Part shown: positions 1 to 64,000 of the stretch, in pieces
Numbering within the stretch: the stretch's first letter is position 1
How the letters are laid out: every line of letters starts with the position of its first letter
Source of the DNA: Candidatus Omnitrophota bacterium
GTDB taxonomy: Bacteria; Omnitrophota; Gorgyraeia; Aquiviventales; Aquiviventaceae
Assembly (NCBI GenBank): GCA_023247255.1
Contig: JAHFGV010000005.1
Coordinates: 6,067-70,066 of the forward strand
Reading direction: 5' to 3'
Length of the DNA: 64,000 bases
The notes under the pieces: generated by a model
Seen by the model: only the letters and a program-made list of their open reading frames with translations
Told to the model about the DNA's origin: nothing
Databases searched by the model: none
Made by a program: the position numbers and the translations under genes

Positions 1-75
1 ATGAGACAGCACGGCAGATCGACCCAGCCACCGGCGACTTCATAAACACAGGGCACAGCTACCCTGATACAGAAA

Positions 76-1071
76 ATGCCTGATCTTCGTGTGAAGATTG
101 GTTCCCTGACGTTACCGAATCCGGTCTTGGTTGCGGCAGGGACCTTTGGTTACGGCCTTGAGTTTACCTCAGCCATCCGCTTGGATCATCTCGGTGCGTT
201 GATTACAAAAACCTTAACCGCAACGCCGCGATCGGGTCATTTGCCCCCCCGTCTTGCCGTTACTCCTTCAGGGATGCTTAACTCTGTTGGGCTGCAGAAC
301 ATTGGACTTGAGGCATTTCTTGAGACGAAGCTTCCACAACTGCGCCGGTATTCGGTGGCAGTGATCGTAAGCGTGTTGGGGGAATCGGCCAAGGAGCTGG
401 CAGAGATGGTCGGACGAATCGATCGTGCCGATGGCGTTTCCGGAGTCGAACTGAATATGTCGTGTCCCAACCTCGAAGAGGGACAGGGGACGGGGGGCGG
501 GGGGCAGGGGGGGGATTCCAGCATTCCCCTGCCCCCTGTCTCGCGCCCCTTGCCCCGTCTTATTGCGCAGGATGCTGAGGCGACGGCTGCGATGGTGCAG
601 GCGGCCCGGGCAAAAACCAGCAAACTTTTGATCGCGAAATTGAGTCCCGACGTCACCGATCTAAGGCCCATCGCGCGAGCGGCCGAGCGGGCAGGGGCCG
701 ATGCCTTGAGCGTGGGGAATACTTTCATCGGGATGAGCCTGGATCCAGAAACCCGTCGGTCCCGTCTGGGTTCCCTCACCGGCGGTTTAAGCGGACCCGC
801 GATTCGTCCGCTTTCACTTTATAGGGTGTGGTATACTGCCCCGGTTGTTCGCATTCCGGTAATCGGTGCAGGGGGTATCGTACAGGCCAAGGATGCCGTT
901 GAGTATTTCCTGGCCGGAGCCAAAGCCGTTGCAGTGGGTACCGCAAACTTTGTGCGACCGGATGCCGCCAGGCAAATCGTCCACGGTATCGAGCGCTACA
1001 TGATTCGACACAAACTAAGCGCCATACACGAACTTTATGGAGCCATCGATTTCCATTCCCCATGGCCGTAA
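76..1071 (+). CDS. pyrD: Dihydroorotate dehydrogenase catalytic subunit (class 1 PyrD), with an in-frame Gly/Pro-rich insertion of about 25 aa after the NMSCPN motif
   Basis: ORF translation has typical PyrD motifs (GYGLEF, NMSCPN, KLSPDV, IGAGGI). The insertion GQGTGGGGQGGDSSIPLPPVSRPLPR is encoded by a G-rich/C-rich foldback at nt ~479-560. Confidence 0.85.
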   Translation: MPDLRVKIGSLTLPNPVLVAAGTFGYGLEFTSAIRLDHLGALITKTLTATPRSGHLPPRLAVTPSGMLNSVGLQNIGLEAFLETKLPQLRRYSVAVIVSVLGESAKELAEMVGRIDRADGVSGVELNMSCPNLEEGQGTGGGGQGGDSSIPLPPVSRPLPRLIAQDAEATAAMVQAARAKTSKLLIAKLSPDVTDLRPIARAAERAGADALSVGNTFIGMSLDPETRRSRLGSLTGGLSGPAIRPLSLYRVWYTAPVVRIPVIGAGGIVQAKDAVEYFLAGAKAVAVGTANFVRPDAARQIVHGIERYMIRHKLSAIHELYGAIDFHSPWP

Positions 1072-1832
1072 GGCAGCTCAAATCAGGCGTTCCTGTAGAT
1101 TATCGAGGCACGGTTGACCATCCCCGAGTTGCTTCCGACCGTTTGATCGTGGCGTTGGACTCCGCTGATTTGCCATCCGCGCTTGCCATGGCCAGGCGCC
1201 TTAAGGGTATCGTACGGATGGTTAAAATCGGAAGCGTCCTTTTCACCGCTTGTGGGCCTGTGGCGATTCGTAAAATAAAACAGTTGGGCTTCGACGTCAT
1301 GTTGGATTTGAAATTTTTCGATATCCCCTCCACCATCGAGATGAGTTGCCGCGCGGCCGCGCGTCATCGAGTGTCTTTGCTTACGGTGCATGCCACCGGC
1401 CAGCGTCCGATGTTAGAGGCGGCTGTGCGCGGAGCAACCGAGGAGGCTTGGCGTCTTGGCTTGCCTGTTCCAGATGTGCTTGCCGTTACCGTTCTGACCA
1501 GTGTGGGAGAAAACAACCGGCGTTCGATAAGCGCCCAGGTGCTGAGATTGGCTGAGCAAGCAAGACAAGCCCATTGCCCAGGGGTAGTGGCATCCGCACA
1601 GGAAGCGGCGAAGCTTCGCAAGCGTTTTGGCCAGCAGCTGAGGATTCTCTGCCCAGGCATCCGAGCATCCAGCGCTGGAGGGGACGATCAGCACCGGGTG
1701 GCAACACCCAGCCAGGCGCTCTTGGCCGGGGCCGATTGGTTGGTGGTGGGTCGACCCATCACTGCGTCTGTCGATCCGCGTCAGGCTACGAAGCGGATCC
1801 TCAAGGAGATGGAGGCGGCAACGGAATGTTGA
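1062..1832 (+). CDS. pyrF: Orotidine 5'-phosphate decarboxylase; start codon uncertain, overlaps the pyrD stop
   Basis: LIVALD...KIGSVLF...DLKFFDIPSTIE...LTVH motifs typical of PyrF. Confidence 0.8.
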   Translation: MAVRQLKSGVPVDYRGTVDHPRVASDRLIVALDSADLPSALAMARRLKGIVRMVKIGSVLFTACGPVAIRKIKQLGFDVMLDLKFFDIPSTIEMSCRAAARHRVSLLTVHATGQRPMLEAAVRGATEEAWRLGLPVPDVLAVTVLTSVGENNRRSISAQVLRLAEQARQAHCPGVVASAQEAAKLRKRFGQQLRILCPGIRASSAGGDDQHRVATPSQALLAGADWLVVGRPITASVDPRQATKRILKEMEAATEC

Positions 1833-2422
1833 CACGCGATCAGCTTCTTGCCATCTTTCGCCAGTGCAACGCCCTTCAGCGAGGGCATTTTGAACTCTCT
1901 TCAGGGCTGCATAGTGGGCACTACTTTCAATGCGCGCAGTTTTTGCAACACCCGAAACTAGCTGCTACCGTCTGCCGCGAGCTTGCCCGGCGATTTGTGT
2001 CGCGCAAGCCAACCGTCGTGATCGGTCCGGCGACGGGAGGCATCATCGTGGCGTATGAAGTTGCCCGAGCCCTGAGGGGCAGGGCCCTCTACGCCGAGCG
2101 GGTCGATGCCGAGATGCAATTGCGTCGCGGGTTCACCGTGACGAAGTTGGATCGGGTGCTTTTAGTGGAAGATGTGGTCACAACCGGAGAGTCTGCCCGG
2201 AAGGTGGCGGAGTTGGTAGAGGCTATGGGTGCGAAGGTAGTCGGCATCGGTGCCGTTGTGGATCGCTCCGGCGGCAAGGTTCGTTTCCGAGGCTGTCGTT
2301 ACGAAAAGCTGCTGGAACTGGACTTTGAGCACTTCGGACCGCACGACTGCCCCCTGTGTAACGAGCACATCCCTTTGACCCATCCGGGTCGGCCGAAAAA
2401 AGGCATGTTCCAAGAGAAATAA
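1826..2422 (+). CDS. pyrE: Orotate phosphoribosyltransferase
   Basis: ATG at 1826 in the frame of ORF 1574..2422. PRPP-binding motif VLLVEDVVTTGES. Confidence 0.85.
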   Translation: MLTRDQLLAIFRQCNALQRGHFELSSGLHSGHYFQCAQFLQHPKLAATVCRELARRFVSRKPTVVIGPATGGIIVAYEVARALRGRALYAERVDAEMQLRRGFTVTKLDRVLLVEDVVTTGESARKVAELVEAMGAKVVGIGAVVDRSGGKVRFRGCRYEKLLELDFEHFGPHDCPLCNEHIPLTHPGRPKKGMFQEK

Positions 2423-2429
2423 TAATGAG

Positions 2430-2644
2430 GATTGTGTCCTATTCCAAGAGAAGTAATGAGGATTGTGTCATGTTTCATGAGTCATGTGTCATGAGAGACT
2501 GTTTCATGTGTTATGTGTCATGAAAAAAGCAGAAAATAAACAGGCATCTCAAGCACGGCCAAAGTACGCCTTTTGCTTTCCATGACTCATGACACATAAA
2601 ACATGAAACATGACACAGACGTGAGTACTGGAGCTTAGAACCGT
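2430..2644. repeat. Cluster of short inverted/direct repeats built on CATGACACAT / ATGTGTCATG motifs, forming a long imperfect palindrome around a central A-rich core
   Basis: Seen directly: tcatgtttcatgagtcatgtgtcatg (2466-2492) versus catgactcatgacacataaaacatgaaacatgacaca (2581-2617), and a tandem ggattgtgtc duplication at 2431-2470. Confidence 0.6.
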
Positions 2645-2699
2645 GACTCATGAAACAGACGTGAGCACTGCCACTAACCGCGATGCATTTTGAAAACCC
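2645..2699 (+). repeat. 55-bp dispersed repeat, copy 1 (near-identical copy at 40158-40213), immediately upstream of the nuoJ start
   Basis: gactcatgaaacagacgtgagcactgccactaaccgcgatgcattttgaaaaccc versus 40158-40213 with 2 mismatches. Confidence 0.6.
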
Positions 2700-2719
2700 T
2701 CAGATCTAAGAGGTTCACC

Positions 2720-3247
2720 ATGCCTCACGAGTCGATCATCCGAGCCACGGTCGGCGTACTCTTAAGCGGCCTGATCCTCACGGCCGCCTTTTGGGTCGTG
2801 GCGTTACGGAATCTTTTTCGCGCCACCCTCAGCTTAGGGCTTGTCTTGGTCGGGGTGGCTTGTGTCTTTCTTTTGCTTGAAGCGGAGTTCTTGGCATTTG
2901 TTCAGATTTTGGTCTATGTGGGTGCGATTCTGACTTTGGTTGTGTTCGCCGTCATGTTAACGGCTCGTCTGCACATCAGCCCCGCCACACGGGTGACTCA
3001 CCGCCAAGATTCCTGGCTCGCGGGTGCGGCAGCCCTAGCCCTGTTTGGATTATTGGTCTGGGCCACGCAATCGTTGACATTTCCCCAGCGCTTGGCCGTG
3101 GAGTCGGTCCGGTTAACCGCTGTGGGCCAGCAATTCATTACGACTCTGATTTTACCCTTTGAGGCGATCTCCCTGATTTTTGTGGCGGCCATGGTAGGTG
3201 CCATTGCTTTGGTGACTCGTCAATTCCCGCCGTCGGCTGAGCCCTAA
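2720..3247 (+). CDS. nuoJ: NADH-quinone oxidoreductase subunit J
   Basis: RBS aagagg 8 nt upstream of the ATG at 2720. Motif FVQILVYVGAILTLVVFAVML. Confidence 0.8.
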   Translation: MPHESIIRATVGVLLSGLILTAAFWVVALRNLFRATLSLGLVLVGVACVFLLLEAEFLAFVQILVYVGAILTLVVFAVMLTARLHISPATRVTHRQDSWLAGAAALALFGLLVWATQSLTFPQRLAVESVRLTAVGQQFITTLILPFEAISLIFVAAMVGAIALVTRQFPPSAEP

Positions 3248-3287
3248 CAGGTTACAGGAAAATGCCCTGTTTGCTCAAAGCTAACAA

Positions 3288-3550
3288 TGGGGGGAACGGG
3301 GTGGGAGACGTGGGGCGTGGGAGAACAGATTACAAGAGATAAAAAGTCCTACAACCGGTTTTAAAAAAGGGTTCTTCTGGTTTTGCAGTGGGTAAAAGGA
3401 GCAACACTTCCCTCTCCCAAAGGGAGAGGGAGAAGGGCATGCCCATATATCCCGGAAGCGCCTAAAAAAGAACGGGCGATGTCTAGCTTTCAAGATTTAT
3501 GGAGTGCTATTCGCACTTCCCTCGCCCCCCGCCCCGTTCCCTTTACCCCG
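3288..3550. repeat. G-rich / C-rich inverted-repeat element (MITE/REP-like) with an internal perfect 9-bp hairpin, splitting nuoJ from nuoK
   Basis: Arm ggggaacggggtgggagacgtggggcgtgggag (3291-3323) versus arm ccctcgccccccgccccgttccc (3519-3541). Hairpin ccctctccc-aaa-gggagaggg at 3411-3431. Confidence 0.55.
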
Positions 3551-3603
3551 GATGCGGGTTTTTCAGCAGTCTGCTGATAGCAAGGATATTGAAACGTAAA
3601 CTC

Positions 3604-3903
3604 ATGGAGCTGCGGATTCTACTTTGGTTGTCTTGCGGTTTGTTCTCGATTGGGGTCTACGGGATGCTGACTCGGCGACACGCGATCGGTCTTTTGCTTG
3701 CCCTGGAACTCATGCTCAACGCCGCGGCCTTGAACTTCGTGCTCTTTAGTCGATGGTTCGGCCATGTGCAGGCGCAAGCCTTCGCGCTTTTCATCATCGC
3801 CCTGGCTGCCTGTGAGGCGGTGGTTGGGCTTGCGATTATCATCAGCCTGGCCCGCAGCGCCCACACCGTACTCGTCGATGAAGCGAGCCTCTTAAAAGGA
3901 TGA
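3604..3903 (+). CDS. nuoK: NADH-quinone oxidoreductase subunit K
   Basis: MELRILLWLS...LELMLNAAALNFV, about 99 aa. Confidence 0.85.
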   Translation: MELRILLWLSCGLFSIGVYGMLTRRHAIGLLLALELMLNAAALNFVLFSRWFGHVQAQAFALFIIALAACEAVVGLAIIISLARSAHTVLVDEASLLKG

Positions 3904-5816
3904 AGATGCTTTTGTGGATTCCAGGCCTGCCTTTGTTGGCCGCTGCGATATTGCTGCTCGTTGGCAGACGCTTGGGACGCTGGAGTTCTCATGTGGCGAT
4001 TGCCGCCATGAGTGGTTCGGCGGCGTTGGTCTTCTTGATAGGGAGCTGGATTCTCGATGGTCATCGGTTAGGGGTGCGCTGGATATGGTTGTCCGCGCAA
4101 AAGCCACAGTGGTCGCTGGGTCTGGCCGTCGACGGATTGAGCTGGATCATGCTCGTTGTCGTTACCCTGATCGGTACGATGATTATGGTCTACTCAGTGG
4201 GCTACATGCACGCAGACGCACGGTTCAGTCGGTTTTTCGCCTACCTGTGTCTTTTCTGTGCTTCCATGCTGGGGTTGGTGATGGCCGATCATTTTTTACT
4301 GCTCTATGGCTGCTGGGAGCTCGTCGGGCTGTGTTCCTATTTATTGATCAGCTTCTGGTTTGAAAAGCCGGCTGCAGCCGCCGCGGGCCGGAAGGCTTTT
4401 ATCACGACTCGCATTGGGGATACGGGGCTGTTGCTGGGCATCTTTCTCTTAGCCCTGACGGTTGGCGATCTTCGTCTTCAGAATCTGGAAGTTATCCGTG
4501 CGCAGTTGAGCGAACGTTCCTGGCTCTTGACTCTGATCAGTACATTGATTTTTGTGGGAGCCATGGGCAAGTCCGCGCAAATTCCTCTTCATGTCTGGCT
4601 GCCGGATGCGATGGAGGGTCCGACTGCCGTATCCGCCCTCATCCATGCAGCGACGATGGTAGCGGCCGGGGTGTATCTTGTGGCGCGCAGTTTTGTTTTG
4701 TTCACCCCGCAGAGCCTCCAGGGGGTGTTGATCGTCGGACTGCTTACCCATCTTTTGGCCGGGACCGTCGCCCTGACGATGACCGACATCAAAAAGGTCC
4801 TGGCCTACTCGACCATCAGCCAGTTGGGGTTGATGATGACGGCCCTGGGTCTTGGGGCGCAGGCGGCGGCGATGTTTCACCTGTTCACTCATGCGTTCTT
4901 CAAGGCACTTTTGTTTTTGGCGGCCGGCAGCGTCATCCATGCTACCCATCAACAGGATCTTTCCCAGCTCGGTGGACTCTTCCGAAAGATGCGCGCGACG
5001 GCGATTTTGTTTCTCATCGGCGTTCTGTCGATGAGCGGTTTTCCCTTTCTGAGCGGATTCTGGAGCAAGGATGCAATCTTGGCGGCTGCGTTACACGATG
5101 TGCCGGCGCTCTTCTGGACGTTACTGGCTGGGGCGGTTTTGACAGCGAGTTATACATTCCGGTTGTTTCTGCGGTGCTTTCACGGCGAGTCGGCAGACGC
5201 AAGAGGGCACACAGCACACAGCGTGCATGAATCGCCGGCTATCATGCTTATACCCATGGCGGTCTTGGCTCTTGGAGCGGTCTTCGCCGGTCTTTTAGGA
5301 TCGCCGTGGCTGCATCAGCCGATCTTTCATCTGCTCGGTTCAAAACGCCTGCATGAAGGGATCGATGTGCCGATTTTGCTTTTGTCGAGCGGCGCTGTGG
5401 CTGTCGGATTCGCTCTGGCGTGGCTTTCGGGTTTCAAACGCCAGCTGCACCTGCCTGAATCCTTGCGTCCGTTGGGTCAATTTTTCTATCGGCTTTCGGT
5501 GAACAAATACTATGTGGATGAGGCTTATGACCGCTGGATCGTTCAGCCGTTTCAAGCAGCGACCCGCCGATTGTCCCAGTTTGATCAGCGCGTCATTGAT
5601 GGCAGCGTCAATGGGGTCGCCGAGTTGGGCTGGAAGCTCGGTCAGGGGAAAGAGCGTTTTGACGCCAAGGTTATCGATCGGCTCGTCAACGGCATTGCCA
5701 GTTCCACGCGCCGGATGGCGATGGGGCTTCGGCTGATTCAAACCGGTGTGATTCAAAACTACCTGCTGGCTGTTGTGGTCTCAGTGGTTGTGTTCGCCTG
5801 GCTGTTGCGTCCATAA
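3900..5816 (+). CDS. nuoL: NADH-quinone oxidoreductase subunit L
   Basis: 638 aa. WLPDAMEGPTAVSALIHAATMVAAGVYL motif. Confidence 0.9.
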   Translation: MKMLLWIPGLPLLAAAILLLVGRRLGRWSSHVAIAAMSGSAALVFLIGSWILDGHRLGVRWIWLSAQKPQWSLGLAVDGLSWIMLVVVTLIGTMIMVYSVGYMHADARFSRFFAYLCLFCASMLGLVMADHFLLLYGCWELVGLCSYLLISFWFEKPAAAAAGRKAFITTRIGDTGLLLGIFLLALTVGDLRLQNLEVIRAQLSERSWLLTLISTLIFVGAMGKSAQIPLHVWLPDAMEGPTAVSALIHAATMVAAGVYLVARSFVLFTPQSLQGVLIVGLLTHLLAGTVALTMTDIKKVLAYSTISQLGLMMTALGLGAQAAAMFHLFTHAFFKALLFLAAGSVIHATHQQDLSQLGGLFRKMRATAILFLIGVLSMSGFPFLSGFWSKDAILAAALHDVPALFWTLLAGAVLTASYTFRLFLRCFHGESADARGHTAHSVHESPAIMLIPMAVLALGAVFAGLLGSPWLHQPIFHLLGSKRLHEGIDVPILLLSSGAVAVGFALAWLSGFKRQLHLPESLRPLGQFFYRLSVNKYYVDEAYDRWIVQPFQAATRRLSQFDQRVIDGSVNGVAELGWKLGQGKERFDAKVIDRLVNGIASSTRRMAMGLRLIQTGVIQNYLLAVVVSVVVFAWLLRP

Positions 5817-5849
5817 ATTCCGCAGTTTTTAGCAGGATGCTAAAAGACC

Positions 5850-6330
5850 CACGGGATGCTAGAGTGCCTAACATAATGATCGCATGGTCGCGCTGGGCGT
5901 AATTGCTTCGATGCGCAAGACGCCAGGAGGAAGCCGTACTGATCCATAGAAGTACGGTGACGACGAGCAACGCAGCGCGGCGAAGCAATTCCGCCCAGCC
6001 CTTAGGGTTGCACTGAAAGATGGCCATCTGCTGCGTCGTTCCTCCTCGGCGTAGCGCTCCTTCGGCTACGCCTTCGTCGTCACTCCTTGCATCTGGGCCA
6101 TCTTTCAGTGCAACGCGGCCATGTGCTCATTATGTTAGGCACTCTTAGGCTGCTCAAAAAGGTGCGAGATGCAAGGCGCAGCTCGATTCGGCTGAGTCCT
6201 TTGACTATCGCTCAGGACTCAGCCCTGAGCAACGTCGAAGGGCTGAGGAGGCGCGTACTTTCAAGTACGCTGACGAAGCCGTCAGGCATACAACGCAGCA
6301 GATGTGTCTTTTTCAGCAGCCTGCTTAGGG
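5850..6330. repeat. Hairpin-dense nested inverted-repeat element (MITE-like or structured RNA) in the nuoL-nuoM intergenic region
   Basis: Terminal inverted repeat agagtgcctaacataatga (5861-5879) / tcattatgttaggcactct (6126-6144). Inner inverted repeat gttgcactgaaagatggcc (6007) / ggccatctttcagtgcaac (6097). Further hairpins at 5893/5979, 5933-5960, 6181-6215 and 6247-6290. Confidence 0.6.
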
Positions 6331-6340
6331 AGATGCGCAC

Positions 6341-7792
6341 ATGCTAAGTGTTTTGTTACTGTGTCCACTCATCGGGATGTTGGTGGTCTTGGCCTTGCCC
6401 AAGACAGCCGTGCGGGCCATTCGGTTTGTCGCTTTGCTCGCAAGCGGGCTGGCCTTGGCTTTTGCGATCCAGTTGTTCCAGTTCTTCCGGCCACAAGAGG
6501 CAATCCAGTTAGTCGAGCGGATAGTCTGGATCCCGCAGATGCGCATTTTCTATCACGTCGGTGTGGATGGGCTTAGCCTGCCTCTTGTGTTTTTAACCGT
6601 TCTGTTAGGGTTCATCGCCTGTCTGGCTTCCGCCTCCATCACCGAGCGTCAGAAAGAGTACTACGCCCTGTACCTGCTGTTGGAGATGGGGATGCTGGGC
6701 ACGTTCATGGCATTGGATTTTTTCTTGTTCTATGTCTTCTGGGAAGTGGTGTTGGTGCCGATGTATTTCTTGATCGGCATCTGGGGCGGCGGTCGTCGGG
6801 AATACTCGGCTTTTAAGTTTTTTGTCTACACCCTCGCCGGCAGCCTGGCGATATTGTTGGCCATCTTGATGCTTTATTTCCGCACGGGGACCTTTGATAT
6901 GGTTGCCCTTGCGCAGATGGGACCGTTGCTAGAGCCGGATCTCCAACGACTGCTTTTTGTGGCGTTCTTCTTGGGATTCGCCATCAAGGTTCCGGTTTTT
7001 CCATTCCACACCTGGCTTCCGGATGCGCACGTCGATGCCCCCACCCCGATCAGCGTCCTGTTGGCCGGGGTGTTGCTGAAAATGGGAGGCTACGGCTTTT
7101 TCCGTATCGCCTATCCTATCTGCCCTGAGGGGGCGCAATGGGCAGCAGGGGCGATGGCCGTTTTGGGGATGATCAACATTGTCTACGGCGCTTTCGTTGC
7201 GATGGCCCAGACCGATTTTAAGAAACTCGTCGCCTACTCTTCCGTTTCCCATATGGGATTTGTCCTGCTTGGGCTGGCGAGCCTTCAGACGGAAGGCGTC
7301 AACGGGGCATTGTTGCAGATGTTCAATCACGGCACGATCACCGGTGGCATGTTCTTGTTAGTCGGCGTGCTCTATGATCGGGCGCACACCCGAGACCTCA
7401 ATGCCTTCGGCGGGCTGGGCGCGCACATGCCTAAGTTTTCAGGATTGCTTATTTTTTTCGGGCTGGCTTCTTTAGGGCTTCCGGGTTTGAGTGGATTTGT
7501 GGGGGAATTTTTGTCTCTGCTGGGGGCCTTCGGGGTCTGGCGATGGCAGACGGTCGTCTCAGTGCTAGGAATCGTCGTCGCGGCGGCCTATATCCTCACG
7601 GCGATTCAGCGAGTCTTGCTGGGGCCGCCAAACGAACGCTGGAAAAATCTGCCGGATGTCAATCCGAGAGAGATGGCCAGCTTGATCCCGCTCGTTGTGC
7701 TTATCTTGGCGTTGGGGGTTTATCCTTTGTTATTGATCGATCTTCAGGATGGAGCGGTTCAGCAGTTTATCGCCCACGTCAAAGGACCGTAG
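6341..7792 (+). CDS. nuoM: NADH-quinone oxidoreductase subunit M
   Basis: 483 aa. HTWLPDAHVDAPTPISVLLAG motif. Confidence 0.9.
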   Translation: MLSVLLLCPLIGMLVVLALPKTAVRAIRFVALLASGLALAFAIQLFQFFRPQEAIQLVERIVWIPQMRIFYHVGVDGLSLPLVFLTVLLGFIACLASASITERQKEYYALYLLLEMGMLGTFMALDFFLFYVFWEVVLVPMYFLIGIWGGGRREYSAFKFFVYTLAGSLAILLAILMLYFRTGTFDMVALAQMGPLLEPDLQRLLFVAFFLGFAIKVPVFPFHTWLPDAHVDAPTPISVLLAGVLLKMGGYGFFRIAYPICPEGAQWAAGAMAVLGMINIVYGAFVAMAQTDFKKLVAYSSVSHMGFVLLGLASLQTEGVNGALLQMFNHGTITGGMFLLVGVLYDRAHTRDLNAFGGLGAHMPKFSGLLIFFGLASLGLPGLSGFVGEFLSLLGAFGVWRWQTVVSVLGIVVAAAYILTAIQRVLLGPPNERWKNLPDVNPREMASLIPLVVLILALGVYPLLLIDLQDGAVQQFIAHVKGP

Positions 7793-7879
7793 TTTGTCTT
7801 TCGTGAAACACCCCTCGATAAGGATAGACATAAACTATAGAGAGCTTCTCCTTCACGAGATACGCTACGAGCTACGAAA

Positions 7880-9383
7880 AATGAGTGCTCTGTTACTTGA
7901 GAGTCTACGCGCTTGGTGGCCTGAAACTATCCTAAGCTTCGGGGCATTGGGGGTGTTGCTACTGGGAGCCTGGGTCCGTCCGGCTGGTCCCTCGAAGGCC
8001 ACAAGCAACGGCGGCCTCTTTGCCGCCGAGACGTCTACCACGAGTACCCGTCTATTTTGGATCGCAAGTGGGGTGATCCTCGTTGCCTCAGGGGTGGCGC
8101 TTTGGTTTTCTCCGACGAGCCCGGACAGCGAGACCTTCTTTGGTTTGATCATCTGCGATCCGCTCAGCCGGGTTCTTCGGTGGATTGCCTTGGCAACGAC
8201 GGCTTTGGTTATCCTGATGGTCGTAGATTCCCGTGAGGTTGTTTCCCATCGCAGGGGTGAGTACGTGGGGCTTTTGCTGCTGATCGGTCTGGGGCTCATG
8301 CTCATGGCGGAGGCGAATCATCTGCTGATGGCCTATGTGGCGATGGAGCTGGTCAGTTTGAGTTCTTATGTCTTGGTGGGGTTCTTGGACCAGCGGCGAT
8401 CCGCCGAGGCGGCGCTCAAGTATCTGTTCTTCGGAGCCTTGTCCTCAGCGGTGATGCTTTTCGGGATGTCTCTTCTGTTCGGGCTCACAGGGCAGTTGGG
8501 TTTCCCCGACATCCTTCAAGCGCTGATGCGTCCGGTAGCCGGTTCAGGGGCGCTGATGATGGTGGCCGTGACCTTTCTTCTGGCAGGGCTCGCCTTTAAG
8601 ATTTCCATGGTGCCTTTTCACATGTGGACGCCGGATGCCTACGAAGGGGCTCCGGTGCCTGTGGCTGCTTTTTTGTCCGTAGGTCCTAAAGCGGCGGGGC
8701 TTGCCCTGTTGCTTCGAGTAATGACTGCGCTGGGGCCGAGATGGCCGGATCTGGAGCCGCTTATCCTGAGCCTTACGATTGTGACGATGACTTTAGGCAA
8801 TCTGGTAGCCATTGTGCAGACGAATGTGAAGCGGCTGCTTGCCTATTCGACGATCGCTCAGGTGGGCTATCTTTTGATTGGATTCTCTGTCAATTCCAAC
8901 CTGGGATTGCAAGCCATCCTCGTTTACCTGGTGGCTTACATGTTCATGAATCTGGGGGTTTTTGCTTGTGCGGTGGCGGTCGTGAATGATTCGGGAAACG
9001 AATCCCTGGAGGCCTTTCGAGGGCTGGCGCAACGCTCGCCGGTCCTTGCGTTTTTATGCACGCTGTTTCTCCTTTCCTTGGCGGGCATTCCCCCGCTTCT
9101 GGGATTTTTCGGAAAGTTCCTTCTCTTCGGGGCCGCGGTCGAATCGGGACAGATCGTTCTTGCTATCGCGGGCGTCGTAAACAGCGCGGTGGCGCTCTAC
9201 TACTATATCAACCTGGTACGACTGATGTACCTATTGGATCCTCAACAGGCTCGCCCCCTGCATCTTAAGCTTCCCCTGCGGCTGGCTGTGGTTCTCTGCG
9301 GGGTCGGGACACTATGGCTTGGCTTATTCCCCAACGAGTTGGTGGCGTTGCTTCGAGGGTCTTCGTTCATCAGCTTGTTCTAA
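7880..9383 (+). CDS. nuoN: NADH-quinone oxidoreductase subunit N; start taken at the internal ATG 7880
   Basis: MVPFHMWTPDAYEGAPVPVAAF motif. The upstream part of ORF 7749.. overlaps nuoM and is likely not coding. Confidence 0.85.
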
Positions 9384-9395
9384 GCCGTGAAAATT

Positions 9396-9425
9396 TTCAC
9401 AAAGCGAAGGCTCTTGTGTTATAAT
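9396..9425 (+). promoter_or_regulatory. Candidate sigma70-type promoter for the atp operon (TTCACA - 18 nt - TATAAT)
   Basis: -35 ttcaca at 9396-9401 and -10 tataat at 9420-9425, followed by the GC hairpin ccccccacctgtggggg. Confidence 0.35.
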
Positions 9426-9445
9426 CCCCCCACCTGTGGGGGATC

Positions 9446-9676
9446 ATGCGTGCCGATTGGTCGACTTGGGCCCAGCAAGCGGGATTGTTGACGTCCATTC
9501 CCTTTGTATTGCTAGTCGGTCCCGCGATCGGCTACTCTCTCGGTGCTGCCTTAGATCATCGATGGCCCTATACTCCTTGTGGATTGGTGGGAGGAATTGT
9601 CTTAGGATTTCTCGCAAGTGGTAAGGTAACGATTCAATTGATTCGTCAGGCGCAGAAACTCAATCGCAATGGGTGA
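9446..9676 (+). CDS. AtpZ-like small membrane protein at the head of the ATP synthase operon
   Basis: 76 aa, two predicted TM helices, immediately upstream of atpI/atpB. Confidence 0.5.
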   Translation: MRADWSTWAQQAGLLTSIPFVLLVGPAIGYSLGAALDHRWPYTPCGLVGGIVLGFLASGKVTIQLIRQAQKLNRNG

Positions 9677-10073
9677 CGCATTCATTCGACGACTGTGGCG
9701 CTTGGGCAGTACCCTCTTGTTAGTCAGTGGAGGGCTTGCCGGTTCTTTTTACGGTATTCGGGGTGCGCTCGGTGTGCTCTCAGGAGGGTTCTGGAATTTA
9801 ATCAACCTCTGGTGCCTTCAGAATTTGCTCAACGCTTGGTTAGGCACTACGCGCTCTACCCGTCGAGTTGTGGGGTGGATAGTGCTTAAGTTCTTATTCC
9901 TCTATGGGCTCGTAGTGCTCCTGTTGCGCCATCCAGCCATTTCCCTCATGGGGTTTGGTATTGGGTTTACTATTATATTGATCAGCGCCATCGGTATCTT
10001 TGCGGTCCAAGCAAGGGGTTTGATTGTCACTGTTTCCCAAGCAGGTCCCGGTGCAGTCCGTGGCTATCGCTGA
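9669..10073 (+). CDS. atpI: ATP synthase protein I (AtpI-like)
   Basis: 134 aa hydrophobic protein between atpZ-like and atpB. Confidence 0.5.
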   Translation: MGDAFIRRLWRLGSTLLLVSGGLAGSFYGIRGALGVLSGGFWNLINLWCLQNLLNAWLGTTRSTRRVVGWIVLKFLFLYGLVVLLLRHPAISLMGFGIGFTIILISAIGIFAVQARGLIVTVSQAGPGAVRGYR

Positions 10074-10076
10074 AAA

Positions 10077-10928
10077 TTGACAGATATGATCGCTGAAGCC
10101 CTCGAACGCGCTTCCCACCCAGTCGAACAAGCGACCGCGCATGCGGCAGCGTCCGCTGGATCTCACGGGACAGAGATTCCGGAACTCGCTAACTGGATCA
10201 GTCTGATAAATCATCGCCTTGCTGACTCAGCCTTTGTTGCGTGGCTTCATCACTGGGAGGATTTAGCTTTTTCACTGTTGGTGGGTCTTATGCTTTGTGC
10301 CATCAGTTGGCTCTATGCGAGAAAACCCTCAATGGTACCGCGGGGCCCGCAAAACCTCCTGGAGCTTTTAGTCGAAAGTATCGACCAATCTGTGCAAGGT
10401 ATCCTGGGTAAGGCAGGACGGCGCTACACACCCTTTATCGGCACGCTGTTTCTATACATCTTGCTTATGAACCTGTCTGTGTTGATTCCTGGTATGAAAT
10501 CCGCAACGTCCCGATTGAACACAACGCTTGGGTTGGCTCTGGTTGTTTTCTGCCACGTGCAGTGGATTGGCATAAAATCCAGAGGGTTCCTTAAGTATCT
10601 CGATCATCTGGCCGGCTCGCCACGAGATGCCGTTGGCTGGACGCTGATACCCCTGATGTTTCCGATCCATCTGTTGGGTGAGATCGTCAAGCCCATGAGC
10701 CTGAGCTTGCGACTCGGCTTCAATGTTTTTGCGGAAGATGTGCTGTTGGCGGTCCTGGTGGGTTTGGGGCTCTCGGCAGGCTTGTTACTCCATTTGCCCG
10801 TTGGCCTGCCGCTTCAGACGTTTGTTGTCCCTTTGGTTTTGATCTTTAGTACGGTGCAGGCTCTGGTATTCAGCCTGCTGAGTACAATTTACATCGCACT
10901 TTTGTTACCTCACGAAGCGCATCATTAG
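10077..10928 (+). CDS. atpB: F0F1 ATP synthase subunit a
   Basis: 283 aa. C-terminal LSLRLGFNVFAEDVLL typical of subunit a. N-terminal extension, so the start is uncertain. Confidence 0.85.
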   Translation: MTDMIAEALERASHPVEQATAHAAASAGSHGTEIPELANWISLINHRLADSAFVAWLHHWEDLAFSLLVGLMLCAISWLYARKPSMVPRGPQNLLELLVESIDQSVQGILGKAGRRYTPFIGTLFLYILLMNLSVLIPGMKSATSRLNTTLGLALVVFCHVQWIGIKSRGFLKYLDHLAGSPRDAVGWTLIPLMFPIHLLGEIVKPMSLSLRLGFNVFAEDVLLAVLVGLGLSAGLLLHLPVGLPLQTFVVPLVLIFSTVQALVFSLLSTIYIALLLPHEAHH

Positions 10929-10956
10929 TACACTAGAAACAAGGAGGAGAATCGCT

Positions 10957-11199
10957 ATGCCACAGACGTATCAAGCGATGTTGGCACTCACTGTGCCGTT
11001 AGCCTTAGGGTTAGCCGCGATGGCCTCGGCGTTCGGCTTGGGCCGAGCAGTGAGTGCTGCCATGGAAGCCATTGCGCGTCAGCCAGAAGCCGGTGGACAG
11101 ATCCAAACCACTATGATCATCGGCTGCGCCCTCATCGAAGCGTTGACGATCTATGTTCTTGTCATCGCCTTCGTCCTTCAAGGCAAGATTACCGTCTAG
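10957..11199 (+). CDS. atpE: F0F1 ATP synthase subunit c
   Basis: 80 aa. GLGRAVSAAMEAIARQPEA...IEALTIY. Confidence 0.9.
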   Translation: MPQTYQAMLALTVPLALGLAAMASAFGLGRAVSAAMEAIARQPEAGGQIQTTMIIGCALIEALTIYVLVIAFVLQGKITV

Positions 11200-11260
11200 A
11201 AAACTGCCTGTTTGTATGCTTTCCAGTCACTGGTCACTGACCACGGATCTCTGAATTTCG

Positions 11261-11773
11261 ATGCCTCCTATTCTGCAACTGGACGTCCAGCAGATTATTT
11301 CACAGGCCATCAGCTTTCTAATCCTGCTGTGGGTGCTTAAGCGTTTTGCCTGGCGTCCGCTGCTTTCGATGCTCGATCAGCGTCGGGAGCGTATCGATCA
11401 GGACTTAGCGCAGGCGGCGGCCAAGAAAGAAGAGCTGACGCGCCTTGAGGAAGACTACCGCAAGCGCTTGGCGGCGATCGACCAGGAAGCCCGGCTAAAG
11501 ATTCAGGAAGCTGTTCAGGAAGGCAAACAGGTGGCTATGGAGATTCAAGGACAGGCGCGTGTTGCGGCTCAAAACATCCTGGCGAAAGCCCAGGAAACGG
11601 TAGAGATGGAACTCTCCAAGGCTAAAGTTACATTGAGGGATCAAGTGGTTGAGATGACTTTAGAGGCGCTCGAACGCATGCTGCGCAAAAAACTCGACGC
11701 CCAGACGGATCGTCTGCTCATCGAAGCGTCCCTCGAAGAGCTGGAGCAGCAACAATCCACGAAGACTTCGTGA
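11261..11773 (+). CDS. atpF: F0F1 ATP synthase subunit b
   Basis: N-terminal TM helix followed by a long coiled-coil, 170 aa. Confidence 0.8.
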   Translation: MPPILQLDVQQIISQAISFLILLWVLKRFAWRPLLSMLDQRRERIDQDLAQAAAKKEELTRLEEDYRKRLAAIDQEARLKIQEAVQEGKQVAMEIQGQARVAAQNILAKAQETVEMELSKAKVTLRDQVVEMTLEALERMLRKKLDAQTDRLLIEASLEELEQQQSTKTS

Positions 11774-11780
11774 ATTGCCG

Positions 11781-11885
11781 ATTTTCGATTTTGGGCTGAG
11801 AGAATTTTCGATTGTAGATTTTAGATTGTCGATTGGAAAACACGACAAATCGACAATCGAAAATTGACAATCGACGATTCGTTGG
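11781..11885. repeat. Palindromic AATCGACAATCG repeat cluster (same family as 19266-19350)
   Basis: ttttcgattgtagattttagattgtcgattgg...aaatcgacaatcgaaaattgacaatcgacgattcg. Confidence 0.5.
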
Positions 11886-11940
11886 GCCTTAAGCCAAAAG
11901 CCTTGAGCAAACAGATATTTTCCGTAGCCTGCTAGTACGA

Positions 11941-12489
11941 ATGGTAATGAATCCCATCGCGAGTCGCTACGCCGAAGCCCTCTTAGAAGTATCCAAGGAT
12001 GCAGATGCGGTTGATGAGACGCTGGGGCAACTCCTCATCATCCGCCAGGCGCTTCAGGAACATCCCGATGCTCGGGGGCTGTTCTACAATCCTGACGTGA
12101 CGCCCAAGGAGAAAGTGGCGGTGTTGGATCGATCGGTGCAAGGTCAATGGACGGGCTTAGTGCGTTCCTTCATCCAAGTGGTCGCTTCCTTTAACCGCGC
12201 CGAATGCCTCGATGAGATCATTGAGGCTTTTGGGCAAGCGGTGGATGCTGCGCAGGGACGTCTGCGAGTCACCGTTCGCTCAGCGTCCGCGATTTCCGAA
12301 GAACTCCTGGAACGTTTGCGCCTGAGCTTGGCTAAGCGGGAAGGCAAGGAGATTCTCCTGCGCAGGGAACTGGACGCGCAGCTTATCGGAGGCTTGCAGA
12401 TCGTTTTGGATCATCGCGTCATCGATGGTTCGCTGCGTCGGCAGTTGACGGAGTTGCGCCAGCGTCTGCGTCGTGTGAGGGTCCACTAA
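11941..12489 (+). CDS. atpH: F0F1 ATP synthase subunit delta
   Basis: [13 protein letters not shown]-terminus typical of delta/OSCP, 182 aa. Confidence 0.8.
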
Positions 12490-12493
12490 GAAA

Positions 12494-14038
12494 ATGGCTC
12501 GATTACATCCTGAAGAAGTCTCACTTGCCTTAAAGCAAGAGATTGAACGTTACAAGAGCCAGGTGCGCTTAGATTCTGTTGGGCGCGTCATCCAGGTGGG
12601 GGATGGGATTGCCCGCATCTATGGCCTCGACGATGCGATGGCTGGGGAGCTTTTGGAATTTCCCGGGCAAACGATGGGGATGGTCTTCAACCTGGAAGAA
12701 CATCACGTCGGCGCGGTCATCTTTGGATCCGACAGACACATCAAGGATGGGGATGGGGTTAAACGCACCAACCGCATCGCCTCTGTTCCGGTTGGAGCAG
12801 CCCTTTTGGGACGTGTGGTGGACGCCTTGGGCCGGCCGCTCGATGGGAAAGGGCCGATCGTCACCGATCATTTTCGCCCGATCGAGTCACGATCCCCCAA
12901 CGTGGTGCAGCGTCAGCCGGTCAAGGAACCAGTGCAGACGGGAATCCAGGCGATCGATGCGATGATTCCCATCGGCCGCGGCCAGCGTGAGCTCATCCTC
13001 GGGGACCGTCAGATCGGAAAGACTGCCATTCTCATCGATACCCTGCTCAACCAGAAGGGCAAAGACCTGTTCTGTATTTATGTCGCCATCGGCCAGAAGC
13101 TCTCCAGCGTCGTTGCCGTCGTGGAAACGCTCCAAAAATACGACGCCATGGATTACACGATCGTCGTCGTAGCGTCCGCGGAAGATCCCGCATCCCTGCA
13201 ATACCTCGCTCCCTATGCCGGCTGCGCGATGGGCGAGGAGTTTATGGCCGTCGGCAAACATGCCCTGTGCGTGTACGACGATCTTTCCAAGCACGCCCAG
13301 GCTTATCGGCAACTCTCCTTGCTTCTGCGTCGTCCTCCTGGCCGCGAGGCCTATCCGGGCGACGTCTTCTACCTCCACTCGCGTCTTTTGGAACGCGCGG
13401 CCAAGCTCCGCGAGGATCTGGGTGGGGGCAGCCTCACCGCCATTCCTGTGATCGAAACTCAGGCGGGTGACGTTTCAGCCTATATTCCAACCAACGTCAT
13501 TTCGATTACGGACGGGCAGATCTACCTCGAAGGGGATCTTTTCTACTCCGGCGTGCGTCCGGCCATCAACGTCGGGCTATCCGTCTCGCGTGTCGGGGGA
13601 AGCGCCCAGACAAAGGCCATGAAAAAAGTGGCCGGCCGTTTGCGTCTCAACCTGGCCCAGTACCGGGAACTGGTTGCATTCACGCAATTCGGCTCGGAAC
13701 TCGATCGAGCGACGCAAGCCCAACTGACGCGTGGGGAGCGAATGGTCGAGATCCTCAAGCAAGGCCAGTATGAGCCCATGAGCCTGGCGCATCAGGTGGC
13801 GATCATTTATGTCGGAGGCCAGGGTCATCTCGACGATATCCCCAAAGATCAGGTCAAGCCATTCGAGGAGGCCTTCCACCGTTTTATCGACGAGCACTAC
13901 CCGGACGTCATTCATGAAATCGAAAAGACCAAAGACCTCTCCGAAACGATTGCCAAGCGCTTGGATGAGGCCGCCGTCAAATGCAAGCAACAATTTTTAT
14001 CAGCAATAGCAAATGGCTCGATGGCACATAGCAGATAG
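12494..14038 (+). CDS. atpA: F0F1 ATP synthase subunit alpha
   Basis: P-loop GDRQIGKT. 514 aa. Confidence 0.95.
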
Positions 14039-14160
14039 TAAAGAGCAAAGAATCCGCGCAACACTTATGGCACAAGAAAAGAGAATTCACGAACGACGTA
14101 CTTTTCTTTGCTATTTGCTATCGAGCTATCTGCTAAGTGCTGTGTGTTGATTGGTGGATT

Positions 14161-15060
14161 ATGGCTTCCTTGCGTCAACTCCGGCAACGCATCAAGAGCG
14201 TTCAAAATAGCTCGCAGATCATGCGGGCGATGCAATTGGTTTCCGCCTCAAAGCTCAAGCGCACGCAGGTGAAACTCCTTCGCTCTCGCGAGGTTATGCA
14301 GTTTCTCGATGATCTACTCCAGCGCGTACTGGCGGCATCTGCCGATCTGTCGCACCCTTTATGCGTCTCGCGCAAGGAAGGCCCTTGTGCCCTGGTTCTG
14401 TTTACATCGGACGCCGGCTTGAGCGGCTCTTACAACACCCGTCTGATTCAATTAGCCGAGGCGCACTTAAGGCGGGACAGTCTATCTCCGACGCAGCTTT
14501 ATTTCATCGGAAAGAAAGGCTACCGTTATTTCACCAAGCGAGGCTTTGCAGCTACGCAGGCCTATACGGATTTGGCGGGCCGGTTTGAGCCGAAAAAGAC
14601 TCTACCCATCGCCCAGGATTTGATGGACCGTTTTCTTTCCGGAAAACTCGCCGCCATCGAGTTCCTCTACTGCCGATTTGTCTCCGCCGCCGTTTATCAT
14701 CCGACTATCGTTTCATGGCTTCCCATCCAATTCAGCAGACAGCACGTAGCAGACAGCACACAGAAAATCAGCAATCAGCGCTCAACGATCAGTGAACCGA
14801 CGGAGTATATCTTCGAGCCATCCCCTCAAGCCATCTTTGAGGATTTGCTGCCGCGCTGGGCGATGGCTAAGTTTCAATGTATTCTGCTTGAGGCTTTTAC
14901 CTCCGAGCACAGCGCCCGCATGATCGCCATGAAAAACGCCACGGAAAACGCGCAAGAAATCCTCAAGACCCTGACGATGCAGCGCAACAAAATCCGCCAA
15001 GCATCCATCACCAAGGAACTGAGCGAAATCGTCGGCACCGCGGAAGCCCTCAAGGAGTGA
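14161..15060 (+). CDS. atpG: F0F1 ATP synthase subunit gamma; start at ATG 14161
   Basis: MASLRQLRQRIKSVQNSSQIMRAMQLVSASKL typical gamma N-terminus. Confidence 0.9.
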   Translation: MASLRQLRQRIKSVQNSSQIMRAMQLVSASKLKRTQVKLLRSREVMQFLDDLLQRVLAASADLSHPLCVSRKEGPCALVLFTSDAGLSGSYNTRLIQLAEAHLRRDSLSPTQLYFIGKKGYRYFTKRGFAATQAYTDLAGRFEPKKTLPIAQDLMDRFLSGKLAAIEFLYCRFVSAAVYHPTIVSWLPIQFSRQHVADSTQKISNQRSTISEPTEYIFEPSPQAIFEDLLPRWAMAKFQCILLEAFTSEHSARMIAMKNATENAQEILKTLTMQRNKIRQASITKELSEIVGTAEALKE

Positions 15061-15131
15061 GCCGTTGACAGGCGTCAAGAAGCAAGGTATCCTTTTTTAT
15101 GGATTATCCAGAAGAAAGGAGGTGCGGTACG

Positions 15132-15392
15132 ATGACCAAGGGACTGGTGGCGCCGATATCCTCCAAGGGGCAGGTGACACTCCCAAAAGGTGTGCGCGAG
15201 CTCCTTCACGTAGAGCGTGGCGACTATATCCGCTTTGAGCCAAAGGTTGACGGAGTATGGGTCACAAAAATCCGGCTTGAGCCAGAGGGGTTCTCTGAGA
15301 ATGAGTGGAAGACCCTTGAGCGTTTAGCGCGTCAGAAAGGTAAGCGATACACCGATGCAAAGGCCTTTCTCAAAGATCTCGAAGCGCTCTGA
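15132..15392 (+). CDS. AbrB/MazE/SpoVT-fold antitoxin
   Basis: RBS gaaaggagg before ATG 15132. SSKGQVTLPKGVRE swapped-hairpin motif. Confidence 0.7.
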   Translation: MTKGLVAPISSKGQVTLPKGVRELLHVERGDYIRFEPKVDGVWVTKIRLEPEGFSENEWKTLERLARQKGKRYTDAKAFLKDLEAL

Positions 15393-15401
15393 TGCGTTCT
15401 G

Positions 15402-15680
15402 ATGCGTTATGAGCGCAAGCCATCCTTTAGCCGGTCTCTGCGACGTTTGCCCCCTGATCGGAAGGTACGCATCAAAGATGCGATTCGCAACCTTGTGATC
15501 TTCCTCGAAACCAAACAGCAGCCGCATGGGCTTGGCTTAAAACGTCTGCGAGCAGACTACTGGCAGGTGCGGGCAGGATTGGGGGATCGGGTTATCTTCC
15601 GACTGGTCGATGACCTCATTGAGTTTGTGATTGTTGGGAGTCATGATGAGATCCAACGGTTTCTACGTCATTCCGTTTGA
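15402..15680 (+). CDS. RelE/ParE-superfamily type II toxin
   Basis: 92 aa. KRLRADYWQVRAGLGDRVIFRLVDDLIEFVIVGSHDE matches the RelE/ParE core pattern. Sits directly after the antitoxin. Confidence 0.7.
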   Translation: MRYERKPSFSRSLRRLPPDRKVRIKDAIRNLVIFLETKQQPHGLGLKRLRADYWQVRAGLGDRVIFRLVDDLIEFVIVGSHDEIQRFLRHSV

Positions 15681-15711
15681 ATCGTCGGCACGGCCGAGGC
15701 CCTCAAGTGAC
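15681..15711 (+). repeat. Imperfect direct repeat of the atpG 3' end (15030-15060), marking the insertion boundary of the toxin-antitoxin cassette
   Basis: aatcgtcggcacggccgaggccctcaagtga versus aatcgtcggcaccgcggaagccctcaaggagtga. Confidence 0.55.
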
Positions 15712-15715
15712 ATGA

Positions 15716-17239
<1,524 letters not shown>

Positions 17240-17320
17240 CCCCACCCCCTGTCTGCGTGCTGAAGGCACGCCACGTTGTACAGGATCCCCAGGCTGCTGA
17301 TCAGTGAAGAGAGTCAATCC

Positions 17321-17611
17321 ATGACGATGACATTGCGGGTGCTGACGCCGGAAGGCCTCTACATGAAAGAGGAAGCTACAGCCATCCGTGCGCCCGGCAC
17401 TTTGGGTTACCTCGGTGTTCTCCGAAATCACGCGCCGCTGGTCACTACCATTCAACCGGGCAAACTCACCTGGAAGACAACCACCGGAGAGTCTCACGGG
17501 TTGCTCCTCGAGAGCGGTCTGATGGAAGTGATGCGCAACCAGGTGACCCTTCTCGTCGATCGTGTGCGGCCATTCGATTCATCAAAGACCCGCAGCGGGG
17601 CAACGCCATGA
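17321..17611 (+). CDS. atpC: F0F1 ATP synthase subunit epsilon, short form of about 96 aa
   Basis: ATG 17321. N-terminal beta-sandwich-like sequence. Appears to lack the usual C-terminal helical hairpin. Confidence 0.75.
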   Translation: MTMTLRVLTPEGLYMKEEATAIRAPGTLGYLGVLRNHAPLVTTIQPGKLTWKTTTGESHGLLLESGLMEVMRNQVTLLVDRVRPFDSSKTRSGATP

Positions 17612-19023
17612 GCAGCGACTGGATTTCCGCCAAGCGAGACTGGATCGGGTACGCCCTTTGCGTCGGGCTCACGCCTGTTTTGCTTTCCCGCCTCGGGCTG
17701 ACGGGGAGGCAAGTCATCGCCGTGGGTGGCTTCTGCACCATCCTGTATGGAGCGATCTTTTTTTGGAAGTGGCGGCTGGCCTTCGCGTGCTTCGGCATCA
17801 GTTTCCTTCTGAGTTTGGGCCTATTGGATGTGCCGCATCTGGTTGAGTTCGCCGGGCTAGACATCATCCTATTTCTCATCGCGATGATGACCGTTATCGG
17901 TTTCTTGGAAGAGAAACATTTTTTCGAGTTCGTGATCGATCGCCTCTTGCTTCTCATCGGCCCGCACCCGAAGCGCATCATGGTGGTGATGATGGTGATG
18001 GCCGCTGTTTCTGCTGCCCTGGTGGATGAGGTCACCTCGATTCTCTTCATGGTCGCGGCGATGCTCAATCTGCTCGGCCGTGCGAAGATCAATCCTGCCC
18101 CGTTTATTCTCATGCTCGTCTTCACGACCAACGTCGGATCCAGCGCAACCGTCGTGGGCAATCCGGTCGGTGTCATCATCGCGCTTCGCAGCGGGCTTAC
18201 CTTCATGGATTTTCTCCGATGGGCAACACCGATCTCTGCACTCTGTCTGGCGTTGACCATCTATCTGTGTCTGCGCCTTTTTAAGCGGGACATCAAAGCC
18301 CTCAAGACGGTCCTGGCCGGCCCCAGAGGGGAGCGTCGGCTCGAAGCGATCGTTGAGGAAGAACATCTCACCAAGCGAGGCGTGCGGCAAGCCGGTTGGT
18401 TGTTTGGGTCGGTAATCGTTGGGCTGGTTCTTCATCATCCTCTGGAGTATCTGTTGCATCTTCCGAACAACACCATGCTTTTGGGAGTTGCCCTCATCGG
18501 TGCAGGGATAGCCCTTGGCCTAATCGGCGACAAAGCCAGGGATCTCGTCGAAAAGCGGGTGGACTGGTGGACGCTTACTTTCTTTATCTTTCTATTTGCC
18601 TCGGTGGGGACACTCAAACAGACTGGTGTCACCAGTGTTATTGCCCGCAGCATCATCGAGCTTTCAGGGGGAAGCATCGCTGTGTTGACGAGTCTGTTTG
18701 CGTGGAGCTCGGGTATTCTTACCTCGGTGATGGACAACGTTCTTGCCGTCGCCACCTTCGTGCCGATTATCAGCGACGTTTCCCAGCAGGGGATTCAAAC
18801 CTTTCCCCTCTGGTGGGCGATGCTGATGGGAGGGACCTTGATGGGAAACGCGACGCTGATTGGTTCAACCGCCAATATCGTGGCTGTAGGGGTCATGGAG
18901 CGTCGAAAGCTCGGGGAAATTACCTTTGCGCAGTGGTTAGGCCCTGGCATGCTCATCGGCATCGCGACACTCCTTCTGGCTAACCTCCTTGTACTTGCGC
19001 AACTTCCGATCATGCCGCAGTGA
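17608..19023 (+). CDS. ArsB/NhaD/CitMHS-superfamily permease (ion or anion transporter)
   Basis: 471 aa polytopic membrane protein with a duplicated-halves pattern typical of this superfamily. Confidence 0.65.
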   Translation: MSSDWISAKRDWIGYALCVGLTPVLLSRLGLTGRQVIAVGGFCTILYGAIFFWKWRLAFACFGISFLLSLGLLDVPHLVEFAGLDIILFLIAMMTVIGFLEEKHFFEFVIDRLLLLIGPHPKRIMVVMMVMAAVSAALVDEVTSILFMVAAMLNLLGRAKINPAPFILMLVFTTNVGSSATVVGNPVGVIIALRSGLTFMDFLRWATPISALCLALTIYLCLRLFKRDIKALKTVLAGPRGERRLEAIVEEEHLTKRGVRQAGWLFGSVIVGLVLHHPLEYLLHLPNNTMLLGVALIGAGIALGLIGDKARDLVEKRVDWWTLTFFIFLFASVGTLKQTGVTSVIARSIIELSGGSIAVLTSLFAWSSGILTSVMDNVLAVATFVPIISDVSQQGIQTFPLWWAMLMGGTLMGNATLIGSTANIVAVGVMERRKLGEITFAQWLGPGMLIGIATLLLANLLVLAQLPIMPQ

Positions 19024-19139
19024 CCTGTAGCGCCCACGTCTTTAGTGACGCCGTCTCACACGCCGTCTCTCTAAGTTTGGTTCCATCGCCCACAGCAGGT
19101 ATAATAAAAACTCGTTAACGGCTTTAATCTTAACGCTTC

Positions 19140-19213
19140 GGGCGGTTAGCTCAGTTGGTTAGAGCGTCTGATTTACATTCAGAAGGTCGGGGGTTCGAGT
19201 CCTCCACCGCCCA
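19140..19213 (+). tRNA. tRNA-Val (anticodon TAC)
   Basis: Manual cloverleaf: acceptor GGGCGGT/ACCGCCC, D arm GCTC-AGTTGGTTA-GAGC, anticodon arm TCTGA-TTTACAT-TCAGA, T arm GGGGG-TTCGAGT-CCTCC. Confidence 0.85.
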
Positions 19214-19265
19214 GGTTTTTAACCTCCTGGTGTGGAGGATTCGAAGGGAGCCGAGCCTTCGGTCA

Positions 19266-19350
19266 ATCAAGAGAGCCGAGGGAATTGTCGATTGACGATT
19301 GTCGATTTTTGATTGAACGGCCGTCTTCCAATCGACAATCCAAAATCGAC
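19266..19350. repeat. Palindromic AATCGACAATCG repeat cluster (same family as 11781-11885)
   Basis: attgtcgattgacgattgtcgatttttgattg...caatcgacaatccaaaatcgacaatcgaaaatt. Confidence 0.45.
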
Positions 19351-19434
19351 AATCGAAAATTCCCAGGCTGTTTCATGATTCCTTAGGCGAGGCGGATGGC
19401 CGACCGGAACGAGCCGAAGGCGAGTGAAGGCGCC

Positions 19435-19450
19435 GAGTCCTCCACCGCCC
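19435..19450 (+). repeat. 16-nt direct repeat of the tRNA-Val 3' end (att-like remnant)
   Basis: gagtcctccaccgccc is identical to 19197-19212. Confidence 0.5.
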
Positions 19451-19516
19451 GTATAAATTTTGCTTCGAAATGTGAGTGACCCGTTCATTAGTTTTATAGA
19501 TAAAGGACATTAGGAT

Positions 19517-20803
19517 ATGTGTGCGCGACTTGTTTTATTCGTTATTAGTCTGCTCCTCGGTTGGTTCAGTAGTCACAGGTTTTGTGCCGCTCAATCCCAA
19601 ACATCCGTTGCCCAAGATTCCAGCGGTTCGTACAACGCCGGGCTCACGCTGGTCGATGTTCCTTATCCGTCGGGGCGCGGTGAGGAAGCGATCATCACAA
19701 CGGCGGTGTGGTATCCGACCCGACAAGCCCAGGATGAATACGCCTATCGATTGACCCAAGACTATATCAGCCAAGTCGCACTGGATGCTCCGGTTGCTCC
19801 AGGAGAGCCTTATCCTTTGGTTATCTATATCCACGGTGGTTTCTCCTCCGGATTCGCCTCATCGTTTTTCACGGAGGAGCTGGCCCGTCACGGCTATGTG
19901 GTGGTGGCCCCGGATTATGTGGATACGATCCCACCGGATTATACGCAGTCCTTGGCCTTCAGCCGGATGCGCCAGGGAAAGACTGCCCGGAATATCCAGG
20001 TTCTCAAAGCCGCCAAGCAATGGGTGGCTGACATGAACGCGGATTCAGATTTCTTTCTCTCTTATCTGGCGGCCCATCGGCTTCCGCAGACCTCGTTTAT
20101 CATCGACTGGATGCTCAGGCAGAATGCTCAGTCTAGCTCGATGTTCTACCAGGCTGTTGATTCCCAGGCGATCGGAGCCATTGGCTGGTCTGAGGGAGGC
20201 GTGACTATTTTGGCAAAGATTGGAGCCCATCCCGATCCATCCGTTCAGGATTCCAGGATCCGCGCAGCCCTGTTACTTTCATCTCCCGCCTTTCCGGATC
20301 GGTTTCAGCGGATTCGCATTCCCATCATGCTCATGGCTGGAGACGATGATGCTCCGGCAGTTCACCCTGAGAATCCCAGGCGTTTGATTGTTGACCAAGC
20401 GCCGGCGCAGAAATATCACCTCGTCCTTAAAGACACGAACCACTTTGATTTTGGTAACCGCGTCTGTGGCAACACCCCGTTGTATCTAGCCGTTACCCAA
20501 AAACCCAAGGCTCGGGTGATTTTCCAGTATGGGTATACCTTTTTTCAAAAACATCTACGTGGGGATTCCTCAGCCGACCGACGATTGACGCAAGCGGATT
20601 CTCTTTTAGCGTATTATCTATACGACACGAATCCTGCGGCCGAAGGGGTGGTTGAATTTGGAAAGGAGCCAGTATCCTCGGGCCGATCTTTAGGATTGGG
20701 TCATCGATTGCGTCAGCGGTCTGGATCGCAAGAGCAAGGTGGGGGAGGATCCAGCCGGCCGCTACGTCAGTTATTTCAGCGCTTGCGCAATCGCTCCGAA
20801 TAA
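19517..20803 (+). CDS. Secreted alpha/beta-hydrolase (dienelactone hydrolase / PAF-acetylhydrolase-like)
   Basis: Signal peptide. GWSEGG nucleophile elbow (GxSxG). 428 aa. Confidence 0.6.
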   Translation: MCARLVLFVISLLLGWFSSHRFCAAQSQTSVAQDSSGSYNAGLTLVDVPYPSGRGEEAIITTAVWYPTRQAQDEYAYRLTQDYISQVALDAPVAPGEPYPLVIYIHGGFSSGFASSFFTEELARHGYVVVAPDYVDTIPPDYTQSLAFSRMRQGKTARNIQVLKAAKQWVADMNADSDFFLSYLAAHRLPQTSFIIDWMLRQNAQSSSMFYQAVDSQAIGAIGWSEGGVTILAKIGAHPDPSVQDSRIRAALLLSSPAFPDRFQRIRIPIMLMAGDDDAPAVHPENPRRLIVDQAPAQKYHLVLKDTNHFDFGNRVCGNTPLYLAVTQKPKARVIFQYGYTFFQKHLRGDSSADRRLTQADSLLAYYLYDTNPAAEGVVEFGKEPVSSGRSLGLGHRLRQRSGSQEQGGGGSSRPLRQLFQRLRNRSE

Positions 20804-21067
20804 ATTTCGCTGCGCGAATCTATCAGTACCGAACACGTTCAAACCGAGGTGGACGGAAGCTGCGATTCACGATACTATCGTCACTCCGACTGAAATCAGA
20901 GATTTTCTCCGTTACGCGTTTCGCATTGCACGGTTTTTCAGGAGGCGCAGCTCAATGGGTTAGGCGTAGCCCCCGCAGCTTTGATCTGTCCCTAGAAATC
21001 GCGAAGCGATTTCAGGGATCAAATCCGAAATGCTTTGCATTCCATGGGACGAAGCAAATCAGTGGGA

Positions 21068-21106
21068 GGTGGCGGCCTATCGAGCCGTAGGTTGCGGGTT
21101 AGAGCC
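21068..21106 (+). repeat. Partial copy of tRNA-Asp (anticodon arm to T arm) - att-type duplication for the downstream inserted segment
   Basis: ggtggcggcctatcgagccgtaggttgcgggttagagcc versus tRNA-Asp agtggcggcctgtcgagccgtaggttgcgggttcgagcc (3 mismatches). A weaker tRNA-5'-like fragment lies at 20945-20974. Confidence 0.6.
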
Positions 21107-21134
21107 AAGCAGACGGTGGTAAGTATTAGATCTG

Positions 21135-22136
21135 TTGCACAATTGCCCAATTTGTAGCATCCTATCCTTAACGCAGAGGAGGAACAAAGGCATGCTACGA
21201 TTTGCCAAACTCGTGCACCACCCGAGGAAACTCTACAGAATGACGGGACTTACGCTTGACCAGTTCCAGACGCTGACGAATCGGCTCACCCCGCTGTGGG
21301 AGCAAGCGGAACGGATGTGCCTCTCGCAGCGCAAGCGAAAGCCACGCCATCGGGAAAGAGTACCAAGTACAAGCTCTCCACGATGGCGGACAAACTCCTG
21401 TGCGTGCTCAGCTTCTACCGCTTCTACCTCTACCTTTGAGCTGCTCGGCTATCTCGTCGGCCTGGATGCCAGCAATATCTGTCGGCTAAAGCCTCGGCTC
21501 GAACCGCTCATTGAGCAGGCAGCCGATCCAAGCCTGGGGCTGTCGCTCCGCCGTCGGCTCCCGCCCGGCGTCAAGAGAATCGGCACCTGGGAGGAACTCG
21601 TGGAGCGCTGTCCGGACTTCGCAGACGTGGTCACTGATGCGACCAAGCAGGCACGACTCCGTCCACCGCGACGCACCCAGCGGCGCTGGTACTCCGGCAA
21701 ACGTAAGCGCCACACACTCAAGACGCAGTTGAGCATCACTCGGCAGAGTGGCCGGATCCTCCATATCAGTTCAACCGTCCCGGGCCGTGTCCATGACTAC
21801 GCGCTCTTGAAGCGGACGCGACTGGACGAACGGCTGCCGCCGAAGACGCGCCTCACCCTGGATCGGGGGTATGATGGTGCCATGACGGACTATCCGACTC
21901 CCGCTATCGCGCTGCCCGTCAAGCGTCGAGGCAACCACCAGGTCCTGACGCGCTCGGAGCGGGCATTCAACCGCCTCCAGGCGCGGCAGCGGATCATCGT
22001 GGAGCATGTCCCAAGTTGCGTGAAGAAGTACCAGCTCCTCGCGCAGGTCTACCGCCACCGGATCGCGGACTACAACCACCGCTTTCGCAACATTGCGGCC
22101 TTGACGAACTTCCGCCTAACGCCGACGGTGACGTAA
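21135..22136 (+). mobile_element. IS5-family (DDE) transposase gene. The ORF is open, but an approximately 95-nt internal stretch reads in the ancestral frame only when shifted
   Basis: LTLDQF...LWEQAE...RKRK...YSGKRKRHTLK motifs. The conserved KLSTMADKLLCVLSFYRFYL block appears only in an alternate frame around 21345-21435, then returns to TFELLGYLVG. Confidence 0.7.
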
Positions 22137-22178
22137 CCGAACCCGGACGCGCGGAGCCTTCATCGTGTCAAGGGCAAC

Positions 22179-22198
22179 TGCGCAATAGGTCTATTGAA
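22179..22198 (+). repeat. 20-bp direct repeat, copy 1 (tgcgcaataggtctattgaa)
   Basis: Identical 20-mer at 24102-24121. Confidence 0.5.
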
Positions 22199-22278
22199 TT
22201 AGCTCATGTTGAAATGTAGTGGAACTTGTAGTGGCTGAGCTAACGTGAAAGTACAGTTTCGTAGATGAGGAGCTAACC

Positions 22279-22812
22279 GTGAAGAAGCTATCGCTGGCAA
22301 TTAGGCTCATAGCGGTCTTGCTAATTCTTAATGGAGCGGGAAGGGTAGCTGTTGTTGCTTTTGGCCTGGTAGTCTTTTCAAGAGCGATGGAACCAATCGA
22401 GCTATCGCCAGAGTGGGAAAAGGTCTTGAGCAGAACAGTCCAACGGGGCGCGATTTCACCCGAAGAAGCTGTGCAAAGGAGAGAGCAGGCTAAAAAGGTA
22501 CGTGAGCAGCAAGGGGCGTTCCCTGAGTTTAGGTCTTGGGGTGCAGTACAGGTGCTTGCGCTCATAACCAGTTTACTTGGCATGGGGAAGCTGATTGCTG
22601 GTATCGGTATCTTAATGCTGAGGGATTGGGCGCGGACGTTAGCCGTGTGGCAGTCTGGATTGTGGATTGCGTTTAGTTTTTCGTTCCAGTTATTGCTCAG
22701 GGTTTCTCAAAAGTTCCATAATGTTATCCTAGGCCATCAACAAGTAGGCCATACGGTTGGTCAATGGGTCATGTTCTTCTGCTGGGTTATCTTGAATGGC
22801 TACCTCATCTAG
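22279..22812 (+). CDS. Hypothetical 4-TM membrane protein (lower-GC, likely foreign)
   Basis: 177 aa. Flanked by similar 17-20-mers gtgaaagtacagtttcgtag (22243) and gtgaaagcacagtttcaaaag (22832). Confidence 0.45.
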   Translation: MKKLSLAIRLIAVLLILNGAGRVAVVAFGLVVFSRAMEPIELSPEWEKVLSRTVQRGAISPEEAVQRREQAKKVREQQGAFPEFRSWGAVQVLALITSLLGMGKLIAGIGILMLRDWARTLAVWQSGLWIAFSFSFQLLLRVSQKFHNVILGHQQVGHTVGQWVMFFCWVILNGYLI

Positions 22813-22888
22813 CTTTTCCTTCAACCTTCGGTGAAAGCACAGTTTCAAAAGCAAACGTAGCTCGTTTCGTCAGCTTTCACACTTAAAA

Positions 22889-23097
22889 TCACATCCTGCT
22901 CGACACTCCTCCTGACACCGCCACAGGAAATCGGTTAACATCCTTGTCGTACTCAGGTGAGAGATGCGCGTAATGCTCCATCGTAATTCTGGGGTTTGAG
23001 TGTCCCATCCATTTCTGGATTTTGAAAATGCTGACTTCTGCCTGAGCGACTTGGTGGTGAAGCGAAAGAGCTTGACGAATACAATAGAATATAATAC
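22889..23097 (-). pseudogene. C-terminal remnant of a tyrosine recombinase/integrase
   Basis: Minus-strand translation in a frame different from the listed ORF gives LHHQVAQAEVSIFKIQKWMGHSNPRITMEHYAHLSPEYDKDVNRF. This matches the conserved integrase C-terminus including the catalytic HY..Y region. Confidence 0.7.
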
Positions 23098-23123
23098 ATT
23101 ATAGATATATTCAGGAGGCTCCC

Positions 23124-23366
23124 ATGGCAAAAGTGGTCACGGTACGGCTTTCGGAGGAGGACTATCGAAAGATTGCAGCCGTCGCAAAACGTGAGCGGCG
23201 CCCGCTTTCGAACTTTATGACGCTGATGGTGATCAAGGGCATCGAGGAGGGCGATTACGTCGATGCCGTGGAGATGGATCAGATCCTCGCGGACAAGTCT
23301 CTGAGGGCTAAGTTACGGGCAGGGCACTACGACGCCAAGCGACGCAAAGGCAAGCTCGTTGGCTGA
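23124..23366 (+). CDS. Ribbon-helix-helix (CopG/ParD-like) antitoxin
   Basis: 80 aa. VTVRLSEEDYRKIAAVAKRERRPLSNFM RHH motif. Overlaps the toxin start. Confidence 0.7.
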   Translation: MAKVVTVRLSEEDYRKIAAVAKRERRPLSNFMTLMVIKGIEEGDYVDAVEMDQILADKSLRAKLRAGHYDAKRRKGKLVG

Positions 23367-23637
23367 TTTTCGTATCTTCGAGACCTCACAGTTTCAGAAG
23401 GACCTTCAGCAGGACTTCCGAGGGCAACAGGCGCGCATTGAACGCAAGCTCGCCACGTATGTCTATCCCCAGCTGCGAGCGAATTCCTACATCGGGAAGA
23501 ATATCAAGAAACTTCGGGATGCCGTTCCTGAGACCTGGCGGTATCGCATCGGGGATTACCGATTTTTCTACAGGGTCGATGAGCGGCAACGACTCATCTT
23601 TATGCTGACTGCCGACCATCGTGGTCACGCGTATTGA
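23359..23637 (+). CDS. RelE/ParE-family toxin
   Basis: 92 aa. RYRIGDYRFFYRVDERQRLIFMLTADHRGHAY. Confidence 0.75.
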   Translation: MADFRIFETSQFQKDLQQDFRGQQARIERKLATYVYPQLRANSYIGKNIKKLRDAVPETWRYRIGDYRFFYRVDERQRLIFMLTADHRGHAY

Positions 23638-23768
23638 ACGATAACCCTGAAGTGATCAGCTTAACAGTTGACGGCAGGAAAAATCCACGATACCATCATC
23701 CCCTCGACGAGAAGCTGGAAGATTTTCTCTCATTACACACTCCACCTTAAACATTACACAGCTTTTCA

Positions 23769-23842
23769 GGGGGCGTAGCTCAATTGGTTAGAGTGGCGGC
23801 CTGTCGAGCCGTAGGTTGCGGGTTCGAGCCCCGTCGCCCCCG
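23769..23842 (+). tRNA. tRNA-Asp (anticodon GTC)
   Basis: Manual cloverleaf: acceptor GGGGGCG/CGCCCCC, anticodon arm GCGGC-CTGTCGA-GCCGT, T arm GCGGG-TTCGAGC-CCCGT, discriminator G. Confidence 0.85.
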
Positions 23843-23889
23843 TTTTTGAACTGACGGAAGCCGTTATCTCGGAAGAGGTGACGGCTTCG

Positions 23890-24068
23890 TCGTCTTCTGG
23901 GATGAAAAAACGTAACCGGGTTGAAGCTGTTTTTATGATGATCCACAGCCAGCTCTTGTACGAAATTCTCAGCCGGTTGATCCATCGGACCGAGAAGTCG
24001 TGGAACGTGTAACCGCAGCGTTTACAGCGGTACCGTTTACCCACGATCCTTTGGTTTTTCAAGCACAC
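23890..24068 (-). pseudogene. N-terminal zinc-ribbon fragment of an IS1595/IS1-InsA-like transposase
   Basis: MCLKNQRIVGKRYRCKRCGYTFHDFSVRWINRLRISYKSWLWII. The remainder of the listed ORF is antisense of tRNA-Asp. Confidence 0.45.
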
Positions 24069-24101
24069 CAGCCGACCGGAGTTTGAGCACAGAAAACTGA
24101 T

Positions 24102-24121
24102 TGCGCAATAGGTCTATTGAA
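24102..24121 (+). repeat. 20-bp direct repeat, copy 2 (tgcgcaataggtctattgaa)
   Basis: Identical to 22179-22198. Confidence 0.5.
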
Positions 24122-24199
24122 GCCCGCGAGAGGGCTGCTCCATTGCGAGTCCTTCTCGTTCTCCTTGACGGTTGTGGCGCGTAGGCGTATTCTTCATGA

Positions 24200-24875
24200 G
24201 ATGGGTGACGAACCAAGAGCCTTCATGGGCCAATTCCTCTCTCGTATGGAGCCTTTCAGACGACTCAGCCAGGCTGAACGGCTACGGCTTGCTGCTGTCG
24301 CCCGTGAGAAACGCTATGACAAAGGCGACACCATCTTCCGCGCAGGTCAGCCAGCCGATGCCGTCTGCGTCGTCAGAGAAGGCCGCGTCCACTTGATGAA
24401 ATTTCTCGAAGGCGGGCAGGCGTCCACGACGTGCGTCATGACGCCCGGGGAAACGTTCTGTTGTCTGCCGGCGCTTGACGGAAAACCGTACCCCGTGGAT
24501 GCCGTCGCTGCAGTGGACTCCACGGTCATTTGCATTCCTACCAGCGCCTTCCATGAGCTCCTGCGCAAGAACCCCGCGTTCCTCCAAGACTCACTCTGCC
24601 TCTTCTGCGATCGGCTGCGCCAGGTCGAGGACAAGAGTTGCATGACCTACGACTCCGTCGAGCGGCGGCTGGCCAAATCACTCCTCATGCTCTCAAAGAA
24701 GTTCGGCCCGACGATTCCGCTGACCAAACAGGAGCTGGCCGAGCTGGCCAATACCACCCAGGAGACCACGATCCGAATTTTAAGCCAACTGAGCAAGCAA
24801 GGGGTGATTCGTTCCGCCCGCGGGAAAACCACGATCCTGCGCCCAGAGAAGCTCTCCGCCTTCCTCGACCCGTAA
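24200..24875 (+). CDS. Crp/Fnr-family transcriptional regulator
   Basis: cNMP-binding-like N-terminal domain. C-terminal HTH LAELANTTQETTIRILSQL. ATG at 24200. Confidence 0.8.
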
Positions 24876-24882
24876 GCCCTTC

Positions 24883-24896
24883 CTGACGGACGTCAT
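24883..24896. promoter_or_regulatory. Palindromic Crp/Fnr-type candidate operator CTGAC-GGAC-GTCAT
   Basis: Directly downstream of the Crp/Fnr gene. Member of a 4-site family. Confidence 0.35.
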
Positions 24897-25043
24897 AGAA
24901 ATCCTCTAGACCGCAAGGTATCGTTGCGGGTAGCCACGTCACAGAGGAGGTGACTCCGTCGGTTTTGCAAGACTACACTCATTGGACGACGAGGAGTTGC
25001 GGAAGCCTCCAAGGGAGATCCCACGCAACTCCATCATAATGAC

Positions 25044-25057
25044 ATGACGTACGTCAT
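25044..25057. promoter_or_regulatory. Palindromic candidate operator ATGAC-GTAC-GTCAT upstream of the hemerythrin-like gene
   Basis: Perfect 14-bp palindrome 41 bp upstream of ATG 25098. Confidence 0.4.
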
Positions 25058-25097
25058 AGAAGGATTCCCTGTTGAGCGCTACAGTTAGATATGAAAG

Positions 25098-25761
25098 GAG
25101 GCGCAGGATGAACGCGGTCGAGCGTCTGCGGCGGGATCACACGATCCTCAGAGCCAAGCTGAGCGTCTTGGAAGGGGCGCTGACCATGGGGTCGGAGACA
25201 TGGTTCGTGCTCCGGGAAATTTGCCACGCGCTCTCTCGCCAGCTCCAGGATCACATCAAACGTGAAGAGGAGCTGGTCACGGCGTGCAAAGAAGCACTGC
25301 CCGACGACGTGCTGGCCCATCTCACCGTCGGGCATAAGGACGAGCCTGCGTTGCTGCGGACGATCAACCGGCTGTTTATCGAGGAGCAGGGGCATTCTCT
25401 TGCGAGCATCAGGCCGTCGTTGACGAGGCTCATTCTCGGCCTGCGTGGTCACATGGACGAAGAGGAGGCCGAGTTGTTCCCGGCGATTGAAGGGGTCCTG
25501 AGCGACCATGAAGCAGCGGAGGTTCAAGAGCCGCTTCCGCCTGTCAGGCTGCGCGAGGAGATGACGGTCAACCATGTACTCCATACTTACCCGCAAACCA
25601 AACCACTCCTTGAACGGCTCTTCATCAACGTTCCGTATGAGGGCTACGACTGCCTAGATGAAGTCGCCTGGAGACGGGGAATGGACTGCTGCCAATTCAT
25701 CGGGCTGCTTGAGGAGGCGATCAGCGTGGCGTACCACTGTGATGAGATCGTAGCAGCATGA
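25098..25761 (+). CDS. Hemerythrin-like domain protein with a ScdA_N/DUF1858-like C-terminal domain
   Basis: RBS aaaggagg. HxxxE-type hemerythrin motifs in the N-terminal half. C-terminal YEGYDCLDEVAWRRGMDC. Confidence 0.55.
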
Positions 25762-25774
25762 GCTCGCTTTTGAC

Positions 25775-25803
25775 TTGACGAACCACGAGCTTGTTAATAA
25801 GAT
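25775..25803 (+). promoter_or_regulatory. Candidate sigma70 promoter (TTGACG - 17 nt - TAAGAT) upstream of hemA
   Basis: Spacing and hexamers read directly. Weak -10. Confidence 0.25.
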
Positions 25804-25848
25804 GAAACACGCGATGGGTCGACAGGGTGTTGTGAGGAGCCGTCCAGC

Positions 25849-26925
25849 GTGAACCTCCTCGTTGTGGGACTCAGTCATCGCACCGCGCCGCTCGAATTGC
25901 GCGAGCTGCTGGCGATCCCGTCACGCGAGTTGCCCGACACACTCGGCGATCTTCATACCCAGTTCGGGATCGATGAAGCGGTGATCCTGTCGACCTGCAA
26001 TCGGGTTGAGATCTACGTCATCACACCAGACCCCTCCGCAACCTCCTACGGCCTCATCGACTTCTTGAGTCATCGAAGCCACGTGGCCCCCGAGGCGTTC
26101 CAATCCCGGATGTATTGCCTAACGGGACCTGACGCGGTGAGACAGCTCTTTGGCGTCACTGCAGGGCTGGATTCGATGGTCCTTGGGGAGTCAGAAATCA
26201 CGGCCCAAGTGAAACAAGCCTATCGGGTGGCACAAACCGAAGAGACAACCGGGCTTGTGCTCCATCGCCTCTTCCAGAAAGCCTTGCACACGGCAAAGGT
26301 CATTCGATCCAAGACACGCTTAGGCTTTGGCCAAGCCTCCATCGGATCAATCGTTGTCGCGCTTGCCAGGAAACTCTTCGAAGGGCAACTTCAAAATTGC
26401 GAAGTCTTGCTTTGGGGAGCCGGAAAGGCGGCGGAATCGACTGCACGGTATCTCATCAAGAACGGGGTGGGCCAGTTGTGGATTGTCAACCGCACACCGC
26501 TCAAAGCGCGGGATCTTGCGACGCTTTGCCAAAGCGGCTGGCTCTCGTGGGAGCAGGCGTTGAAGCACCTCGCCCACGTCGATATTGCCATCGTCTGCAC
26601 CCAAGCGCCGCACTACGTCATCGATCAAGGCGACCTCGATGCGGTTGCGGCTCAGCGCGGCAGCCGCCCCCTGTGTCTCGTTGACCTGGCGGTGCCTCGC
26701 AACGTCGAGCCGTCCCTCGCGCGGCATCCCGGTGTGCGCCTCTACAACATCGATGATCTCCAAACCATTACGCAGGCTGCACAATCGCAGCGTGAACAGG
26801 AACGCGAACGCTCTGACGCGCTCATTCAGGAGCAGGTCAACCATTTCTCTCGTTGGTGGATGGCAGTTTCCCACAAGAAGGAGGATGTTCCATGCCGATC
26901 CGTCGAGGCCTTCTCGTCGGTGTGA
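25849..26925 (+). CDS. hemA: Glutamyl-tRNA reductase
   Basis: GLSHRTAPLELRE...STCNRVEIY...ESEITAQVKQAY. GTG start. Shortish C-terminus overlapping the next gene. Confidence 0.85.
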   Translation: MNLLVVGLSHRTAPLELRELLAIPSRELPDTLGDLHTQFGIDEAVILSTCNRVEIYVITPDPSATSYGLIDFLSHRSHVAPEAFQSRMYCLTGPDAVRQLFGVTAGLDSMVLGESEITAQVKQAYRVAQTEETTGLVLHRLFQKALHTAKVIRSKTRLGFGQASIGSIVVALARKLFEGQLQNCEVLLWGAGKAAESTARYLIKNGVGQLWIVNRTPLKARDLATLCQSGWLSWEQALKHLAHVDIAIVCTQAPHYVIDQGDLDAVAAQRGSRPLCLVDLAVPRNVEPSLARHPGVRLYNIDDLQTITQAAQSQREQERERSDALIQEQVNHFSRWWMAVSHKKEDVPCRSVEAFSSV

Positions 26926-28118
26926 GTCTCGTCGCGGCGCTTACGCTCGGAGAATCAGCGTGGGCAACGATCGAGAACCTCAAAAGCTACAAGGCAGCCT
27001 ATCCCGATAAAGATCCCAAGGCCTATTCGTGCAAGGCCTGCCACGAGGGCCTCATCGGGAAGAAAGACAACCTCAACGCCTATGGTCTCACCTTGCAGAA
27101 GTTCAAAGTGGATGCCGGGGCGAAGAAATTGACCGAAGAAGATTTTCGGGCGTTCGAGGCTGCGGATGCTGATGGGGATGGCGCCTCCAATCTTGATGAG
27201 CTGGACGCGGGCACTGATCTGAATGATCCCACGTCCGTGCCGGAGGGCGCTGGGCAAACGCCAGAAAAAAAAGAAGAAAGCCCAGGCACTGAGCAGCAGA
27301 CAAGCCCTCCAGGCGGCGCGTCGCAACTGAATCCAGGGACACTGAAACAGTTGCAGGCCTACCTGGAGGAGCAGATCGTCCCAGACGTTCAAGCGGCGCC
27401 AGAGGAATCGTCAGTGTCTAGGCGGCATGACGACAAAACAGCGTCCAACGCCAAATCCTCCCAACCCGAACAGGCTGAGTACGTGGGGATGGAGACCTGC
27501 GCGATGTGTCATAACAAGCAGCACCAGGAATTTCTCCACTCAACCCATGCCAGGATCGCAATCCCCGGAGAGACCAAGGCGCAAGGTTGTGAGACCTGTC
27601 ATGGGCCCGGCAGTCTGCACGTTGCTGCCGGTGGCGGTCGTGGCGTCGGTGGGATTATCAATCCGAAGAAGGATCCCGGCGCCTGTTTTGCCTGTCACCT
27701 CGACAAGAAAGCGGAATTTCGTTTGCCCCATCACCATCCCGTGATGGAAGGCAAGATGAGTTGTGCGGATTGCCACAATCCCCACGGTGAGGATGTGCGG
27801 CCGTGGTCAGCGACGACGCTGAAGGATATCAATGAGGCCTGCTTTCGGTGCCACAAGGAACAGCGCGGCCCATTCGCCTGGGAACACGAGGCGCTGCGGG
27901 AAGGTTGCACGACCTGTCACAAGGTTCATGGCTCGATTCACGAGAAGATGCTGCTCGTCCGGGACAACAACTTGTGCCTGCGCTGCCATACGCAGACGAA
28001 CTTCCCGACCATTGGCAGGTCCAGCCATGCTGGCCGGCTTCCCCAAGGGACGTGCTTTAGCGCGGGATGCCATACGGCGGTTCACGGATCGAACTTCGAC
28101 GATCACCTCCGCTACTAA
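26892..28118 (+). CDS. Periplasmic multiheme cytochrome c (about 8-9 CxxCH; MtrA/DmsE-like candidate) with an N-terminal acidic DxDxDG-repeat extension
   Basis: RBS aaggagga. Signal peptide. CxxCH x8 plus CFSAGCH. N-terminal region DADGDGASNLDELDAGTDLNDP. Confidence 0.8.
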   Translation: MPIRRGLLVGVSLVAALTLGESAWATIENLKSYKAAYPDKDPKAYSCKACHEGLIGKKDNLNAYGLTLQKFKVDAGAKKLTEEDFRAFEAADADGDGASNLDELDAGTDLNDPTSVPEGAGQTPEKKEESPGTEQQTSPPGGASQLNPGTLKQLQAYLEEQIVPDVQAAPEESSVSRRHDDKTASNAKSSQPEQAEYVGMETCAMCHNKQHQEFLHSTHARIAIPGETKAQGCETCHGPGSLHVAAGGGRGVGGIINPKKDPGACFACHLDKKAEFRLPHHHPVMEGKMSCADCHNPHGEDVRPWSATTLKDINEACFRCHKEQRGPFAWEHEALREGCTTCHKVHGSIHEKMLLVRDNNLCLRCHTQTNFPTIGRSSHAGRLPQGTCFSAGCHTAVHGSNFDDHLRY

Positions 28119-28130
28119 AGGAGACGCCTC

Positions 28131-30191
28131 ATGCGCGCGATGCTTTGTTGGACGTTGGGAGGAATTCTGGGTGTGAGTCTATGGTTACCCTCACGCCTTG
28201 CTGAGGCTGCGGACCCGGAGGTTTCCCTTTCCCTGGAGCCCATCCGTTATGCGTTCGTCAATGGCGACCGGGATAAGTTTAGCGCCCATCATTGGATGAA
28301 AGACAACTACGTCGGAGGCGTGAAGGAGTTTTCCTTCGACTACGCCCTTGCGGATGGAACGCAGCTCTCCGCAGAAAGCCACGCGCTCATTGATCAAAAC
28401 GATTTGGGCGCTGACGTCTCACTTAAGAAAGACTCACTGGGCTTTTTCAATCTCGGCTACTCCGAATTCCGCAAGTATTACGATAAAACCGGTGGTGTGT
28501 ACTATCCGTTTACCACCCTTCGCAGCAACGATACGTTTAAGGACCTTGCTCTGGACATCGGTCACCTCAGCCTTGAAAGCGGGTTGACCCTGGAAGGCTG
28601 GCCTGACCTGACCTTCGAGTACGAGCGCGAATTCAAGGATGGGGCGAAATCGCGCCTGAGCTGGGTCCCAACGAAGGAAGGGACCACCACCCGGAATATC
28701 GGTCCCTCGTGGCAAGATCTTGATGAGGTCGTCGACTCATTTGGCCTCAAAGCCGATCATGAGATCGCAGGATTCACTCTCAAGGGCGAGCAGCGATGGG
28801 AGTTCGTGCGGACCGAAACCTTTCGGGAGGAGAAATTTCTCGCGACAACAGGTGTCGCAGCAGACACCAAGATTCGACGGCAGGACCAAGCCCCGCAAGC
28901 CACCTTGATGACGACGACGTTAGGCGGGGAGCGTTCGTTCTTCGCTGACAAGATATTTACATCGATGGGCTACCATTTCGCCCACATGGATAATCGGGAA
29001 TTCGAGACAATCGTCGAGTCGAACGCGGCTGGAACCGTAACAAACTTTTCGAATCCGAAGCAGATCCGTAATGCGCGCGCCGATAACGACTACGATACCC
29101 ATACCTGGGTAGGGAACTTCATGATCAACCCCTGGAACTGGCTGAGCCTCGGGACCAAACTCAAGGCTGAAGCGATTCACCGGGAGAGCGACTCAAGCTA
29201 TCCGGCGGATGCCTCGCCGAACTCCACGGGCGGCAGCACCCCGAATGGGGCGATCGACTCTCTCGTGGCCAGTCTCAACAAGAACAAGGCCGTTCGCTGG
29301 GGGGAAGGAGTGTCCCTGCGGTTTTTTGGCATCCCACGCACCGCTCTCTACACTGATTTGGAGTTGGAGCAATCGCGAGTAATCTTGGCAGAGGATCGGA
29401 AAGATTTAGTGACGATCCCGAATGTCAACGAGGATTTCAGCCGCTACACTGTCACCAACGTCCGACGAGGGACGTGGACATTGGGCGGCCATGTCGCGCC
29501 GGGGTCGTTCCTCGATCTGACGACGCAGGTCCGGCGACGTGTCAACAACAACGACTACGATGACCAACGGGAAACCGTCGCCTCAGGGACGGCGCTGTCC
29601 GCATTCGTCGATATGCAGAACATCCATACGGATGAGTTCACCACGCGGGCCACGCTGCGGCCCTCTCGGTGGTTTCGCCCCTCGTTCCGGTACCAGTTCC
29701 GTAACGATAAATATGCGACTCGGACGGAAGCGCAGGATACCGTAAAGACGGGTATGCTCTCGAACATCTACACTTTTGACGTAACGGCACAACCGTTGCG
29801 AGACCTCACGACCACCGCCTCCTTCTCGCGTCAGACGGCCGTCACCACCACTCCCGCGGGTTCGGCGTCGTCAGCAAACGTTCCTGGGTTTCGCGCAAAT
29901 GTCAACACGTGGCTTTTCAGCACCGACTACAGCCCAAGGGCGAATGTGAGTATCACCAACGCGCTGCTCTATTCGCGCGCAAGAAACTTCAACGATTTTA
30001 CCGCCAGCGGGATGCCGTTCGGGACCTCGTTTGATCGGCTGGATGTGACCACAGGTCTGAAGTGGGCGCTGACCGAGGATACGTCTGTTGGCACCGAATA
30101 CGCATTCTACTCGTATCTGCCCAATTCGCTGACCGAAGTGGGCGACTACCATGCCCACGTCATCTGGCTCGAGTTGTCGAAGCAGTTTTGA
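28131..30191 (+). CDS. Large outer-membrane beta-barrel protein (candidate MtrB/PioB-type porin partner of the upstream cytochrome)
   Basis: 686 aa. Signal peptide. Alternating amphipathic beta-strand pattern. C-terminal aromatic residue (..LELSKQF). Confidence 0.55.
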   Translation: MRAMLCWTLGGILGVSLWLPSRLAEAADPEVSLSLEPIRYAFVNGDRDKFSAHHWMKDNYVGGVKEFSFDYALADGTQLSAESHALIDQNDLGADVSLKKDSLGFFNLGYSEFRKYYDKTGGVYYPFTTLRSNDTFKDLALDIGHLSLESGLTLEGWPDLTFEYEREFKDGAKSRLSWVPTKEGTTTRNIGPSWQDLDEVVDSFGLKADHEIAGFTLKGEQRWEFVRTETFREEKFLATTGVAADTKIRRQDQAPQATLMTTTLGGERSFFADKIFTSMGYHFAHMDNREFETIVESNAAGTVTNFSNPKQIRNARADNDYDTHTWVGNFMINPWNWLSLGTKLKAEAIHRESDSSYPADASPNSTGGSTPNGAIDSLVASLNKNKAVRWGEGVSLRFFGIPRTALYTDLELEQSRVILAEDRKDLVTIPNVNEDFSRYTVTNVRRGTWTLGGHVAPGSFLDLTTQVRRRVNNNDYDDQRETVASGTALSAFVDMQNIHTDEFTTRATLRPSRWFRPSFRYQFRNDKYATRTEAQDTVKTGMLSNIYTFDVTAQPLRDLTTTASFSRQTAVTTTPAGSASSANVPGFRANVNTWLFSTDYSPRANVSITNALLYSRARNFNDFTASGMPFGTSFDRLDVTTGLKWALTEDTSVGTEYAFYSYLPNSLTEVGDYHAHVIWLELSKQF

Positions 30192-30634
30192 TGTGTCCTC
30201 GTCAGCCCCTCAGTCGCCGGGTTTTCCTGGCGCTTTGCCTCAGGGGTGGTGGGCTTGCCCTGCTTGGGGCTGCGCTCTATCCCATCCTGCGGTATCTCTA
30301 TCCTCCCCGAGGCGTTGAATCCTCCGTCTCCAGCGTTGCGGCGGCGAAGGTGGGGGATCTGGCGACGAATACCGCGAAGATCTTCCGGTTCGGCAGTCGG
30401 CCCGGCCTCCTCATTCGTTCCCCCCAAGGCGAGCTCAAAGCCTTCTCGGCGGTGTGCACCCACCTCAACTGCACCGTTCAGTACGACAGCGACGCGAGCA
30501 TCATCTGGTGCGCCTGCCACAACGGCAAGTATGACTTAAACGGACAGGTCATCTCCGGCCCTCCCCCACGACCACTCGATGCCTACCAGGTGAACGTCCG
30601 CGGAGAAGACATCATCGTCTCCAAGACGTCCTAG
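30191..30634 (+). CDS. Rieske [2Fe-2S] protein with a Tat signal
   Basis: RRVFLAL twin-arginine motif. CTHLNC...CACHNG Rieske boxes. TGATG overlap with the porin stop. Confidence 0.8.
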   Translation: MCPRQPLSRRVFLALCLRGGGLALLGAALYPILRYLYPPRGVESSVSSVAAAKVGDLATNTAKIFRFGSRPGLLIRSPQGELKAFSAVCTHLNCTVQYDSDASIIWCACHNGKYDLNGQVISGPPPRPLDAYQVNVRGEDIIVSKTS

Positions 30635-30638
30635 CCTG

Positions 30639-31709
30639 ATGGGGTACTTCGAGCACCTACGCGCATTCTTGCATGAGCGCTACCGGCTGGGTGGCCTAGT
30701 GGATCTCGCCACGCATAAGACGGTCCCCATCCACCGCCACAGCGTCTGGTACTACTGGGGCGGCATGACGCTCGTGCTCATCGGCATCCAGATCATCAGC
30801 GGTGTGCTGCTGTTGCTGTACTACCGCCCATCAGCCCAGGAAGCCTTCGAGTCGGTTCGCTTCCTCATGACGCGGGTGCAATTCGGGTGGCTGGTGCGCT
30901 CCGTGCACGCGTGGGCGGCGAACCTGGCGATCTTCTGCGCGATGGTGCATCTGGCCAGCGTCTTTTTCCTGAAGGCGTATCGGCCACCCCGTGAACTGAC
31001 CTGGGTGACCGGGGTTGTGTTGTTGTTTCTGCTATTTGGTTTCGGATTTACCGGCTACCTCCTGCCGTGGAATACGCTGGCGTTTTTCGCCACCAAGGTC
31101 GGCACGGAAATCGCGGGGATTGTGCCCGTCGTCGGGCCTGTCGTTCAAATCTTTCTGCGCGGTGGAAGCGACGTTGGGGATGTGACGATCACGCGGTTCT
31201 TTTGGCTTCATGTCGCAATCCTGCCAATCGGCCTGATGACACTCTTAAGCCTTCATCTGCTCATGATCCAGCTCCAGGGCATGAGCAAACCGCCTTGGGT
31301 TAAGAGCAATCGGTCCATGCCGTTCTTTCCGAATTTTTTCCTGCGCGATCTGGTTGCCTGGTCACTCATACTGGGGATAGTGCTGTGTGTGAGCGTGCAC
31401 TGGCCCGCGACGCTCGGCGAAAAGGCCGATCCGTTCGCTCCGACACCCGTGGGCATCCAACCGGAATGGTATTTTCTCTGGATGTTTCAGACGCTCAAGA
31501 TTTTCCCTGGCCACCTGTTTGGTCTCGAGGGTGAGTTAGTCGCGGTGGGATTGACCGGACTGGCGGGTCTTGCGCTGCTACTCGTTCCATGGCTGGATCG
31601 CCCCGCCCGACGGGAGCAATCATCCTGGCTGGTATGGGCTGTTGGCGTGTTGGGCATTGCCTATGTCGTCGGGATGACCGGCTACGCGCTATGGGTGAAA
31701 CCTCACTGA
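30639..31709 (+). CDS. Cytochrome b (b6-type with fused subunit IV-like C-terminus) of a bc-type complex
   Basis: 356 aa. YYWGGMTLVLIGIQIISGVLL, His-containing TM helices. PEWY-like motif (QPEWYFLW). Confidence 0.85.
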   Translation: MGYFEHLRAFLHERYRLGGLVDLATHKTVPIHRHSVWYYWGGMTLVLIGIQIISGVLLLLYYRPSAQEAFESVRFLMTRVQFGWLVRSVHAWAANLAIFCAMVHLASVFFLKAYRPPRELTWVTGVVLLFLLFGFGFTGYLLPWNTLAFFATKVGTEIAGIVPVVGPVVQIFLRGGSDVGDVTITRFFWLHVAILPIGLMTLLSLHLLMIQLQGMSKPPWVKSNRSMPFFPNFFLRDLVAWSLILGIVLCVSVHWPATLGEKADPFAPTPVGIQPEWYFLWMFQTLKIFPGHLFGLEGELVAVGLTGLAGLALLLVPWLDRPARREQSSWLVWAVGVLGIAYVVGMTGYALWVKPH

Positions 31710-32995
31710 TGACAGGGTATCGTCTACGGGTGGCACTCGGACTTCTGCTGTGCCCTGGCTTTGTGTGGTCGGCTGAGAAGCCGAATAGTTGTGTCGAGTG
31801 CCACAAGCAGGTGGAGGGCCAAACGCGAGGGCCGGCCACACTGGCTGCAGAGGACGTGCATTTCCAGCGAGGCTTGTCCTGCGTGGATTGCCATGGCGGC
31901 GATCCAACAGCGATGGATCCTCAAGCCGCGATGGACCCGGCTAAAGGGTTCCTCGGTCGCCCGAGGCGGGAGCAGATTCCCCAGTTTTGCGCCCGGTGCC
32001 ACGCGGATCCGGCCACCATGCGCAAGTACAATCCCAATCTTCCGACTGACCAATACGCGAAGTACCTGACCAGTCAGCACGGGAAGCGCTTCAGTGTTGG
32101 CGATGCCGATGTGCCGGTCTGCATCAGTTGCCACGAGGCGCACGGCATCCGCTCGAAAAAAGACCCAGCCTCGCCGGTCTACCCGACGAACATCCCCGGA
32201 ACCTGCGCGAGCTGCCACAGCGACGCGTCGATCATGGACAAACACGGCTTGCCGGTGAACCAGCACTGGGACTACTCGCAGAGCGTCCACGGCCAGGCGC
32301 TGTTGTTCCGTGGCGATCGTGCGGCTCCCCATTGCGCGAGCTGCCACGGATCGCACGAAGCGGCCAAACCTAGGACGGTCGCAATCGGCAACGTCTGCGC
32401 TCAGTGCCATAGCCTCACGCGCGATCTGTTTGCAAAGAGTCCCCACAAGGCCGCGCATGAAGCCTTAGGGCTTCCGGAGTGCGAGGTCTGCCACGGCAAT
32501 CACCTGATCCGCAAGCCAAGCGACGAGATGCTTGGGACGGGACAAGATGCGGTGTGTGTCAGTTGTCACGAGCCAGGGTCGACCGGCTACGTCACCGCGC
32601 AGCAGATGCGCAGCGCCATCGAGCAACTGAAAACCCACATGGCCAGCGCTGAGGCAGCCGTCAGGCACGCAGCGGAGTTGGGCATGGATGTCGGTGACGC
32701 GGAATTTGAGCTTCGCGAGGCGATGACCCAACTCACGCAAGAGCGCACCTACGTCCACTCTTTCTCCGCCGCAACCATGGAACCCATTGCCGAGGAGGGA
32801 ACTCACCACGCCCTGCGGGCCGAGGGGCAAGCCCGCCAGGCGATCCGTGAGTTTCATTTCCGCCGTCAGGGCTTGTGGGTCACCCTGATCATTCTCGCCC
32901 TCGTGGTTTCTGGACTCCTTCTGAAGATTCGAGACTTGGAGCGATCGGACTCGACAGACAAGATGGACGACACATCCCCTCGCGACTCCTCGTAA
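31709..32995 (+). CDS. Multiheme cytochrome c (about 9 CxxCH) with a C-terminal TM anchor; third subunit of the bc complex
   Basis: ATG overlaps the cyt b stop (TGATG). CVECH, CVDCH, CARCH, CISCH, CASCH x2, CAQCH, CEVCH, CVSCH. C-terminal hydrophobic helix. Confidence 0.8.
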   Translation: MTGYRLRVALGLLLCPGFVWSAEKPNSCVECHKQVEGQTRGPATLAAEDVHFQRGLSCVDCHGGDPTAMDPQAAMDPAKGFLGRPRREQIPQFCARCHADPATMRKYNPNLPTDQYAKYLTSQHGKRFSVGDADVPVCISCHEAHGIRSKKDPASPVYPTNIPGTCASCHSDASIMDKHGLPVNQHWDYSQSVHGQALLFRGDRAAPHCASCHGSHEAAKPRTVAIGNVCAQCHSLTRDLFAKSPHKAAHEALGLPECEVCHGNHLIRKPSDEMLGTGQDAVCVSCHEPGSTGYVTAQQMRSAIEQLKTHMASAEAAVRHAAELGMDVGDAEFELREAMTQLTQERTYVHSFSAATMEPIAEEGTHHALRAEGQARQAIREFHFRRQGLWVTLIILALVVSGLLLKIRDLERSDSTDKMDDTSPRDSS

Positions 32996-33032
32996 AATCT
33001 GCCATTTCCGGCTATGATATCTGCGGAGCATC

Positions 33033-34550
33033 ATGAACCACACATCGATGCCAAAACCCCCCAGCCTCTTGCGCAACCCGCTGAGCTTTTTCGGCCTCGC
33101 CGTCGCCATCACGAGCACGGCGTTTGGCCTGCCCATGATGTTCGTCGACATGTTCAGTCGACGCACGCATCCGTATCTTGCTGTGCTCGTTTATCTCGTG
33201 CTGCCGTTCGTTGCAGCAGGCGGCGTCGGCTTAGTCCTGCTTGGAGCATTGTGGGAACGCCGTCGAAGACGCCGACGGCCTGGCATGGTAGTGCCACCCC
33301 TGCCATCCATCGATCTCAATCGAAGCGCCCACCAGATTGCTGTGGCTGGAGCACTCACAACGTTCATGACTATTGTGGCCATGCTCTCCGTGACCGGCTA
33401 CCGGGCGTACCACTTTACGGAGTCGGTCAAATTCTGCGGCCTGGTCTGTCACCAGGTGATGAAACCGGAGTATACGGCGTATCAGTATTCTCCGCATGCG
33501 CGCGTGGCCTGCACCCAGTGCCATGTCGGGCCTGGTGCAAGCTGGTTCGTGCGCTCAAAGATCACAGGAGCGTATCAGGTTTACGCGGTTACATTCAACA
33601 AGTACCCGCGCCCGATTCCCACACCCGTGAAGAGCCTGCGTCCGGCGCAAGAAACTTGCGAGCAATGCCACTGGCCGGCGAAGTTTTTTGGCGCGCAGCA
33701 GAAAACCTTCACGCACTACATGGCGGATGAGCACAACAGCCCGTGGCAGATTCAGATGCTGCTGAAAATCGGCGGCGGCGATCCGTCGGTTGGCGCTCCT
33801 GCGGGCATTCACTGGCACATGAACATCAAGAACGATATTTATTACATTGCCTCAGATGAGCAGCGGGAAACCATTCCGTGGGTGCGCGTGGTCGAGCCGC
33901 AGGGACGCATCGCCGAATATATGTCGATGGAAAGTCCGCTCTCGCCGGAGCAGATCGTAAAGAGCGAAGTGCGCCGCATGGACTGCGTGGATTGCCACAA
34001 CCGGCCCTCCCACATCTTTCGACCGCCGGATCGTGCGGTGGAGGAGGCCTTCGAGACCGGCCGGCTAGAGCGGTCCCTGCCGTATCTGAAGCGCGAAGCC
34101 ATAAGGTTGTTGGCGCAAGAGTACCCCTCGGAGGAGCAGGCGTTATCAGCCATCCTGAAAGGCTTGGCCGAGTTCTACCAGAAGGACTATCCAGAGGTGT
34201 ATCGCGAACAGGCAGTCGCTATTCAACAGGCCACAGCTGAGTTGCAACGCATCTATTCGAGGAATTTCTTTCCCGAGATGCGCGCCGATTGGCGCGCCCA
34301 TCCCAACCACATGGGCCATCTAAATGCCGAAGGCTGCTTCCGCTGCCACGATGGGCTGCACAAAAACCGCGAGGGCAAGGTGCTAACCAAAGACTGTACC
34401 GCCTGTCACACGATCTTGGCCCAGGGGCCACCTGAGGAGGTGGCGCAAGCCAAGCTTGAAGCGCAGCCGTTTCGCCACCCGGTCGACGTGGGGATGGACG
34501 TGACGGAATTTAAGTGCAGCCAGTGTCATACCGGCACGAGCGGTCTCTAG
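33033..34550 (+). CDS. Membrane-anchored heptaheme cytochrome c of the NapC/NirT/ImcH-like type
   Basis: 505 aa. 2-3 N-terminal TM helices. Seven CxxCH motifs. Size and architecture resemble the Geobacter inner-membrane cytochrome ImcH. Confidence 0.6.
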   Translation: MNHTSMPKPPSLLRNPLSFFGLAVAITSTAFGLPMMFVDMFSRRTHPYLAVLVYLVLPFVAAGGVGLVLLGALWERRRRRRRPGMVVPPLPSIDLNRSAHQIAVAGALTTFMTIVAMLSVTGYRAYHFTESVKFCGLVCHQVMKPEYTAYQYSPHARVACTQCHVGPGASWFVRSKITGAYQVYAVTFNKYPRPIPTPVKSLRPAQETCEQCHWPAKFFGAQQKTFTHYMADEHNSPWQIQMLLKIGGGDPSVGAPAGIHWHMNIKNDIYYIASDEQRETIPWVRVVEPQGRIAEYMSMESPLSPEQIVKSEVRRMDCVDCHNRPSHIFRPPDRAVEEAFETGRLERSLPYLKREAIRLLAQEYPSEEQALSAILKGLAEFYQKDYPEVYREQAVAIQQATAELQRIYSRNFFPEMRADWRAHPNHMGHLNAEGCFRCHDGLHKNREGKVLTKDCTACHTILAQGPPEEVAQAKLEAQPFRHPVDVGMDVTEFKCSQCHTGTSGL

Positions 34551-34627
34551 GCCTGCCCGCCTGTCGTCCAAAAGTGTGATCTGGGTCATAGTTCGTCTCC
34601 CTGCGTTCTGAGAAGATTACTTAGGCG

Positions 34628-36183
34628 ATGGGGGAGGCTCTGACGAGAAACGGCGGACGGATACGGCGCGTAGCGCTCTGCGCGCTCTTCACGTGCTGGA
34701 CCTGGGCGCCGCGGGCCATGGGAGAGGGCAGCGTCTCTCCAGCCGCGCAAGAGATCGACAACGCTGCCTGTCTGGCTTGCCATGGTGATCCCTCGGCAAT
34801 CCGCTTTGTGGACCACGCGAAGTTCGAGGCTTCCGTCCATGGGAGTTTTTCCTGCACTACCTGCCACGCGGATGTCGTCACCATTCCCCATGACGTGCCG
34901 CTGGAGTCGATCAGTCAGTCGCAGATCCCCCTCACGTGCGGCCAGTGCCATGAAGACATCAAGGCTGCCTACCAGCGGAGTATCCACGCTCAGGCGGTCG
35001 CCGCCGGCAAGCGCCATGCGCCCGTCTGCACCGACTGCCATGGTGAGCACTATGTGGCCCCGGTGAAAACGGAGGCGTCGAAAGTGTTTCCCTCGCACAT
35101 CCCGCAGACGTGCGCACAGTGCCACGCGGCGGAGCGCATCGTTACGAAGTATCGGTTGCCGGCGTACGTGGTCGATACGTACATGAGCAGCTTCCACGGC
35201 CTCATACACCAACTGGGATCCGTGACGGCCGCGAACTGCGCCTCCTGCCACGGGGCGCATGACATTCTCCCCGCGAACGACGAGCGTTCCTCGGTCAATC
35301 CGAAGAACCTGCCGAAAACCTGTGGCTCCTGCCATCCGGGCGTCGGCGCGTTCGTCGCACAGGGAAAGATTCACTCCGGCACACAGCCCGGAGCGGAACA
35401 TCCTGCGGTGACATTCGTTCGCCGGTTCTACCTCATCCTCATCGGTTTGGTCATTGGGGGCATGCTGATTCACAACGGTCTCGATTTCCGCAAAAAACTC
35501 TCGATCCATTACCAACGGATGGCCGCCAGCAGCGCGGTACAACGGATGAGTCTTAATGAGCGCCTTCAACATGGCGTGCTCTTGATCGCCTTTGCGACGC
35601 TCGCCTATACCGGATTTGCGTTAAAGTTCCCGCATGTCTGGTGGGCACGCCCCTTCATGGGCCGCGTCGACTGGCGCCGCCTGGGGCATCGGGGAGCGGC
35701 GGTCGTCTTCTGCCTGCTCGCCGGCTACCACCTCTGGTTCATGACGTGCACGAAACGGGGGCGGAGCGAGTTGCGCGCCTTGCGACCCGAACGAGCCGAC
35801 TTCACGCACCTGAGACGGATGCTCGGCTTCTATCTGGGTAGGAGCCGGGAGCAGCCGCGCGCGGCGCGGTACAGCTACGTGGAGAAAGCGGAGTATTGGG
35901 CGCGGTCTGGGGTTCAGTCATCATGGTGCTCACCGGCGGTCTGATGACCTGGCAGAATTGGACATTGCGCTTCCTGCCCAAGTGGGCGTTCGATGTTTTT
36001 ATCACGGTGCATTTTTATGAAGCACTCCTCGCATGCTTGGCGATCCTTATTTGGCACCTCTACTTCGTCATGTACGATCCCGATGAATACCCGATGAAGT
36101 GGACGTGGATCAGCGGCAAGGCCTCACCCACCGACGAGGCACATCGGCATCCAGGCGACGCCGAGGAAGGCAATCCAGGCTGA
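34628..36183 (+). CDS. Multiheme cytochrome c (7 CxxCH) fused to a diheme b-type membrane cytochrome domain (CbcL-like); apparent +/-1 frameshift near 35895-35945
   Basis: ORF 34628..35944 continues as ORF 35896..36183 in another frame. The C-terminal half has 4 TM helices with conserved His (formate dehydrogenase-gamma / Ni-Fe hydrogenase cyt b-like). Confidence 0.6.
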
Positions 36184-36269
36184 ATCCTCTAAGACTTAAC
36201 GCCGTGTTGGCGCAAAAACATACCTCGGAGGCGCAAACGTCCTCTGTATGATAAAATAGAAACCTTGCC

Positions 36270-38051
36270 ATGACACCCTTCGTCCGATTCCTTGGATCGC
36301 TGAGCATCGCGGTGCCGCTGCTGATCGTGATTGCCCTGGTGCTCGCATGGGGCACCATCTATGAAACCCGCTTTGGCACGGCGGCGGTTCAGCGCTTTGT
36401 CTACCACGCGTGGTGGTTTCAAGCGCTCCTCGGCTTTCTGGCGATCAACCTCGCCGTGGCTGCGCTCGAGCGCTATCCGTGGCAGCGTCGACACCTGCCG
36501 TTTGTCCTGGCCCACATCGGCATCATCCTCATCCTGATTGGGGGGATTATCGGAGCCCGATTCGGCATCGAGGGTCAGATGATCATTCCGGAAGCTCAGG
36601 CCGAGCGCGTCCTCGAGCAGCCAGGCAATGTCCTTGTAGTGCGCCAGCCAAACCCGGGTCTATCTATCATCATCCCCACGCAGTTTGAAACGCAGGCCTG
36701 GGTGCATGAGCCGAACGCGACCTTTCCCGTGACTCTCGATGGCCGGACGATTGCGCTCACCGTCGACCGCTACTATCCCGACGCGGTGACGGATGAAGAA
36801 ATCACAAGCGGTGGCGCTGAGGACAATCCGGCTCTCCACATGCTGCTTACGCACAACGAGCAGCAGGATGCGGTGTGGCTCATGAGCAGGGACTCTGAGC
36901 GTTTTGGTATGGGCTGGGGTGAGGCGCACGTGCTCTTCCTTGAACCAAGAACTGCTTCTGAAGTCGATCGGCTTACTGGGGCTGGGCGCTCACCTGGCGT
37001 CGCGTCTGCGCGAGGCGTGATCGTTATCCGCCTACCCGGGATGCATGCGCCACGCGAGATTCCGGTTCCCGATGAGCGCAACCGATCCGTCGACGTCACA
37101 GGCACGCCCTATCAGATCATCTTCAAGGATTACTTTCCCGATTTTGCGATTACCGAACAGGGGATCGTGAGCCGCTCGCTTGAGGCCAATAACCCTGCGG
37201 TTTCTTTCATCATCACCGGACCCGAGGGAACCGATGCGTATTTGCTGTTTGCGCTCCATCCCGATTTTCAAACGATCCATGGCTTCGAACATAAGATCGA
37301 CGCCCAGGTGAGTTATACCCACACCGCCAGCGCTGCGCTGCCTCCCAATTGTATCGGGCTCATCCGTGCACCATCAGGAACCTTAATCGGTATCTTGACC
37401 GGCAGCGGGACCGATCGATCCGTGATCAATCCGCTGGAACTTGGCAAACGGTACACCCACCCTTCGCTCGGCTATCAGTTTGAAGTCGCCACGTACTATC
37501 CCCGTGCGGTTCTCACGCAGCACGTCACCAACCGAGGAGATGAAATCAAAGCCGAAACGCTTCATCTCGTGGGACGTGAAGGTGATCAGAGCGCAGAGGC
37601 GTGGTTGGGTTTGCGCGGCTCGGCAGAATTCGCGTTGGGAAAGGAGCCGGTTACGATTGAGTACCGACCGGCCCGATGGGAGCTGCCGTTTACCATCAAG
37701 CTCTTGGACTTTCGCAAGATCGACTATCCAGGAACGCAGATGGCCTCGGCGTTTGAAAGCGACGTGGAGCTCACCGATTCTCAGCGGGGTGTCATCCTGA
37801 TGCGCAAGATTACGATGAACAACCCCCTGCGCTACCGCGGGTTTAGCGTGTACCAATCCAGCTACATCGAAGGCCCGACGGAAACCACAGTGCTCTCGGT
37901 GCGCAATGATCCAGGAACCCCATTTGTTTATGCGGGGTTCATCATTGTGATCGCCGGCGTCGTCAGTATGTTTGTGCTCGGCACCCCCTCCACGACCGCA
38001 ACCCCTCCGCCTTCGATCCGGCGAGTACGCAGAAGGAGCCGCTCTTCATGA
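36270..38051 (+). CDS. ccsB: Cytochrome c biogenesis protein CcsB/ResB (System II)
   Basis: 593 aa. N-terminal TMs, large periplasmic domain, C-terminal TM. Confidence 0.8.
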   Translation: MTPFVRFLGSLSIAVPLLIVIALVLAWGTIYETRFGTAAVQRFVYHAWWFQALLGFLAINLAVAALERYPWQRRHLPFVLAHIGIILILIGGIIGARFGIEGQMIIPEAQAERVLEQPGNVLVVRQPNPGLSIIIPTQFETQAWVHEPNATFPVTLDGRTIALTVDRYYPDAVTDEEITSGGAEDNPALHMLLTHNEQQDAVWLMSRDSERFGMGWGEAHVLFLEPRTASEVDRLTGAGRSPGVASARGVIVIRLPGMHAPREIPVPDERNRSVDVTGTPYQIIFKDYFPDFAITEQGIVSRSLEANNPAVSFIITGPEGTDAYLLFALHPDFQTIHGFEHKIDAQVSYTHTASAALPPNCIGLIRAPSGTLIGILTGSGTDRSVINPLELGKRYTHPSLGYQFEVATYYPRAVLTQHVTNRGDEIKAETLHLVGREGDQSAEAWLGLRGSAEFALGKEPVTIEYRPARWELPFTIKLLDFRKIDYPGTQMASAFESDVELTDSQRGVILMRKITMNNPLRYRGFSVYQSSYIEGPTETTVLSVRNDPGTPFVYAGFIIVIAGVVSMFVLGTPSTTATPPPSIRRVRRRSRSS

Positions 38052-39709
38052 AACGCGCCTTTATGACGATTATGACGATGGCGTTATTGTTCGGAGCCTT
38101 GGCGAGATTTATGAGCGTATTCGCAGATCAGCCCGTTGCCCTGCCGCGCGAGGCGCTCGAGACCATACGTCGCATGGCCATCCAACACAATGGACGCAAC
38201 AAACCCTTCGACAGCTTTGCGCGAGAAACCCTCCGACTCATCACCGGCTCAGCGCGCGTGGGAAATGAAGATCCTGTCGAAACCATCTTGACCCTCATGG
38301 CCAGTCCCGACCATGGGCAGCAGTTGCTGCTTGTGTCGGTTCCATTTATCCCTCTGCGAAAGGCTCTGGGCATGGATCCCAAGGCGACGCAGGTGTCCTA
38401 CAACGATTTGGTTGCGACACGCAAGCTCATGCGGCTGCTGCCCCCGATTGTCCAAAAGCAGCAGCGCGAAGAGAAACTTTCGATGCTGGAAGAAGAGACG
38501 ATGGATGTCTTCCAGCGATTTGCCACCCTGAGCACTCTGCTCGAGCAAAAGCTCAACCTCGTGCCTCCACCTGTTGGATCTGCAGAGCGTGTGTGGCAGC
38601 TTGTTGAGGAGCCGTCGGGCTATGCGCCAGCGCAGCAAGAGACCATTCGTACCGCATGGTCCGGGCTGATCGGTGCGGTGCAAGCTGGGCGGGGCGATGC
38701 GGTGATTACCTCAGCGCGTCATGCGGCAGATGCGCTGCGAGATCTGAGCCCTTCTCGCTATCCTCCTCGGTGGCGATTAGCGTTCGAGGTGTTCTACAAC
38801 CACGTCGCGCCATTTCGAATCGCCCAAGGGTTCTATCTGCTCTCAGCGATCCTGTTGTTTCTGAGCCTTGGCGCATTGAAGAAATTCCGGCCAGCGCTTT
38901 TGGGATTTGTCGCTTGCTGCTTCGCGTTTCTCGCGCATGGATCAGGTATCCTGATGCGCGTTGTTCTGGGTGAGCGTCCGCCGGTCTCGAATTTTTTTGA
39001 GACCACGCTGTGGCTGCCGTTCGTCGCAGTCGCCATTGCGCTCATCCTGGAACGTGTGTACCGGACTCGTTACATCGCCCTGGCTGCGGCGATCCTTGCG
39101 ACAATCACCCTGGTTCTCGCGGATCATCTGCCGCTGGACTCGAGCATCTCTCCGGTGGTCGCCGTGCTCCACAGCAATCTCTGGTTGACGATTCACGTGT
39201 TGACCATCGTGGCGAGCTACGGCGCGCTGACCCTGGCGATTGTGCTGGCGCACATGTATGGGGGGATGTACCTGAGTCGCCGCACGAGCGGCTCAACGTT
39301 AGATGCGTTGGGGACATTTCTCTATCGCGTCATCCAAGTCGGCGTCGTGTTATTGGCGGCGGGGATCATGCTGGGCGCCGTGTGGGCCAACGCCTCTTGG
39401 GGCCGTTACTGGGGCTGGGATCCGAAAGAGACCTGGGCGTTGATTACCCTCATCTGGTTCCTGGCGCTGCTGCACGGACGCTTCGCCGGATGGATCAGCG
39501 GTGTTGGCGTAGCCCTGTGCACCGTCGGCGGATTTTTTCTGCTGCTGATGACCTACTACGGTGTCAGCTTCTATCTCGTCGGTCTGCACAGCTATGCCGG
39601 TGCTCATGCCAAGCCCTTGCCCCCAGTTCTCATCGCCTACCTCATCGCTGAACTGGCGTTCATCATCGTGGTGAGCGTCTCAGCCATACTCCGCAGGCGG
39701 CCAGCGTAG
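38048..39709 (+). CDS. ccsA: Cytochrome c biogenesis protein CcsA/ResC (System II) with an N-terminal extension
   Basis: WGRYWGWDPKETW heme-handling WWD motif. Confidence 0.85.
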   Translation: MKRAFMTIMTMALLFGALARFMSVFADQPVALPREALETIRRMAIQHNGRNKPFDSFARETLRLITGSARVGNEDPVETILTLMASPDHGQQLLLVSVPFIPLRKALGMDPKATQVSYNDLVATRKLMRLLPPIVQKQQREEKLSMLEEETMDVFQRFATLSTLLEQKLNLVPPPVGSAERVWQLVEEPSGYAPAQQETIRTAWSGLIGAVQAGRGDAVITSARHAADALRDLSPSRYPPRWRLAFEVFYNHVAPFRIAQGFYLLSAILLFLSLGALKKFRPALLGFVACCFAFLAHGSGILMRVVLGERPPVSNFFETTLWLPFVAVAIALILERVYRTRYIALAAAILATITLVLADHLPLDSSISPVVAVLHSNLWLTIHVLTIVASYGALTLAIVLAHMYGGMYLSRRTSGSTLDALGTFLYRVIQVGVVLLAAGIMLGAVWANASWGRYWGWDPKETWALITLIWFLALLHGRFAGWISGVGVALCTVGGFFLLLMTYYGVSFYLVGLHSYAGAHAKPLPPVLIAYLIAELAFIIVVSVSAILRRRPA

Positions 39710-39820
39710 CGTTCTCGCCTTCTTCCCTAAGGGATCATGCGCCCAAGGAATTCTCATCTCCTCTTTATCCTTGACCTCCTCTACGGCACATCTTAGTTGT
39801 CCAGCCGACAAAAGGTCTCC

Positions 39821-39834
39821 ATGACGTTCGTCAT
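39821..39834. promoter_or_regulatory. Palindromic candidate operator ATGAC-GTTC-GTCAT (extended CCATGAC..GTCATGGAAGA)
   Basis: Same family as 25044 and 43309. Confidence 0.35.
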
Positions 39835-39927
39835 GGAAGACTCTTATCCGGAGCCGCTATCCTCTTTTTCATGACACATCCGTGAATCACGGCTACAAAT
39901 GGCCGACTTGCTGACGATAAGGTCGTT

Positions 39928-39962
39928 TCTCACAAAGTTCACACCCTGTGAACATTGTGAGA
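39928..39962. promoter_or_regulatory. 16-3-16 inverted repeat TCTCACAAAGTTCACA-ccc-TGTGAACATTGTGAGA upstream of feoB
   Basis: Near-perfect palindrome, one mismatch. Confidence 0.3.
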
Positions 39963-40157
39963 GGTACGTTACCGTCGACGAAGCGTGAAATTCCCGCCAG
40001 GTTTGCAACGGAGCTGTCCGGGAAGCGAGGCCGCTCCGACGAGACAGCGGTTGCCTTCGAACTCAATGTTCCCGGTTCCGTACGGTTTTGCAACACTTCT
40101 CGCTCCGCCATCGACGAGGAGCAGCGTAACTCAGACGCGATTCAGGACATAACACAG

Positions 40158-40213
40158 GACTCATGAAACAGACGTGAGCACTGCCACTAACCTCGATGCA
40201 TTTTGTAAAACCC
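40158..40213 (+). repeat. 55-bp dispersed repeat, copy 2 (see 2645-2699), immediately upstream of feoB
   Basis: Near-identical to copy 1. Confidence 0.6.
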
Positions 40214-40291
40214 CAGTTACGACTGACGCCTTCCAAGTCTTCTTGCACCTGCTGTAGTGAATCCATCTGCTGCAGCGAATCTCGCGAAAGG

Positions 40292-42250
40292 TTGACAGGC
40301 TTGTCTGGCCAGCGTCACACGCCGAGCCTCATCGTAACCGGCAACCCCAACGTCGGGAAAAGCGTCATCTTCCAGCTCCTCACCGGCCGCTACGCCACCG
40401 TGTCGAACTATCCGGGCACCACGGTTGCAGTTACCCGAGGATCGGCTTCGTTAGACGGCCGGGTGGTTCGCGTCTACGACACGCCAGGAATCAATAGCTT
40501 GTTCGCCGCCTCAGAAGATGAGCTGGTCGCACGCGATCTGCTGCTGGGTGAACGAACCACCGTGGTGCAGGTTAGCGATGCCAAGAACCTGCTACGTGCC
40601 CTCACACTGACCTTGGAACTGGCTGAAGCTGGACTTCCATCCGTCCTGGATCTGAACATGATGGACGAAGCCAGGGAACGTCGAATCAGCATTGATACGA
40701 AGAAGCTCTCAGGGTTACTTGGGATCTCGGTTGTGCCGACCATTGCAACGCAGCGGTGGGGTATCGAGCGGTTGCGTCGAGTGATCCTGCAGGCACAGCA
40801 GGCTCGGGTTGGCGTTTGCTACCCCAAAGTGATTGAAGATGCCATTGCCAAGATGGTGGAGGTCCTACCAAAGACGCTGGGCGTACGGAAAGCCCTGGCG
40901 TTGTTCTGGCTTGCTGGGGATCGGAACATCATCGAGCAGCTCAAGAAGCAATTCGACCCATCAATCATCGAGGCGCTGACGGCAATCGCTGCGCAGGCTC
41001 AAGAACAGACCTCTGGCCCATTAGGGTTGCTGATCAGTCAAGCCCGACTCCGCGAGGCCGAGCGACTCGTCAAGCAGGTGATGACGACTGCACCTCTGGA
41101 GCGCCAGCGGTGGTTTTACCGCCTGGGTGATTGGGCGATGCACCCGGTTTGGGGGGTGCCCATCCTCGTTGGCGTCCTGGTCATGATGTACTTCCTCGTC
41201 GGAAATCTCGCAGCTCAGCGTGGCGTAGATTTCCTAGAAGACGTGGTCTTTGGGCGCTACCTCACCCCAGTCTTTCAGTGGGTTGTTCAAGGGGCGATCC
41301 CTTGGGGGTGGCTCAAGGCGCTCTTCATCGGTGAGTACGGCCTGCTGACGATGGCTCTGCCCTACGCTTTTGCGATCATCCTGCCCATCGTGGGGATGTT
41401 CTTTCTCTGCTTCGGATTGCTTGAGGATGTGGGCTACCTTCCTCGACTAGCCGTGATGGCCAATCGCTTTTGTCGGCTCCTGGGTCTCAACGGCAAGGCG
41501 GTGCTCCCACTCGTGCTGGGGTTGGGATGCGACACAATGGCCACGATGACCGCCCGCATCCTCGACTCGGATCGGGATCGGATCATCACAACGCTCTTGT
41601 TGGCACTCGGCATCCCTTGTTCCGCTCAACTGGGCGTCATCCTAGCGATGCTGGCGGGCCGCCCGCCGTTGGCCCTGGGGATTTGGCTTGGCGTGTTACT
41701 CATGGTGATCATTGTGGTTGGTCAAGCCGCGTCAAGAATCCTGCCGGGCGAGGAGAGCCCGTTTCTCTACGAGATCCCACCGCTTCGCACGCCGAAGCTG
41801 TCGAATGTGCTGATCAAGACGCTGGGTCGCATCGAGTGGTATGTGAAAGAAGCCGTCCCGCTGTTCTTCCTGGGAACCCTGGTGTTATTCCTCCTCGATG
41901 TGACAGGAGCCCTGGCGGTCTTCGAGCGAATCGGGACCCCGCTCATTGTCTCGTGGCTCGGGCTGCCAGCCAAAGCGACCAGTGCATTTCTGGTGGGATT
42001 TCTCCGACGGGATTTTGGTGCGGCCGGGCTCTTCGCGCTTCAGCGAAACGGAATGTTATCTGGAGTCCAGACCGTCGTCAGCCTCGTTACCATCACGCTG
42101 TTTGTCCCCTGCATCGCCCAGTACTTCATGATGGTCAAAGAGCGCGGCTGGAAACTCGCAAATCTGATGGCGGGGTTTGTCTTCGGGATGGCGCTGCTTG
42201 TTGGAGGTCTCCTCTTGCGCGTTCTCACCCTGTTGCGAGTTACCCTATGA
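40292..42250 (+). CDS. feoB: Ferrous iron transporter FeoB; probable TTG start at 40292, upstream part of the listed ORF lies in the repeat
   Basis: G-domain GNPNVGKSVIFQLLTG...DTPG. Polytopic C-terminal permease domain. Confidence 0.85.
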   Translation: MTGLSGQRHTPSLIVTGNPNVGKSVIFQLLTGRYATVSNYPGTTVAVTRGSASLDGRVVRVYDTPGINSLFAASEDELVARDLLLGERTTVVQVSDAKNLLRALTLTLELAEAGLPSVLDLNMMDEARERRISIDTKKLSGLLGISVVPTIATQRWGIERLRRVILQAQQARVGVCYPKVIEDAIAKMVEVLPKTLGVRKALALFWLAGDRNIIEQLKKQFDPSIIEALTAIAAQAQEQTSGPLGLLISQARLREAERLVKQVMTTAPLERQRWFYRLGDWAMHPVWGVPILVGVLVMMYFLVGNLAAQRGVDFLEDVVFGRYLTPVFQWVVQGAIPWGWLKALFIGEYGLLTMALPYAFAIILPIVGMFFLCFGLLEDVGYLPRLAVMANRFCRLLGLNGKAVLPLVLGLGCDTMATMTARILDSDRDRIITTLLLALGIPCSAQLGVILAMLAGRPPLALGIWLGVLLMVIIVVGQAASRILPGEESPFLYEIPPLRTPKLSNVLIKTLGRIEWYVKEAVPLFFLGTLVLFLLDVTGALAVFERIGTPLIVSWLGLPAKATSAFLVGFLRRDFGAAGLFALQRNGMLSGVQTVVSLVTITLFVPCIAQYFMMVKERGWKLANLMAGFVFGMALLVGGLLLRVLTLLRVTL

Positions 42251-42359
42251 TTCCACCACCTGTGTGTTGGCCGCAGGCCGGGCGCTGGCGTGGCACGCGG
42301 CCCCCTCGATGGAGCCAGCGACCGGTTTCGCCTTCGGCGAAACCATATAGTGTGGTAGG

Positions 42360-42563
42360 ATGACCTGTCCGCTCTGCGGCTTTGCCTTCGGAGAGAGGGA
42401 GCAAACCTGGGCTTGTCAGCGTTGCCCCTTGGCGTCCGGCTGTCGACTTACCCGCTGCCCACGATGCGGCTATGAGTGGGCAGAGGAATCACGGTTGGTG
42501 AACTGGCTCAAAGAGCGCTGGCGTATCCTCGAACGCCCCAACGGTCATGACGATCCATCGTGA
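42360..42563 (+). CDS. Small Cys-rich zinc-ribbon protein (feo-associated?)
   Basis: 67 aa with CPLC...CQRC...CPRC. Confidence 0.4.
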   Translation: MTCPLCGFAFGEREQTWACQRCPLASGCRLTRCPRCGYEWAEESRLVNWLKERWRILERPNGHDDPS

Positions 42564-43254
42564 GCAGATTGAAGAGTTGCTGGAGCTGTGCTGGACAGCG
42601 GCAGAGGACGGCCTGGCGCCGCTTGATCGCCACCAGTTGCCGACGCAGCTTCTGTGTTTTCTTCCGCACCCCATTGAGCCAAACGGCGATGTCCAACAGG
42701 AAACTATCGATGTGATGGTTCAGGAAGGACTCCTGTTGAGTGACGGTCGGCGCATCCGATTAAGTGCGACGGGAACGCCCCAGGCCAAAGAGGTGGTCCG
42801 TCGGCATCGCCTTACCGAGGTGCTCCTCCATACCCTCCTTGACATCTCCGAAGAATCTATGGAGTCGACCGCTTGCCAAGTGGAGCATATCCTCAATGCC
42901 GAGGTGACCGAAGCGGTGTGCACATTCCTGGGTCATCCCCCGATCTGCCCGCATGGCCGTGCCATCCCACAGGGCCATTGCTGTGAAACTTCGCGCGCGA
43001 GGCTAGAGCCACTCATTGTTCCTTTAGCTCGCTTAACGATTGGCGAGACAGCGAGCGTCGCGTTTGTACACACCACGCGACACGCCTATCTTCAGCGTCT
43101 GAGCACGTTGGGGCTTGCACCCGGACGGCCCATTCGATTGCGTCAAACGCAACCTGCGCTTGTTGTGCAAGTGGGAGAAACCGAGCTCGCCTTAGATAAC
43201 GAGGCTGGCCAAGAAATCTTCGTGAGGCGAAACCCACACAACACCCCTGCGTAG
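42547..43254 (+). CDS. DtxR/IdeR-family metal-dependent regulator with a C-terminal FeoA/SH3-like domain
   Basis: RRHRLTEVLL...HILN...CPHG metal-site pattern. C-terminal LARLTIGETASV FeoA-like domain. Confidence 0.65.
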   Translation: MTIHREQIEELLELCWTAAEDGLAPLDRHQLPTQLLCFLPHPIEPNGDVQQETIDVMVQEGLLLSDGRRIRLSATGTPQAKEVVRRHRLTEVLLHTLLDISEESMESTACQVEHILNAEVTEAVCTFLGHPPICPHGRAIPQGHCCETSRARLEPLIVPLARLTIGETASVAFVHTTRHAYLQRLSTLGLAPGRPIRLRQTQPALVVQVGETELALDNEAGQEIFVRRNPHNTPA

Positions 43255-43308
43255 CCTTCCACACGACCCAAGTCCCCTGGACGCCGTGTAATCAGAATCT
43301 ATCCATCC

Positions 43309-43322
43309 ATGACTCCCGTCAT
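43309..43322. promoter_or_regulatory. Palindromic candidate operator ATGAC-TCCC-GTCAT overlapping the start of the HTH gene
   Basis: Extended similarity to 39821 (tccatgac...cgtcatggaaga). Confidence 0.35.
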
Positions 43323-43581
43323 GGAAGAGCCTAGAGCAGATGCTGTAGGCTTTGATGTGCAGATGGACACAGTGACGGTCCGTGAGAAAATTAAGCGGCT
43401 GAAGACTACTCGACAGGCGCTGAGCTGGTCCGAGGAGGTCTGTGCCTATCACCTGGGCGTGACGTACTCGACCTTGAACCGTTGGGAGCGCGGCGAGTCC
43501 TTGCCGAAGAGCCGCGCGGTGCTCAAAGCGATTGACCAGTTCATTGCCCGGCACAGCAAGGAACAAGTCGGAAGGAGGTAA
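43309..43581 (+). CDS. XRE-family helix-turn-helix regulator
   Basis: [29 protein letters not shown]_3 pattern. Start uncertain because the ATG lies inside a palindrome. Confidence 0.45.
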
Positions 43582-43586
43582 CAGGC

Positions 43587-43760
43587 ATGTTTGGGAATAT
43601 TGGGTTTCCAGAGCTGTTGGTGATTTTGTCGATCGTGCTCCTCCTCTTTGGGGCCAAGCGGCTGCCGGAGATTGCGCGTGGCTTGGGGAAGTCGCTCTCT
43701 GAATTCAAGAAGGGACTGAAGGAGATCGAGCACGACGTCAACGATGTCAAGAAGGTCTGA
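43587..43760 (+). CDS. tatA: Twin-arginine translocase subunit TatA/E (57 aa, below the ORF-track cutoff)
   Basis: RBS gaaggagg. [37 protein letters not shown]. Confidence 0.8.
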
Positions 43761-43766
43761 GCGAAG

Positions 43767-45365
43767 GTGGCGGCTCCGGTCAACCGGCCGATGACGGAAG
43801 CGTTGAGGATGCGTCTCGGTATGCTGATTGCGGTGGTTGCGCTAGGCTCAGGGTGCGCCAAGGAGCCATCCGCAACACTCTCGAGCGCGAAACCGTCTGT
43901 GACCCCGCAGATCGTTGAAATGGGCCGGCGGCTTTACAACAAGCAGTGCGCGGTCTGTCATGGCCCGAAGGGCGCGGGCGACGGCCAGGCAGCTTACCTC
44001 CTCTATCCTAAGCCGCGCGATTTCACACAAAACGAATTCCGACTTGTCTCGACCAGCACGATGCAGGCCACCGATGAAGATCTGTTTCTCACCATTACCC
44101 GTGGGACGCCCGGCTCCGCGATGCCCTCCTGGGAGACGCTGACGTCGGAGCAGCGCTGGGCGTTGGTGTATTACGTTCGCCACCTCACGGGTGCGAGCGA
44201 ATCCATTGATCCAGCCTCAATCATCCACGTCCCTCCAGAGACGCCGAAGACCCCCGAGAGCATCGCGCGTGGCCGCCAAATTTTTGTCCAGGCGTGCGCG
44301 TCCTGCCATGGGCCACAAGGCCGCGGTGATGGGCAGCAGGTCATGGCGGACAACGCCGGATATCCTATCAAGCCACGCGATCTCACCGCAGGCGTCTTTA
44401 AGGGGTCGTCTGAGAGCAACGATTTGTATTACCGAATTGTCGCTGGATTGCCGGGCAGCCCGATGCCAAGTTACGCTGACGTCTACACCGACGAGCAGTT
44501 GTGGGATCTCATCCACTACGTTCAATCGCTCGTACCGTCGGGAGTCGAGGATCGCGTCCGCATGCATGCACGGAGCATCCGCGCCCATCGGGTCAGAGGC
44601 GACATCCCATTAGAACCGACAGCGAAAATCTGGAGCACGAGACAACCGGTCTCTATCGCCCTCACACCATTGTGGTGGCGCGATCACCGAGTCGAAGGGG
44701 TCGAGGTCAAAGCGTTGCACAACGGCAAAGAGCTCGCGCTTCAATTGTCATGGAACGACCAGACGCGTGACAACTCGACCCTCACCCCGCAGGCGTTTTC
44801 CGATGGTGTCGCGGTAGAATTCTCCTTAGAACAGGACCCGCCGTTCTTTGGGATGGGTGACGCAAACGGAGTCGTGCAGATATGGCACTGGAAAGCCTCC
44901 TGGCAGGAGGACCTCAAGGGCTGGCAGGACGTGGAGACCGCCTACCCCAATGCTGCCGTGGATTGGTATCCCGCACAGCGTGACTATCAGCACGGTGAAC
45001 CCTCCGAGGTGAGCCAGTCGAGGACGGCCTCGCAGGACCCACGGTTCATGGGCGGATGGGGAGCGGGCAATCCCCTCTCCGATCCGAATCGAACGTCAGC
45101 GGCTGAGGAAGCGATGGCCAAGGGATTGGGGACGCTGACCTCACGCGCACCTTCGATGCAACGGATCCAAGCGGATGGTCTCTGGCAAGACGGTCGGTGG
45201 CAGGTCGTGCTGCATCGACCGCTTGCGCCCAACGAGGAGGGGGATCTGAGGCTGAAGCCTGGGCAGCAAGTCAGCGCGGCGTTTGCGATCTGGGATGGCC
45301 ATGCCGGGGATCGCAACGGCCAAAAGAGCGTGTCGATTTGGAACATCTTGGAGCTGGAGCGATAG
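43767..45365 (+). CDS. Lipoprotein-type diheme cytochrome c fused to a Trp-rich EB_dh/DOMON-like domain; candidate gamma/electron-transfer subunit for the adjacent molybdoenzyme
   Basis: LGSGC lipobox. CAVCHGPKGAGDG and CASCHGPQGRGDG. Approximately 270-aa C-terminal beta-rich W-rich domain. Confidence 0.6.
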   Translation: MAAPVNRPMTEALRMRLGMLIAVVALGSGCAKEPSATLSSAKPSVTPQIVEMGRRLYNKQCAVCHGPKGAGDGQAAYLLYPKPRDFTQNEFRLVSTSTMQATDEDLFLTITRGTPGSAMPSWETLTSEQRWALVYYVRHLTGASESIDPASIIHVPPETPKTPESIARGRQIFVQACASCHGPQGRGDGQQVMADNAGYPIKPRDLTAGVFKGSSESNDLYYRIVAGLPGSPMPSYADVYTDEQLWDLIHYVQSLVPSGVEDRVRMHARSIRAHRVRGDIPLEPTAKIWSTRQPVSIALTPLWWRDHRVEGVEVKALHNGKELALQLSWNDQTRDNSTLTPQAFSDGVAVEFSLEQDPPFFGMGDANGVVQIWHWKASWQEDLKGWQDVETAYPNAAVDWYPAQRDYQHGEPSEVSQSRTASQDPRFMGGWGAGNPLSDPNRTSAAEEAMAKGLGTLTSRAPSMQRIQADGLWQDGRWQVVLHRPLAPNEEGDLRLKPGQQVSAAFAIWDGHAGDRNGQKSVSIWNILELER

Positions 45366-45366
45366 C

Positions 45367-48300
45367 CATGTATCTGACGCGTCGTCAGTTTTTAAAACTC
45401 TCAGGAGCTACTGGAATCGGGTTGTATCTCGCCTCACGCGAGGTCTCGCTCTGGGCGCTGGAGCCGGTGAGCGAGATAGAGAATCCGCTCGCCTACTATC
45501 CTTCGCGAGACTGGGAGAAGCTCTACCGCGACCAGTACCGGTATGACAGCACCTTCTCCTGGGTCTGCTCGCCCAACGACACGCACGCCTGCCGGGTCCT
45601 GGCGTACGTGAGAAACGGCGTCGTGGTGCGTCTTGGCTCAGAGTACAACTATGAAACCTACGCCGACCTGTACGGAAACAAGGCCACTCCCAACTGGAAC
45701 CCGCGCCAGTGCGCCAAAGGTTTCACCTTTCATCGGCTCATCTACGGTCCTTACCGCTTGAAACATCCCATCATCCGTAACGGTTGGAAGCGCTGGGCCG
45801 ACGACGGATTCCCAACGCTGACCCCTGAGAAAAAGACACAATACAAGTTTGACTCGCGCGGCACAGACACTTTTGAAAAAATCAGTTGGGAGGATATCTA
45901 CGGCTACATTGCCCGCGGCCTCATCGCTATCGCTACGCGCTACAGCGGCGAGCCGGGCATAACACTCCTGCGCGCACAGGGCTATCCCGAGGAAATGATC
46001 CAAGCGATGGGTGGGGCCGGGACACGGACCTTGAAGTTCCGCGGCGGGATGGGCCTGCTTGGGGTGTTTGGCAAGTACGGCATGTACCGACTGGCGAACA
46101 CGATGGCGCTTCTCGATGTCCACCTGCGCGGTGTCAAGCCTGAGGAGGCGAAGGCCGGACGGACGTGGTCCAACTACACGTGGCACGGCGATCAGGCGCC
46201 GGGGCATCCCTGGGTGCATGGATTGCAGAACGCCGACTGCGATTTCAACGACCTTCGTTTTTCCAAGCTGATCATCCAGGACGGCAAGAACCTCTGCGAG
46301 AACAAGATGACCGACTCGCACTGGTTCATTGAATGTATGGAGCGTGGGGCAAAGCTGGTGACGATCGCGCCCGAATACAGCCCGCCGGCGTCGAAGTCGG
46401 ACTATTGGATTCCGATTCGCCCGCAGACCGATGCCGCGCTCTTCTTGGGTATCACGCGCCTCATGATCGACCGAGGCTGGTACGACCGGGAGTTTATCCT
46501 GAACTTCACCGACTTTCCGCTCTTGGTGCGAACCGACACCCTGCGGCGCCTTCGAGCGAATGAGATCCTGCCGGGCTACCAAGGGCAGTTGTCCAAGGAC
46601 GGCCCAAGCTACAAGCTCCAGGGATTGAAGGACGAGCAGTATGCCAAGTTGGGGGACTTCGTCGTCTGGGATGAATCCTCCGGAGCGCCCGCCGCAATCA
46701 CACGCGACGACGTCGGCAAGCGTCTCGTACAGAAAGGCGTCCACCCCGCGCTTGAAGGGACGTTTACACTCAACACGGTGGATGGGAAGCGTATTGAGGT
46801 GATGACGCTCTTTTCGCTCTATCAACTCCACCTCAAGGACTACGACCTTGATACCGTGCATGAGATCACTCGCGCGCCGAGAGAGCAGATCGAACAACTC
46901 GCGAAGGACATCGCCACTATCTCGCCAGTCGCGATCCACCAAGGCGAGGGCATCAACCACTACTTCCACGCCACCGAGGCCAATCGCGCCGCCTATCTGC
47001 CGCTGATGCTGACCGGCAACATCGGCCAACGCGGTGCTGGCTGCTACGGATGGGCCGGCAACTACAAGGCTGCGCTTTTCCAAGGCTCTCCATGGACCGG
47101 TCCGGGATTCAAAGGCTGGGTGGCCGAGGATCCGTTTGAGCCTAACCTTGACCCCAACGCGCACGGGAAAGACATCCACGCGCACGCCTACTTCAAGGAC
47201 GAAGAGCCGGCTTATTGGAACCACGGGGATAAGCCGCTGATCGTCGAGACGCCCAAGGGCGGCCGCAAGGTCTTCACCGGCAACACTCACATGCCCACAC
47301 CCACAAAGGCGATGCTTTTCACCAACGTGAACCTCATCAACAATGCCAAGTGGGTCTATGAGATGCTCAAGAACGTCAACCCGAATGTCGAGATGATCCT
47401 TTCTATCGACATCCAAATGACCGCTTCGATCGAATACGCGGACTTAGCACTGCCGGCGAATAGCTGGCTTGAGTTCGAGGGGCTGGAGGTTACGGCGTCA
47501 TGCTCCAACCCTTTCCTCCAGATCTGGAAGGGCGGGATTCCGCCTGTGTTCGACAGCCGGGATGATCTGGTGATTCTCGCCCAGATCGCCGAAGCGCTCG
47601 GCAAGGAAATCGGCGATACGCGCTGCAGCGACTACTGGAAGTTTGCGCTCGAGGGCAAGCGCGAAGTCTACATCCAGCGGCTGCTGGATTCCTGCACGAC
47701 GACGGTTGGCTATCGTCTGGAGGACATCATGGCGGGCAAGTACGGGCCGCCGGGGGCGGCACTCATGCTCTTTCGCACCTATCCCCGGATCCCCTTCTGG
47801 GAGCAGGTGCACGAGGACTTACCTTTCTACACCGACCACGGGAGGCTTTCGGCCTACACCGATGTGCCCGAGGCGATCGAGTACGGCGAGAATTTCATCG
47901 TCCACCGTGAAGGTGCGGAGGCGACACCCTACCTGCCGAACGTCATCGTCAGCAGCAACCCGTACATCCGCCCCAACGATTACGGTATTCCCTTATCGGC
48001 GGAGCACTGGGATGACCGCACGGTGCGCAACGTGAAGATGCCGTGGGATCAGGTCAAAGGCACAAAGAATTTCCTCTGGGAAAAGGGCTTTCAGTTTTAC
48101 TGTCTAACTCCCAAGAGCCGCCATCGCGTCCACTCGCTTTGGAGCAACGTGGACTGGCACCAAATCTGGGACTCCAACTTCGGCGATCCCTACCGGATGG
48201 ACAAACGCAGCCCTGGTGTTGGCGAACACCAGGTTCACATGAATCCCCAGGCGGCAAAGGATTTAGGGATCAATGACGGCGATTACGCCTATGTCGATGC

Positions 48301-48820
48301 GAATCCAGCAGATCGTCCCTACATTGGGGCGAAACCTGACGATCCGTTCTATCGGGTGGCGCGGCTGATGCTGCGTGTCAAGTACAACGCAGCCTACCCG
48401 TACAACGTCGTCATGATGAAGCACGGGACCTATATTGCCACCGAGAAATCTGTGAAGGCCCACGAGACGCGCAAGGATGGACGGGCCCTCTCCGCTGACA
48501 CCGGCTACCAGGCGAACTTCCGCTACGGGTCGCAGCAGAGTGTCACGCGCAACTGGCACATGCCGATGCACCAGACCGACTCACTCTTCCACAAGGCGAA
48601 GGTCTTCATGGGCTTTCTCTTCGGCGGCGAGGCGGACAATCACGCGGTCAACACGGTTCCGAAAGAGACGCTGGTGCGCGTGACGAAAGCGGAAGACGGC
48701 GGGTTGGGTGGCCAGGGCGTGTGGGCTCCGGCGACGACCGGCTATACCCCGGCCAACGAGAACGACACGATGAAGAAGTACCTCGAAGGCCGGTTCGTTG
48801 AGGAGAGCAAGAAATGGTAA
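45367..48820 (+). CDS. Tat-exported NarG/NxrA-like molybdopterin oxidoreductase alpha subunit (type II DMSO-reductase family; about 1151 aa)
   Basis: ATG 45367 gives MYLTRRQFLKLSGATGIGL, a twin-arginine signal. N-terminal Cys/His FS0-type cluster region. Length and Tat signal fit periplasmic Nxr/Nar-like enzymes rather than cytoplasmic NarG. Confidence 0.8.
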
Positions 48821-49521
48821 ACGAGAGCCGCGCTTACCGCAATCGATGGAAATATCTATGTGCAGGGCTTACGAGCGTCATGCTCGTTCTAGGACTCACT
48901 CCAATGAGCTGGGCGAGGGATGATCTCCAGGTGTGGAATACCATCGAGCTCAGCAAGCGGCTCGGTCCACATTGGGAGGTGTTTTTCCTTCCGGAGATAC
49001 GGATACGCGATGATGCGGGCGAGTTCTTTTACCACGAGTACCGCCAGGGTGTGCGCTACAAGCCCTCCAAACACTGGCAACTCGGGCTCAATTACCTATT
49101 CGTTCGCAACGAGTCCTCCGGCAAACCGCTCGAGGAGCATACCGGCGAGCTCGACCTCACGCCTAAAACGACGCTAGGCCCCCTCGAGGTCTCTCTGCGA
49201 GGGCGGCTGGCGCTGCGGACCATTCAAGGCAGCACCGGCGAGCAGGAATGGCAGTTTCGAGTGATGCCGAAGGTCGCGTATCCGACCCAGTTCGTCGGTC
49301 ACAAGCTCATCCCCTACGCCGCCGATGATCTGTACTACGACTACACCCGCGACGCGTGGAACCAGAACCGGGTGTTCCTTGGTCTTGCCATCCCCATGGG
49401 CAAGGCGCTTGGCGCCGAGACGACGGTGGATGTCTACTACATGCTCCAGAGTCAACTCGGCAAACGGCACGACTGGAGCAGCAGCCACGTCCTGGGGACG
49501 AAACTGAGTGTCAGATTTTGA
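48814..49521 (+). CDS. Exported beta-rich protein (possible small outer-membrane barrel or heme-b gamma-like subunit), interposed between the alpha and beta genes
   Basis: Signal peptide. Alternating hydrophobic pattern. C-terminal ...LSVRF. Confidence 0.35.
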   Translation: MVNESRAYRNRWKYLCAGLTSVMLVLGLTPMSWARDDLQVWNTIELSKRLGPHWEVFFLPEIRIRDDAGEFFYHEYRQGVRYKPSKHWQLGLNYLFVRNESSGKPLEEHTGELDLTPKTTLGPLEVSLRGRLALRTIQGSTGEQEWQFRVMPKVAYPTQFVGHKLIPYAADDLYYDYTRDAWNQNRVFLGLAIPMGKALGAETTVDVYYMLQSQLGKRHDWSSSHVLGTKLSVRF

Positions 49522-49541
49522 CGAGATGAGGCGTGTGAGCG

Positions 49542-49818
49542 ATGCCGTATAAGGAACCCGAACCGGATGATCCTTTGGAGCTGACGGGAGTCGTCCTACC
49601 TGCTTCGGACGAGACGTCACTGAAGGAAATGGCCGTGTGTTTCGTCGAAGAGTTCCTGCGCGACGGCTGGTCGGATGAGCAGCTTCGTGCGATGTTCCGC
49701 AATCCCTACTACCGAGGTCCCTACCTCGTGTGGCGGCAGAAGGGCGATGCATACGTGGAGGCTGTGATCCAGGAAGTCCGTCACATCTGGCGCCCCAACG
49801 CAGCCGGAGGAGCGACTC

Positions 49819-49826
<8 letters not shown>
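49542..49826 (+). CDS. Small hypothetical protein (94 aa)
   Basis: Overlaps the beta subunit start. No recognisable motif. Confidence 0.3.
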
Positions 49827-51057
<1,231 letters not shown>

Positions 51058-51087
51058 ATTTTGCTGCGCAACATTTATTAACCGGAT

Positions 51088-51867
51088 ATGAATCCTACGA
51101 TAAATCTTCCTTCGGAAAATTTAATTGAGGACCTGCTGGCGAGAAGCGCCGTCTATCATGCGCTGTCGCTGCTGCTGCGCCATCCAGACGCGGCCGCCAT
51201 GAAGTGGCTGTCGATGCGGGAATATCAGCGGCTGGCTGAGGTCGTGGAGATGCTGACGAAGGAACGAAAGGGATCATTGCACGAGGCTGTGCGGTATATG
51301 ATGACGGCGTTCGAGGGGGTGTCGATTGCGGAGTGGACCCGCGACTATGAACGGATCTTCGGACACTCGGTCCAGAGCGCGGCGCCACCCTATGAACTGG
51401 AGTACGGCGAGGAGCACAGCCATCGGCAGCCGCAGGAGCTGGGCGATATCGCGGCATTCTATCGAGCGTTCGGCCTTCGCGTGGCCTTTGCCTCGCATGA
51501 GCGGATCGATCATATCGTCACGGAGTGCGACTTCATGCAGTACCTGCTCTATAAGCAAGCCTGTGCACTTGATGAGGGGAGCGAGGAGCGGGCGGATGTG
51601 TGCGAAACGGCAGCCCAGCAGTTCCTCGCTGATCACCTCGGTCGCTGGGGTCCGGCCTTTGCCCTAAGACTCTCGCGAGCGGCTGAGCAGAGAGTCTTGG
51701 GAGCGCTTGCCGATACGACCCTGGCATGGCTGGTGCAGGATTGCGAGCGTATGCAGGTGCCTACCGGATCACGCGACCTCCCGCTGCGACTGCCCAAGGA
51801 ACGGGATGAGGTGGGATGCGCAGCGTGCGCACCTCAGCAGCTAGGAAATACTGATGGCAAGCGTTGA
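51088..51867 (+). CDS. NarJ/TorD-family redox-enzyme maturation chaperone
   Basis: 259 aa. Position after beta. Acidic helical protein with the EYxRLF-type pattern (ERIFG). Confidence 0.55.
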   Translation: MNPTINLPSENLIEDLLARSAVYHALSLLLRHPDAAAMKWLSMREYQRLAEVVEMLTKERKGSLHEAVRYMMTAFEGVSIAEWTRDYERIFGHSVQSAAPPYELEYGEEHSHRQPQELGDIAAFYRAFGLRVAFASHERIDHIVTECDFMQYLLYKQACALDEGSEERADVCETAAQQFLADHLGRWGPAFALRLSRAAEQRVLGALADTTLAWLVQDCERMQVPTGSRDLPLRLPKERDEVGCAACAPQQLGNTDGKR

Positions 51868-52801
51868 TGTCCAGTTTGATCCAGCATTTGTGGAAGAGAC
51901 GGTTTTCCTTGAATTGAGGAACCGGGAAGCCCTCGGCAATTGCGCGATGGCGCAGGCGTTTCATGTACAGCGCAGCGCCCTCTATGACACCACGACCGCA
52001 ACAGGCGAGCGCGAGGCGCGATTTCAGCAGCTGGCAGCCCGCTATTTCCAGGAGCTTGGATTCTCCGAGCTCTTTGCGAAACGGTTCGAAGAGTTTCCGC
52101 TGATCGGAGCGCATGTTCCTGTTGCGCTGGTGCGACGCGCCTGGAGCCGCAAGGAAGAGCGCGTTGAGTTATACGTTCCCCCTACGCCCGGTGGGGGCTC
52201 AAGCCTCAAAGCTTTTCCGACGCTGTGGATCGGTTTTCAGGTCGCCCGGTGCTTAAATCGCGAGCAGCTCGTGGCGTTCCTGCGGCATGAGCTCATGCAC
52301 ATCTCTGATATGTTTGACCCGGCGTTCGGGTACCAACCGCATCCAGACTTCGGCGCGGAGTGTGAAACAGAAGAGGACCTAATCCGTAAGCGCTTCCGAT
52401 TGCTGTGGAACCTCGTTGTGGATGGGCGGATGCGCCGGAAGGGCTGGCCGGCCGTTGACCATGGAACGACACGTCTTCGGGAGTTTGAGCGGGCGTTTGC
52501 CTCCTGGGACCCGCAGCGCCGCGAGGCGGTGTGGCCGGATCTTGGCAACCGAGCATCCTGCACGCAACGTGAGCTCCTGGAACTGGCGAAGGACGAACGT
52601 CTCACCCGGATGCTGGGGCAAGGCGGCGTTCGCTGCCCCTTGTGCCATTTTCCGACGCGGGAGGGCGTGTGCGATTGGCGTGGCGAACGCGCGGCTGTTG
52701 CTGAAGCGATCCAAACGGATTACGCCTGGTGGGATCCGGTTCAGGGAGCATGCCGGCAGTGCTTCGAGTTGTATCGCGCAAGGCTACCGGTGATGGGATG
52801 A
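51854..52801 (+). CDS. Hypothetical protein with an HExxH motif and a C-terminal Cys4 zinc-ribbon
   Basis: LRHELMHISDMFDP. CPLCHF-x9-C...CRQC. Confidence 0.45.
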   Translation: MASVDVQFDPAFVEETVFLELRNREALGNCAMAQAFHVQRSALYDTTTATGEREARFQQLAARYFQELGFSELFAKRFEEFPLIGAHVPVALVRRAWSRKEERVELYVPPTPGGGSSLKAFPTLWIGFQVARCLNREQLVAFLRHELMHISDMFDPAFGYQPHPDFGAECETEEDLIRKRFRLLWNLVVDGRMRRKGWPAVDHGTTRLREFERAFASWDPQRREAVWPDLGNRASCTQRELLELAKDERLTRMLGQGGVRCPLCHFPTREGVCDWRGERAAVAEAIQTDYAWWDPVQGACRQCFELYRARLPVMG

Positions 52802-53172
52802 CGCGCGAAGACGCAAATGCGACGAACGGCGAAATCAATCGGCGCACGTTTCTCGCCTCGGCGCCTCGGCACCTGCTGGACGGGCTGAGAGCGCTGATGA
52901 GCGATCTCAGAGGGCTCTCGCCGCCTGTCTTGGATGACCAGGCATGGCCGCTTCCTCGAAAGGTGGCGATGCTGGATGTCTCGCGGTGTCTCGCGTGGGG
53001 AGGAGGGGGCTGTCAGGTGTGTTATCTCCGGTGTCCCCTGCGTGAGCGTGCGATGGTGTTTGAGGATGGCAAACCAACGGTGGTGGCTTCCATGTGCGAC
53101 GGCTGTGGTGTCTGTGTCGAGGCGTGCGAAGCCGTCAATGACCTTGGAGCGATGACGCGTGTGAGTGTATGA
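52799..53172 (+). CDS. Tat-signal ferredoxin-like protein with two [4Fe-4S] motifs (NapF/NapG-like accessory)
   Basis: NRRTFLAS twin-arginine. CLAWGGGGCQVCYLRCP and CDGCGVCVEAC. Confidence 0.55.
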
Positions 53173-53888
53173 CGCGCGTCAGGGTTCTTTGGGGTGTGAT
53201 CGCGTAGGGTACGTGGTGGGATGACAATTCGAAACGACGCTCCGAGTTCAGCGACCTAAGCTCGCGTGATGGCGGGGATGGTCCCTGAACCCCTGTCCCA
53301 CACGCAACGCCGCGTGTAGGACCGGGCCGGGAAGGAAACGACTCGGCCTCCTCGTGTTCGGAAAGGAGACGGCAGGCTGGAGTATCGTCAAGCCAGCTTC
53401 TCTTTCCACACGAGGAGCTGGCTTGTTTCGTCACTGAGGGACGGTACCCGATGCAGGAACAACGTGTGACGCTCTGGTGCAAGGTGTTGGGTCGGCTGGT
53501 TGAGGTGGTCATCGCCAGGAATCACCATGCCCAGCCACCAGTCCCAGGGGTCCCTGAAGGCTGGAAGGTAACGGAGTGTCTGGAGAAAGACACGCCGTGT
53601 TTTGGCAAGGGCTGTCCGTTCACTACGGATGGTGGAGAGTCCCCCTTTGGGGAGGCGGGCGAGCTGCCCGATCTCTCCTCTGAGTCGTTCGATCCGCTCG
53701 CTGAACCAGGGTCTGAGGGAAAGGGTAGTTGACCCCACCACCTGTCTGTCAAGGCAGCTCCGTTGTTCCACGCTGACAGGATGCCTTGATGGACGTGACA
53801 GGGAATCGGACACGATGTTTCGGTATACAGTAAAAAGATTAGTAGGCACGTCCAAGACCGCCGTCTGCGGTTCCAGCCAGGTGGTGCG

Positions 53889-54875
53889 GTGATGGGCGCA
53901 CTCTGCGATCGGTTTGGCCGTCGCATCGAGTACCTGCGCATCTCGGTGACGGATCGGTGTAACCTCCGCTGCATCTATTGCCTGCCGGCGTGCGGAATCA
54001 AGTGGCTGCCGCGCGAGGAGATCCTGCGGTTTGAGGAGATCCGGGAAATCGTTCGCGTTGGGATAGCCCTGGGACTCACCCATGTGCGGCTGACCGGCGG
54101 CGAGCCACTCATCCGCGAAGGCCTTGCCGAGCTCGTCCAGATGCTCGCGGCGATCCCACACCTCGAAGACCTCTCCTTGAGTACGAACGGGGTGTTGCTC
54201 TCGCGAGACGCGAGGACGCTTGCGCGCGCCGGCCTTCGGCGCGTCAACATCAGCCTCGACACGCTAAAGGCTGAGCGGTTTCATGCCATCACGCGCTTCG
54301 GCGCGGTGTCCGATGTCCAGGCGGGGATTGAAGCTGCCTTGGAAGTGGGGCTTGATCCGGTCAAGCTCAATGTCGTGGTCATGCGCGGAATCAACGACGA
54401 TGAACTCGTTGAACTGGGTCGCCTCACAATCGATCGACCACTCCATGTGCGCTTTATCGAGCTGATGCCCATCGGGGATTTCTTCTCACGGGAGCGCCTG
54501 GTGCCGTCCGAGGAAATCCTCGCGTGTCTGGGCGCGTTGGGTGAGCTGTGGCCGAGTAGTGGCCCAGGTGGTTGCGGCCCGGCGAGAACGTTTGCGTTGG
54601 ACAAAGCGCAGGGAACCATCGGCATCATCGGGGCGGTAACGCAGGCCTTCTGTGCGCAGTGCAATCGGCTTCGGCTGACGGCAACCGGCCAGTTGCGGCC
54701 GTGTCTTGATGATACCGCAGCGGTTGATCTCAAACCCGCGCTGCGCCCCGCGATTGATCCCGGGCGGCTCGCTGAGTTGGTGCAACAGGCCGTAGAAGCA
54801 AAACCAGAGCAGCACAGCATGGCGCAACGGGATGCGGGGACCCCCCGCTTCTGCATGGCGGGAGTCGGCGGATGA
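53889..54875 (+). CDS. moaA: GTP 3',8-cyclase MoaA
   Basis: CNLRCIYC radical-SAM motif. C-terminal CAQCNRLRLTATGQLRPC. Confidence 0.9.
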   Translation: MMGALCDRFGRRIEYLRISVTDRCNLRCIYCLPACGIKWLPREEILRFEEIREIVRVGIALGLTHVRLTGGEPLIREGLAELVQMLAAIPHLEDLSLSTNGVLLSRDARTLARAGLRRVNISLDTLKAERFHAITRFGAVSDVQAGIEAALEVGLDPVKLNVVVMRGINDDELVELGRLTIDRPLHVRFIELMPIGDFFSRERLVPSEEILACLGALGELWPSSGPGGCGPARTFALDKAQGTIGIIGAVTQAFCAQCNRLRLTATGQLRPCLDDTAAVDLKPALRPAIDPGRLAELVQQAVEAKPEQHSMAQRDAGTPRFCMAGVGG

Positions 54876-55348
54876 AGATGGTTTCGACGCAGCGTCGACA
54901 CAACGCGCAGGTGCGCATGGCGGATGTAAGCGCGAAGTCCCCAATCCTCCGGACGGCGGTGGCGCGGTGTGAACTGGTGATGAAGCCAAGGACGCTGGCG
55001 ACCATTAAGGCGGGCAAACTGCCAAAGGGCGATGTATGGCCGGTCGCCCAGGTCGCGGGGATTCTGGCGACGAAGCGAACGGCCGAGCTCATCCCCCTGT
55101 GCCATCCAATTTCAATCAACCATGTCACCTTGCGTCAGGAATTGAATGGGCGATGTGTGACAATTGAAGCTGAGGTCACCACGACGGCGCCCACAGGCCC
55201 GGAAATGGAAGCCCTGACGGCGGCGGCCGTCGCGGCGCTTACGGTCTACGACATGTGCAAAGTCATCGAACGGGGCATCGTGATTCGACAGCTGTATCTG
55301 GTGAGCAAGTCAGGTGGTAAGAGCGGCACGTGGAGGCGACATCAGTAA
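54872..55348 (+). CDS. moaC: Cyclic pyranopterin monophosphate synthase MoaC
   Basis: 158 aa. LIPLCHPI motif. Confidence 0.9.
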   Translation: MKMVSTQRRHNAQVRMADVSAKSPILRTAVARCELVMKPRTLATIKAGKLPKGDVWPVAQVAGILATKRTAELIPLCHPISINHVTLRQELNGRCVTIEAEVTTTAPTGPEMEALTAAAVAALTVYDMCKVIERGIVIRQLYLVSKSGGKSGTWRRHQ

Positions 55349-55584
55349 TGTGGTCACGCTGTTGGTGGGCGACCTGGGTGTCAGGGTTCTTCGGGATCGC
55401 CGGTGTCTTGCATGTGGCGAGGTTCTTCTTCCGCGTTCCCGTGCGGGTCGGGACGTATGATGTCCCGCTCAGGGTCAGCGTGCTGGTTGGCGTGGTGTTC
55501 GTCAGCATCTCAGCGGGGTTGCTCTGGATCGAGGTCCAGCGTGAGCGAACCAAGCGTCGCTCAGTGGGAGAACAGAAGGCGTAA
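55330..55584 (+). CDS. Possible small 2-TM membrane protein
   Basis: Two hydrophobic helices. No other support. Confidence 0.25.
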   Translation: MEATSVMWSRCWWATWVSGFFGIAGVLHVARFFFRVPVRVGTYDVPLRVSVLVGVVFVSISAGLLWIEVQRERTKRRSVGEQKA

Positions 55585-55585
55585 G

Positions 55586-56068
55586 ATGACGTGGGAGGTG
55601 GGGATTCTGACCGTCAGCGACACGCGCTCTCAAGGCATCCGGGCAGACACGGCGACAGCGCTCATCCGCCAACTCTTGGAGAAGGCCGGGTTTGCGGTGT
55701 GCGAGACCCTCCTGGTTCCAGATGATGTCCGGCAGATTCAAGAGCTGCTCATCGACTTCGCCGATCGGCGGAAGCTTCCACTCGTTATCACAACCGGGGG
55801 GACAGGCTTTGGGCCACGCGACGTGACCCCGGAGGCGACGTGTCGTGTGATCGAACGCGAGGTGCCGGGTTTGCCTGAAGCGATGCGAGTGGCCACGGCA
55901 GAACGAAATCCTCTAGCTTGGTTATCACGTGGCGTGGCGGGACTGCGAGGCCGCACCCTGATCGTCAATCTCCCAGGTAATCCCGATGGCGCAATGGAGT
56001 GCTTAGAGGCGCTCCTGCCGCTATTGCCGCATGCACTTGAGATGGTCAACGGATGCGCTCATGGGTGA
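55586..56068 (+). CDS. moaB: MoaB/MogA-family molybdopterin adenylyltransferase
   Basis: ITTGGTGFGPRDVTPEA motif. ATG 55586. Confidence 0.8.
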   Translation: MTWEVGILTVSDTRSQGIRADTATALIRQLLEKAGFAVCETLLVPDDVRQIQELLIDFADRRKLPLVITTGGTGFGPRDVTPEATCRVIEREVPGLPEAMRVATAERNPLAWLSRGVAGLRGRTLIVNLPGNPDGAMECLEALLPLLPHALEMVNGCAHG

Positions 56069-56705
56069 CCATCAGCACCACGCGCAGACCATTCGGCACT
56101 TTGGGCACCTGGCCGCCCACTACGACCATCGGCATCGGCACTATAACCAGGTGACCTTGAGCCGGGCGGTGGAAGCGCTAAAGCTCTCTCCGGCGGGATG
56201 TGTGCTCGACGTGGGGTGTGGGACCGGGGAGCTGATGCGGCTCGTGCAGAGTCACCATCCGCAGGCAACCCTCGTCGGGATCGGTGTGACGCCTGAGATG
56301 ATTGCGGTCACACGGGAGAAATTTCAGCACGTGCCTCGGGTGAGGTTGTGCCTCGCGGAAGCCGAGGCGCTGCCGTTTGCTGCGGAAAGTTTCGAGGCGG
56401 TCGTCTCCTGTAACATGTTGCATCATGTGCACGCGATCGACCAGTTGTTTCGCGAATGTGCGCGGGTCCTGCGACCCCAGGGTCAATTGGTCGTTGTCGA
56501 CTGGTCCCGGGACTTCTGGCACTGCCAGCTGGCCCACTACTGTCTCCGTCTTGTCAAGCGTAGCTACGTGAAGATGTACCGCGCGTCCGAACTCGTCAAG
56601 CTCGCTGCGCCGCTTGGCCTAGCCGTGGAGGATGTCAGCCGGTTCTTCGTGCCACCCTATTTCGGGATGATGCGGGTGGTGGCCACAAGGCAGGAGACGC
56701 CTTGA
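56061..56705 (+). CDS. Class I SAM-dependent methyltransferase
   Basis: VLDVGCGTGEL motif I. Confidence 0.7.
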   Translation: MGDHQHHAQTIRHFGHLAAHYDHRHRHYNQVTLSRAVEALKLSPAGCVLDVGCGTGELMRLVQSHHPQATLVGIGVTPEMIAVTREKFQHVPRVRLCLAEAEALPFAAESFEAVVSCNMLHHVHAIDQLFRECARVLRPQGQLVVVDWSRDFWHCQLAHYCLRLVKRSYVKMYRASELVKLAAPLGLAVEDVSRFFVPPYFGMMRVVATRQETP

Positions 56706-56706
56706 G

Positions 56707-57440
56707 ATGGACGGCCTGTGGTGGCTTGTCCCTGTGTTTTTTGTGATTGCCCTGGCATACGCTTCGGTGGGGCACGGGGGCGCATCGGGGTATCTGGCGG
56801 CGCTGTCGTTTTTCGCCTTCTGTCCGGATGAAATGGCCACGACGGCGCTCACGTTGAATCTCTTCGTAGCTGGCATAGCCCTGATGAGCTTTGCGCGGGC
56901 AGGCCATTTTGTCGGCCGACTCACGTGGCCGTTTGTCGTCGCGTCGGTCCCAGCCGCTTTTCTGGGAGGGCTCATCCCTGTGTCGGTTCGCTTCTATCAG
57001 GTGCTGCTCGCGATCGCCTTGGGCGTGGCGGCGGTCCGTCTTTCCCTGGATCTCCGTGGCCGAGAAGAGGGTCGTGTCGTGAGGCCCAGCTTGGCGCTCG
57101 CGTTGCCGACCGGCGGCGGAATCGGGTGGCTCTCGGGAGTAGTCGGCGTAGGAGGAGGGATTTTCCTGAGCCCCTTTCTGCTGTTATTGCGCTGGGCTAC
57201 CCCAAAGCAGACAGCCGCCGCTTCAGCCGCGTTCATCCTCATCAATTCAGCCGCCGGTCTTTGCGGGCGGTCAGATCCGGCCTTGAGTATGGAACCCTGT
57301 GGCCGTTGCTCGCAGCCGCCCTGATCGGTGGATGGGTTGGCGCACACCTGGGCGCGAACCATTTCTCTGGACAGATACTAAAACGGCTCCTGGCGGTCAT
57401 ACTTCTCATCGCAGCTGCCAAGTTGCTTATCAGCCAATGA
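56707..57440 (+). CDS. TauE/SafE-family (sulfite exporter-like) membrane protein, split by an apparent frameshift near 57255-57290
   Basis: Two overlapping ORFs (56707..57324 and 56925..57440) together reconstruct a TauE-like protein. Confidence 0.5.
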
Positions 57441-58690
57441 GCGCACACAGGACACAGGTTCACGTTTCGGCACCCCGCCTCACCCGTGTTGACGAAGCCA
57501 GACGCATCGTGCTGGCGCAGGCCACGACGCTTGGCCCAGAACGGGTGCGGTTGGAGGATGGCATCGGCCGGGTCCTTGCGCAAGACGTCATCGCCGAGGC
57601 GAGCTTACCTCCCTTTGACAACTCGGCGATGGATGGCTATACCGTTCGATCCGCCGATACGGCTGGTGCGTCACGAGAACAACCCGTGAGGCTGAAGCTT
57701 GTCGGTAAGGTGGCTGCTGGTCAGACGCTGGAACGTGAGGTCAACCGAGGCGAGGCGGCCAAGATCATGACCGGGGCGCCGCTTCCGATCGGGGCCGATA
57801 GCGTCGTGATGTTAGAAGAAGCGCGGTTCCGTGATGGGATCGTCGAGATCCGAAGTCCCGTGGCGCCTGGGAGCCACATCCGCAAAGTAGGTGAGGATAT
57901 CCCGGCGGGCAACAGCGTCCTCACGGCGGGGTCCCGGATTCGCCTCCAGCATCTCGGTCTGCTCGCTGGGTTGGGATATGCGACGCTTCCGGTCTATCGC
58001 TCGCCCACCGTCGTGGTCCTGGCGACCGGCAGCGAACTCGTGAACATCGACGAGCCACTGGCGCCAGGAAAGATCCGCAACTCCAACGGCTTGGTGCTGG
58101 CTGCCCTCCTGCGCCAGCTTGGGATCCAGCCCCTTGATCTGGGCACGGCGGTTGATGAACGAGTGCGCATCCAGCGAAAGCTCCAGGAAGCTGCCGCGTC
58201 TGACGTCATCCTGATTTCTGGAGGCGTGTCAGTTGGCGAACACGATCTCGTGAAGCGCATTCTGCGGGATCTGGGGATGGAGATATTCTTCTGGCGGGTC
58301 AACATGAAACCCGGAAAGCCGCTGCTCTTCGGGCGCTGGCGAGGCAAAGTGATATTTGGGTTGCCAGGCAATCCCATTTCCTGTGTGGTGTGTTTTCTGG
58401 AATTCATCAGTCCGTTTCTGAGAAAAGTGATGGGGGAACGGGACGTGGATCAGGGACGGGTTCACGCACGGCTCACTCAGTCGATCAGGAAGAAAGAGCC
58501 ACGTAGGCAACTCTTCACGGCGAAGCTCGAAGAGGATCAGGGCGGGCTTTCGGTGACGCCGACACCGCAGCAGGGCTCAGGGATGCTCAACAGCCTTGCG
58601 CAGGCGAATGCCTTCATCGTCGTTCCTGAGGAAACGATGCGACTTGAGGCCAGTGATCTCGTCGAAGTCCTACCACTGTGGGGTGACTGA
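57437..58690 (+). CDS. moeA: Molybdopterin molybdotransferase MoeA
   Basis: ATG 57437 (AATGA overlap). LPPFDNSAMDGY and GGVSVGEHD motifs. Confidence 0.85.
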   Translation: MSAHRTQVHVSAPRLTRVDEARRIVLAQATTLGPERVRLEDGIGRVLAQDVIAEASLPPFDNSAMDGYTVRSADTAGASREQPVRLKLVGKVAAGQTLEREVNRGEAAKIMTGAPLPIGADSVVMLEEARFRDGIVEIRSPVAPGSHIRKVGEDIPAGNSVLTAGSRIRLQHLGLLAGLGYATLPVYRSPTVVVLATGSELVNIDEPLAPGKIRNSNGLVLAALLRQLGIQPLDLGTAVDERVRIQRKLQEAAASDVILISGGVSVGEHDLVKRILRDLGMEIFFWRVNMKPGKPLLFGRWRGKVIFGLPGNPISCVVCFLEFISPFLRKVMGERDVDQGRVHARLTQSIRKKEPRRQLFTAKLEEDQGGLSVTPTPQQGSGMLNSLAQANAFIVVPEETMRLEASDLVEVLPLWGD

Positions 58691-59172
58691 TGGCGCTCGT
58701 GGTGAGTATCTATGGCCCGTCAGGCAGCGGTAAGACGACGCTGATCGAACGTTTGATCCCTCGGCTTGTGGCACGTGGCCTCAAGATCGGTGTGATCAAG
58801 CATACTCACCACGGCCTTACGGTGGATCCTCAAGGGAAGGATAGCTGGCGAATATGGCAGGCTGGCGCGCAGGCGGTGCTTCTGGCTGCGCCACAGGAAA
58901 TTCTACTGAGGCAGCGGAGTTCGGAACCTTCCTTTGGCAGCGCACTGGCACTGATGCCCGGTGATCTGGATTGCATTTTTGTCGAGGGGTTTGCAGGTGA
59001 CACCACAGCACCGCAAGCGAATGTGCAATTACGGCTGGCCGTTTCTCATGAGGGTGTGTGGCTCAACGGGAGGCAGCGATCTCGCGATGATCTTGCCGCT
59101 GTTGAAGAAGCCATCATTGAGTTGATGAAGGGTTCTACGGGTGCCGACCTGATCAGAATGATGCAGGGATGA
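58690..59172 (+). CDS. mobB: Molybdopterin-guanine dinucleotide biosynthesis adapter MobB
   Basis: P-loop GPSGSGKTTL. 160 aa. Confidence 0.8.
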   Translation: MALVVSIYGPSGSGKTTLIERLIPRLVARGLKIGVIKHTHHGLTVDPQGKDSWRIWQAGAQAVLLAAPQEILLRQRSSEPSFGSALALMPGDLDCIFVEGFAGDTTAPQANVQLRLAVSHEGVWLNGRQRSRDDLAAVEEAIIELMKGSTGADLIRMMQG

Positions 59173-59441
59173 CCGTTTCGAGCATAGCAGTCCAAATGTC
59201 CGTCCGAGTTCTGTCGTTTGCCCAGTTACGGGGGCTGTTTGGAGCCGACGAGCTGGTCGTGTCCCTGCCGGGTGGATCGACTGGTCGGGACGTGATGAGA
59301 TGGTTTGTCCAACGCAACCCTAAGGTGGAAGATTTGCTTTCGGTTTCGCGGCTGGCGGTCAACGGTGAGTACGTGTCGTTGGAGCAGGTATTGAAGGATC
59401 GGGATGAGGTCGTGATCATCCCTCCGGTGAGCGGAGGCTGA
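59169..59441 (+). CDS. moaD: Molybdopterin synthase sulfur carrier subunit MoaD
   Basis: 90 aa ending in the diglycine ...PPVSGG. Confidence 0.75.
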   Translation: MTVSSIAVQMSVRVLSFAQLRGLFGADELVVSLPGGSTGRDVMRWFVQRNPKVEDLLSVSRLAVNGEYVSLEQVLKDRDEVVIIPPVSGG

Positions 59442-59443
59442 CG

Positions 59444-59872
59444 ATGGCCTTTTTGACGCATGACCCCATTTCAGTGACCGAGTGGCACGACATTACTGTT
59501 GATCAGCGCAACGGTGCCTCTGTGGAGTTTCTGGGGATTGTGCGCGGACACGAGGGGAATCGAGCGATCGTCTATCTCGAGTATGAGGCGTATGAGCCGA
59601 TGGCAGAGCGGCTCATCGCCCAGTTTGTTAAGGAAGCTAAAACGCGCTGGCCTCTTCACCAGGTCTACGCGCGTCATCGCTTGGGCCGAGTGGATGTGGG
59701 AGAGATTGCCGTGCTGATCGGCGTCCAGGCGCCACACCGGGACCAAGTGTTTGAAGCGTGCCGCTTCCTCATCGACGCCATCAAACGTGATGCGCCGATC
59801 TGGAAGATAGCCTATGACGCAACCGGCGAAGTCGCCCAGGAATACCATGTCTACGAAGGCCGAAATCACTGA
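59444..59872 (+). CDS. moaE: Molybdopterin synthase catalytic subunit MoaE
   Basis: 142 aa. GIVRGHEGNRAIVYLEYEAYEPMA. Confidence 0.85.
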   Translation: MAFLTHDPISVTEWHDITVDQRNGASVEFLGIVRGHEGNRAIVYLEYEAYEPMAERLIAQFVKEAKTRWPLHQVYARHRLGRVDVGEIAVLIGVQAPHRDQVFEACRFLIDAIKRDAPIWKIAYDATGEVAQEYHVYEGRNH

Positions 59873-60644
59873 CACAATCGCACACCCAGCGCCTGCAACA
59901 TTAGCAGAAGATCGACTACTTTCAACTGAAGATCGTAAGCTCTCGATCCTTGGGCACCTCGAAGAACTCAGGCGGCGTCTGTGGGTCTGCCTGCTCGCCG
60001 TCGCTGGGGCGTCGGCGGTGAGCTTCACATGGGTCGGGCAACTCATCGAGTGGCTGAAACGGCCGGCTGGTGCGGCATTGCCAAAGCTGGCGTTCTTCAG
60101 CCCTCCTGAGGCGCTCCTCGCCTACATGAAGGTGGCTGTGACGGCGGGGCTGTTCCTTTGCATGCCGGTCGTGCTCTATGAGCTGTGGGCTTTTGTGAAA
60201 CCTGGCCTGAGCCGTCAGGAGGGCCGCTACGGCGTGGCGTTTGTCTGGTGGGGCAGCGTGCTCTTTCTGGCAGGTGGTGCCTTTGCCTATTGGGTACTCC
60301 TGCCTGTATCGCTGAAGTTCCTGCTCGGCTTTGGCGGGGGGACCCTTGAGCCGATCATCTCGATCAGCAAGTACCTGTCGTTCACCGTGGCGGTCATTCT
60401 GGCCTGTGGGATGGTGTTCCAGCTTCCGCTATTGATCTTCCTGCTGGCGAAACTGGATCTGGTGAAGCCGCGCACGCTCCGGAGCAAGTGGCGCCATGCC
60501 GTGGTGGCGATGGTGGTTGCCGCAGCCCTGCTGACGCCGACCACCGATGTTGCCACGATGCTGCTGCTGGTCGTGCCGATGCTCGCACTCTACGAAGTCT
60601 CAATCTGGATCGCGGGCGTTGCAACACCCAAAGGACGGATGTAA
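59847..60644 (+). CDS. tatC: Twin-arginine translocase subunit TatC
   Basis: ATG 59847. Six TM helices. HLEELRRRL N-terminus typical of TatC. Confidence 0.85.
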   Translation: MSTKAEITDTIAHPAPATLAEDRLLSTEDRKLSILGHLEELRRRLWVCLLAVAGASAVSFTWVGQLIEWLKRPAGAALPKLAFFSPPEALLAYMKVAVTAGLFLCMPVVLYELWAFVKPGLSRQEGRYGVAFVWWGSVLFLAGGAFAYWVLLPVSLKFLLGFGGGTLEPIISISKYLSFTVAVILACGMVFQLPLLIFLLAKLDLVKPRTLRSKWRHAVVAMVVAAALLTPTTDVATMLLLVVPMLALYEVSIWIAGVATPKGRM

Positions 60645-61435
60645 TGGCAGCCGGAGTGACTGGAATCATCCTGGCAGGGGGTGAGAGCCGGCGCATGGGC
60701 CGGAACAAAGCGTTCCTGCCGTGGGGAGACACCACGCTCATCGAACATCTGCTTGAGCGGCTTAAGCCCGTGACGGATGAGCTGATCGTGGCGGTGAAGG
60801 ATGCGCGGGCGTTCCGGAATCTCAAGGCGAGGGTCGTGGAGGATTGCGTGCCGGATGCGCATGCGCTCGGCGGGCTTTACACCGGTTTGCGGACGGCATC
60901 GCATGAGCTGTGCTTCGTGTGTGGATGCGACGCGCCGTTCGTCAGCCCAGGACTGGTGTCTGCGCTGGCCGGACTCAGTGACGGCCATGATCTTGTCATC
61001 CCTCGGAGCCCACGCGGACTCGAGCCGCTTCACGCAGTCTATGCACGCTCATCGTCGCTGCCGGCGATCGAATGGCAACTACGGCGGCAGGTGTGGGATC
61101 TGCTGGTTCTGGTCTCGCGGCTTCGCGTGCGCATCGTGGAAGGCGAGGCGCTTCGGCGGATCGATCCGGCGGGACGCTGCTTCGTGAACCTCAACACCGA
61201 GGCGGACTACGCGATGGCGGAGGCCGTGAGGGTCAGACTTGCGCGGCGCGGGCAAGCAGCGGATGAGAGGTCAGCAGCGCGATCCAGACGCGACGAGCCT
61301 CCCTGCACGCCAGGCGTTTGGCCGCAACCTGTTCCTTCAAGGTCAGCAGGGATGTTTGGGAAGCTTCGGAGAGGGTCTCGCGCAATCGGCGGTACTCCTT
61401 CTCCCAGCGTTCCCATTCGTACAGGGCGGCCTTGA
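60644..61435 (+). CDS. mobA: Molybdenum cofactor guanylyltransferase MobA; 3' end uncertain, no stop until 61435, last ~200 nt low-complexity
   Basis: GIILAGGESRRMGRNKAFLPW N-terminus. TAATG overlap with the tatC stop. Confidence 0.7.
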   Translation: MAAGVTGIILAGGESRRMGRNKAFLPWGDTTLIEHLLERLKPVTDELIVAVKDARAFRNLKARVVEDCVPDAHALGGLYTGLRTASHELCFVCGCDAPFVSPGLVSALAGLSDGHDLVIPRSPRGLEPLHAVYARSSSLPAIEWQLRRQVWDLLVLVSRLRVRIVEGEALRRIDPAGRCFVNLNTEADYAMAEAVRVRLARRGQAADERSAARSRRDEPPCTPGVWPQPVPSRSAGMFGKLRRGSRAIGGTPSPSVPIRTGRP

Positions 61436-62384
61436 GCGTCGCATACCGCTCACGAACCAGCTCCAGCAAGCGAGGGCCTTCGGTTACACGCTGGCCTCCC
61501 AGGGTCCGCTCAATCCGCTGGTGTTCCGCGGCCGCCTTCGCCGCCAGGATGGCATGCTGGGGTGTCCGGTAGAGCTTCCGTGCAAGGCCGCACCACCTCA
61601 TGGCCGCGATGAGCCATTTGCTGGGATCCCAGTGATACCACCGCACCCCGTTGCGGTAGTCGCTGGCGAAGCGATGGTGGAAGTTGTGGTAGCCTTCGCC
61701 GTTGGTGATGAGCGCCACCAGCCAGTGATCGCGGGCCGTGGCGTCGATGTCATAGGTGGCTCTGCCGAAGACGTGGCAGACGGAATTGATGCACCAGGTG
61801 GAGTGGTGGACGAAGGTGAGCCTCCCCACAACCCCCAAGAGGAAGGCGCCTAAGAGATGATCCGTCGCGGCGCCGATGGCCAGTGGCACCAGCACCCCGG
61901 CGGTGATGGCCCATAACAAGTAGTAGCGGTGCTGATGCATGACCAGGGCGTCGGCCTGGAGGTCCTTGACGTTGCTGTAGTCGGGCGCGGAGCGCCAGAA
62001 CAGGAGCCACCCCCAATGGGCGTGCCAAAAGCCCTGCTTGATGTTGTAGGGATCACGTTCCGTGTCGACATAGCGGTGATGATCGCGATGAAGGGACGAC
62101 CACCACAGGGCTGACTGCTCGAAGGCGGCCGCCCCGAAGAAGAGGTTCAGGAGCGTCACGAGGGGATGGGCCTGGAACGAGCGATGGGCGAACAGACGGT
62201 GGTAGCCGACGGTGATACTGCAGCCCGTCAGGATGACGAACGCTAGAAATAAGCCCCACTCCGCGCGGGAAATGCCGACCCGCATGGCGTACCACGGCAG
62301 CGCGGTGAGGCTTACCAGCAGCAACGTCCCAAAGAAGCAGAGGTTGACCACATTGACTGTTCGAACCATACGAACGGGTGACAT
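61233..62384 (-). CDS. Membrane fatty-acid desaturase (acyl-lipid/acyl-CoA delta-9-like) with a C-terminal extension
   Basis: His boxes HRLFAHRSF, HRDHHRY, HNFHHRF. N-terminal TM pairs. Confidence 0.8.
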   Translation of the reverse strand: MSPVRMVRTVNVVNLCFFGTLLLVSLTALPWYAMRVGISRAEWGLFLAFVILTGCSITVGYHRLFAHRSFQAHPLVTLLNLFFGAAAFEQSALWWSSLHRDHHRYVDTERDPYNIKQGFWHAHWGWLLFWRSAPDYSNVKDLQADALVMHQHRYYLLWAITAGVLVPLAIGAATDHLLGAFLLGVVGRLTFVHHSTWCINSVCHVFGRATYDIDATARDHWLVALITNGEGYHNFHHRFASDYRNGVRWYHWDPSKWLIAAMRWCGLARKLYRTPQHAILAAKAAAEHQRIERTLGGQRVTEGPRLLELVRERYATLKAALYEWERWEKEYRRLRETLSEASQTSLLTLKEQVAAKRLACREARRVWIALLTSHPLLARAAQV

Positions 62385-62532
62385 CTCTCTGGGGCCTCCG
62401 GCTGTGGGCCTGATCGGCCGTGTGTTGCGCTTGATCCCACATGTTCTCTGGATCCGCGCATGTTGTCCATGATCGCGGTCATGGTCAGGGCCAACGGCGA
62501 TGGAGACAATCTTTCCGAGAGGAGGATCTTAC

Positions 62533-63255
62533 ATGCGTAGAAACGCTTTACTGGTCGTGGGGGTTGCGGTTGGGATGCTCGGTATCCAACCGGCGGATGC
62601 GGCGGAAGGAGAGGGTGTGGGAGGGACGATCGCCGGGCAGGTGCAGTTTGCAGGAACACCGCCGGCCCGCGCGCCGGTGAAGATGAGCGCGGATCCGACC
62701 TGCCAACAGAAACACGCAGAGCCGGTATTGTCAGAGGACGTTATCGTCAACGATAACGGAACGCTCCGCAACGTGTTCGTCTACGTCAAGGAGGGTCTGG
62801 CTGGATCATTTCCACCATCCACCACGCCCGTTGTGCTAGATCAAGATGGTTGCCGCTATCGACCGCGGGTGGTAGGCCTGCAGGTAAGCCAACCGCTGGA
62901 AATCCGCAATAGCGATTCGACGTTGCACAACGTGAACGCCAAACCCAGCACCAACAAGCCCTTCAACCTGGCTCAGCCGGTGCAAGGAATGAAAACCACC
63001 AAAACCTTCAGCTCTCCAGAAGTGATGGTGGAGTTCAGATGCAACGTCCATCCATGGATGCGGGCCTATGTCGGTGTGGTAGCGTACCCTTTCTTCGCGG
63101 TGTCGGATGAGACCGGCGCATTTGGTATCTCCGGCCTGCCGGCGGGGAGCTACACGCTCGAGGCCTGGCACGAGGTCTACGGCACGCAGTCCCAGACGGT
63201 CACGGTGGCGGCGGGCCAGAGTGCGTCTGTCACGTTTTCGTTTTCCGCCAACTAA
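62533..63255 (+). CDS. Exported cupredoxin-like protein (type-1 copper C-x2-H-x2-M motif) with a C-terminal carboxypeptidase-regulatory-like beta domain
   Basis: RBS aggagga. Signal peptide. CNVHPWM motif. Confidence 0.45.
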   Translation: MRRNALLVVGVAVGMLGIQPADAAEGEGVGGTIAGQVQFAGTPPARAPVKMSADPTCQQKHAEPVLSEDVIVNDNGTLRNVFVYVKEGLAGSFPPSTTPVVLDQDGCRYRPRVVGLQVSQPLEIRNSDSTLHNVNAKPSTNKPFNLAQPVQGMKTTKTFSSPEVMVEFRCNVHPWMRAYVGVVAYPFFAVSDETGAFGISGLPAGSYTLEAWHEVYGTQSQTVTVAAGQSASVTFSFSAN

Positions 63256-63340
63256 TCTGGGCTGGCGTAGTCAGCCAACCTCAATGATCTCCATCATGGA
63301 AGTCCTGGAGGGATAGTTGTATTATGTGAATTTAGCGTAA

Positions 63341-63988
63341 ATGAGCATGGGGGCGTTTCCGAAAGAGACCGCGCCTCTTGAACAGACGGAGGTACGGCGA
63401 ATCGGTCCGGACCTCTACGCGGAGGCTCTGAACCGATTCCGGACGTTGCTTGAGCGCGCACAGCGCTGCGGCCTGCCGGAACCGACGGCCATAACGCTGG
63501 CAACGACCGATGGCCAGGGATACCCATCGGACCGGACCGTGCTGCTGAAAGCTGTCGATGAGCGAGGCTTCGTGTTCTACACGAGCCTGGCGAGCCGGAA
63601 GGCGCGACAGCTTGCCGCCAATCCACAGGCCGCACTGTGCTTCTTCTGGCAACCCCTCATGGAGCAAGTGCTGGTTGAAGGGGCGGTCGAGCAGGTCTCT
63701 GACGAGGAAGCGGATGCGTATTGGGCGTCCCGGCCACGCACGCACCAGCTTGGCGTCTGGGCGTCGTGGCAGTCCAGTCGGTTAGACGGTCCGAGGACCC
63801 TGGACCTGCGTTGGGTGGAGCAAGCGCTGAGATTCTTGGGGCAGCCGGTGCCGCGGCCCGCCTATTGGAGAGGATTTCGCGTCGTGCCGCACCGTATCGA
63901 GTTCTGGAAACGTCGCGCGGCTCGCTTGCACGAGCGCGTGTACGAACGGCACGAGGCTCAGTGGACCAAAGCGTGGCTTGCTCCATGA
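63341..63988 (+). CDS. pdxH: Pyridoxamine 5'-phosphate oxidase
   Basis: C-terminal RIEFWKRRAARLHERVYER typical of PdxH. Confidence 0.85.
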   Translation: MSMGAFPKETAPLEQTEVRRIGPDLYAEALNRFRTLLERAQRCGLPEPTAITLATTDGQGYPSDRTVLLKAVDERGFVFYTSLASRKARQLAANPQAALCFFWQPLMEQVLVEGAVEQVSDEEADAYWASRPRTHQLGVWASWQSSRLDGPRTLDLRWVEQALRFLGQPVPRPAYWRGFRVVPHRIEFWKRRAARLHERVYERHEAQWTKAWLAP

Positions 63989-64000
63989 GGACGATTTATC

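Follow-up and report, generated by a model that had tools for sequence, protein, structure and literature searches.

An in-frame hairpin of inverted heptanucleotide arrays beside the catalytic loop of PyrD in an Omnitrophota genome

Among the long simple repeats of bacteria, those of seven nucleotides are the most over-represented, and they are thought to avoid coding sequence; we know of no accepted explanation for them. Described examples include the cyanobacterial STRR, GGGAATC in Xanthomonas, GGGGA(C/T)T in Nostoc and TAACTGA in Beggiatoaceae, which are mostly intergenic and under-represented in coding regions, and few units of a length not divisible by three would be expected within genes (PMC4692102, PMC4679880). 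Rickettsia palindromic elements (RPEs) are described as inserting into ORFs in frame (Ogata et al. 2000, 2002, as presented in PMC10969869), and in-frame fusions of MITEs with host ORFs are also known (PMC10969869). REP and REPIN elements are described as being mobilised by RAYT transposases (PMC3116915, PMC3733652), and a REP unit as an imperfect palindrome of 20-40 nt that carries a GTAG or CGTC tag (PMC3733652). Here, we describe a hairpin built of heptanucleotide arrays that lies in frame within pyrD, in a 64,000-nt stretch of Omnitrophota DNA (the window), and compare it with these systems.

The pyrD gene (76..1071, plus strand) encodes the 331-aa catalytic subunit of a class-1B-type dihydroorotate dehydrogenase, as identified from its ORF, profile matches and a PDB match. 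The protein scores 321.9 bits against the NCBIfam equivalog NF005574 (PRK07259), above the curated cutoff of 269. Its score against TIGR01037 is 267.9 bits, slightly below the cutoff of 270, and this match is broken in two by the insert. Among PDB entries, L. lactis PyrDB (1ep1_A) matches best (E = 2.8e-66). Strand and helix elements alternate in an AlphaFold model (pTM 0.82), and model and sequence together point to the TIM-barrel fold and the NxSCPN catalytic-cysteine loop of class 1B-type PyrD. The codons of this motif, N127-M-S-C130-P-N132, occupy 454..471 (plus strand) and align with NISCPN of 1ep1_A; N127, S129, C130, P131 and N132 are invariant in an alignment of 44 sequences (A1). Immediately downstream lies the insert, in the loop between strand beta-4, which bears the catalytic Cys, and the following helix.

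The ORF runs through this region in frame as ...NMSCPNLEEGQGTGGGGQGGDSSIPLPPVSRPLPRLIAQD... The hypervariable segment from SCPN to IAQD (472..561, plus strand) comprises 30 codons, translated as LEEGQGTGGGGQGGDSSIPLPPVSRPLPRL, whereas the SCPN-(V/I)AQD segment of empty-site orthologues has 8, a difference of ~22 codons or ~66 nt. In the alignment to L. lactis PyrDB, residues 138-163 stand opposite only chain residues 143-145 of 1ep1_A. The original prediction, which placed a foldback of a G-rich and a C-rich arm at 479-560 and read it as an in-frame insertion beside the NMSCPN loop, is borne out on both counts: the sequence at 478-561 reads as described, with its inverted arms, and the segment is extra relative to 1ep1_A and the empty-site orthologues. 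Each arm consists of five degenerate heptamer units. The 5′ G-rich arm (480..514, plus strand) reads GGGACAG, GGGACGG, GGGGCGG, GGGGCAG and GGGGGGG in tandem. It is followed, as judged from folds, by a 10-nt hairpin loop, ATTCCAGCAT (515..524, plus strand), and then by a 3′ C-rich arm (525..559, plus strand) of TCCCCTG, CCCCCTG, TCTCGCG, CCCCTTG and CCCCGTC, an imperfect complement of the G arm. The C arm includes, as its reverse complement, the family's variant unit GAGACAG. A repeat search delimits inverted arms of 31 nt (480-510 and 526-556) that are 77% complementary and 15 nt apart.

This hairpin is the strongest local fold in the window. No other 100-nt stretch of the 64 kb has a folding energy as low as that of 461-560 (-66.9 kcal/mol; mean -30.2, sd 6.6), and the insert as RNA folds at -64.7 kcal/mol. 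The DNA fold of 472-564 reaches -28.4 kcal/mol, which none of 200 dinucleotide shuffles matched (z = -3.1). The G-quadruplex (G4) potential that had also been predicted corresponds to a regular-expression match (G3+N1-7 x4) at 480-514; plus-strand G4 clusters number only five in 64 kb, and two lie inside elements of the G-rich heptamer family. At this motif level, a G4 would have to compete with the hairpin of about -64 kcal/mol. Rfam yielded no family at gathering score for the hairpin; its only hits were miRNA-precursor models below threshold, a response to the generic signal of a GC-rich hairpin. The encoded peptide is predicted to be disordered, with AlphaFold pLDDT below 50 and no secondary structure for residues 133-155. 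Two further assemblies match the window without a single mismatch, an ENA k141 contig over 11,071 nt and Logan SRR14366787 over 2,117 nt, and unit number at the insert does not vary among the three. This agreement excludes assembler-specific error but not read-level error, as the assemblies may share one sample.

At least five further paired inverted heptamer arrays lie in the window, all of them intergenic. A pair of another family lies between pyrE and nuoJ (2463..2619; (GTGTCAT)n at 2463-2496 and (CATGACA)n at 2580-2619). Between nuoJ and nuoK, a composite element of the G-rich family (3285..3552) pairs a G arm (3285-3328) with a C arm (3506-3552) across ~180 nt that contain inner hairpins, for example at 3409-3440; its RNA fold reaches -118.9 kcal/mol (z = -3.75), and the syntenic loci L083-L085 have no spacer at this position. 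The TCGATTG family is represented by a hairpin between atpF and atpH (11802..11879; DNA fold z = -6.1), and the TTGTCGA/CAATCGA family by an intergenic one at 19279..19362 (DNA fold z = -5.1), 66 nt downstream of a tRNA gene (19140-19213). Upstream of atpD, a G-rich arm, a T7 spacer and a C-rich arm of the G-rich family (15727..15804) form a weak hairpin that folds no better than its own shuffles (z -0.2 and -0.7). The pyrD foldback had been assigned to one family with repeats at 3288-3550 and 15722-15800. The kinship is supported for the arm sequences: the three G-rich elements have six arms between them, which can be aligned in 7-nt register with GAGACAG common to all; as a foldback, the copy upstream of atpD is weak. 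Intergenic copies do not keep their position between syntenic loci.

The heptamer structure of the arms, the other array pairs and the occupation of orthologous sites had gone unnoticed in the original prediction. The window has 56 ORFs of 110 aa or more, and Pfam searches of ~40 of them found no Y1_Tnp (RAYT) domain, and no transposase, RAYT or reverse transcriptase able to move such elements. One DDE_Tnp_4 gene is present in the window, with no evident link to the heptamer elements.

The arrays are specific to a period of seven. At 18 of 21 matches, 480-514 is the only period-7 array in the window, next to one array of period 10 and none of periods 4-6, 8, 9, 11 or 12; at 17 of 21 matches, there are seven period-7 arrays versus zero to one at other periods. 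Across 40 clade loci (353 kb), sampled around a single operon, 62 period-7 arrays compare with 0-3 for each other period from 4 to 12. The length of exact period-7 arrays peaks at 30-31 nt, about four units, with a maximum of 34 nt, and the G-richer arm is 5′ in 27 of 28 array pairs. Families are shared between sites and genomes: 11-mers of the pyrD insert are 6.7 times more frequent at other sites of the same locus than in other loci, and the G-rich arms of the window, L083 and L120 can be aligned in register with the GAGACAG unit in common. Hairpin and heptamer array are separable, since some perfect-array pairs are not complementary (carA of L085) and one site in L131 holds a non-repetitive perfect 22-bp hairpin. 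In L112, L154, L157 and L158, arrays lie within long frames free of stops; these frames were judged to be spurious antisense ones in GC-rich DNA and were left out of the coding copies.

The insertion in pyrD is not a one-off. The same codon position is filled in 91 of 120 close homologues (~76%), with 20 or more residues in place of the 9 of an empty site; a further 12 have an empty site, and 17 have short remnants only. Orthologues with the insert probably come from Omnitrophota MAGs. Occupation persists among PyrD proteins that are only 60-70% identical, the heptamers at the shared position differ between orthologues, and alignment confirms an insertion whose position is conserved and whose sequence is not. 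Strong insert hairpins form in DNA folds of the window and of the syntenic L083, L084 and L085 from unrelated heptamers; relative to shuffles, 13 of 20 occupied sites reach z <= -2 and 4 fold no better. Of 37 loci found with a frame-blind DNA pattern, 36 keep the N- and C-terminal halves in one frame, all 36 free of stops. The sole out-of-frame copy, L153, has a 1-nt deletion, with a frameshift and a stop inside the array. In relatives, carA, carB and pyrF have similar in-frame inserts, located N-terminally or in linkers between domains.

The insert peptides are unrelated in sequence, yet all are hydrophilic, with abundant Gly, Pro, Ser, Arg, Gln and Glu, a composition that is the direct outcome of translating heptamers in three frames. 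Proteins P0001 and P0002 are 89% identical and differ in their inserts; the heptamer of P0002, the closest relative, would be AGACAAG, judging from the 7-aa periodicity of its peptide RQETRDKRQ. Insert types are scattered across a star-like neighbour-joining tree of PyrD, so that, with sampling from one operon, a single ancient insertion and repeated insertion are indistinguishable. Among the matches listed by a contig profile scan with the PyrD alignment, most were distant ~300-aa PyrD genes from Bacteroidales and other groups, which served solely as no-insert outgroups and as a period-7 control.

The pyrD occupant is replaced faster than its flanks diverge. Loci L085 and L154 are 96.6% identical outside 11 divergent blocks, the majority of which are hairpin/heptamer sites; their pyrD occupants are (TTGCGGA)4/(ATCCGCA)4 and (GGCGAGT)4/(CACTCAT)4, respectively. 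The N-terminus of pyrF differs between the two by a clean 72-nt presence/absence, and in this one clean filled/empty case, a sister copy of the pyrD element, the 72 nt have no duplicated flank, that is, no target-site duplication. The pyrD occupants of L099 and L167 (93-95% identical) also differ, and L153 and L194 have flanks that are 100% identical (240 nt) and several differences within the hairpin. Separately, an indel in L085 is truly MITE-like: it has terminal repeats in inverted orientation, its TAG is duplicated, and it looks quite unlike the heptamer elements.

We consider it probable, if by no means certain, that the 66 nt in pyrD are a copy of a lineage-wide class of non-autonomous hairpin repeats, tolerated and translated in a permissive loop. 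In each copy, two tandem arrays, each with about four heptanucleotide units, would stand in inverted orientation to one another. Lying within a disordered, permissive loop, the insert would go through transcription and translation to give 22 residues of low complexity, rich in Gly and Pro; selection would act only on the open reading frame, with the peptide as a passenger. The site would stay occupied while being rewritten by DNA-level processes at hairpins, for which a candidate route is palindrome breakage or slippage, with the new sequence then supplied by other copies (gene conversion or re-insertion), perhaps along with homogenisation of units inside an array. The element looks like fast-turnover tolerated DNA, selfish or unstable, rather than a functional loop. 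The earlier suggestion of domestication as a protein loop finds no support: the peptide is unrelated between orthologues, absent in ~10-25% of them, replaced at 96.6% identity and predicted to be disordered. With no mover gene found in the window and no target-site duplication, mobility is something that we infer rather than observe. The ~76% occupancy despite rapid replacement fits a hotspot and fits equally well selection to retain something.

Periodic mismatches between the arms are explained at most in part by avoidance of stop codons. Repairing them at the level of units would introduce a stop in 14 of 42 cases, and both possible repairs are forbidden by stops only in L084. Stop avoidance as their cause was rejected, as in-frame repairs gave 4 stops versus 5 and 5 in off-frame controls.

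Neither simple slippage nor neutral decay explains why the arms are fixed at about four units or why the G-rich arm comes first. A bolder and doubtful proposal is that the elements form a new, self-renewing class of hairpins, in which two inverted arrays of about four heptamers, G-rich strand always 5′, would be written by a templated or structure-directed mechanism. This mechanism would home to hairpin sites already present, loops and linkers of essential enzymes among them, and continually rewrite short segments of Omnitrophota proteins. It might involve, for example, snap-back synthesis once G-strand repeats have been added, or gene conversion targeted to hairpins. If true, it could account for the long-noted bacterial excess of four-unit heptamer repeats.

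It is unlikely, though worth weighing, that the hairpin is instead a selected cis-acting structure in the pyr-nuo-atp transcript or DNA, with coding copies functionally equal to intergenic ones. It could then be a barrier to 3′ exonucleases, a site for RNase III or other processing, a translational pause between barrel halves or the binding site of a lineage-specific protein that recognises 7-nt repeats. A hairpin is kept at one position despite full turnover of its sequence, including the non-repetitive 22-bp hairpin of L131, and occupancy is high (91/120). Similar elements recur between genes of the same operons and within carA, carB and pyrF, and the fixed four-unit arms and their polarity resemble constraints. 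REP elements, for their part, are described as being believed to stabilise mRNA (PMC3733652). An RNA role nonetheless sits poorly with the strand comparison: pairing does not favour the sense strand, 12 of 19 inserts have their better fold on the antisense strand, which has 77 G:U pairs versus 34 for the sense strand, and the commonest mismatch on the sense strand is 5′A:3′C. Selected mRNA structure was rejected as evidence on this basis. Against any cis-acting role stand also the empty (12/120) and remnant (17/120) orthologues, the 4 of 20 occupied sites that fold no better than shuffles, the array pairs that are wholly non-complementary, the intergenic copies that shift position across syntenic loci and the clean presence/absence in pyrF between near-identical genomes.

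That the peptide itself is an adaptive feature, such as a flexible active-site lid or a partner contact, with the palindromy of the DNA incidental, seems improbable. The position adjoins the catalytic loop, most orthologues have a long loop there and the peptides are alike in their hydrophilic, Gly/Pro/Ser/Arg/Gln/Glu-rich character. However, this composition is set by three-frame translation of heptamers, the peptides are otherwise unrelated even between the 89% identical P0001 and P0002, orthologues with an empty site keep each catalytic residue, the loop is predicted to be disordered, and the same DNA families are found between genes.

We think it very improbable that the insert is a contingency locus at which gain or loss of one unit switches pyrD off and on, with the G4 run perhaps modulating expression. 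Seven is not divisible by three, so that one unit gained or lost would put the gene out of frame, the insert contains a G4 motif, L153 has a frameshift and a stop inside its array, and heptanucleotide repeats are described as driving phase variation in some pathogens (PMC8262952). Yet the change in L153 is a 1-nt deletion and not a unit change, arrays have ~4 units with no long tail, the three assemblies of this genome are identical, and the genes are core biosynthetic ones (pyrD, carA, carB, pyrF), with 36 of 37 copies in frame.

The idea that the segment goes untranslated, through ribosome bypass or removal from the mRNA, is more remote. A very stable hairpin (-64.7 kcal/mol as RNA) within the coding sequence of essential genes invites it, and bypass has precedents in the GC-rich hairpin 'byp' elements of yeast mitochondria and in T4 gene 60. 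Bypass or excision would relax constraints on frame and stops, so the frame kept at 36 of 37 frame-blind loci, all of those stop-free, and likewise by the carA, carB and pyrF inserts, counts against it. Finally, an assembly or sequencing artefact is a negligible prospect: long G/C homopolymer-like runs are prone to error and the other assemblies were possibly built from the same reads, but three assemblies agree exactly, the segment is in frame, and homologous hairpin inserts occupy the same codon position in dozens of orthologues from independent, unrelated metagenomes and MAGs.

The tolerated-repeat reading, then, has paired four-unit arrays lying in frame in core biosynthetic enzymes, at the same loop and linker positions in many genomes, and being swapped faster than the gene diverges. 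With filled, empty and replaced alleles forming a natural series, ideas on how heptamer repeats arise and change can be put to the test. Omnitrophota would be the second lineage after Rickettsia in which palindromic repeats routinely enter proteins. Annotation and alignment of Omnitrophota proteins should also take heed that low-complexity loops can stem from DNA repeats and not from protein evolution.

Among described systems, the original prediction favoured a REP/MITE-like element, a label from which the pyrD element departs in several ways. REPINs are similar in having two inverted short repeats and a spacer that form a hairpin of ~80-100 nt, and in being dispersed, non-autonomous and evolving within the genome, and the pyrD element does have two inverted units that form a hairpin. 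REP units, however, are self-palindromic and extragenic, whereas the units here are direct heptamer arrays and the copy is intragenic; no GTAG or CGTC tag common to the heptamer families was seen by eye (CGTC occurs once, at 555-558), and no RAYT was found in the window ORFs checked. MITEs are likewise small, dispersed, hairpin-capable and of non-coding origin. In contrast to them, no parent IS is evident here and the whole element is an inverted repeat without a unique core; the filled/empty pair at pyrF, a sister copy, shows no target-site duplication.

With arms that are tandem heptanucleotide arrays, the element is nearer to STRR-like repeats than to classical REP or MITE elements. Both have tandem 7-nt units with a preference for about four (PMC4692102), some G-rich and G4-capable, some in inverted pairs able to form stem-loops, and families specific to a genome or lineage. 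STRR-like repeats are mostly intergenic, whereas the paired arrays here also lie in frame in conserved enzymes, in pyrD and, among relatives, in carA, carB and pyrF, where the loops or linkers that they occupy are conserved in position. In this respect they resemble RPEs, which are short, palindromic, non-autonomous repeats found in frame in unrelated housekeeping genes, translated at fold-compatible positions and present between genes too. RPEs differ in being ~100-150 bp long, with a conserved peptide per family, no tandem heptamers and a home in Alphaproteobacteria, whereas the elements here are ~66-110 nt long, with two ~4x7-nt arrays and many families that swap quickly at one site. The palindrome in pyrD is in frame and, as its ORF reads, translated, as in RPEs; by length, repeat structure and phylum, membership among them is unlikely and the resemblance would be functional only. 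By analogy, the elements are like RPE-type in-frame palindromes combined with heptamer repeats of the cyanobacterial type.

The G/C-rich foldback that the original prediction had called within pyrD is present in the DNA as claimed, with both arms and a strong fold. The ORF at 76-1071 (+) encodes a 331-aa PyrD, which matches the NCBIfam dihydroorotate dehydrogenase equivalog PRK07259 (321.9 bits; cutoff 269) and the L. lactis PyrDB chain 1ep1_A (E = 2.8e-66). HMMER broke each of these matches into two, and the 1ep1_A chain has just three residues opposite PyrD residues 138-163. On the + strand, a G-rich arm at 480-514 (GGGACAG GGGACGG GGGGCGG GGGGCAG GGGGGGG) is followed by a loop at 515-524 (ATTCCAGCAT) and a C-rich arm at 525-559 (TCCCCTG CCCCCTG TCTCGCG CCCCTTG CCCCGTC). 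An inverted-repeat search returned arms of 31 nt that are 77% complementary. The 93-nt insert segment folds as RNA at -64.7 kcal/mol, and the 100-nt stretch at 461-560 has the lowest fold energy of the whole 64 kb (-66.9; mean -30.2, sd 6.6). With DNA parameters, the insert has z = -3.1 relative to dinucleotide shuffles of the same segment, and 0/200 shuffles were as good. All syntenic loci keep a PilZ-domain gene directly 5′ of pyrD, in the gene order carB-PilZ-pyrD-pyrF-pyrE-nuoJKLMN-atp. pyrK is not adjacent to pyrD (window 1-1071; loci L001 and L083-L085 of relatives), despite the class-1B type of the protein.

Orthologues bear out the insertion. Among the best 120 PyrD homologues (60-89% identical; the named ones are Candidatus Omnitrophota/Omnitrophica MAGs), the segment at exactly the insert position is hypervariable, spanning 8 to ∼52 residues and reaching at least 20 in 91 of the 120. 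The site is essentially empty in 12, for example VQRASALMV, equal in length to the L. lactis VKHGGQAF; among the matches listed, distant PyrDs of other phyla are ∼300 aa long and lack the insert. The recurrent insert peptides (SRLEAGGSR...LEPRALSLQP, AECGVRSAE...FRIPHSEFRIP, IADCGLRIA...SAIRNPQSA and GQGTGDGGRG...PRPTPRAPRP) are the product of three-frame translation of a heptamer array, a tandem run of 7-nt units, and its complement. The DNA of syntenic loci confirms this origin: the pyrD site holds (GGCTCAA)n/(CCTTCAG)n in L084, (TTGCGGA)4/(ATCCGCA)4 in L085 and a G-rich pair in L083, all of which fold strongly (-44 to -58 kcal/mol). Hairpin occupancy is not strictly dependent on heptamers, since the L131 site carries a perfect, non-repetitive 22-bp hairpin without heptamer periodicity and the L157 site carries arms of 8-nt period.

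Tandem arrays in the window are almost only of period 7 (7 arrays at 17/21 matches versus 0-1 for each other period from 4 to 12), and they are arranged as inverted, hairpin-forming pairs in intergenic DNA. A GTCATGN-family pair lies between pyrE and nuoJ (2463-2619), a TCGATTG-family pair between atpF and atpH (11802-11879; z = -6.1), and a heptamer hairpin (19279-19362; z = -5.1) 66 nt 3′ of the tRNA gene at 19140-19213. In the nuoJ-nuoK spacer, which is absent in the syntenic L083-L085, the G arm of a composite G-rich element (3285-3552) pairs with its C arm across an interval of ∼180 nt. This interval carries further hairpins, such as CTTCCCTCTCCCAAAGGGAGAGGGAG at 3409-3440, which suggests elements nested in the loop of an older hairpin. 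Another intergenic G-rich element, at 15727-15804, shows no fold advantage over its shuffles. The six arms of the pyrD, 3285-3552 and 15727-15804 elements align in 7-nt register with the consensus (GGGGCNN)n and share the variant unit GAGACAG; the three are therefore one family, as had been proposed, with a weak hairpin at 15727-15804. Rfam returned no match to the elements of the window at gathering score.

In-frame paired arrays also occupy three further gene sites in syntenic loci, with heptamers that vary by genome. These are the CarA interdomain linker (between ...PY[DE]WP and VVMD[FY]GVKYN; L084, L085 and L101), the CarB linker (between YSTYE.P and K.MILGGGPNRIG; L083, L084 and L085) and the PyrF N-terminus (L084, L085 and L120). 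The adjacent perfect four-unit arrays (GTCAGCC)4 and (AAATCGA)4 of the L085 carA linker (1341-1423) are mutually non-complementary, so paired arrays can exist without hairpin potential. Forty clade loci (353 kb) hold 62 period-7 arrays, or 17.6 per 100 kb (0-3 at each other period), compared to 10 in 121 kb of distant Omnitrophota loci (8.3 per 100 kb) and 19 in 1.16 Mb of other phyla (1.6 per 100 kb). Period 7 is still the commonest in the other phyla, in agreement with published work in which no long simple repeat is more over-represented than the heptamer (PMC4692102; PMC4679880, summarising Mrazek 2007). Exact period-7 arrays of the 40 clade loci peak sharply at 30-31 nt (∼4 units), with a maximum of 34 nt, matching the 'preference for four units' of Xanthomonas and Nostoc heptamers (PMC4692102).

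Comparison of closely related loci captures these sites in flux. L085 and L154 are 96.6% identical over ∼10 kb outside 11 low-identity blocks, most of which are hairpin or heptamer sites. Between the two, the carB heptamers differ, pyrD holds (TTGCGGA)4/(ATCCGCA)4 in one and (GGCGAGT)4/(CACTCAT)4 in the other, and the arrays of the nuoK-nuoL spacer differ by substitutions that have propagated through most units of an array. At the pyrF N-terminus, 72 nt are cleanly present in one and absent from the other, and no target-site duplication was found in this one filled/empty comparison. The pyrD occupants also differ between L099 and L167 (93-95% identical), and L153 and L194 differ by several changes inside the pyrD hairpin, with flanks that are 100% identical (240 nt). 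Moreover, 11-mers of pyrD inserts recur at other sites at 3.1 per 100 kb in the same locus versus 0.47 per 100 kb in other loci. GGCTCAA arrays lie in carB, pyrD and the pyrD/pyrF junction of L084, the window has G-rich copies of its pyrD family at 3.3 kb and 15.7 kb, and some families are common to several genomes, such as (ATTGCGG)4 in pyrD of L085 and L194 and an intergenic spacer of L154. Hence the elements change far more quickly than the DNA beside them, and sequence information travels from site to site. A ∼170-nt indel in the PilZ-pyrD spacer (L085 ∼9783-9984, absent at L154 ∼4622-4656) has inverted terminal repeats (TCCCACGCCC...GGGCGTGGGA) together with a duplicated TAG; it resembles an insertion of the classical MITE-like kind, unlike the heptamer hairpins.

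The explanation that we favour, and consider reasonably likely, is that the pyrD insert is one instance of a non-autonomous hairpin repeat present across the lineage, tolerated and translated, constrained only to remain in frame and stop-free, and continually rewritten. The element would consist of two inverted four-unit heptamer arrays, translated here in a disordered loop adjoining the catalytic loop, and the window copy is probably a passenger. Rewriting would occur by DNA-level processes at the hairpin. The anatomy of the elements, their in-frame status, the conserved site, the rapid replacement and the sharing of families are shown, and the mechanism of rewriting is inferred. It might involve breakage or slippage at the palindromes with subsequent copying from elsewhere among the copies and homogenisation inside arrays, or else some dedicated activity.

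In the main rival account, the hairpins would instead be selected cis-elements of the long operon transcripts or of the DNA, a reading that fits the high site occupancy, fixed arm length and G-first polarity but to which we assign a low probability. The 5′ arm is the G-richer one in 27 of 28 array pairs from the window and loci L083-L171, intergenic ones included (p = 2e-7, with sites not all independent). Because the polarity of a palindrome is the same on both strands, this feature is inherent in the element rather than a matter of how it lies with respect to transcription. A sense-strand bias is lacking: sense and antisense folds of 19 inserts revealed no preference for the mRNA strand, with antisense more stable in 12 (G:U pairs, 77 versus 34). 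The commonest periodic arm mismatch is 5′A:3′C on the sense strand; stop-codon avoidance accounts for only part of the periodic mismatches and is forced in L084 only, where both possible repairs produce TGA. Selection on the hairpin is further opposed by empty and decayed sites, by the non-complementary array pairs and by presence/absence between near-identical genomes. Among 20 distinct occupied pyrD sites of at least 57 nt (19 other loci and the window copy), 13 have z ≤ -2 and 9 beat all 200 shuffles, but 4 are no longer better than shuffles.

An adaptive protein loop is unlikely, and the proposed domestication of the element as such a loop finds no support. AlphaFold, supplied with a 44-sequence PyrD alignment, modelled the barrel confidently, and residues 133-155 had pLDDT < 50 and no secondary structure. 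The catalytic residues are all invariant, thus the enzyme is under selection and the loop is not. Phase variation and translational bypass of the insert are also improbable: a frame-blind metagenome scan, using a clade-specific codon pattern for YRVWYTA, recovered 37 further loci with both pyrD halves, and these lie in one frame in 36. The sole exception, L153 (3223-3314), has lost 1 nt within the heptamer hairpin compared with L194, which throws the C-terminal half out of frame and introduces a stop; this copy reflects either a pseudogene or a sequencing error in the repeat. Two other assemblies, an ENA contig and a Logan assembly, are both base-for-base identical to the window, and an assembly artefact is unlikely.

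The window has 56 ORFs of at least 110 aa; ∼40 of them were searched against Pfam, and neither a Y1/RAYT transposase nor a reverse transcriptase came up. A DDE_Tnp_4 transposase ORF (21135-22136) sits between two tRNA genes (19140-19213 and 23769-23842), an arrangement that could indicate a small integrated element. Elsewhere in the window, a Moco (molybdenum cofactor) riboswitch (53228-53385; 61.6 bits, gathering score 36) lies 5′ of moaA-moaC-mog-moeA-mobB-moaE genes (53889-59872). Several multihaem c-type cytochromes, a cytochrome b and a Nar/Nxr-like cluster (26853-35944 and 43767-51867), the latter with an EB_dh/cytochrome c subunit, a 1207-aa molybdopterin oxidoreductase, a 4Fe-4S subunit and a NarJ-like chaperone, point to an unusual respiratory repertoire for a probable Omnitrophota genome.

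No account of paired heptamer arrays lying in frame, or of elements like these in Omnitrophota, turned up in the limited literature searched. The finding would surprise specialists in bacterial repeats, and the elements give a natural, tractable setting in which to study why four-unit heptamer repeats occur in excess. The REP/MITE-like label of the original prediction fits poorly: the heptamer families share no tagged palindromic unit, the pyrD copy is intragenic, and the single filled/empty comparison lacks the duplication expected of a MITE. Classical heptamer repeats are mostly intergenic, which the pyrD copy is not. By description, the closest functional precedent is the Rickettsia palindromic elements, which are reported as in-frame insertions in housekeeping genes (PMC10969869). 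In structure, the nearest counterparts are heptameric repeats from cyanobacteria (STRR), Xanthomonas and Beggiatoaceae (PMC4692102, PMC4679880), and the architecture recalls that of REPINs (PMC3116915).

Follow-up and report, generated by a model that had tools for sequence, protein, structure and literature searches.

The window analysed here, that is, the whole stretch of 64,000 nucleotides (64 kb) from an Omnitrophota genome, contains two loci that share a short sequence block. At the first locus, pyrD, pyrF and a gene for a pyrE-like phosphoribosyltransferase are followed by nuoJ, which encodes complex I chain 6 (Oxidored_q3), and the genes identified after nuoJ are nuoK, nuoL, nuoM and nuoN (Pfam). 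At the second locus, genes for ResB and CcsA lie upstream of feoB, and immediately 3′ of feoB lies the gene for a DtxR-like repressor that carries a FeoA domain. The interval in front of nuoJ is occupied by a palindrome, by local tandem duplications and by one copy of the block, and the other copy lies at the start of feoB (Table 1).

Table 1. Coordinates of genes and sequence features at the nuoJ and feoB loci (positions in the window).
Feature	Position	Strand	Description	Method
pyrD	76-1071			Pfam
pyrF	1062-1832			Pfam
pyrE-like phosphoribosyltransferase gene	ends 2422			Pfam
Tandem duplication	2408-2441 and 2442-2475	+	units of 31-34 nt, 3-nt indel	repeat search
Left arm of palindrome	2452-2523	+	TGTGTCA/TCATGNN heptads (8.3 copies, 2464-2522) and outer part AGTAATGAGGATTGTG	
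A-rich central core, apical region of the hairpin	2524-2578	+	partly self-paired, AAAGCA/TGCTTT	
Right arm of palindrome	2579-2630	+	five CATGAYA heptads (2581-2617), then CAGACGTGAGTACTG	
40-nt tandem repeat	2599-2638 and 2639-2678	+	first 32 nt of the units 81% identical	repeat search
Block, copy A	2645-2703	+	59 nt; ATG 2650 (MKQT, then TGA), in-frame ATG 2683	
uORF	2683-2709	+	8 codons, MHFENPQI, then stop; opens at the second ATG of the block	
nuoJ (complex I chain 6, Oxidored_q3)	2720-3247	+	ATG 2720	Pfam
ResB and CcsA genes	CcsA gene ends 39709			Pfam
Diverged partial copy of the 5′ half of the block, with heptad motif	39865-39893	+	feoB intergenic region	
Block, copy B	40158-40218	+	61 nt; ATG 40163 (MKQT, then TGA), feoB ATG 40196	
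feoB	40196-42250	+	FeoB_N, Gate and FeoB_C domains	Pfam

A palindrome of heptanucleotide units upstream of nuoJ

The original prediction placed a long imperfect palindrome upstream of nuoJ, and our analysis agrees with this description: the structure spans approximately 180 nt and consists of 7-nt tandem units, CATGAYA and TGTGTCA, around an A-rich core. According to a repeat search, the palindrome arms at 2452-2495 and 2586-2629 (44 nt) are 82% complementary, and the inner arms at 2500-2523 and 2587-2610 are 96% complementary. Each arm harbors a period-7 array identified by TRF, with the consensus TGTGTCA and 69% matches in the left arm and with 5.3 copies of the consensus CATGACA and 83% matches in the right arm. 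The sequence TCATGWNWCATG occurs seven times compared with an expectation of 0.15, and every occurrence falls inside 2468-2613. The density of CATG at the palindrome reaches 11 per 200 nt, compared with a window mean of 0.87. Across the window, CATG is not under-represented (observed/expected 0.95), and a restriction-avoidance signal was ruled out. The unusual feature of the palindrome is that the CATGAYA unit contains the self-complementary hexamer TCATGA; therefore, units in the direct and inverted registers can both pair. The 326-nt region folds at −101.8 kcal/mol, compared with −75.2 ± 5.4 kcal/mol for shuffled sequences (z = −4.9).

Two tandem duplications are present at the palindrome. 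The upstream duplication (2408-2475) spans the final codons and the TAA stop (2420-2422) of the gene for the pyrE-like phosphoribosyltransferase (Pfam), and the downstream 40-nt repeat (2599-2678) joins the right arm of the palindrome to the block. In the right arm, CAGACGTGAGTACTG reproduces part of the 5′ half of the block in diverged form; the two units of the 40-nt repeat imply that 2609-2630 represents a partial third copy of this half, and nhmmer reports a partial match to the block at 2609-2631 (E = 0.005).

The block shared by nuoJ and feoB

A block in front of nuoJ was predicted to recur before feoB, and this recurrence is real. The 48-mer at 2645-2692 reappears, with a single mismatch, at 40158-40205 of the same strand, and a match of this kind appeared in none of 100 dinucleotide-preserving shuffles. 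The full homologous segments, 59 and 61 nt in length, contain 57 identical positions, a single substitution (G2680/T40193) and two 1-nt indels, both near the 3′ end, and constitute the longest dispersed repeat of the 64-kb window. The location at start codons was likewise described correctly: the distance from the end of the block to the nuoJ ATG is 16 nt, and the feoB ATG lies inside the block. A simple explanation for such a pair is that it lies within a longer duplicated segment. The similarity ends at 2645/40158 on one side and at 2703/40218 on the other and, because the flanks are unrelated on both sides, a longer duplication around the block is excluded. A profile search of the 64 kb recovered the two full copies and one partial copy. 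Another, marginal profile match at 33648-33691 (E = 0.044), in a multihaem cytochrome gene with a run of CxxCH codons, was judged to be a chance match, and an internal duplication of approximately 42 nt within the block was unsupported. The palindromic motif TCATG-N7-CGTGA occurs four times in total, twice in each of the two intergenic regions (at 2606 and 2646, and at 39869 and 40161). The block is a recent duplicate common to exactly two loci within 64 kb, the 3′ flank of the hairpin and the 5′ end of feoB, since the near-identity of just two copies indicates a recent copying event rather than long-term constraint.

At feoB, the block supplies 38 nt of 5′ sequence, the ATG and codons 2-7, and the first seven codons read MHFVKPQ. 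All FeoB orthologues carry a Cys/His-rich extension of 20-45 residues before the G1 motif, and the FeoB of the window is homologous to them in this extension (for example, ICCSES in the window and LCCDQSES in an orthologue that is 78% identical). Given this N-terminal homology and the absence of any other in-frame start upstream of the extension, ATG 40196 is the only usable feoB start. The in-frame TGA at 40175 was ruled out as a selenocysteine codon, and no orthologue has such an N-terminus. Further traces of the nuoJ locus occur in the feoB intergenic region. In the segment at 39865-39893, TTTTTCATGACACAT is the exact 15-nt reverse complement of 2513-2527, and TCATGACACATCCGTGA is 82% identical to 40161-40177; a diverged partial copy lies at 39869-39885. 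There is also an inverted match of 19 nt (79%) between 39856-39874 and 40161-40179.

The contig belongs to a metagenome-assembled genome (MAG), and repeats can break assemblies; therefore, a chimeric join by the assembler deserves consideration as the origin of the palindrome and the repeat. The same population is present in two ENA assemblies and one Logan assembly with 99.95-99.99% identity over window positions 30196-52250. The Logan contig L007 begins at position 40163. Beyond the exact 35-mer common to both copies, this is precisely where the first 31-mer specific to the feoB copy starts, a pattern characteristic of a repeat that interrupts a de Bruijn assembly. No population variants were found in the feoB intergenic region, which is uninformative. 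Against a chimeric join, the feoB region is identical in the independent spanning assemblies L005 and L006, which confirm the feoB copy base for base, and the adjacency of pyrE and nuoJ is the conserved order in relatives. Moreover, the match between the palindrome arms is imperfect (82%) and the palindrome lies inside the contig, which distinguishes it from typical hairpin artefacts. We consider an assembly artefact to be very improbable.

Distribution among relatives and in databases

Homologues of NuoL and FeoB assign the window to Omnitrophota, and the nearest non-self relatives show 68% identity for NuoL and 78% for FeoB. Three Omnitrophota genomes (L002, L003 and L004; NuoL 65-66% identical) keep the order pyrD-pyrF-pyrE-nuoJ-nuoK-nuoL-nuoM-nuoN-atp, and neither the palindrome nor the block occurs at nuoJ in any of them. 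The pyrE-nuoJ gap is 297 nt in the window versus 19, 33 and 84 nt in these relatives; the nuoJ-nuoK gap is 356 nt, whereas the two genes overlap in the relatives; and the nuoL-nuoM gap is 524 nt versus 13-110 nt. The structure upstream of nuoJ is a lineage-specific non-coding insertion of approximately 270 nt in an otherwise tightly packed and conserved cluster, and it is composed of inverted CATGAYA arrays, which form a long imperfect hairpin, and of local tandem duplications of 31-34 nt and 40 nt.

The ccsA-feoB gap is similarly enlarged, to 486 nt versus 183 nt in L088 and 124 nt in L089 (FeoB 76% and 68% identical, respectively), and the closest FeoB relatives are P0122 and P0124, with 78% and 73% identity. 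No block was found 5′ of feoB in L008-L013, L088 or L089. Furthermore, comparison of either intergenic region with 86 other loci, 80 of which are FeoB loci from species-representative genomes, revealed no DNA similarity by BLAST or by a profile HMM of the block. The 22-nt core of the block, CATGAMACAGACGTGAGYACTG, has no match in 185,579 species-representative genomes. In the JGI metagenomes it has one match only (L001), in which 24 nt are shared with an intron-rich, eukaryote-like contig, and this match was judged to be due to chance. We also considered whether the 5′ end of the block (AACACAGGACTCATGA) is homologous to the feoB starts of L088 and L089. This homology was rejected because the local alignment was not significant relative to shuffles, with the score reached by 30 of 500 and 63 of 1000 shuffles for L088 and by 651 of 1000 for L089. 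Because the relatives and the representative genomes lack it and the JGI metagenomes yielded a chance match only, the whole structure is, as far as these comparisons indicate, a young feature of one Omnitrophota species or lineage.

Other repeats in the window and the clade

The palindrome is not the only repeat of its kind. TRF reports 15 rows of period-7 arrays in the window, although some rows are overlapping descriptions of one array, and the enlarged nuoJ-nuoK gap contains G-rich and C-rich heptads. Arrays of heptamers are common in the clade, within genes as well as between them. The heptad arrays of the relatives use other units, and the hypervariable loop of PyrD contains heptads in all four genomes. 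In this loop, a G/C-rich inverted repeat at 480-556 was proposed as an insertion in pyrD and rejected, as it encodes the variable loop and the relatives have the loop too. The heptad arrays across the clade indicate that the CATGAYA palindrome is one more instance of a clade-wide active repeat process. A second hairpin family with ATCGACA/CGATTGT units is present at 11790-11890 and 19268-19368, and its two members are approximately 80% identical and share 28 base pairs. A scan of viral contigs with a 17-mer of this family returned 21 matches, which is about the number expected by chance according to a rough estimate and is uninformative.

These repeats raise the question of whether the palindrome is a small non-autonomous mobile repeat, similar to a MITE, REP/BIME or Correia element, with the block as a right-end module that donates the feoB start. 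The arms resemble terminal inverted repeats, and the inverted pair at feoB brackets 286 nt, without which the gap would be approximately 162 nt, like the 124-183 nt of the relatives. Further junctions of the nuo operon carry lineage-specific structured inserts. The insert at 5882-6120 is approximately 75-81% identical to sequence at an unrelated locus in the Omnitrophota genome L010, which shows that dispersed elements move in the phylum. The two-copy second hairpin family, the gene for a DDE_Tnp_4 transposase within the window (21135-22136, Pfam), and the exact coincidence of the L007 break with the beginning of unique sequence are all consistent with mobility, and an element with terminal repeats fits the diverged partial copy at 39869-39885 and the 19-nt inverted match about equally well. 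However, no target-site duplication was found: direct repeats are missing on either side of 2452-2629 and of 39856-40179, and the duplications present near the palindrome are arranged in tandem instead of bordering the element. The two putative elements share no internal sequence, the homology between the loci continues for 39 nt past the putative right terminal repeat, and only one full palindrome exists in the 64 kb. In addition, the surroundings of the transposase gene, including the ends of the region that bears it, show no similarity to the palindrome arms within the window, and the core 22-mer is missing from the genomes and metagenomes described above apart from the chance match. A mobile repeat is possible, and we rate it as doubtful.

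Regulatory signals at the two start codons

The block had been interpreted as a regulatory element common to both genes, through which complex I and iron uptake would be linked. We obtained no positive support for this link: the relatives are without the element, and no operator, promoter or Rfam match was detected. A promoter scan found no sigma-70-like site in or beside the block, which speaks against its reading as a promoter (the promoter rules of Omnitrophota may differ), and a terminator scan found nothing in the block. Fur and DtxR/IdeR boxes are absent within three mismatches anywhere in the 64-kb window. No Rfam family was assigned at either locus at the gathering threshold or at E ≤ 10, and permissive thresholds produced only noise-level matches to miRNAs and snoRNAs. 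The sole structure common to both copies of the block is the 6-bp hairpin CUCAUG-N7-CGUGAG. Relative to shuffles, the fold of the feoB copy is not significant (z = −0.15 to −0.37); for the 61-nt block, z = −0.15 for the feoB copy and z = −2.07 for the nuoJ copy.

More can be said for an effect confined to nuoJ. Translation of a short uORF that couples to, or unmasks, a sequestered Shine-Dalgarno (SD) sequence is a general bacterial mechanism. In the window, the TAA of the 8-codon uORF (2707-2709) overlaps the SD of nuoJ, AAGAGG (2708-2713). A hairpin is predicted at 2682-2726 (−12.2 kcal/mol, z = −2.66), in which the 3′ part of the block pairs with the nuoJ SD and AUG; CCUC pairs with GAGG, and GAUGCAU pairs with AUGC.UC around the AUG. 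The advantage of this SD-pairing hairpin over shuffles is modest, as 2 of 200 shuffles fold equally well, and the feoB copy does not form an SD-pairing hairpin like that of nuoJ. The arrangement thus resembles uORF coupling in that the stop of a short uORF overlaps the downstream SD and a hairpin pairs with both SD and AUG; unlike established cases, it is deduced here from sequence alone, and the hairpin is weak (−12 kcal/mol). The coupling of the relatives consists simply of short pyrE-nuoJ gaps (19-84 nt). The suggestion of translational control divides into two parts: a local role at nuoJ is plausible in view of the uORF and the SD pairing, whereas a shared link between complex I and iron is without positive support.

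Several observations nevertheless fit the interpretation of the block as a shared cis-regulatory leader. In that role, it would be an sRNA or protein site, or a translational operator, through which feoB and the distal nuo genes are controlled jointly, for instance by iron. Both copies are on the coding strand and lie on, or within approximately 16 nt of, a start codon, a placement that a random duplication is unlikely to produce and that may reflect selection or function. The copies are near-identical, they open with the common hairpin and its fourfold motif, two per intergenic region, the DtxR-like repressor is encoded next to feoB, and the uORF and SD pairing are found at nuoJ. Other observations count against it. 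The leader is absent in every relative examined despite the conserved gene order and, since there are only two copies and none in relatives, neither covariation nor conservation can be claimed for it. In addition to the missing promoter, operator and Rfam signals and the feoB-copy fold that is no better than shuffles, the downstream contexts differ, in that one and the same ATG of the block starts the protein at feoB but begins a uORF at nuoJ. Furthermore, NuoJ to NuoN are the membrane subunits of complex I and contain no Fe-S clusters, according to textbook knowledge. We regard a shared leader as unlikely, and the structure is not a conserved regulator that joins complex I and iron uptake.

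Discussion

The explanation that we favor combines a hairpin produced by heptad slippage, a recent short ectopic duplication of the block, and a local action between cistrons and through the uORF; as a package, we assign it a probability of roughly one half. According to this explanation, the heptad arrays would have grown by replication slippage, and the block would have been copied recently by a short ectopic duplication. On weak evidence, the 5′ end of feoB was probably the donor and nuoJ the recipient, because the duplicated segment contains AAA CCC (K-P), which can be aligned with the N-termini of several FeoB orthologues that begin MKP.... The argument consists of this two-residue K-P alignment, and the similarity of the block to the DNA at the feoB starts of relatives is not significant (p of about 0.06 at best).

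The element would be transcribed within the pyr-nuo polycistron, in which the imperfect stem of approximately 75 bp may behave as an intercistronic stem-loop, that is, as an RNase III or stability site, a processing site, a partial barrier to transcription, or a site of partial termination. Such a stem would uncouple nuoJ from pyrE. The block, in turn, would provide the ATG that opens the 8-codon uORF finishing on the nuoJ Shine-Dalgarno sequence, and ribosomes that translate the uORF would melt the hairpin that sequesters the SD and AUG and would thereby couple translation into nuoJ. In this manner, the uORF could restore the coupling that the relatives obtain from short pyrE-nuoJ gaps. We infer these roles of the hairpin and the uORF from the nucleotide sequence, and an influence on expression, if there is one, would be confined to the locus and of secondary importance.

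Comparison with known systems supports the placement of the structure among small intergenic repeats. In many bacteria, no other class of SSR is as abundant as the heptamers, which are located near start and stop codons, often within approximately 50 nt of them and between co-oriented genes, and which have been ascribed to slippage (PMC4679880, PMC4692102). Examples of heptanucleotide arrays include the cyanobacterial STRR and the TAACTGA arrays of Beggiatoaceae (PMC4679880) and the GGGNATC arrays of Xanthomonas and Nostoc (PMC4692102). The arrays of the window resemble these SSRs in their 7-nt tandem units present in approximately 4-8 copies, in their mostly intergenic location near the start and stop codons of co-oriented genes, in the lineage-specific sequence of the unit, and in their presumed origin by slippage. 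Both arms are head-to-tail repeats of period 7 with at least three to four copies (TRF), as the definition of heptamer SSRs demands, and the occurrence of many arrays with lineage-specific units is seen in the 15 period-7 TRF rows of the window and the other units of the relatives. Two properties set the structure apart: the two arrays face each other and form a hairpin of approximately 180 nt from a unit that contains the self-complementary TCATGA, and a 59-nt tail of unique sequence is duplicated at a second locus.

REP/BIME elements are thought to affect mRNA stability or termination, and REPs are 20-40 nt in length, G+C-rich, equipped with a GTAG/CGTC head, present in hundreds of copies, and linked to RAYTs (PMC3733652, PMC3184786). 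The palindrome of the window is similar to REP/BIME in being an intra-operon, intergenic, imperfect palindrome that would be co-transcribed and that varies between related genomes (PMC3733652, PMC3184786). Unlike REPs, it is approximately 180 nt long, is built of heptads with A+T-rich units, and lacks a GTAG/CGTC head, and no Y1/RAYT-type transposase was matched in Pfam scans of 36 ORFs of the window.

MITEs offer a further comparison. The structure is, as would be expected of Correia-, ERIC- or BOX-type elements, a small non-coding insert with inverted ends beside start codons that would be co-transcribed. The Correia/NEMIS elements of Neisseria, ERIC, and the BOX/RUP elements of pneumococci are MITEs that remodel 5′ regions. 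MITEs such as Correia/NEMIS, ERIC and BOX/RUP are also covered by a review (PMC3184786). Similar to Correia-type elements, the structure would form an RNase III-type stem and may donate promoters or start signals, and it is modular in the manner of BOX (A-Bn-C). The arms at 2452-2495 and 2586-2629 qualify as terminal inverted repeats. The DDE_Tnp_4 surroundings, in contrast, do not identify an autonomous insertion sequence with the same ends within the window, and the count of dispersed copies in the 64 kb is one full palindrome and two block loci with unrelated internal sequence. Unlike Correia, ERIC and BOX, the element has no target-site duplication, no shared internal sequence, no multi-copy family within the 64 kb, and no sequence similarity to them. 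All tested properties of a conserved RNA leader or riboswitch are lacking, as there is no Rfam family, no conservation upstream of orthologues in the relatives examined, and no stable shared structure.

We therefore file the structure as lineage-specific small intergenic repeats, which are of a known kind, and not as a new regulatory system, because it satisfies the definition of heptamer SSRs and fails the MITE tests that were run (target-site duplication and shared internal sequence), the definition of REPs, and the properties of an RNA leader. In its mode of action, its closest analogues would be heptanucleotide SSR arrays and co-transcribed intergenic palindromes (REP/BIME, Correia and BOX).

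A bolder proposal is that the block represents a portable translation-start cassette, composed of an AUG leader and a small 5′ hairpin, that is redeployed at operon junctions where palindromic insertions broke translational coupling, and that it is in addition a common target of an sRNA or RNA-binding protein that co-controls feoB and the distal complex I genes, for example by iron. We consider this combination improbable, slightly more so than the shared leader discussed above. Should the block indeed serve as a start-codon or uORF cassette that can be reused, it would illustrate how genes regain expression after insertions of this kind.

Conclusions

This case calls for caution, as near-identical short blocks at two gene starts of a MAG can mimic the signal of a regulon, and the twin blocks are best explained here by recent, species-specific repeat dynamics. 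This Omnitrophota genome tolerates structured inserts of 270-520 nt in a respiratory operon that its relatives keep packed and translationally coupled, and in it heptanucleotide arrays shape the intergenic regions as well as a loop of the PyrD protein.

Heptanucleotide repeats within and between genes

PyrD has a hypervariable loop at approximately residues 135-162. Each of the four Omnitrophota genomes compared encodes this loop by tandem arrays of heptanucleotides, and the repeat unit differs from genome to genome (GGGACAG, CCCACGC, GGGTCAA and GCTCGAG/CCTTCAA). We conclude that this segment is an in-frame protein loop whose code consists of heptanucleotide repeat arrays. Heptads also occur between genes. 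The true start of nuoK is the ATG at 3604, which leaves a nuoJ-nuoK gap of 356 nt (3248-3603), and the two genes overlap in the three relatives that share the pyrD-pyrF-pyrE-nuoJKLMN-atp order. A long-range inverted repeat of G-rich and C-rich heptads lies inside this insert; the G-rich array is similar to an array within carB of one of these relatives (L002). The two copies of a second heptad hairpin family share approximately 80% identity and 28 base pairs, and this family was not found in any of the relatives that were fetched. One copy is located 3′ of atpF and the other 3′ of tRNA-Val.

Positions of the repeats, motifs and associated genes (window coordinates unless a relative is named)
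Feature	Position	Remark
PyrD loop arrays	480-556; L002 3367-3397; L003 3171-3198; L004 2698-2772	L002-L004, Omnitrophota relatives
Inverted repeat of G-rich and C-rich heptads	3292-3322 with 3511-3541	long-range
Second hairpin family, two copies	11790-11890; 19268-19368	ATCGACA/CGATTGT heptads
Motif CCRTATAAATTTYGCTKCG, 22 nt, three occurrences	19449-19470; 20796-20817; 51050-51071	77-86% identity
DDE_Tnp_4 transposase gene	21135-22136	tRNA-Asp partial copy directly upstream
Palindrome TCCATGACGTTCGTCATGGA	ccsA-feoB gap	includes CATGAC motif
Palindrome TCTCACAAAGTTCACA-CCC-TGTGAACATTGTGAGA	ccsA-feoB gap	16-nt arms, 94% complementary
Moco (molybdenum cofactor) riboswitch	53228-53385	61.6 bits; gathering score 36

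tRNA-Asp region and other motifs

The body of tRNA-Asp has a partial copy (38 nt, 95%; 21069-21106 versus 23793-23830), and a perfect 20-nt direct repeat, TGCGCAATAGGTCTATTGAA (22179-22198 and 24102-24121), flanks approximately 1.9 kb with the tRNA-Asp inside. At its second copy, this direct repeat overlaps the TTG at which a CRP/FNR-type regulator gene starts. The arrangement looks like a mobile element integrated at tRNA-Asp. The 22-nt motif may be associated with terminators or promoters, and two of its three copies span the stop codons of unrelated genes. The Moco riboswitch is situated approximately 500 nt upstream of a moaA/molybdopterin biosynthesis gene cluster.

Repeated and structured elements near feoB and nuoM

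A Logan contig from the same population (L007) breaks at 40163, exactly at the first 31-mer that, of the two copies of the block shared by nuoJ and feoB, only the feoB copy contains. The contig end is independent evidence that the sample contains the 35-nt exact repeat in two or more contexts. Two further palindromes occur in the ccsA-feoB gap (39818-39837 and 39928-39962). Within feoB, an 18-nt tandem duplication (40246-40281) doubles the hexapeptide (T/I)CCSES in a Cys-rich N-terminal extension, and all Omnitrophota FeoB orthologues carry a variable Cys/His-rich extension of 20-45 residues at the N terminus.

The enlarged nuoL-nuoM gap holds a structured element of approximately 230 nt (5882-6120), for which Rfam gave no match. 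The element matches positions 2833-3042 (minus strand) of L010, a locus from another Omnitrophota MAG (JACOVG010000015.1), with 75-81% identity (E = 1.5e-31), and the match lies directly upstream of the feoB start and overlaps it on the opposite strand. Their consensus fold comprises 54 pairs, nine of which show compensatory changes. We regard the element as a candidate dispersed structured element or noncoding RNA of Omnitrophota.

Follow-up and report, generated by a model that had tools for sequence, protein, structure and literature searches.

The question raised by this locus is what separates nuoL from nuoM, and how it came to be there, in a window of 64,000 nucleotides from a Candidatus Omnitrophota bacterium (contig JAHFGV010000005.1), this window being the whole stretch of DNA that was analysed. 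According to the ORF list, the nuoL-nuoM spacer covers 5817-6340, that is, 524 bp. On its 5' side lies a 638-aa ORF on the plus strand (3900..5816) whose homologues are NuoL, NADH-quinone oxidoreductase subunit L (PF00662/PF00361); its best named matches are Candidatus Omnitrophica MAG proteins at 65-68% identity, none being closer except its own record; together with the gene order treated below, this one protein is the basis for placing the window among Omnitrophota. On the 3' side, also on the plus strand, lies the 483-aa nuoM ORF (6341..7792), at a place where the relatives have a gene with PF00361. The initial annotation had described a hairpin-dense inverted-repeat gap of 520 bp, which is real, and had left it undecided whether this was a MITE, a structured ncRNA or a recombination site. 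Here we argue that the spacer very probably consists of a non-autonomous transposable element (MITE) at 5862-6144, placed beside a second, older foldback at 6148-6324, and that the element belongs to a family present in multiple copies in uncultured Burkholderiales MAGs and associated with a TNA duplication.

Three relatives keep the same gene order, with DHO_dh (pyrD), OMPdecase (pyrF), Pribosyltran (pyrE) and nuoJ, K, L, M and N, and their nuoL-nuoM gaps measure 13, 27 and 239 bp; the 524 bp of the window are therefore an insertion. With the two units subtracted, the spacer would measure about 58 bp. This remainder includes an A/T-rich mini-hairpin at 5826-5846, TTTTAGCA-gga-TGCTAAAA, which was read in the sequence, is paired in the folds of both strands, is followed by no T-run and was probably part of the original spacer. 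It also includes GGGAG, a ribosome-binding-like motif 8 nt 5' of the nuoM ATG at 6341 (6328..6343, plus strand). In an Omnitrophota-like relative (L117, 4442-4680), the 239-bp nuoL-nuoM gap holds two unrelated G/C-rich hairpins, CCACCCCC...GGGGGTGG. Since these hairpins are different, the spacer has been independently colonised there by another palindromic repeat and, given insertions in both genomes, the nuoL-nuoM spacer tolerates such events. Other inverted repeats occur among the neighbouring genes of the window. An intergenic foldback of TGTCATG/TTTCATG words lies at 2452-2629, just 5' of a nuoJ-like ORF, with 44-nt arms that are 82% complementary and a 24-nt pair that is 96% complementary, and G-run/C-run inverted repeats (GGGGxGGGG vs CCCCxCCCC) lie at 3292-3322 / 3511-3541 and at 480-556, one across the start of a nuoK-like ORF and one within the first ORF.

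A repeat finder run over 5600-6500 returned 16 inverted pairs. The outer arms, 5861-5895 / 6111-6145, are 35 nt long and 89% complementary, and contain a perfect 19-mer (5861-5879 / 6127-6145); further inward come a 25-nt pair (5892-5916 / 5975-5999) and a perfect pair matching at 19 of 19 positions (6007-6025 / 6096-6114), while a separate 15-nt pair (6147-6161 / 6308-6322) bounds a second unit. Both nested pairs of the initial annotation thus exist, with one-base offsets in its coordinates, the right arms being 6127-6145 and 6096-6114; its treatment of the region as a single element does not hold, as a complete element at 5862-6144 stands next to a separate foldback at 6148-6324.

The first unit, 283 bp long, is built of an outer stem, two hairpin arms, each about 100 nt long, and a short linker. 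On its left side, the outer stem is made by a terminal inverted repeat of about 30 bp (5862-5891, plus strand), which begins GAGTGCCTAACATAATGA and carries the terminus common to at least 115 stretches elsewhere. Arm 1 (5892-5999, plus strand), delimited by an inverted pair and by the folds, is a hairpin of 108 nt whose internal loops read GCGCAAG / GCAACGCAG and whose tip is GTACT...AGTAC. A junction linker of 7 nt (6000-6006, plus strand) follows, within the window motif CCAGCCCTTAGGGTTGC and the conserved CCAGCCC-nnnn-GGGTTGC, whose columns are invariant in the family alignment A1. Arm 2 (6007-6114, plus strand), also a hairpin of 108 nt, has at its base a perfect stem of 19 bp, seen both in the repeats and in the folds. 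The right terminal inverted repeat (6115-6144, plus strand), supported by the repeats and by alignment A1, forms the second side of the outer stem and ends in TCATTATGTTAGGCACTC. The unit is flanked by CTA (5859-5861), which by comparison with the flanks of family copies is a degenerate copy of a 3-bp target-site duplication, and by TTA (6145-6147), the other copy. The second unit (6148-6324, plus strand), delimited by its inverted pair and the DNA fold, is a looser foldback with GGCTGCTCAAAAAG / CTTTTTCAGCAGCC at its bounds and TTA on each side (6145-6147 and 6325-6327), after which comes GGGAG; the TTA at 6145-6147 possibly doubles as its left duplication copy. Its similarity to the arms and linker of the first unit is weak, the local alignments scoring z = 5.4 (0 of 300 shuffles) and z = 3.7 (2 of 300). 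As a family member it is not significant in nhmmer, and the relation is drawn solely from these shuffle-tested alignments, and the 64-kb window contains one complete copy and a possibly related foldback.

The RNA fold of the spacer, predicted as the initial annotation had proposed, reaches -258.6 kcal/mol against -189 +/- 7 in shuffles (z = -9.95), and the opposite strand gives z = -9.84. With DNA parameters, the first unit has z = -11.5 and the second z = -3.6, and 73% of the bases of the first unit are paired in its minimum-energy fold. For the outer and the inner 19-mer alike, the window contains exactly two occurrences, one on each strand, and 100 shuffles contained none. The GC content of the element (57.6%) agrees with that of the window (57.9%); the Burkholderiales copies described below, at 56%, are lower than their hosts (62%).

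The 19-nt terminus was scanned against 185,579 species-representative genomes and returned at least 115 stretches, nearly all of them in MAGs of uncultured Betaproteobacteria/Burkholderiales that come from groundwater, soil and lakes, with several bins under implausible names. Among the matches listed, more than 20 stretches with the terminus come from the single MAG JACQOK01, nearly all loci hold one element each, and 21 of the 43 whole-contig loci end within the element, as a multi-copy repeat would be expected to make short-read assemblies do. Viral contigs searched with the terminus gave no match, nor did a plasmid collection compared with the family element and with the window spacer. The Burkholderiales copies are intergenic, and their orientation to neighbouring genes is even, at 4 vs 4.

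Allowing up to 3 mismatches in the ends, 49 complete copies were recovered among the matches listed, of which 48 have scorable flanks, and they fall into a modular series of lengths. Nineteen copies of 46-62 bp consist of the outer hairpin only (18 of the 48 complete copies being shorter than 60 bp), two measure about 123-175 bp, the 175-bp copy having one arm, 21 of 263-268 bp carry two arms, and six of 298-445 bp are enlarged by additional sequence, in some by a nested palindrome about 147 bp long. This palindrome, GGAGCAGG...CCTGCTCC, sits in one arm of three 413-bp variants (L061 2403-2815, L076 3300-3712 and L085 3758-4170), which represent a nested insertion that later spread as a subfamily. 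At the Burkholderiales loci, solo arm matches account for 2 of 108, both remnant-like, and arms are otherwise found within copies bounded by the terminal repeats; the arms therefore belong to the unit and are not independent insertions. An element of about 160 bp in a Planctomycetota MAG (L099, ~6540-6700) agrees with the family at its left terminus; its right terminus is degenerate, its interior is unrelated, and TTA stands on both sides of it.

Membership of the window copy in this family is visible beyond its ends. BLASTN of the window element against the family seeded only the termini, about 35 nt, but a profile HMM built from 22 Burkholderiales two-arm copies, with the window excluded, matched 5862-6144 over all 266 positions, with E = 4.3e-16, or 1e-9 in the opposite orientation. 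Columns 1-18 of A1, the left terminus, are invariant or nearly so, arm 1 aligns to family arm A in both alignment and profile, and the window and the family alignment have in common the frames GCGCTGG, ATT-TG, CCAGCCC-nnnn-GGGTTGC and GCAACGC. The internal-loop motifs correspond as well, GCGCAAG in the window to CGCGAAG in the family and GCAACGCAG to GCGACAAAG. Judged by its sequence, the window element is a full member of the family. Two observations weigh against the transposable-element reading at this point. The check that the initial annotation had suggested, BLASTN for further copies, produced no second copy of the first unit within the 64-kb window, and neither did repeat words or the family profile. 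Besides, the window's own arm variant found no match elsewhere in genome, metagenome and protein searches; the arm-2 19-mer gave five single unpaired matches in metagenomes, in unrelated contexts, as expected by chance.

The single copy in the window is also what would be anticipated if the spacer were a chance or locally evolved divergent sequence, unrelated to any other, the outcome that the initial annotation had associated with a lack of copies and of compensatory changes. Against this stand a fold z of about -10, repeat words that appear in none of 100 shuffles, at least 115 related stretches elsewhere and a profile match at E = 4e-16, such that a chance origin is hardly conceivable.

How the element reached its sites can be read from the flanks, for which it was defined as GAGTGCC...GGCACTC. 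Among the matches listed, identical 3-bp flanks border 31 of 48 copies (TTA in 20, TAA in 10 and TGA in 1), and reverse-complement flanks, as expected of an extended inverted repeat, occur in 4 of 48. Immediately 5' of the left copy, C or T is found in 43 of 48 cases, and immediately 3' of the right copy, G or A in 43 of 49. These flank identities and outer bases therefore define a Y|TWA|R target of which 3 bp are duplicated; duplication of 5 bp was rejected, the outer bases mismatching in 20 of 48 copies. The flanks of the window copy differ by one base (CTA / TTA), which counts against a transposed element, and the same combination is found in two other copies.

These flanks bear on two other ways in which palindromes can populate genomes. 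One is that the family is a REP/BIME/REPIN-type palindrome spread by a RAYT (an IS200/IS605-like Y1 enzyme) and not by a DDE transposase. The family resembles such systems in being palindromic, intergenic, many-copy and modular, with hairpin-only, one-arm, two-arm and nested forms; hairpin-only forms of about 50 bp are common, and no DDE partner was found. Most copies, however, have a 3-bp direct duplication, and REP/REPIN spread is not known to leave a target duplication. The termini here are moreover long and perfect (GAGTGCC...), in contrast to short imperfect palindromes with a conserved 5' GTAG, and neither a Y1 transposase cluster nor a RAYT gene appears among the ORFs of the at least 115 loci listed, which together make spread of this type very improbable.

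The other is the recombination site of the initial annotation, whether integron attC-like or Xer/dif-like. It draws on the GCCTAAC ... GTTAGGC of the terminus, which would fit the attC R''/R' consensus, RYYYAAC / GTTRRRY, and on TAACATAA, which may resemble the XerD arm of dif. The copies are nevertheless single and dispersed, with no cassette arrays and, in the at least 115 loci listed, no integrase cluster. Their symmetric hairpins show none of the asymmetric extrahelical bases that attC has, their half-sites lie 18-250 bp apart vs 6-8 bp, and their duplicated TNA flanks indicate staggered-cut transposition. We regard a site for a site-specific recombinase as extremely unlikely, and this one of the three original possibilities is not supported.

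Returning to the MITE, the type of duplication suggests which enzymes could have moved it. The termini begin with GAG, as presumably do the IS1031-group ends in ISfinder. Duplication of TWA and C|TNA|G is a hallmark of the PIF/Harbinger-ISL2EU-IS5 (PHIS) superfamily, whose elements and MITEs (Tourist-like; NuwaII, with C|TNA|G; the IS1031 group) have in common with the present family the 3-bp TWA/TNA duplication and the C/T and G/A flanks (PMC4482050), and within IS5 the members of the IS1031 group are described as commonly having an insertion site of three nucleotides (PMC2516522). The likeness has its bounds, as no cognate transposase was found here, and Tourist and NuwaII belong to eukaryotes. 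In about 700 kb of family loci, in plasmids and in viral contigs, the search for an autonomous element with such ends found none; no transposase emerged from ORF clustering of the at least 115 loci listed or from tblastn with the window's own IS5-like transposase; and the largest ORFs beside 15 unpaired ends encode Bug-family binding proteins, hydrolases and similar products, with no transposase among them. The missing autonomous element counts against the transposable-element reading, as does the fact that no pairs of empty and filled sites were recovered among the loci.

The window itself contains an IS5-family transposase gene 15 kb away (21135-22136, with ends at ~21122 and ~22196; DDE_Tnp_4, E = 6e-21), for which NCBIfam IS5 models remain below cut-off and which is bounded by imperfect terminal repeats of its own, about 22 bp long, TAGAYCTRTTGCRCARTTGCCC, with flanks readable as a TA or an ATT duplication. 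As a partner for the MITE it was rejected, its ends being unrelated to the MITE termini, and this too counts against the reading. Further features were noted elsewhere in the window. Two intergenic patches of one A/T-rich palindromic motif, CGATTGTCGATTTT / AATCGACAATCGAAAAT, at 11768-11899 and 19284-19360, represent a second dispersed repeat in the genome, one of them just downstream of tRNA-Val (19140-19213). A ParE-toxin-like ORF lies at 23359-23637 (Pfam E = 2e-6), and a 100-aa ORF on the minus strand (23766-24068), with a CxxC...CxxC-like N-terminus, overlaps tRNA-Asp (23769-23842) and is probably spurious.

Under the mechanism that we propose, a PHIS-type DDE transposase supplied in trans would have bound the terminal repeats and moved the first unit, cutting Y|TWA|R with a stagger of 3 nt, and gap repair would have duplicated the TNA. 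The unit probably inserted into a TTA already present beside the second unit, an event made probable because each insertion regenerates a target, and the spacer of about 58 bp would thereby have grown to 524 bp. The element would then be co-transcribed within the nuo operon, nuoM keeping its own GGGAG. As for the upkeep of the fold, it might reflect a foldback uniting the two ends, self-templated correction or homogenisation of palindromes, or a genuine structural function.

The conservation of this fold is pronounced. All two-arm copies fold as outer stem, arm, mini-hairpin and arm, and arm B corresponds to the reverse complement of arm A; the element is therefore a palindrome of palindromes. 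In alignment A1, which comprises 23 copies, standard pairs occupy 93.9% of cells vs 84.2% in column shuffles, and 29 of 71 pairs have changed on both sides, against a shuffle mean of 20.8 and with 0 of 500 shuffles reaching 29, while a control in which partners were slid by 1-3 columns gave 30-46% paired. The mini-hairpin between the arms is made by CCAGCCC-nnnn-GGGTTGC, helix 6 being paired in 96.7%. The termini are invariant over the 23 aligned copies, paired and unpaired columns of arm A are equally conserved (0.81 vs 0.82), and variation is concentrated in the arm tips, in a pattern resembling swapped modules.

Such features invite the view, also raised by the initial annotation, that the spacer is a structured ncRNA or a cis-regulatory nuo leader selected as RNA, for example for a role in processing or stabilisation between the two genes. 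The stability of the fold is very high, compensatory changes and conserved unpaired motifs extend family-wide, the element lies within an operon on the coding strand, and G-U cells outnumber A-C cells on the aligned strand. Nonetheless, Rfam 15 gave no match at E <= 1 over 5000-7000 on either strand, the two strands fold equally well, and copies occur beside unrelated neighbour genes in either orientation. The copies have target-site duplications and break assemblies, the relatives have no such spacer, and a terminator scan of the spacer detected no terminator-like site. A dedicated RNA is in our judgement quite improbable, and of the three possibilities first listed it is the MITE that stands, as a dispersed multi-copy family with terminal inverted repeats.

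A different reading places selection on the fold itself. The four-way structure could be a selected, structured ssDNA or RNA module for a structure-specific enzyme or host factor, spread among co-occurring groundwater Burkholderiales, Omnitrophota and Planctomycetota, instead of a passive MITE mobilised by a DDE enzyme. The near-invariant loops CGCGAAG / GCGACAAAG, together with covarying stems, are unneeded in a purely passive element and thus count against the MITE. The points left to a functional fold are the lack of a transposase partner, the covarying stems, the loop motifs common to the window and the Burkholderiales copies, and the truncated ends that donate start codons. On balance we consider it unlikely, though deserving of mention, and retain the MITE as the explanation of the spacer.

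The element has no coding capacity, being 283 bp long with ORFs that are translated repeat. The two mirrored ORFs that the initial annotation had dismissed are indeed not genes, as they read across the terminal repeats, the minus-strand frame giving HAIIMLGTLA and the plus-strand frame HVLIMLGTLR. A search of 5.8 billion proteins, in which spurious ORFs of sister copies would also have surfaced, returned no homologue of the plus-strand translation. Similar translations have entered the databases: 54 clusters (P0121-P0174; JGI/ENA/NCBI data) of 'hypothetical protein' of about 81 aa are the translated two-arm element, their 81-codon ORF starting at the ATG of the terminal repeat, with no Pfam domain and on contigs mostly of 0.5-1.5 kb, and are probable annotation artefacts.

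Truncated copies meet genes in another way. At several Burkholderiales loci, one-ended copies adjoin genes and place an in-frame start ATG in the terminal repeat (ATAATGA; L071 4492, L038 6131, L059 2176 and L048 1707), the genes started in this manner encoding a 711-aa SulP-type permease, a 329-aa Bug-family binding protein and ORFs of 261 and 69 aa. Other elements, L045, L052 and L106 among several, begin exactly at a TAA stop codon. Bug-family genes (tripartite tricarboxylate transporter substrate-binding) are present in 44 of the 115 element-bearing 8-kb stretches among the matches listed, as 78 ORFs; either these genomes are extremely Bug-rich or the element prefers Bug neighbourhoods.

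Set against described families, the element is of a familiar kind with a distinctive interior. The Correia element (NEMIS) has 26-bp TATAGTGGATTAA-type repeats and a TA duplication, whereas the duplication here is a 3-bp TNA, and the termini differ. Like bacterial MITEs in general (Correia/NEMIS of Neisseria, ERIC, QMITE of Coxiella), the family is 50-450 bp long, non-coding, intergenic and multi-copy, with terminal inverted repeats and short duplications, those MITEs often being co-transcribed and their transcripts forming very stable stem-loops (PMC10969869). Unlike the named bacterial families found, to which its sequence is unrelated, it has a conserved four-way fold with two 100-nt arms and not a single hairpin. 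Nested MITEs offer a parallel in the inner palindrome of the 413-bp variants and in the adjoining of both units at a common TTA, but the arms of the basic element are part of the unit. The terminus strings were absent from about 8 million full texts and no paper linking MITEs with Omnitrophota was found; the family appears to be undescribed and unnamed.

For the nuo operon, the consequence is that two false ORFs drop out of its annotation, and for Burkholderiales MAGs, the MITE accounts for a set of 81-aa 'hypothetical proteins' and for many contig breaks. Its ends are also a source of start codons for host genes. The termini are identical in an Omnitrophota-like genome and in Burkholderiales, with a variant in a Planctomycetota MAG, which points to exchange of transposase and MITE between phyla in common groundwater and sediment habitats. 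The finding does not overturn current understanding, as the element is of an ordinary kind with an unusually well-kept branched fold. The family provides a clean natural data set on why a mobile element retains a four-way fold through compensatory change.

Follow-up and report, generated by a model that had tools for sequence, protein, structure and literature searches.

Palindromes upstream of haem, cytochrome, iron-uptake, molybdenum cofactor and nitrite oxidoreductase genes are predicted operators of a Crp/Fnr-type regulon in an uncultured groundwater lineage

Introduction

The E. coli regulator FNR recognizes the box TTGAT-N4-ATCAA, which is centred at -41.5 in class II promoters, and a constant spacing corresponding to -41.5 marks class II activation. 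From -41.5 sites FNR activates feoABC, the moa operon and narGHJI, the same regulon logic as the one examined here. The sensor cluster lies at the N-terminus in FNR and at the C-terminus in Bacillus Fnr. The boxes of FixK2, Anr/Dnr and NnrR are FNR-like, and their inner position accepts either C or T. Cascades of Crp/Fnr proteins are known as well, among them Anr to Dnr and FixLJ to FixK2 to NnrR.

In CRP and FNR, TGA is read by a Glu and an Arg in the recognition helix (Rodionov 2005, PMC1274295). The same study predicted the HcpR1 box as wyTTGACnnnnGTCAArw, with hemerythrin-like, cytochrome c-like and nar genes as frequent regulon members, and noted that the loss of the CRP Arg180 equivalent with retention of Glu181 correlates with T, not G, at box position 3 (PMC1274295).

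The window analyzed here is a stretch of 64,000 nucleotides that encodes one Crp/Fnr protein, designated crp1, together with genes for haem synthesis, cytochromes, Fe2+ uptake, molybdenum cofactor (Moco) synthesis and an NXR-type molybdoenzyme. An earlier note on this DNA described an FNR-like palindrome family near several of these genes. The family was reexamined in the window and in loci from related metagenome-assembled genomes (MAGs).

Results

The earlier note had listed four 14-bp palindromes. Three are exact copies of ATGACNNNNGTCAT (at 25044, 39821 and 43309), where 0.10 copies were expected from dinucleotide shuffles of the window, and at least three exact copies were reached in 0/100 shuffles. 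The fourth, CTGACGGACGTCAT at 24883 (CTGAC…GTCAT), has one mismatch to the 14-mer and retains the exact 12-nt core TGAC-N4-GTCA. The proposed 5-4-5 inverted-repeat geometry, with an FNR-like TGA…TCA core, was confirmed for the boxes. The core is present in 6 copies versus 1.05 expected. Its two copies beyond the four listed sites are at 53170, a true family member, and at 15066. The latter belongs to an ordinary TTGACA-17-TATCCT promoter located between ATP-synthase genes, does not have the family flanks (TAGA), and was excluded. A scanning matrix was then built from the relatives alone, with the window left out of training. It found 8 matches scoring ≥13 in the window compared with a shuffle mean of 0.023, and added the sites 53170 and 63285 along with weaker ones at 34577 and 62470. 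Judged by sequence, the consensus of the box family is TGAY-N4-RTCA, wider than the ATGAC-N4-GTCAT described at first.

The palindrome is one part of a composite that consists of TGAY-N4-RTCA, T(A/G)GA in a -35 slot, 16-18 nt and TAnnnT. Across 41 related MAG loci totalling 636 kb, all gathered around crp genes, the composite was found about 90 times, and the counts cover these loci only. Among the ~42 distinct TGAC-N4-GTCA cores of the window and the loci, TAnnnT occurs 21-24 nt 3' of the core in 29, always in one orientation (29/29). The gap between the box end and the -10, the 6-nt -35 slot included, is 23 nt in 70/91 matrix-selected sites, and 35 nt separate the palindrome centre from the end of the -10 TAnnnT. 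An ATG lies 40-44 nt from the centre (mode 41) in 17/63 long ATG-started ORFs; these leaderless-type ATGs fall 6-7 nt past the -10, and the 17 mRNAs are therefore predicted to be leaderless. Because of the predicted -10 elements and the leaderless ATGs, we place the palindrome centre at the class II Crp/Fnr position, some 41.5 bp ahead of the predicted transcription start. Enrichment was measured as the distance to gene starts in comparison with random positions. A gene start lies at +39 to +130 in 54/91 sites versus 12.4 at random positions.

The -35 slot, T(A/G)GA(A/C)n, is degenerate, with ~3/6 positions matching TTGACA. None of the box promoters passes a sigma-70 consensus scan, but the promoter of crp1 itself does. 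We therefore regard the boxes as the predicted operator half of activator-dependent class II sigma-70 promoters with a weak -35. The conserved promoter-proximal TAGA is a puzzling feature of the boxes for which we know of no precedent in FNR promoters. The extended form CCATGAC..GTCATGGAAGA reported for 39821 and 43309 is indeed shared by these two sites, but its GGAAGA is the -35 slot of the promoter.

Six good boxes, A to F, were found in the window, all on the + strand, and their matrix scores are those of the matrix trained without the window. The first two lie in the 232-bp spacer between crp1 (24225-24875) and the hemerythrin gene; both are thus downstream of the Crp/Fnr gene, which the earlier note had described as flanked by them. 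Box A (24883..24924) has the core TGACGGACGTCA at 24884-24895, the -35 slot TAGAAA and the -10 TATCGT at 24919-24924, with a predicted start at about 24931 and a score of 36.3. It begins 8 nt past the crp1 stop codon. Box B (25044..25085) consists of ATGACGTACGTCAT, the -35 slot TAGAAG and the -10 TACAGT at 25080-25085, has a predicted start at about 25092 (score 31.3) and would be the hemerythrin operon promoter. The same-strand genes downstream of it (25108..39709, Pfam) encode a RIC-like hemerythrin, HemA, a multihaem cytochrome c, a 686-aa protein of unknown function, a Rieske protein, cytochrome b, three multihaem cytochromes, ResB and CcsA. Co-transcription of this whole 14.6 kb cluster appears plausible. 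A possible weak internal box, TGATCTGGGTCA (34577..34588, + strand), lies between two of the multihaem cytochrome genes; its -10 is poor, and its score of 16.8 is the sum of 20.5 for the operator part and -3.7 for the -10 part.

Box C (39821..39863) contains ATGACGTTCGTCAT, the -35 slot TGGAAG and the -10 TATCCT at 39858-39863, with a predicted start at about 39870 (score 25.1). It lies upstream of feoB (40196-42250, +), which is followed by a gene for a DtxR/FeoA-fusion regulator (42547-43254, +), both assigned by Pfam. Since the leader between the predicted start and feoB is about 326 nt, feoB may be controlled only indirectly, or the box may serve a different product. A search of the feoB and VIT1 leaders for known RNA families found none.

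Box D (43309..43351) contains ATGACTCCCGTCAT, the -35 slot TGGAAG and the -10 TAGGCT at 43346-43351, with a predicted start at about 43358 (score 20.6). The earlier note had taken this site for the start of the HTH gene. Homologues place the start of the HTH protein at 43363 (72 aa), and the box is therefore in the promoter rather than in the coding sequence. The predicted operon on the + strand encodes, by Pfam, the HTH_3 protein (43363-43581), TatA (43587-43760), an NxrC-like cytochrome c/EB_dh protein (43767-45365), an NxrA-like protein whose start is uncertain (45197-48820), a DUF2490 protein between the NxrA-like and NxrB-like proteins (within 43363..51867), an NxrB-like protein (49819-51057) and a NarJ-like chaperone (51088-51867).

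Two further boxes extend the set of predicted targets. The hemerythrin/hemA/cytochrome cluster, feoB and the HTH-tatA-nxr genes proposed earlier all have promoters with boxes in the class II position, but the list was too narrow: the Moco riboswitch/moa operon and pdxH belong with them. Box E (53169..53210), which the earlier note missed, contains ATGACGCGCGTCAG with the core at 53170 and the -10 TAGGGT at 53205-53210. Its predicted start at about 53217 (score 16.1) is 11 nt ahead of a Moco riboswitch aptamer (53228..53385, +; Rfam RF01055, 61.6 bits versus a gathering score of 36), and moaA, moaC, a mog/moaB-like gene, a methyltransferase gene, TauE, moeA and mobB follow (53889..59172, +; Pfam). 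Box E also overlaps a stop codon. Box F (63285..63325) contains TGATCTCCATCA, the -35 slot TGGAAG and the -10 TATTAT at 63320-63325, with a predicted start at about 63332; it scores 20.5 and lies upstream of pdxH (63341-63988, +; Pfam PNPOx); it is the canonical FNR-like variant, TGAT-N4-ATCA. In 5/6 of the good boxes the inner base is C/G. A site on the - strand, TGACCGCGATCA (62470..62481, score 9.4), precedes a fatty-acid desaturase gene (61233-62384, -; Pfam) by 91 nt, and its assignment as a box is speculative.

In the relatives' loci the boxes precede hemerythrin genes (21 sites), genes for AhbC/NirJ-like radical SAM proteins (5), PEPCK (5) and VIT1 (3), and hemA, ResB, MobA and nxr are other targets that recur across lineages. 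The gene order of the hemerythrin cluster is kept in L014, L015, L016, L022 and L023. A metagenome scan with the DtxR/FeoA protein gave 5 loci, two of them syntenic and informative. The feoB and HTH-tatA-nxr boxes are kept in the syntenic locus L045, where only the arms and the -10 are conserved. For box D the arms and the -10 are conserved in both L045 and L003, and the spacer and flanks differ. The ccsA-to-feoB spacer of L045 and L046 also has a box.

The only candidate regulator in the window, crp1 (24225..24875, +), encodes a 216-aa Crp/Fnr-superfamily protein (Pfam cNMP_binding plus HTH_Crp_2) that is 100% identical to P0001, a protein annotated with the start at 24225. It has an N-terminal beta-roll of the cNMP-binding type (PF00027, E=4.3e-21) and a C-terminal Crp-type helix-turn-helix (PF13545, E=1.4e-16). 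The AlphaFold model contains the beta-roll and the C-helix. The top Foldseek matches, which include DNR and FixK2, are all Crp/Fnr proteins, with 21-28% identity to solved structures, and point to nothing beyond the generic Crp/Fnr fold. The recognition helix is TTQETTIR, and its Glu and Arg (CRP E181 and R185) are invariant in 31 homologues. In the homologue alignment C70, C79 and C80 are invariant and C128 and C139 nearly so; the first 47 residues contain no Cys. The protein scores below every NCBIfam equivalog cut-off tested: 37.8/228 bits for Fnr (PRK11161), 53.7/300 for FixK, which is its best score, 46.2/266 for CRP and 40.9/245 for NtcA. A search of the literature on the lineage and on nxr regulators found no prior description. 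By its sequence, crp1 would represent a Cys-rich Crp/Fnr subfamily that has not been described before and is distinct from both FNR and FixK. The conserved cysteines would sense the signal, probably O2, NO or redox state.

The crp1 gene has its own sigma-70-type promoter (TTGACG-17-TATTCT, 24165..24193, +), which contains no palindrome and is the sole consensus promoter in 24000-25200. The gene also occurs, with the same neighbours, in a contig assembled from run SRR14366787. Orthologues of crp1 in the relatives' loci share 50-82% protein identity, and a box lies 13-96 bp past the crp1 stop codon in at least 12/42 loci. As a rule the composite directly follows the orthologous gene, and boxes adjoin a Crp/Fnr gene in about 40 related genomes.

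Most relatives carry a second Crp paralogue, crp2, between crp1 and the hemerythrin gene, and a box is present in the crp2 promoter in about 16 loci. No second Crp paralogue was found within the 64-kb window. The box A region is 86-88% identical to the crp2 promoter plus leader of L049 and L001, and this homology stops at the crp2 ATG. Box A is thus best read as the relic promoter and leader of a deleted paralogue: crp2 appears to have been cleanly deleted in the window's lineage, leaving box A as a putative tandem promoter upstream of box B.

Because most relatives have two Crp paralogues with ETxIR helices, the sites could be bound by a regulator other than crp1, either a crp2-type paralogue or a Crp/Fnr protein encoded outside the window; crp1 would then only head a cascade or act on different targets. 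We consider this unlikely, though of the alternatives it deserves the most weight. In its favour, crp2 adjoins crp1 in most relatives and its recognition helix, (R/T)xE(T/S)xIR, resembles ETxIR of crp1. Symmetric C/G and T/A boxes are over-represented versus hybrids, and the half-sites co-vary (Fisher p=0.001), a pattern that might reflect two regulators differing in preference. In the closest relatives with crp2, the hemerythrin boxes are T-type or hybrid (TGATCTGTATCA in L001 and TGATCTGCGTCA in L049), and the crp2-less window has TGACGTACGTCA at this place. Against it, six good boxes remain in the window although crp2 is deleted, and five of them are of the C/G type. A scheme in which crp1 would take the C/G boxes and crp2 the T/A boxes fits the half-site correlation, but across loci the box types are sorted neither by target gene nor by crp2 helix type, and part of the correlation is driven by low-GC lineages.

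A repressor operator is an improbable reading of the palindrome. In this case the promoter would be blocked by a Crp/Fnr protein or by some other helix-turn-helix dimer, for instance the XRE-type protein at 43363. The box abuts the -35 slot, so that sigma region 4 could be occluded by a protein bound there, and PdxH and the fatty-acid desaturase depend on O2, which makes them conceivable targets for repression by an anaerobic regulator. However, repressed promoters are usually strong, and here every site has a degenerate -35 slot and the promoters failed the consensus scan. The fixed spacing equivalent to -41.5 is typical of class II activation, and the XRE gene is missing from most box-bearing loci. 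From this we infer activation rather than repression.

The palindromes might instead be nucleic-acid hairpins, as terminators or attenuators past crp1 and ccsA or as RNA-stability elements, a reading to which we give almost no weight. It would fit the location of 24883 only 8 nt past crp1, the overlap of 53170 with a stop codon and a terminator scan that flags the 39821 palindrome on the minus strand. It was ruled out by the missing T-run on the coding (+) strand after the palindromes and by hybrid arms that do not pair: with C opposite A in 15/91 sites and 26 hybrids, arm pairing is not maintained. The conserved flank and -10 are on one side only, at a fixed distance, and with predicted starts downstream of it the palindrome would not be transcribed from its own promoter. 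Finally, chance or shared coding sequence, suggested by the ATG and similar pentapeptides with which 39821 and 43309 both open on translation (homologous N-termini M-T-x-V-M-E-E/D), is refuted by the shuffle statistics, by the mere 25 codons of the 39821 ORF, and by HTH homologues that start at the residue equivalent to 43363 with upstream indels that are not multiples of three.

Discussion

What the computation shows directly is the motif and how it is built, that it is conserved, where it lies with respect to genes, and the family to which the regulator belongs. The explanation that accounts for these findings best, and that we hold to be quite probable, is that the boxes are operators of class II sigma-70 promoters with crp1 as the candidate activator. 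A Crp/Fnr-family dimer would bind (A)TGAY-N4-RTCA(T) centred ~41.5 bp upstream of the start, abutting the degenerate -35 slot T(A/G)GAAn, and would bring RNA polymerase to a TAnnnT -10 located 16-18 bp beyond that slot. The crp1 protein, which we take as the presumptive binding paralogue, would be made from its own box-free consensus promoter. Its targets in the window would be the hemerythrin-hemA-Rieske/cytochrome b/multihaem-cytochrome-biogenesis cluster, feoB, HTH-tatA-nxrCAB, the Moco-riboswitch/moa operon and pdxH, and in most relatives it would also drive crp2. The boxes are thus predicted to link haem, cytochrome, iron-uptake, Moco and nitrite-oxidoreductase genes into one FNR-style regulon.

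A broader scenario joins these points and is offered tentatively, as a possibility that need not hold in full. In it, crp1 would found a Crp/Fnr sensor branch with no earlier description, having a metal/Fe-S centre or a thiol switch inside the former cyclic-nucleotide pocket, to which the phosphate-binding cassette would contribute C70, C79 and C80 and the C-helix/hinge C128 and C139; such a placement would differ from those in FNR and Bacillus Fnr. A two-tier cascade from crp1 to crp2 would turn on nitrite oxidoreductase, Moco and haem supply and iron uptake, acting through largely leaderless transcripts in uncultured groundwater Planctomycetota/'Omnitrophota', and the loss of crp2 would have been offset by conversion of the hemerythrin box to the C/G form preferred by crp1.

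For a groundwater lineage that is uncultured and has no genetics, the analysis provides a concrete regulatory map of a periplasmic NXR-type molybdoenzyme and the functions that support it. The map comprises six predicted promoters, each with its start given to the base, and a single candidate sensor-regulator. The support functions are Tat export, riboswitch-led Moco synthesis, haem synthesis, the maturation of cytochrome c, a Rieske/cytochrome b complex and Fe2+ uptake. The matrix can be used on MAGs and metatranscriptomes to predict when nitrite/nitrate respiration is switched on. The Cys-rich sensor domain is a candidate for a new redox or O2/NO sensor design on the Crp fold.

Among known systems, the HcpR1 box has a core, TGAC-N4-GTCA, identical to the one found here, and crp1 likewise has no Arg180 equivalent and keeps Glu181. 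In contrast, the outer T/A positions of the HcpR1 box are A/T here, in the opposite order, hcp and frdX were not noticed beside the boxes in a non-systematic look, and the host lineage differs. HcpR of P. gingivalis, which is available in the PDB and is of the HcpR2 type, is only 19% identical to crp1. The location of crp2 next to crp1 and the box that the crp2 promoter carries in about 16 loci are reminiscent of Anr/Dnr-type cascades, but the sensor-domain pattern C70/C79/C80/C128/C139 occurs in crp1 and not in FixK2, Anr/Dnr or NnrR.

The closest parallel in promoter design is E. coli FNR. As in its class II promoters, the boxes are 5-4-5 inverted repeats with a TGA…TCA core, a poor -35 and a centre ~41.5 bp from the inferred start, and some, such as 63285, are TGAT-N4-ATCA. 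The predicted members feoB, a moa operon (here with a Moco riboswitch) and a Nar/Nxr-type molybdoenzyme also have counterparts in the FNR regulon. The box here, (A/C)TGAY-N4-RTCAT, differs from that of FNR in its outer base, which is A or C and not T (ATGAY versus TTGAT), and in its inner base, C/G in 5/6 window sites. Unlike FNR, crp1 has no N-terminal Cys cluster (C20, C23 and C29, plus C122, in FNR) and has Ile at the position of FNR Ser212 (ETTIR versus ETISR). The promoters differ from FNR promoters in the conserved promoter-proximal TAGA and in the many transcripts predicted to be leaderless. Since the regulon is in kind a standard FNR-type regulon, the findings extend existing ideas rather than overturn them.

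Palindrome sites in the window and in related loci

The window has three exact copies of ATGACNNNNGTCAT (25044, 39821 and 43309). In shuffles that preserve dinucleotides the expectation was 0.10, and 0/100 contained three. The earlier note had counted four ATGAC-N4-GTCAT palindromes; the fourth, CTGACGGACGTCAT at 24883, has one mismatch to the 14-mer and is exact only in its 12-nt core. In substance the palindrome family is confirmed, although one of its members is imperfect. The longer form CCATGAC…GTCATGGAAGA is indeed common to 39821 and 43309, as the note had stated. The TGAC-N4-GTCA core occurs six times in the window (1.05 expected). TTGACAGGCGTCAA (15065-15100), between the ATP-synthase gamma and beta genes, has the palindrome core, yet forms a consensus TTGACA-17-TATCCT promoter and was rejected as a family member.

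Scanning a single genome per species gave 42 related loci. They derive from MAGs, many from groundwater, mostly deposited as Candidatus Omnitrophota or uncultured Planctomycetales/Planctomycetia. All related DNA used in the analysis was gathered around crp or dtxR genes. The Crp/Fnr regulator gene of the window, crp1 (24225-24875), belongs to a tightly conserved family with 556 matches, many at 72–88% identity. When window proteins were mapped onto the loci, the order crp1-hemerythrin-hemA-multihaem-unknown-cytochrome b-multihaem was kept. Most relatives have a second paralogue, crp2 (35–40% identical to crp1), between crp1 and the hemerythrin gene; the window contains no second Crp gene.

Composite promoter anatomy

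All TGAC-N4-GTCA cores of the window and the related loci were tabulated with their flanks. The context is conserved on one side only, with TA(G/C)A next to the core and TAnnnT about 17 nt further. TAnnnT lies 21–24 nt past the core in 29 of ~42 distinct cores, 29/29 in the same orientation. Matrix scanning showed that the true half-sites are TGAY and RTCA, and that C/G, T/A and hybrid boxes do not differ in flank or spacing. In 70 of the 91 sites that the matrix selected in 636 kb, box end and -10 are 23 nt apart, counting the 6-nt -35 slot. The slot reads T (89/91), A (80), G (64), A (69), A or C, and any base. The arrangement is thus a box, a degenerate 6-nt -35 slot, a 16–18-nt spacer and a -10 element. 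The palindrome centre lies ~35 nt before the -10 end, and therefore ~41.5 nt before the transcription start predicted from -10 spacing.

A bounded gene start falls at +39 to +130 in 54/91 sites, compared with 12.4 (maximum 22) for random positions; the genome-wide enrichment upstream of genes that the note had called for is addressed in part, for loci around crp or dtxR genes. Among downstream ORFs of at least 150 aa starting with ATG, 17/63 begin 40–44 nt from the palindrome centre (mode 41). These ATGs lie 6–7 nt past the -10, so the mRNAs would be leaderless. This set includes crp2 in several lineages, an AhbC/NirJ-like radical-SAM gene, PEPCK and GGDEF proteins.

Coding homology of the sites was excluded, and a hairpin or terminator was ruled out by the absence of a T-run together with arms combining C and A in 15/91 sites. 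A repressor operator is unlikely because the -35 slot is degenerate and the class II spacing, in which an activator site overlaps -35, is fixed. The promoter of crp1 itself is box-free and matches consensus (TTGACG-17-TATTCT), and the box promoters fail a consensus promoter scan; both fit activator dependence.

The regulator crp1 and the boxes

The crp1 product has cNMP-binding and HTH_Crp_2 domains. It scores below every curated NCBIfam cut-off (FixK, 53.7 vs 300; Fnr, 37.8 vs 228; CRP, 46.2 vs 266) and is 21–28% identical to solved Crp/Fnr structures. Its recognition helix, TT(Q/V/H)ET(T/A)IR, keeps the Glu and Arg with which CRP and FNR contact the TGA core, and lacks CRP Arg180. Absence of Arg180 correlates with T instead of G at box position 3 (Rodionov et al., PMC1274295). 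Where FNR has Ser212, crp1 has Ile. The outer T of TTGAT is recognized by FNR Ser212; the boxes here have A or C at this outer position.

Homologues from L001-L042, down to 36% identity, all have C70, C79 and C80, and C128 and C139 are almost invariant among them; crp2 retains C79 alone of these cysteines. A structural model of moderate confidence (pLDDT 76.7) places C79/C80 at the phosphate-binding-cassette helix and C125/C128 on the C-helix, where the cysteines would line the site equivalent to the CRP nucleotide pocket. Sensing through a metal, an Fe-S centre or a thiol is plausible, and the cysteine pattern may be a new sensor-ligand arrangement.

Whether crp1 or another protein binds the boxes is a serious uncertainty, as two paralogues with similar helices occur in most relatives. 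Symmetric boxes (29 C/G and 27 T/A) exceed hybrids (15 and 11; Fisher p=0.001), and hemerythrin boxes are T-type or hybrid in the nearest crp2-bearing relatives and perfect C/G in the crp2-less window. These patterns hint that crp1 may prefer C/G boxes and crp2 T/A boxes. However, box types are not cleanly sorted by target, and low-GC lineages add to the half-site correlation. The window has crp1 as its only Crp gene.

Boxes and genes of the window

A matrix was trained on 58 sites from relatives only, then used to scan the window (57.9% G+C). Eight hits scored at least 13, compared with an average of 0.023 in 300 shuffles. The predicted operators were named box A (24884, score 36.3), B (25045, 31.3), C (39822, 25.1), D (43310, 20.6), E (53170, 16.1; 18.8 in reverse orientation) and F (63285, 20.5). 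A site at 34577 (16.8) has a poor -10, and a possible box at 62470 (9.4) faces a minus-strand fatty-acid desaturase gene. All of these sites are intergenic. Genes were assigned by Pfam; crp1 and the genes named below from the hemerythrin gene to pdxH are on the + strand, the desaturase gene apart.

The note had described 24883 and 25044 as flanking the Crp/Fnr gene; both are downstream of it. The segment 24884-24959 shares 86–88% identity with the promoter and leader that precede crp2 in L049 and L001, and the homology ends where the crp2 start codon begins. A contig from a different sample, L048, has an identical crp1 and the same neighbour genes and is likewise crp2-less. Together these identify box A as the putative orphaned promoter of a deleted crp2. 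It lies 161 bp upstream of box B, in tandem, with no terminator between them. On the 5' side of crp1, a DDE_Tnp_4 transposase (21135-22136), an RHH antitoxin/ParE toxin pair (23124-23637) and tRNA genes (19140-19213 and 23769-23842) were found; the stretch 21135-23842 looks plastic.

Box B precedes a hemerythrin-domain protein with weak RIC similarity (25108-25761), hemA (from 25849), and multihaem cytochromes, a Rieske protein, cytochrome b, ResB and CcsA (to 39709). This 14.6-kb cytochrome cluster is probably transcribed as one unit. Within 26892-35944, four multihaem cytochrome c genes and a gene for a 686-aa protein lacking a Pfam match surround those for the Rieske protein (30062-30634) and for cytochrome b (30639-31709); the arrangement resembles anammox Rieske/cytochrome b complexes, and its gene order is kept in relatives.

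Box C lies in the 486-bp ccsA-to-feoB spacer (39710-40195), before feoB (40196-42250) and a DtxR/FeoA fusion (42547-43254). Its position is conserved in the syntenic locus L045, where the spacer itself is unalignable. We infer that feoB is controlled through a ~326-nt leader. This predicted leader (39870-40195) is far more stably folded than shuffled sequence, with an MFE of -113 kcal/mol (shuffles, -98 ± 4.8; z = -3.15). It forms a long hairpin at about 39925-39965 and matches no Rfam family. The equivalent slot in L045 holds a 111-aa Cys-rich ORF without a Pfam match, which is missing from the window. The leader may represent a cis-regulatory RNA of unknown type or the remains of a gene. In L045 and L046, short tandem-like GACAAG/GGGACAAG repeats directly precede the feoB box (L045 3325-3420, minus-strand view; ccsA-feoB spacer).

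The note had placed box D at the start of the HTH gene, which encodes a small HTH_3 protein; the site lies outside the coding sequence. The L003 orthologue, of 72 aa, begins 48 nt from a box centre, and in L045 the distance is 49 nt. In the aligned upstream regions of all three, only the box arms and -10 are conserved, and indels are not multiples of three. Therefore the window gene starts at 43363 (43363-43581), and box D is its predicted promoter, with a leader of ~5 nt. Next are tatA (from 43587), an NxrC-like cytochrome c/EB_dh protein, NxrA-like and NxrB-like proteins and a NarJ-like chaperone.

Box E, with core ATGACGCGCGTCAG and TAGGGT at the correct spacing, was absent from the note. 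It is at the end of a ferredoxin-like ORF (52729-53172). A Moco riboswitch (53228-53385; Rfam, 61.6 bits, gathering score 36) starts 11 nt after the start predicted for box E, and the moa operon (moaA-moaC-mog-…-moeA-mobB, 53889-59172) comes next. The ~500-nt gap between riboswitch and moaA contains only a doubtful 93-aa ORF (53451-53732).

Further along are tatC, mobA and pdxH. Box F (TGATCTCCATCA, -10 TATTAT) is directly upstream of pdxH. FNR-like boxes thus precede two O2-dependent enzymes, PdxH (63341-63988; upstream stretch 63256-63340) and the desaturase (61233-62384, minus strand; weak box in 62385-62499). This hints at O2 as the signal, or at repression rather than activation of these two genes.

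The predicted regulon across lineages

Hemerythrin-domain proteins (21 sites) and crp2 (~16 sites) are the leading targets, then AhbC/NirJ-like radical SAM proteins (5), PEPCK of ATP and GTP types (5) and the VIT1 iron transporter (3). Boxes also precede nxr operons (window, L045, L003, L041 and L033), and hemA, ResB, MobA and PAS-GGDEF are further targets. A conserved leader, ~GGAAGGAAGYGGCAGGCGCGnGAAAC, follows box promoters in L003 (5590-5640), L008 (13455-13500), L021 (3195-3240) and L012 (8955-9000), with a VIT1-family iron-transporter gene downstream in L003 and L012. Rfam gave nothing significant for this leader, which could be an undescribed cis-regulatory RNA.

Comparison with known systems

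No prior description of the crp1 subfamily or its regulon was found in the literature. The regulon prediction is solid and useful, and unsurprising in kind. Less usual are the Cys-rich pocket of crp1, the putative crp1-to-crp2 cascade, in which crp2 was lost lineage-specifically, and the conserved TAGA flank combined with numerous leaderless targets. The crp1 system falls outside FNR proper, whose defining features were tested for and not found in it. The box core is the same as that of the predicted HcpR1 box, and the predicted mode of action resembles the class II activation of FNR, FixK and Dnr. E. coli FNR activates feoABC, the moa operon (also with a Moco riboswitch) and narGHJI, and these targets parallel the feoB, moa and nxr boxes here.
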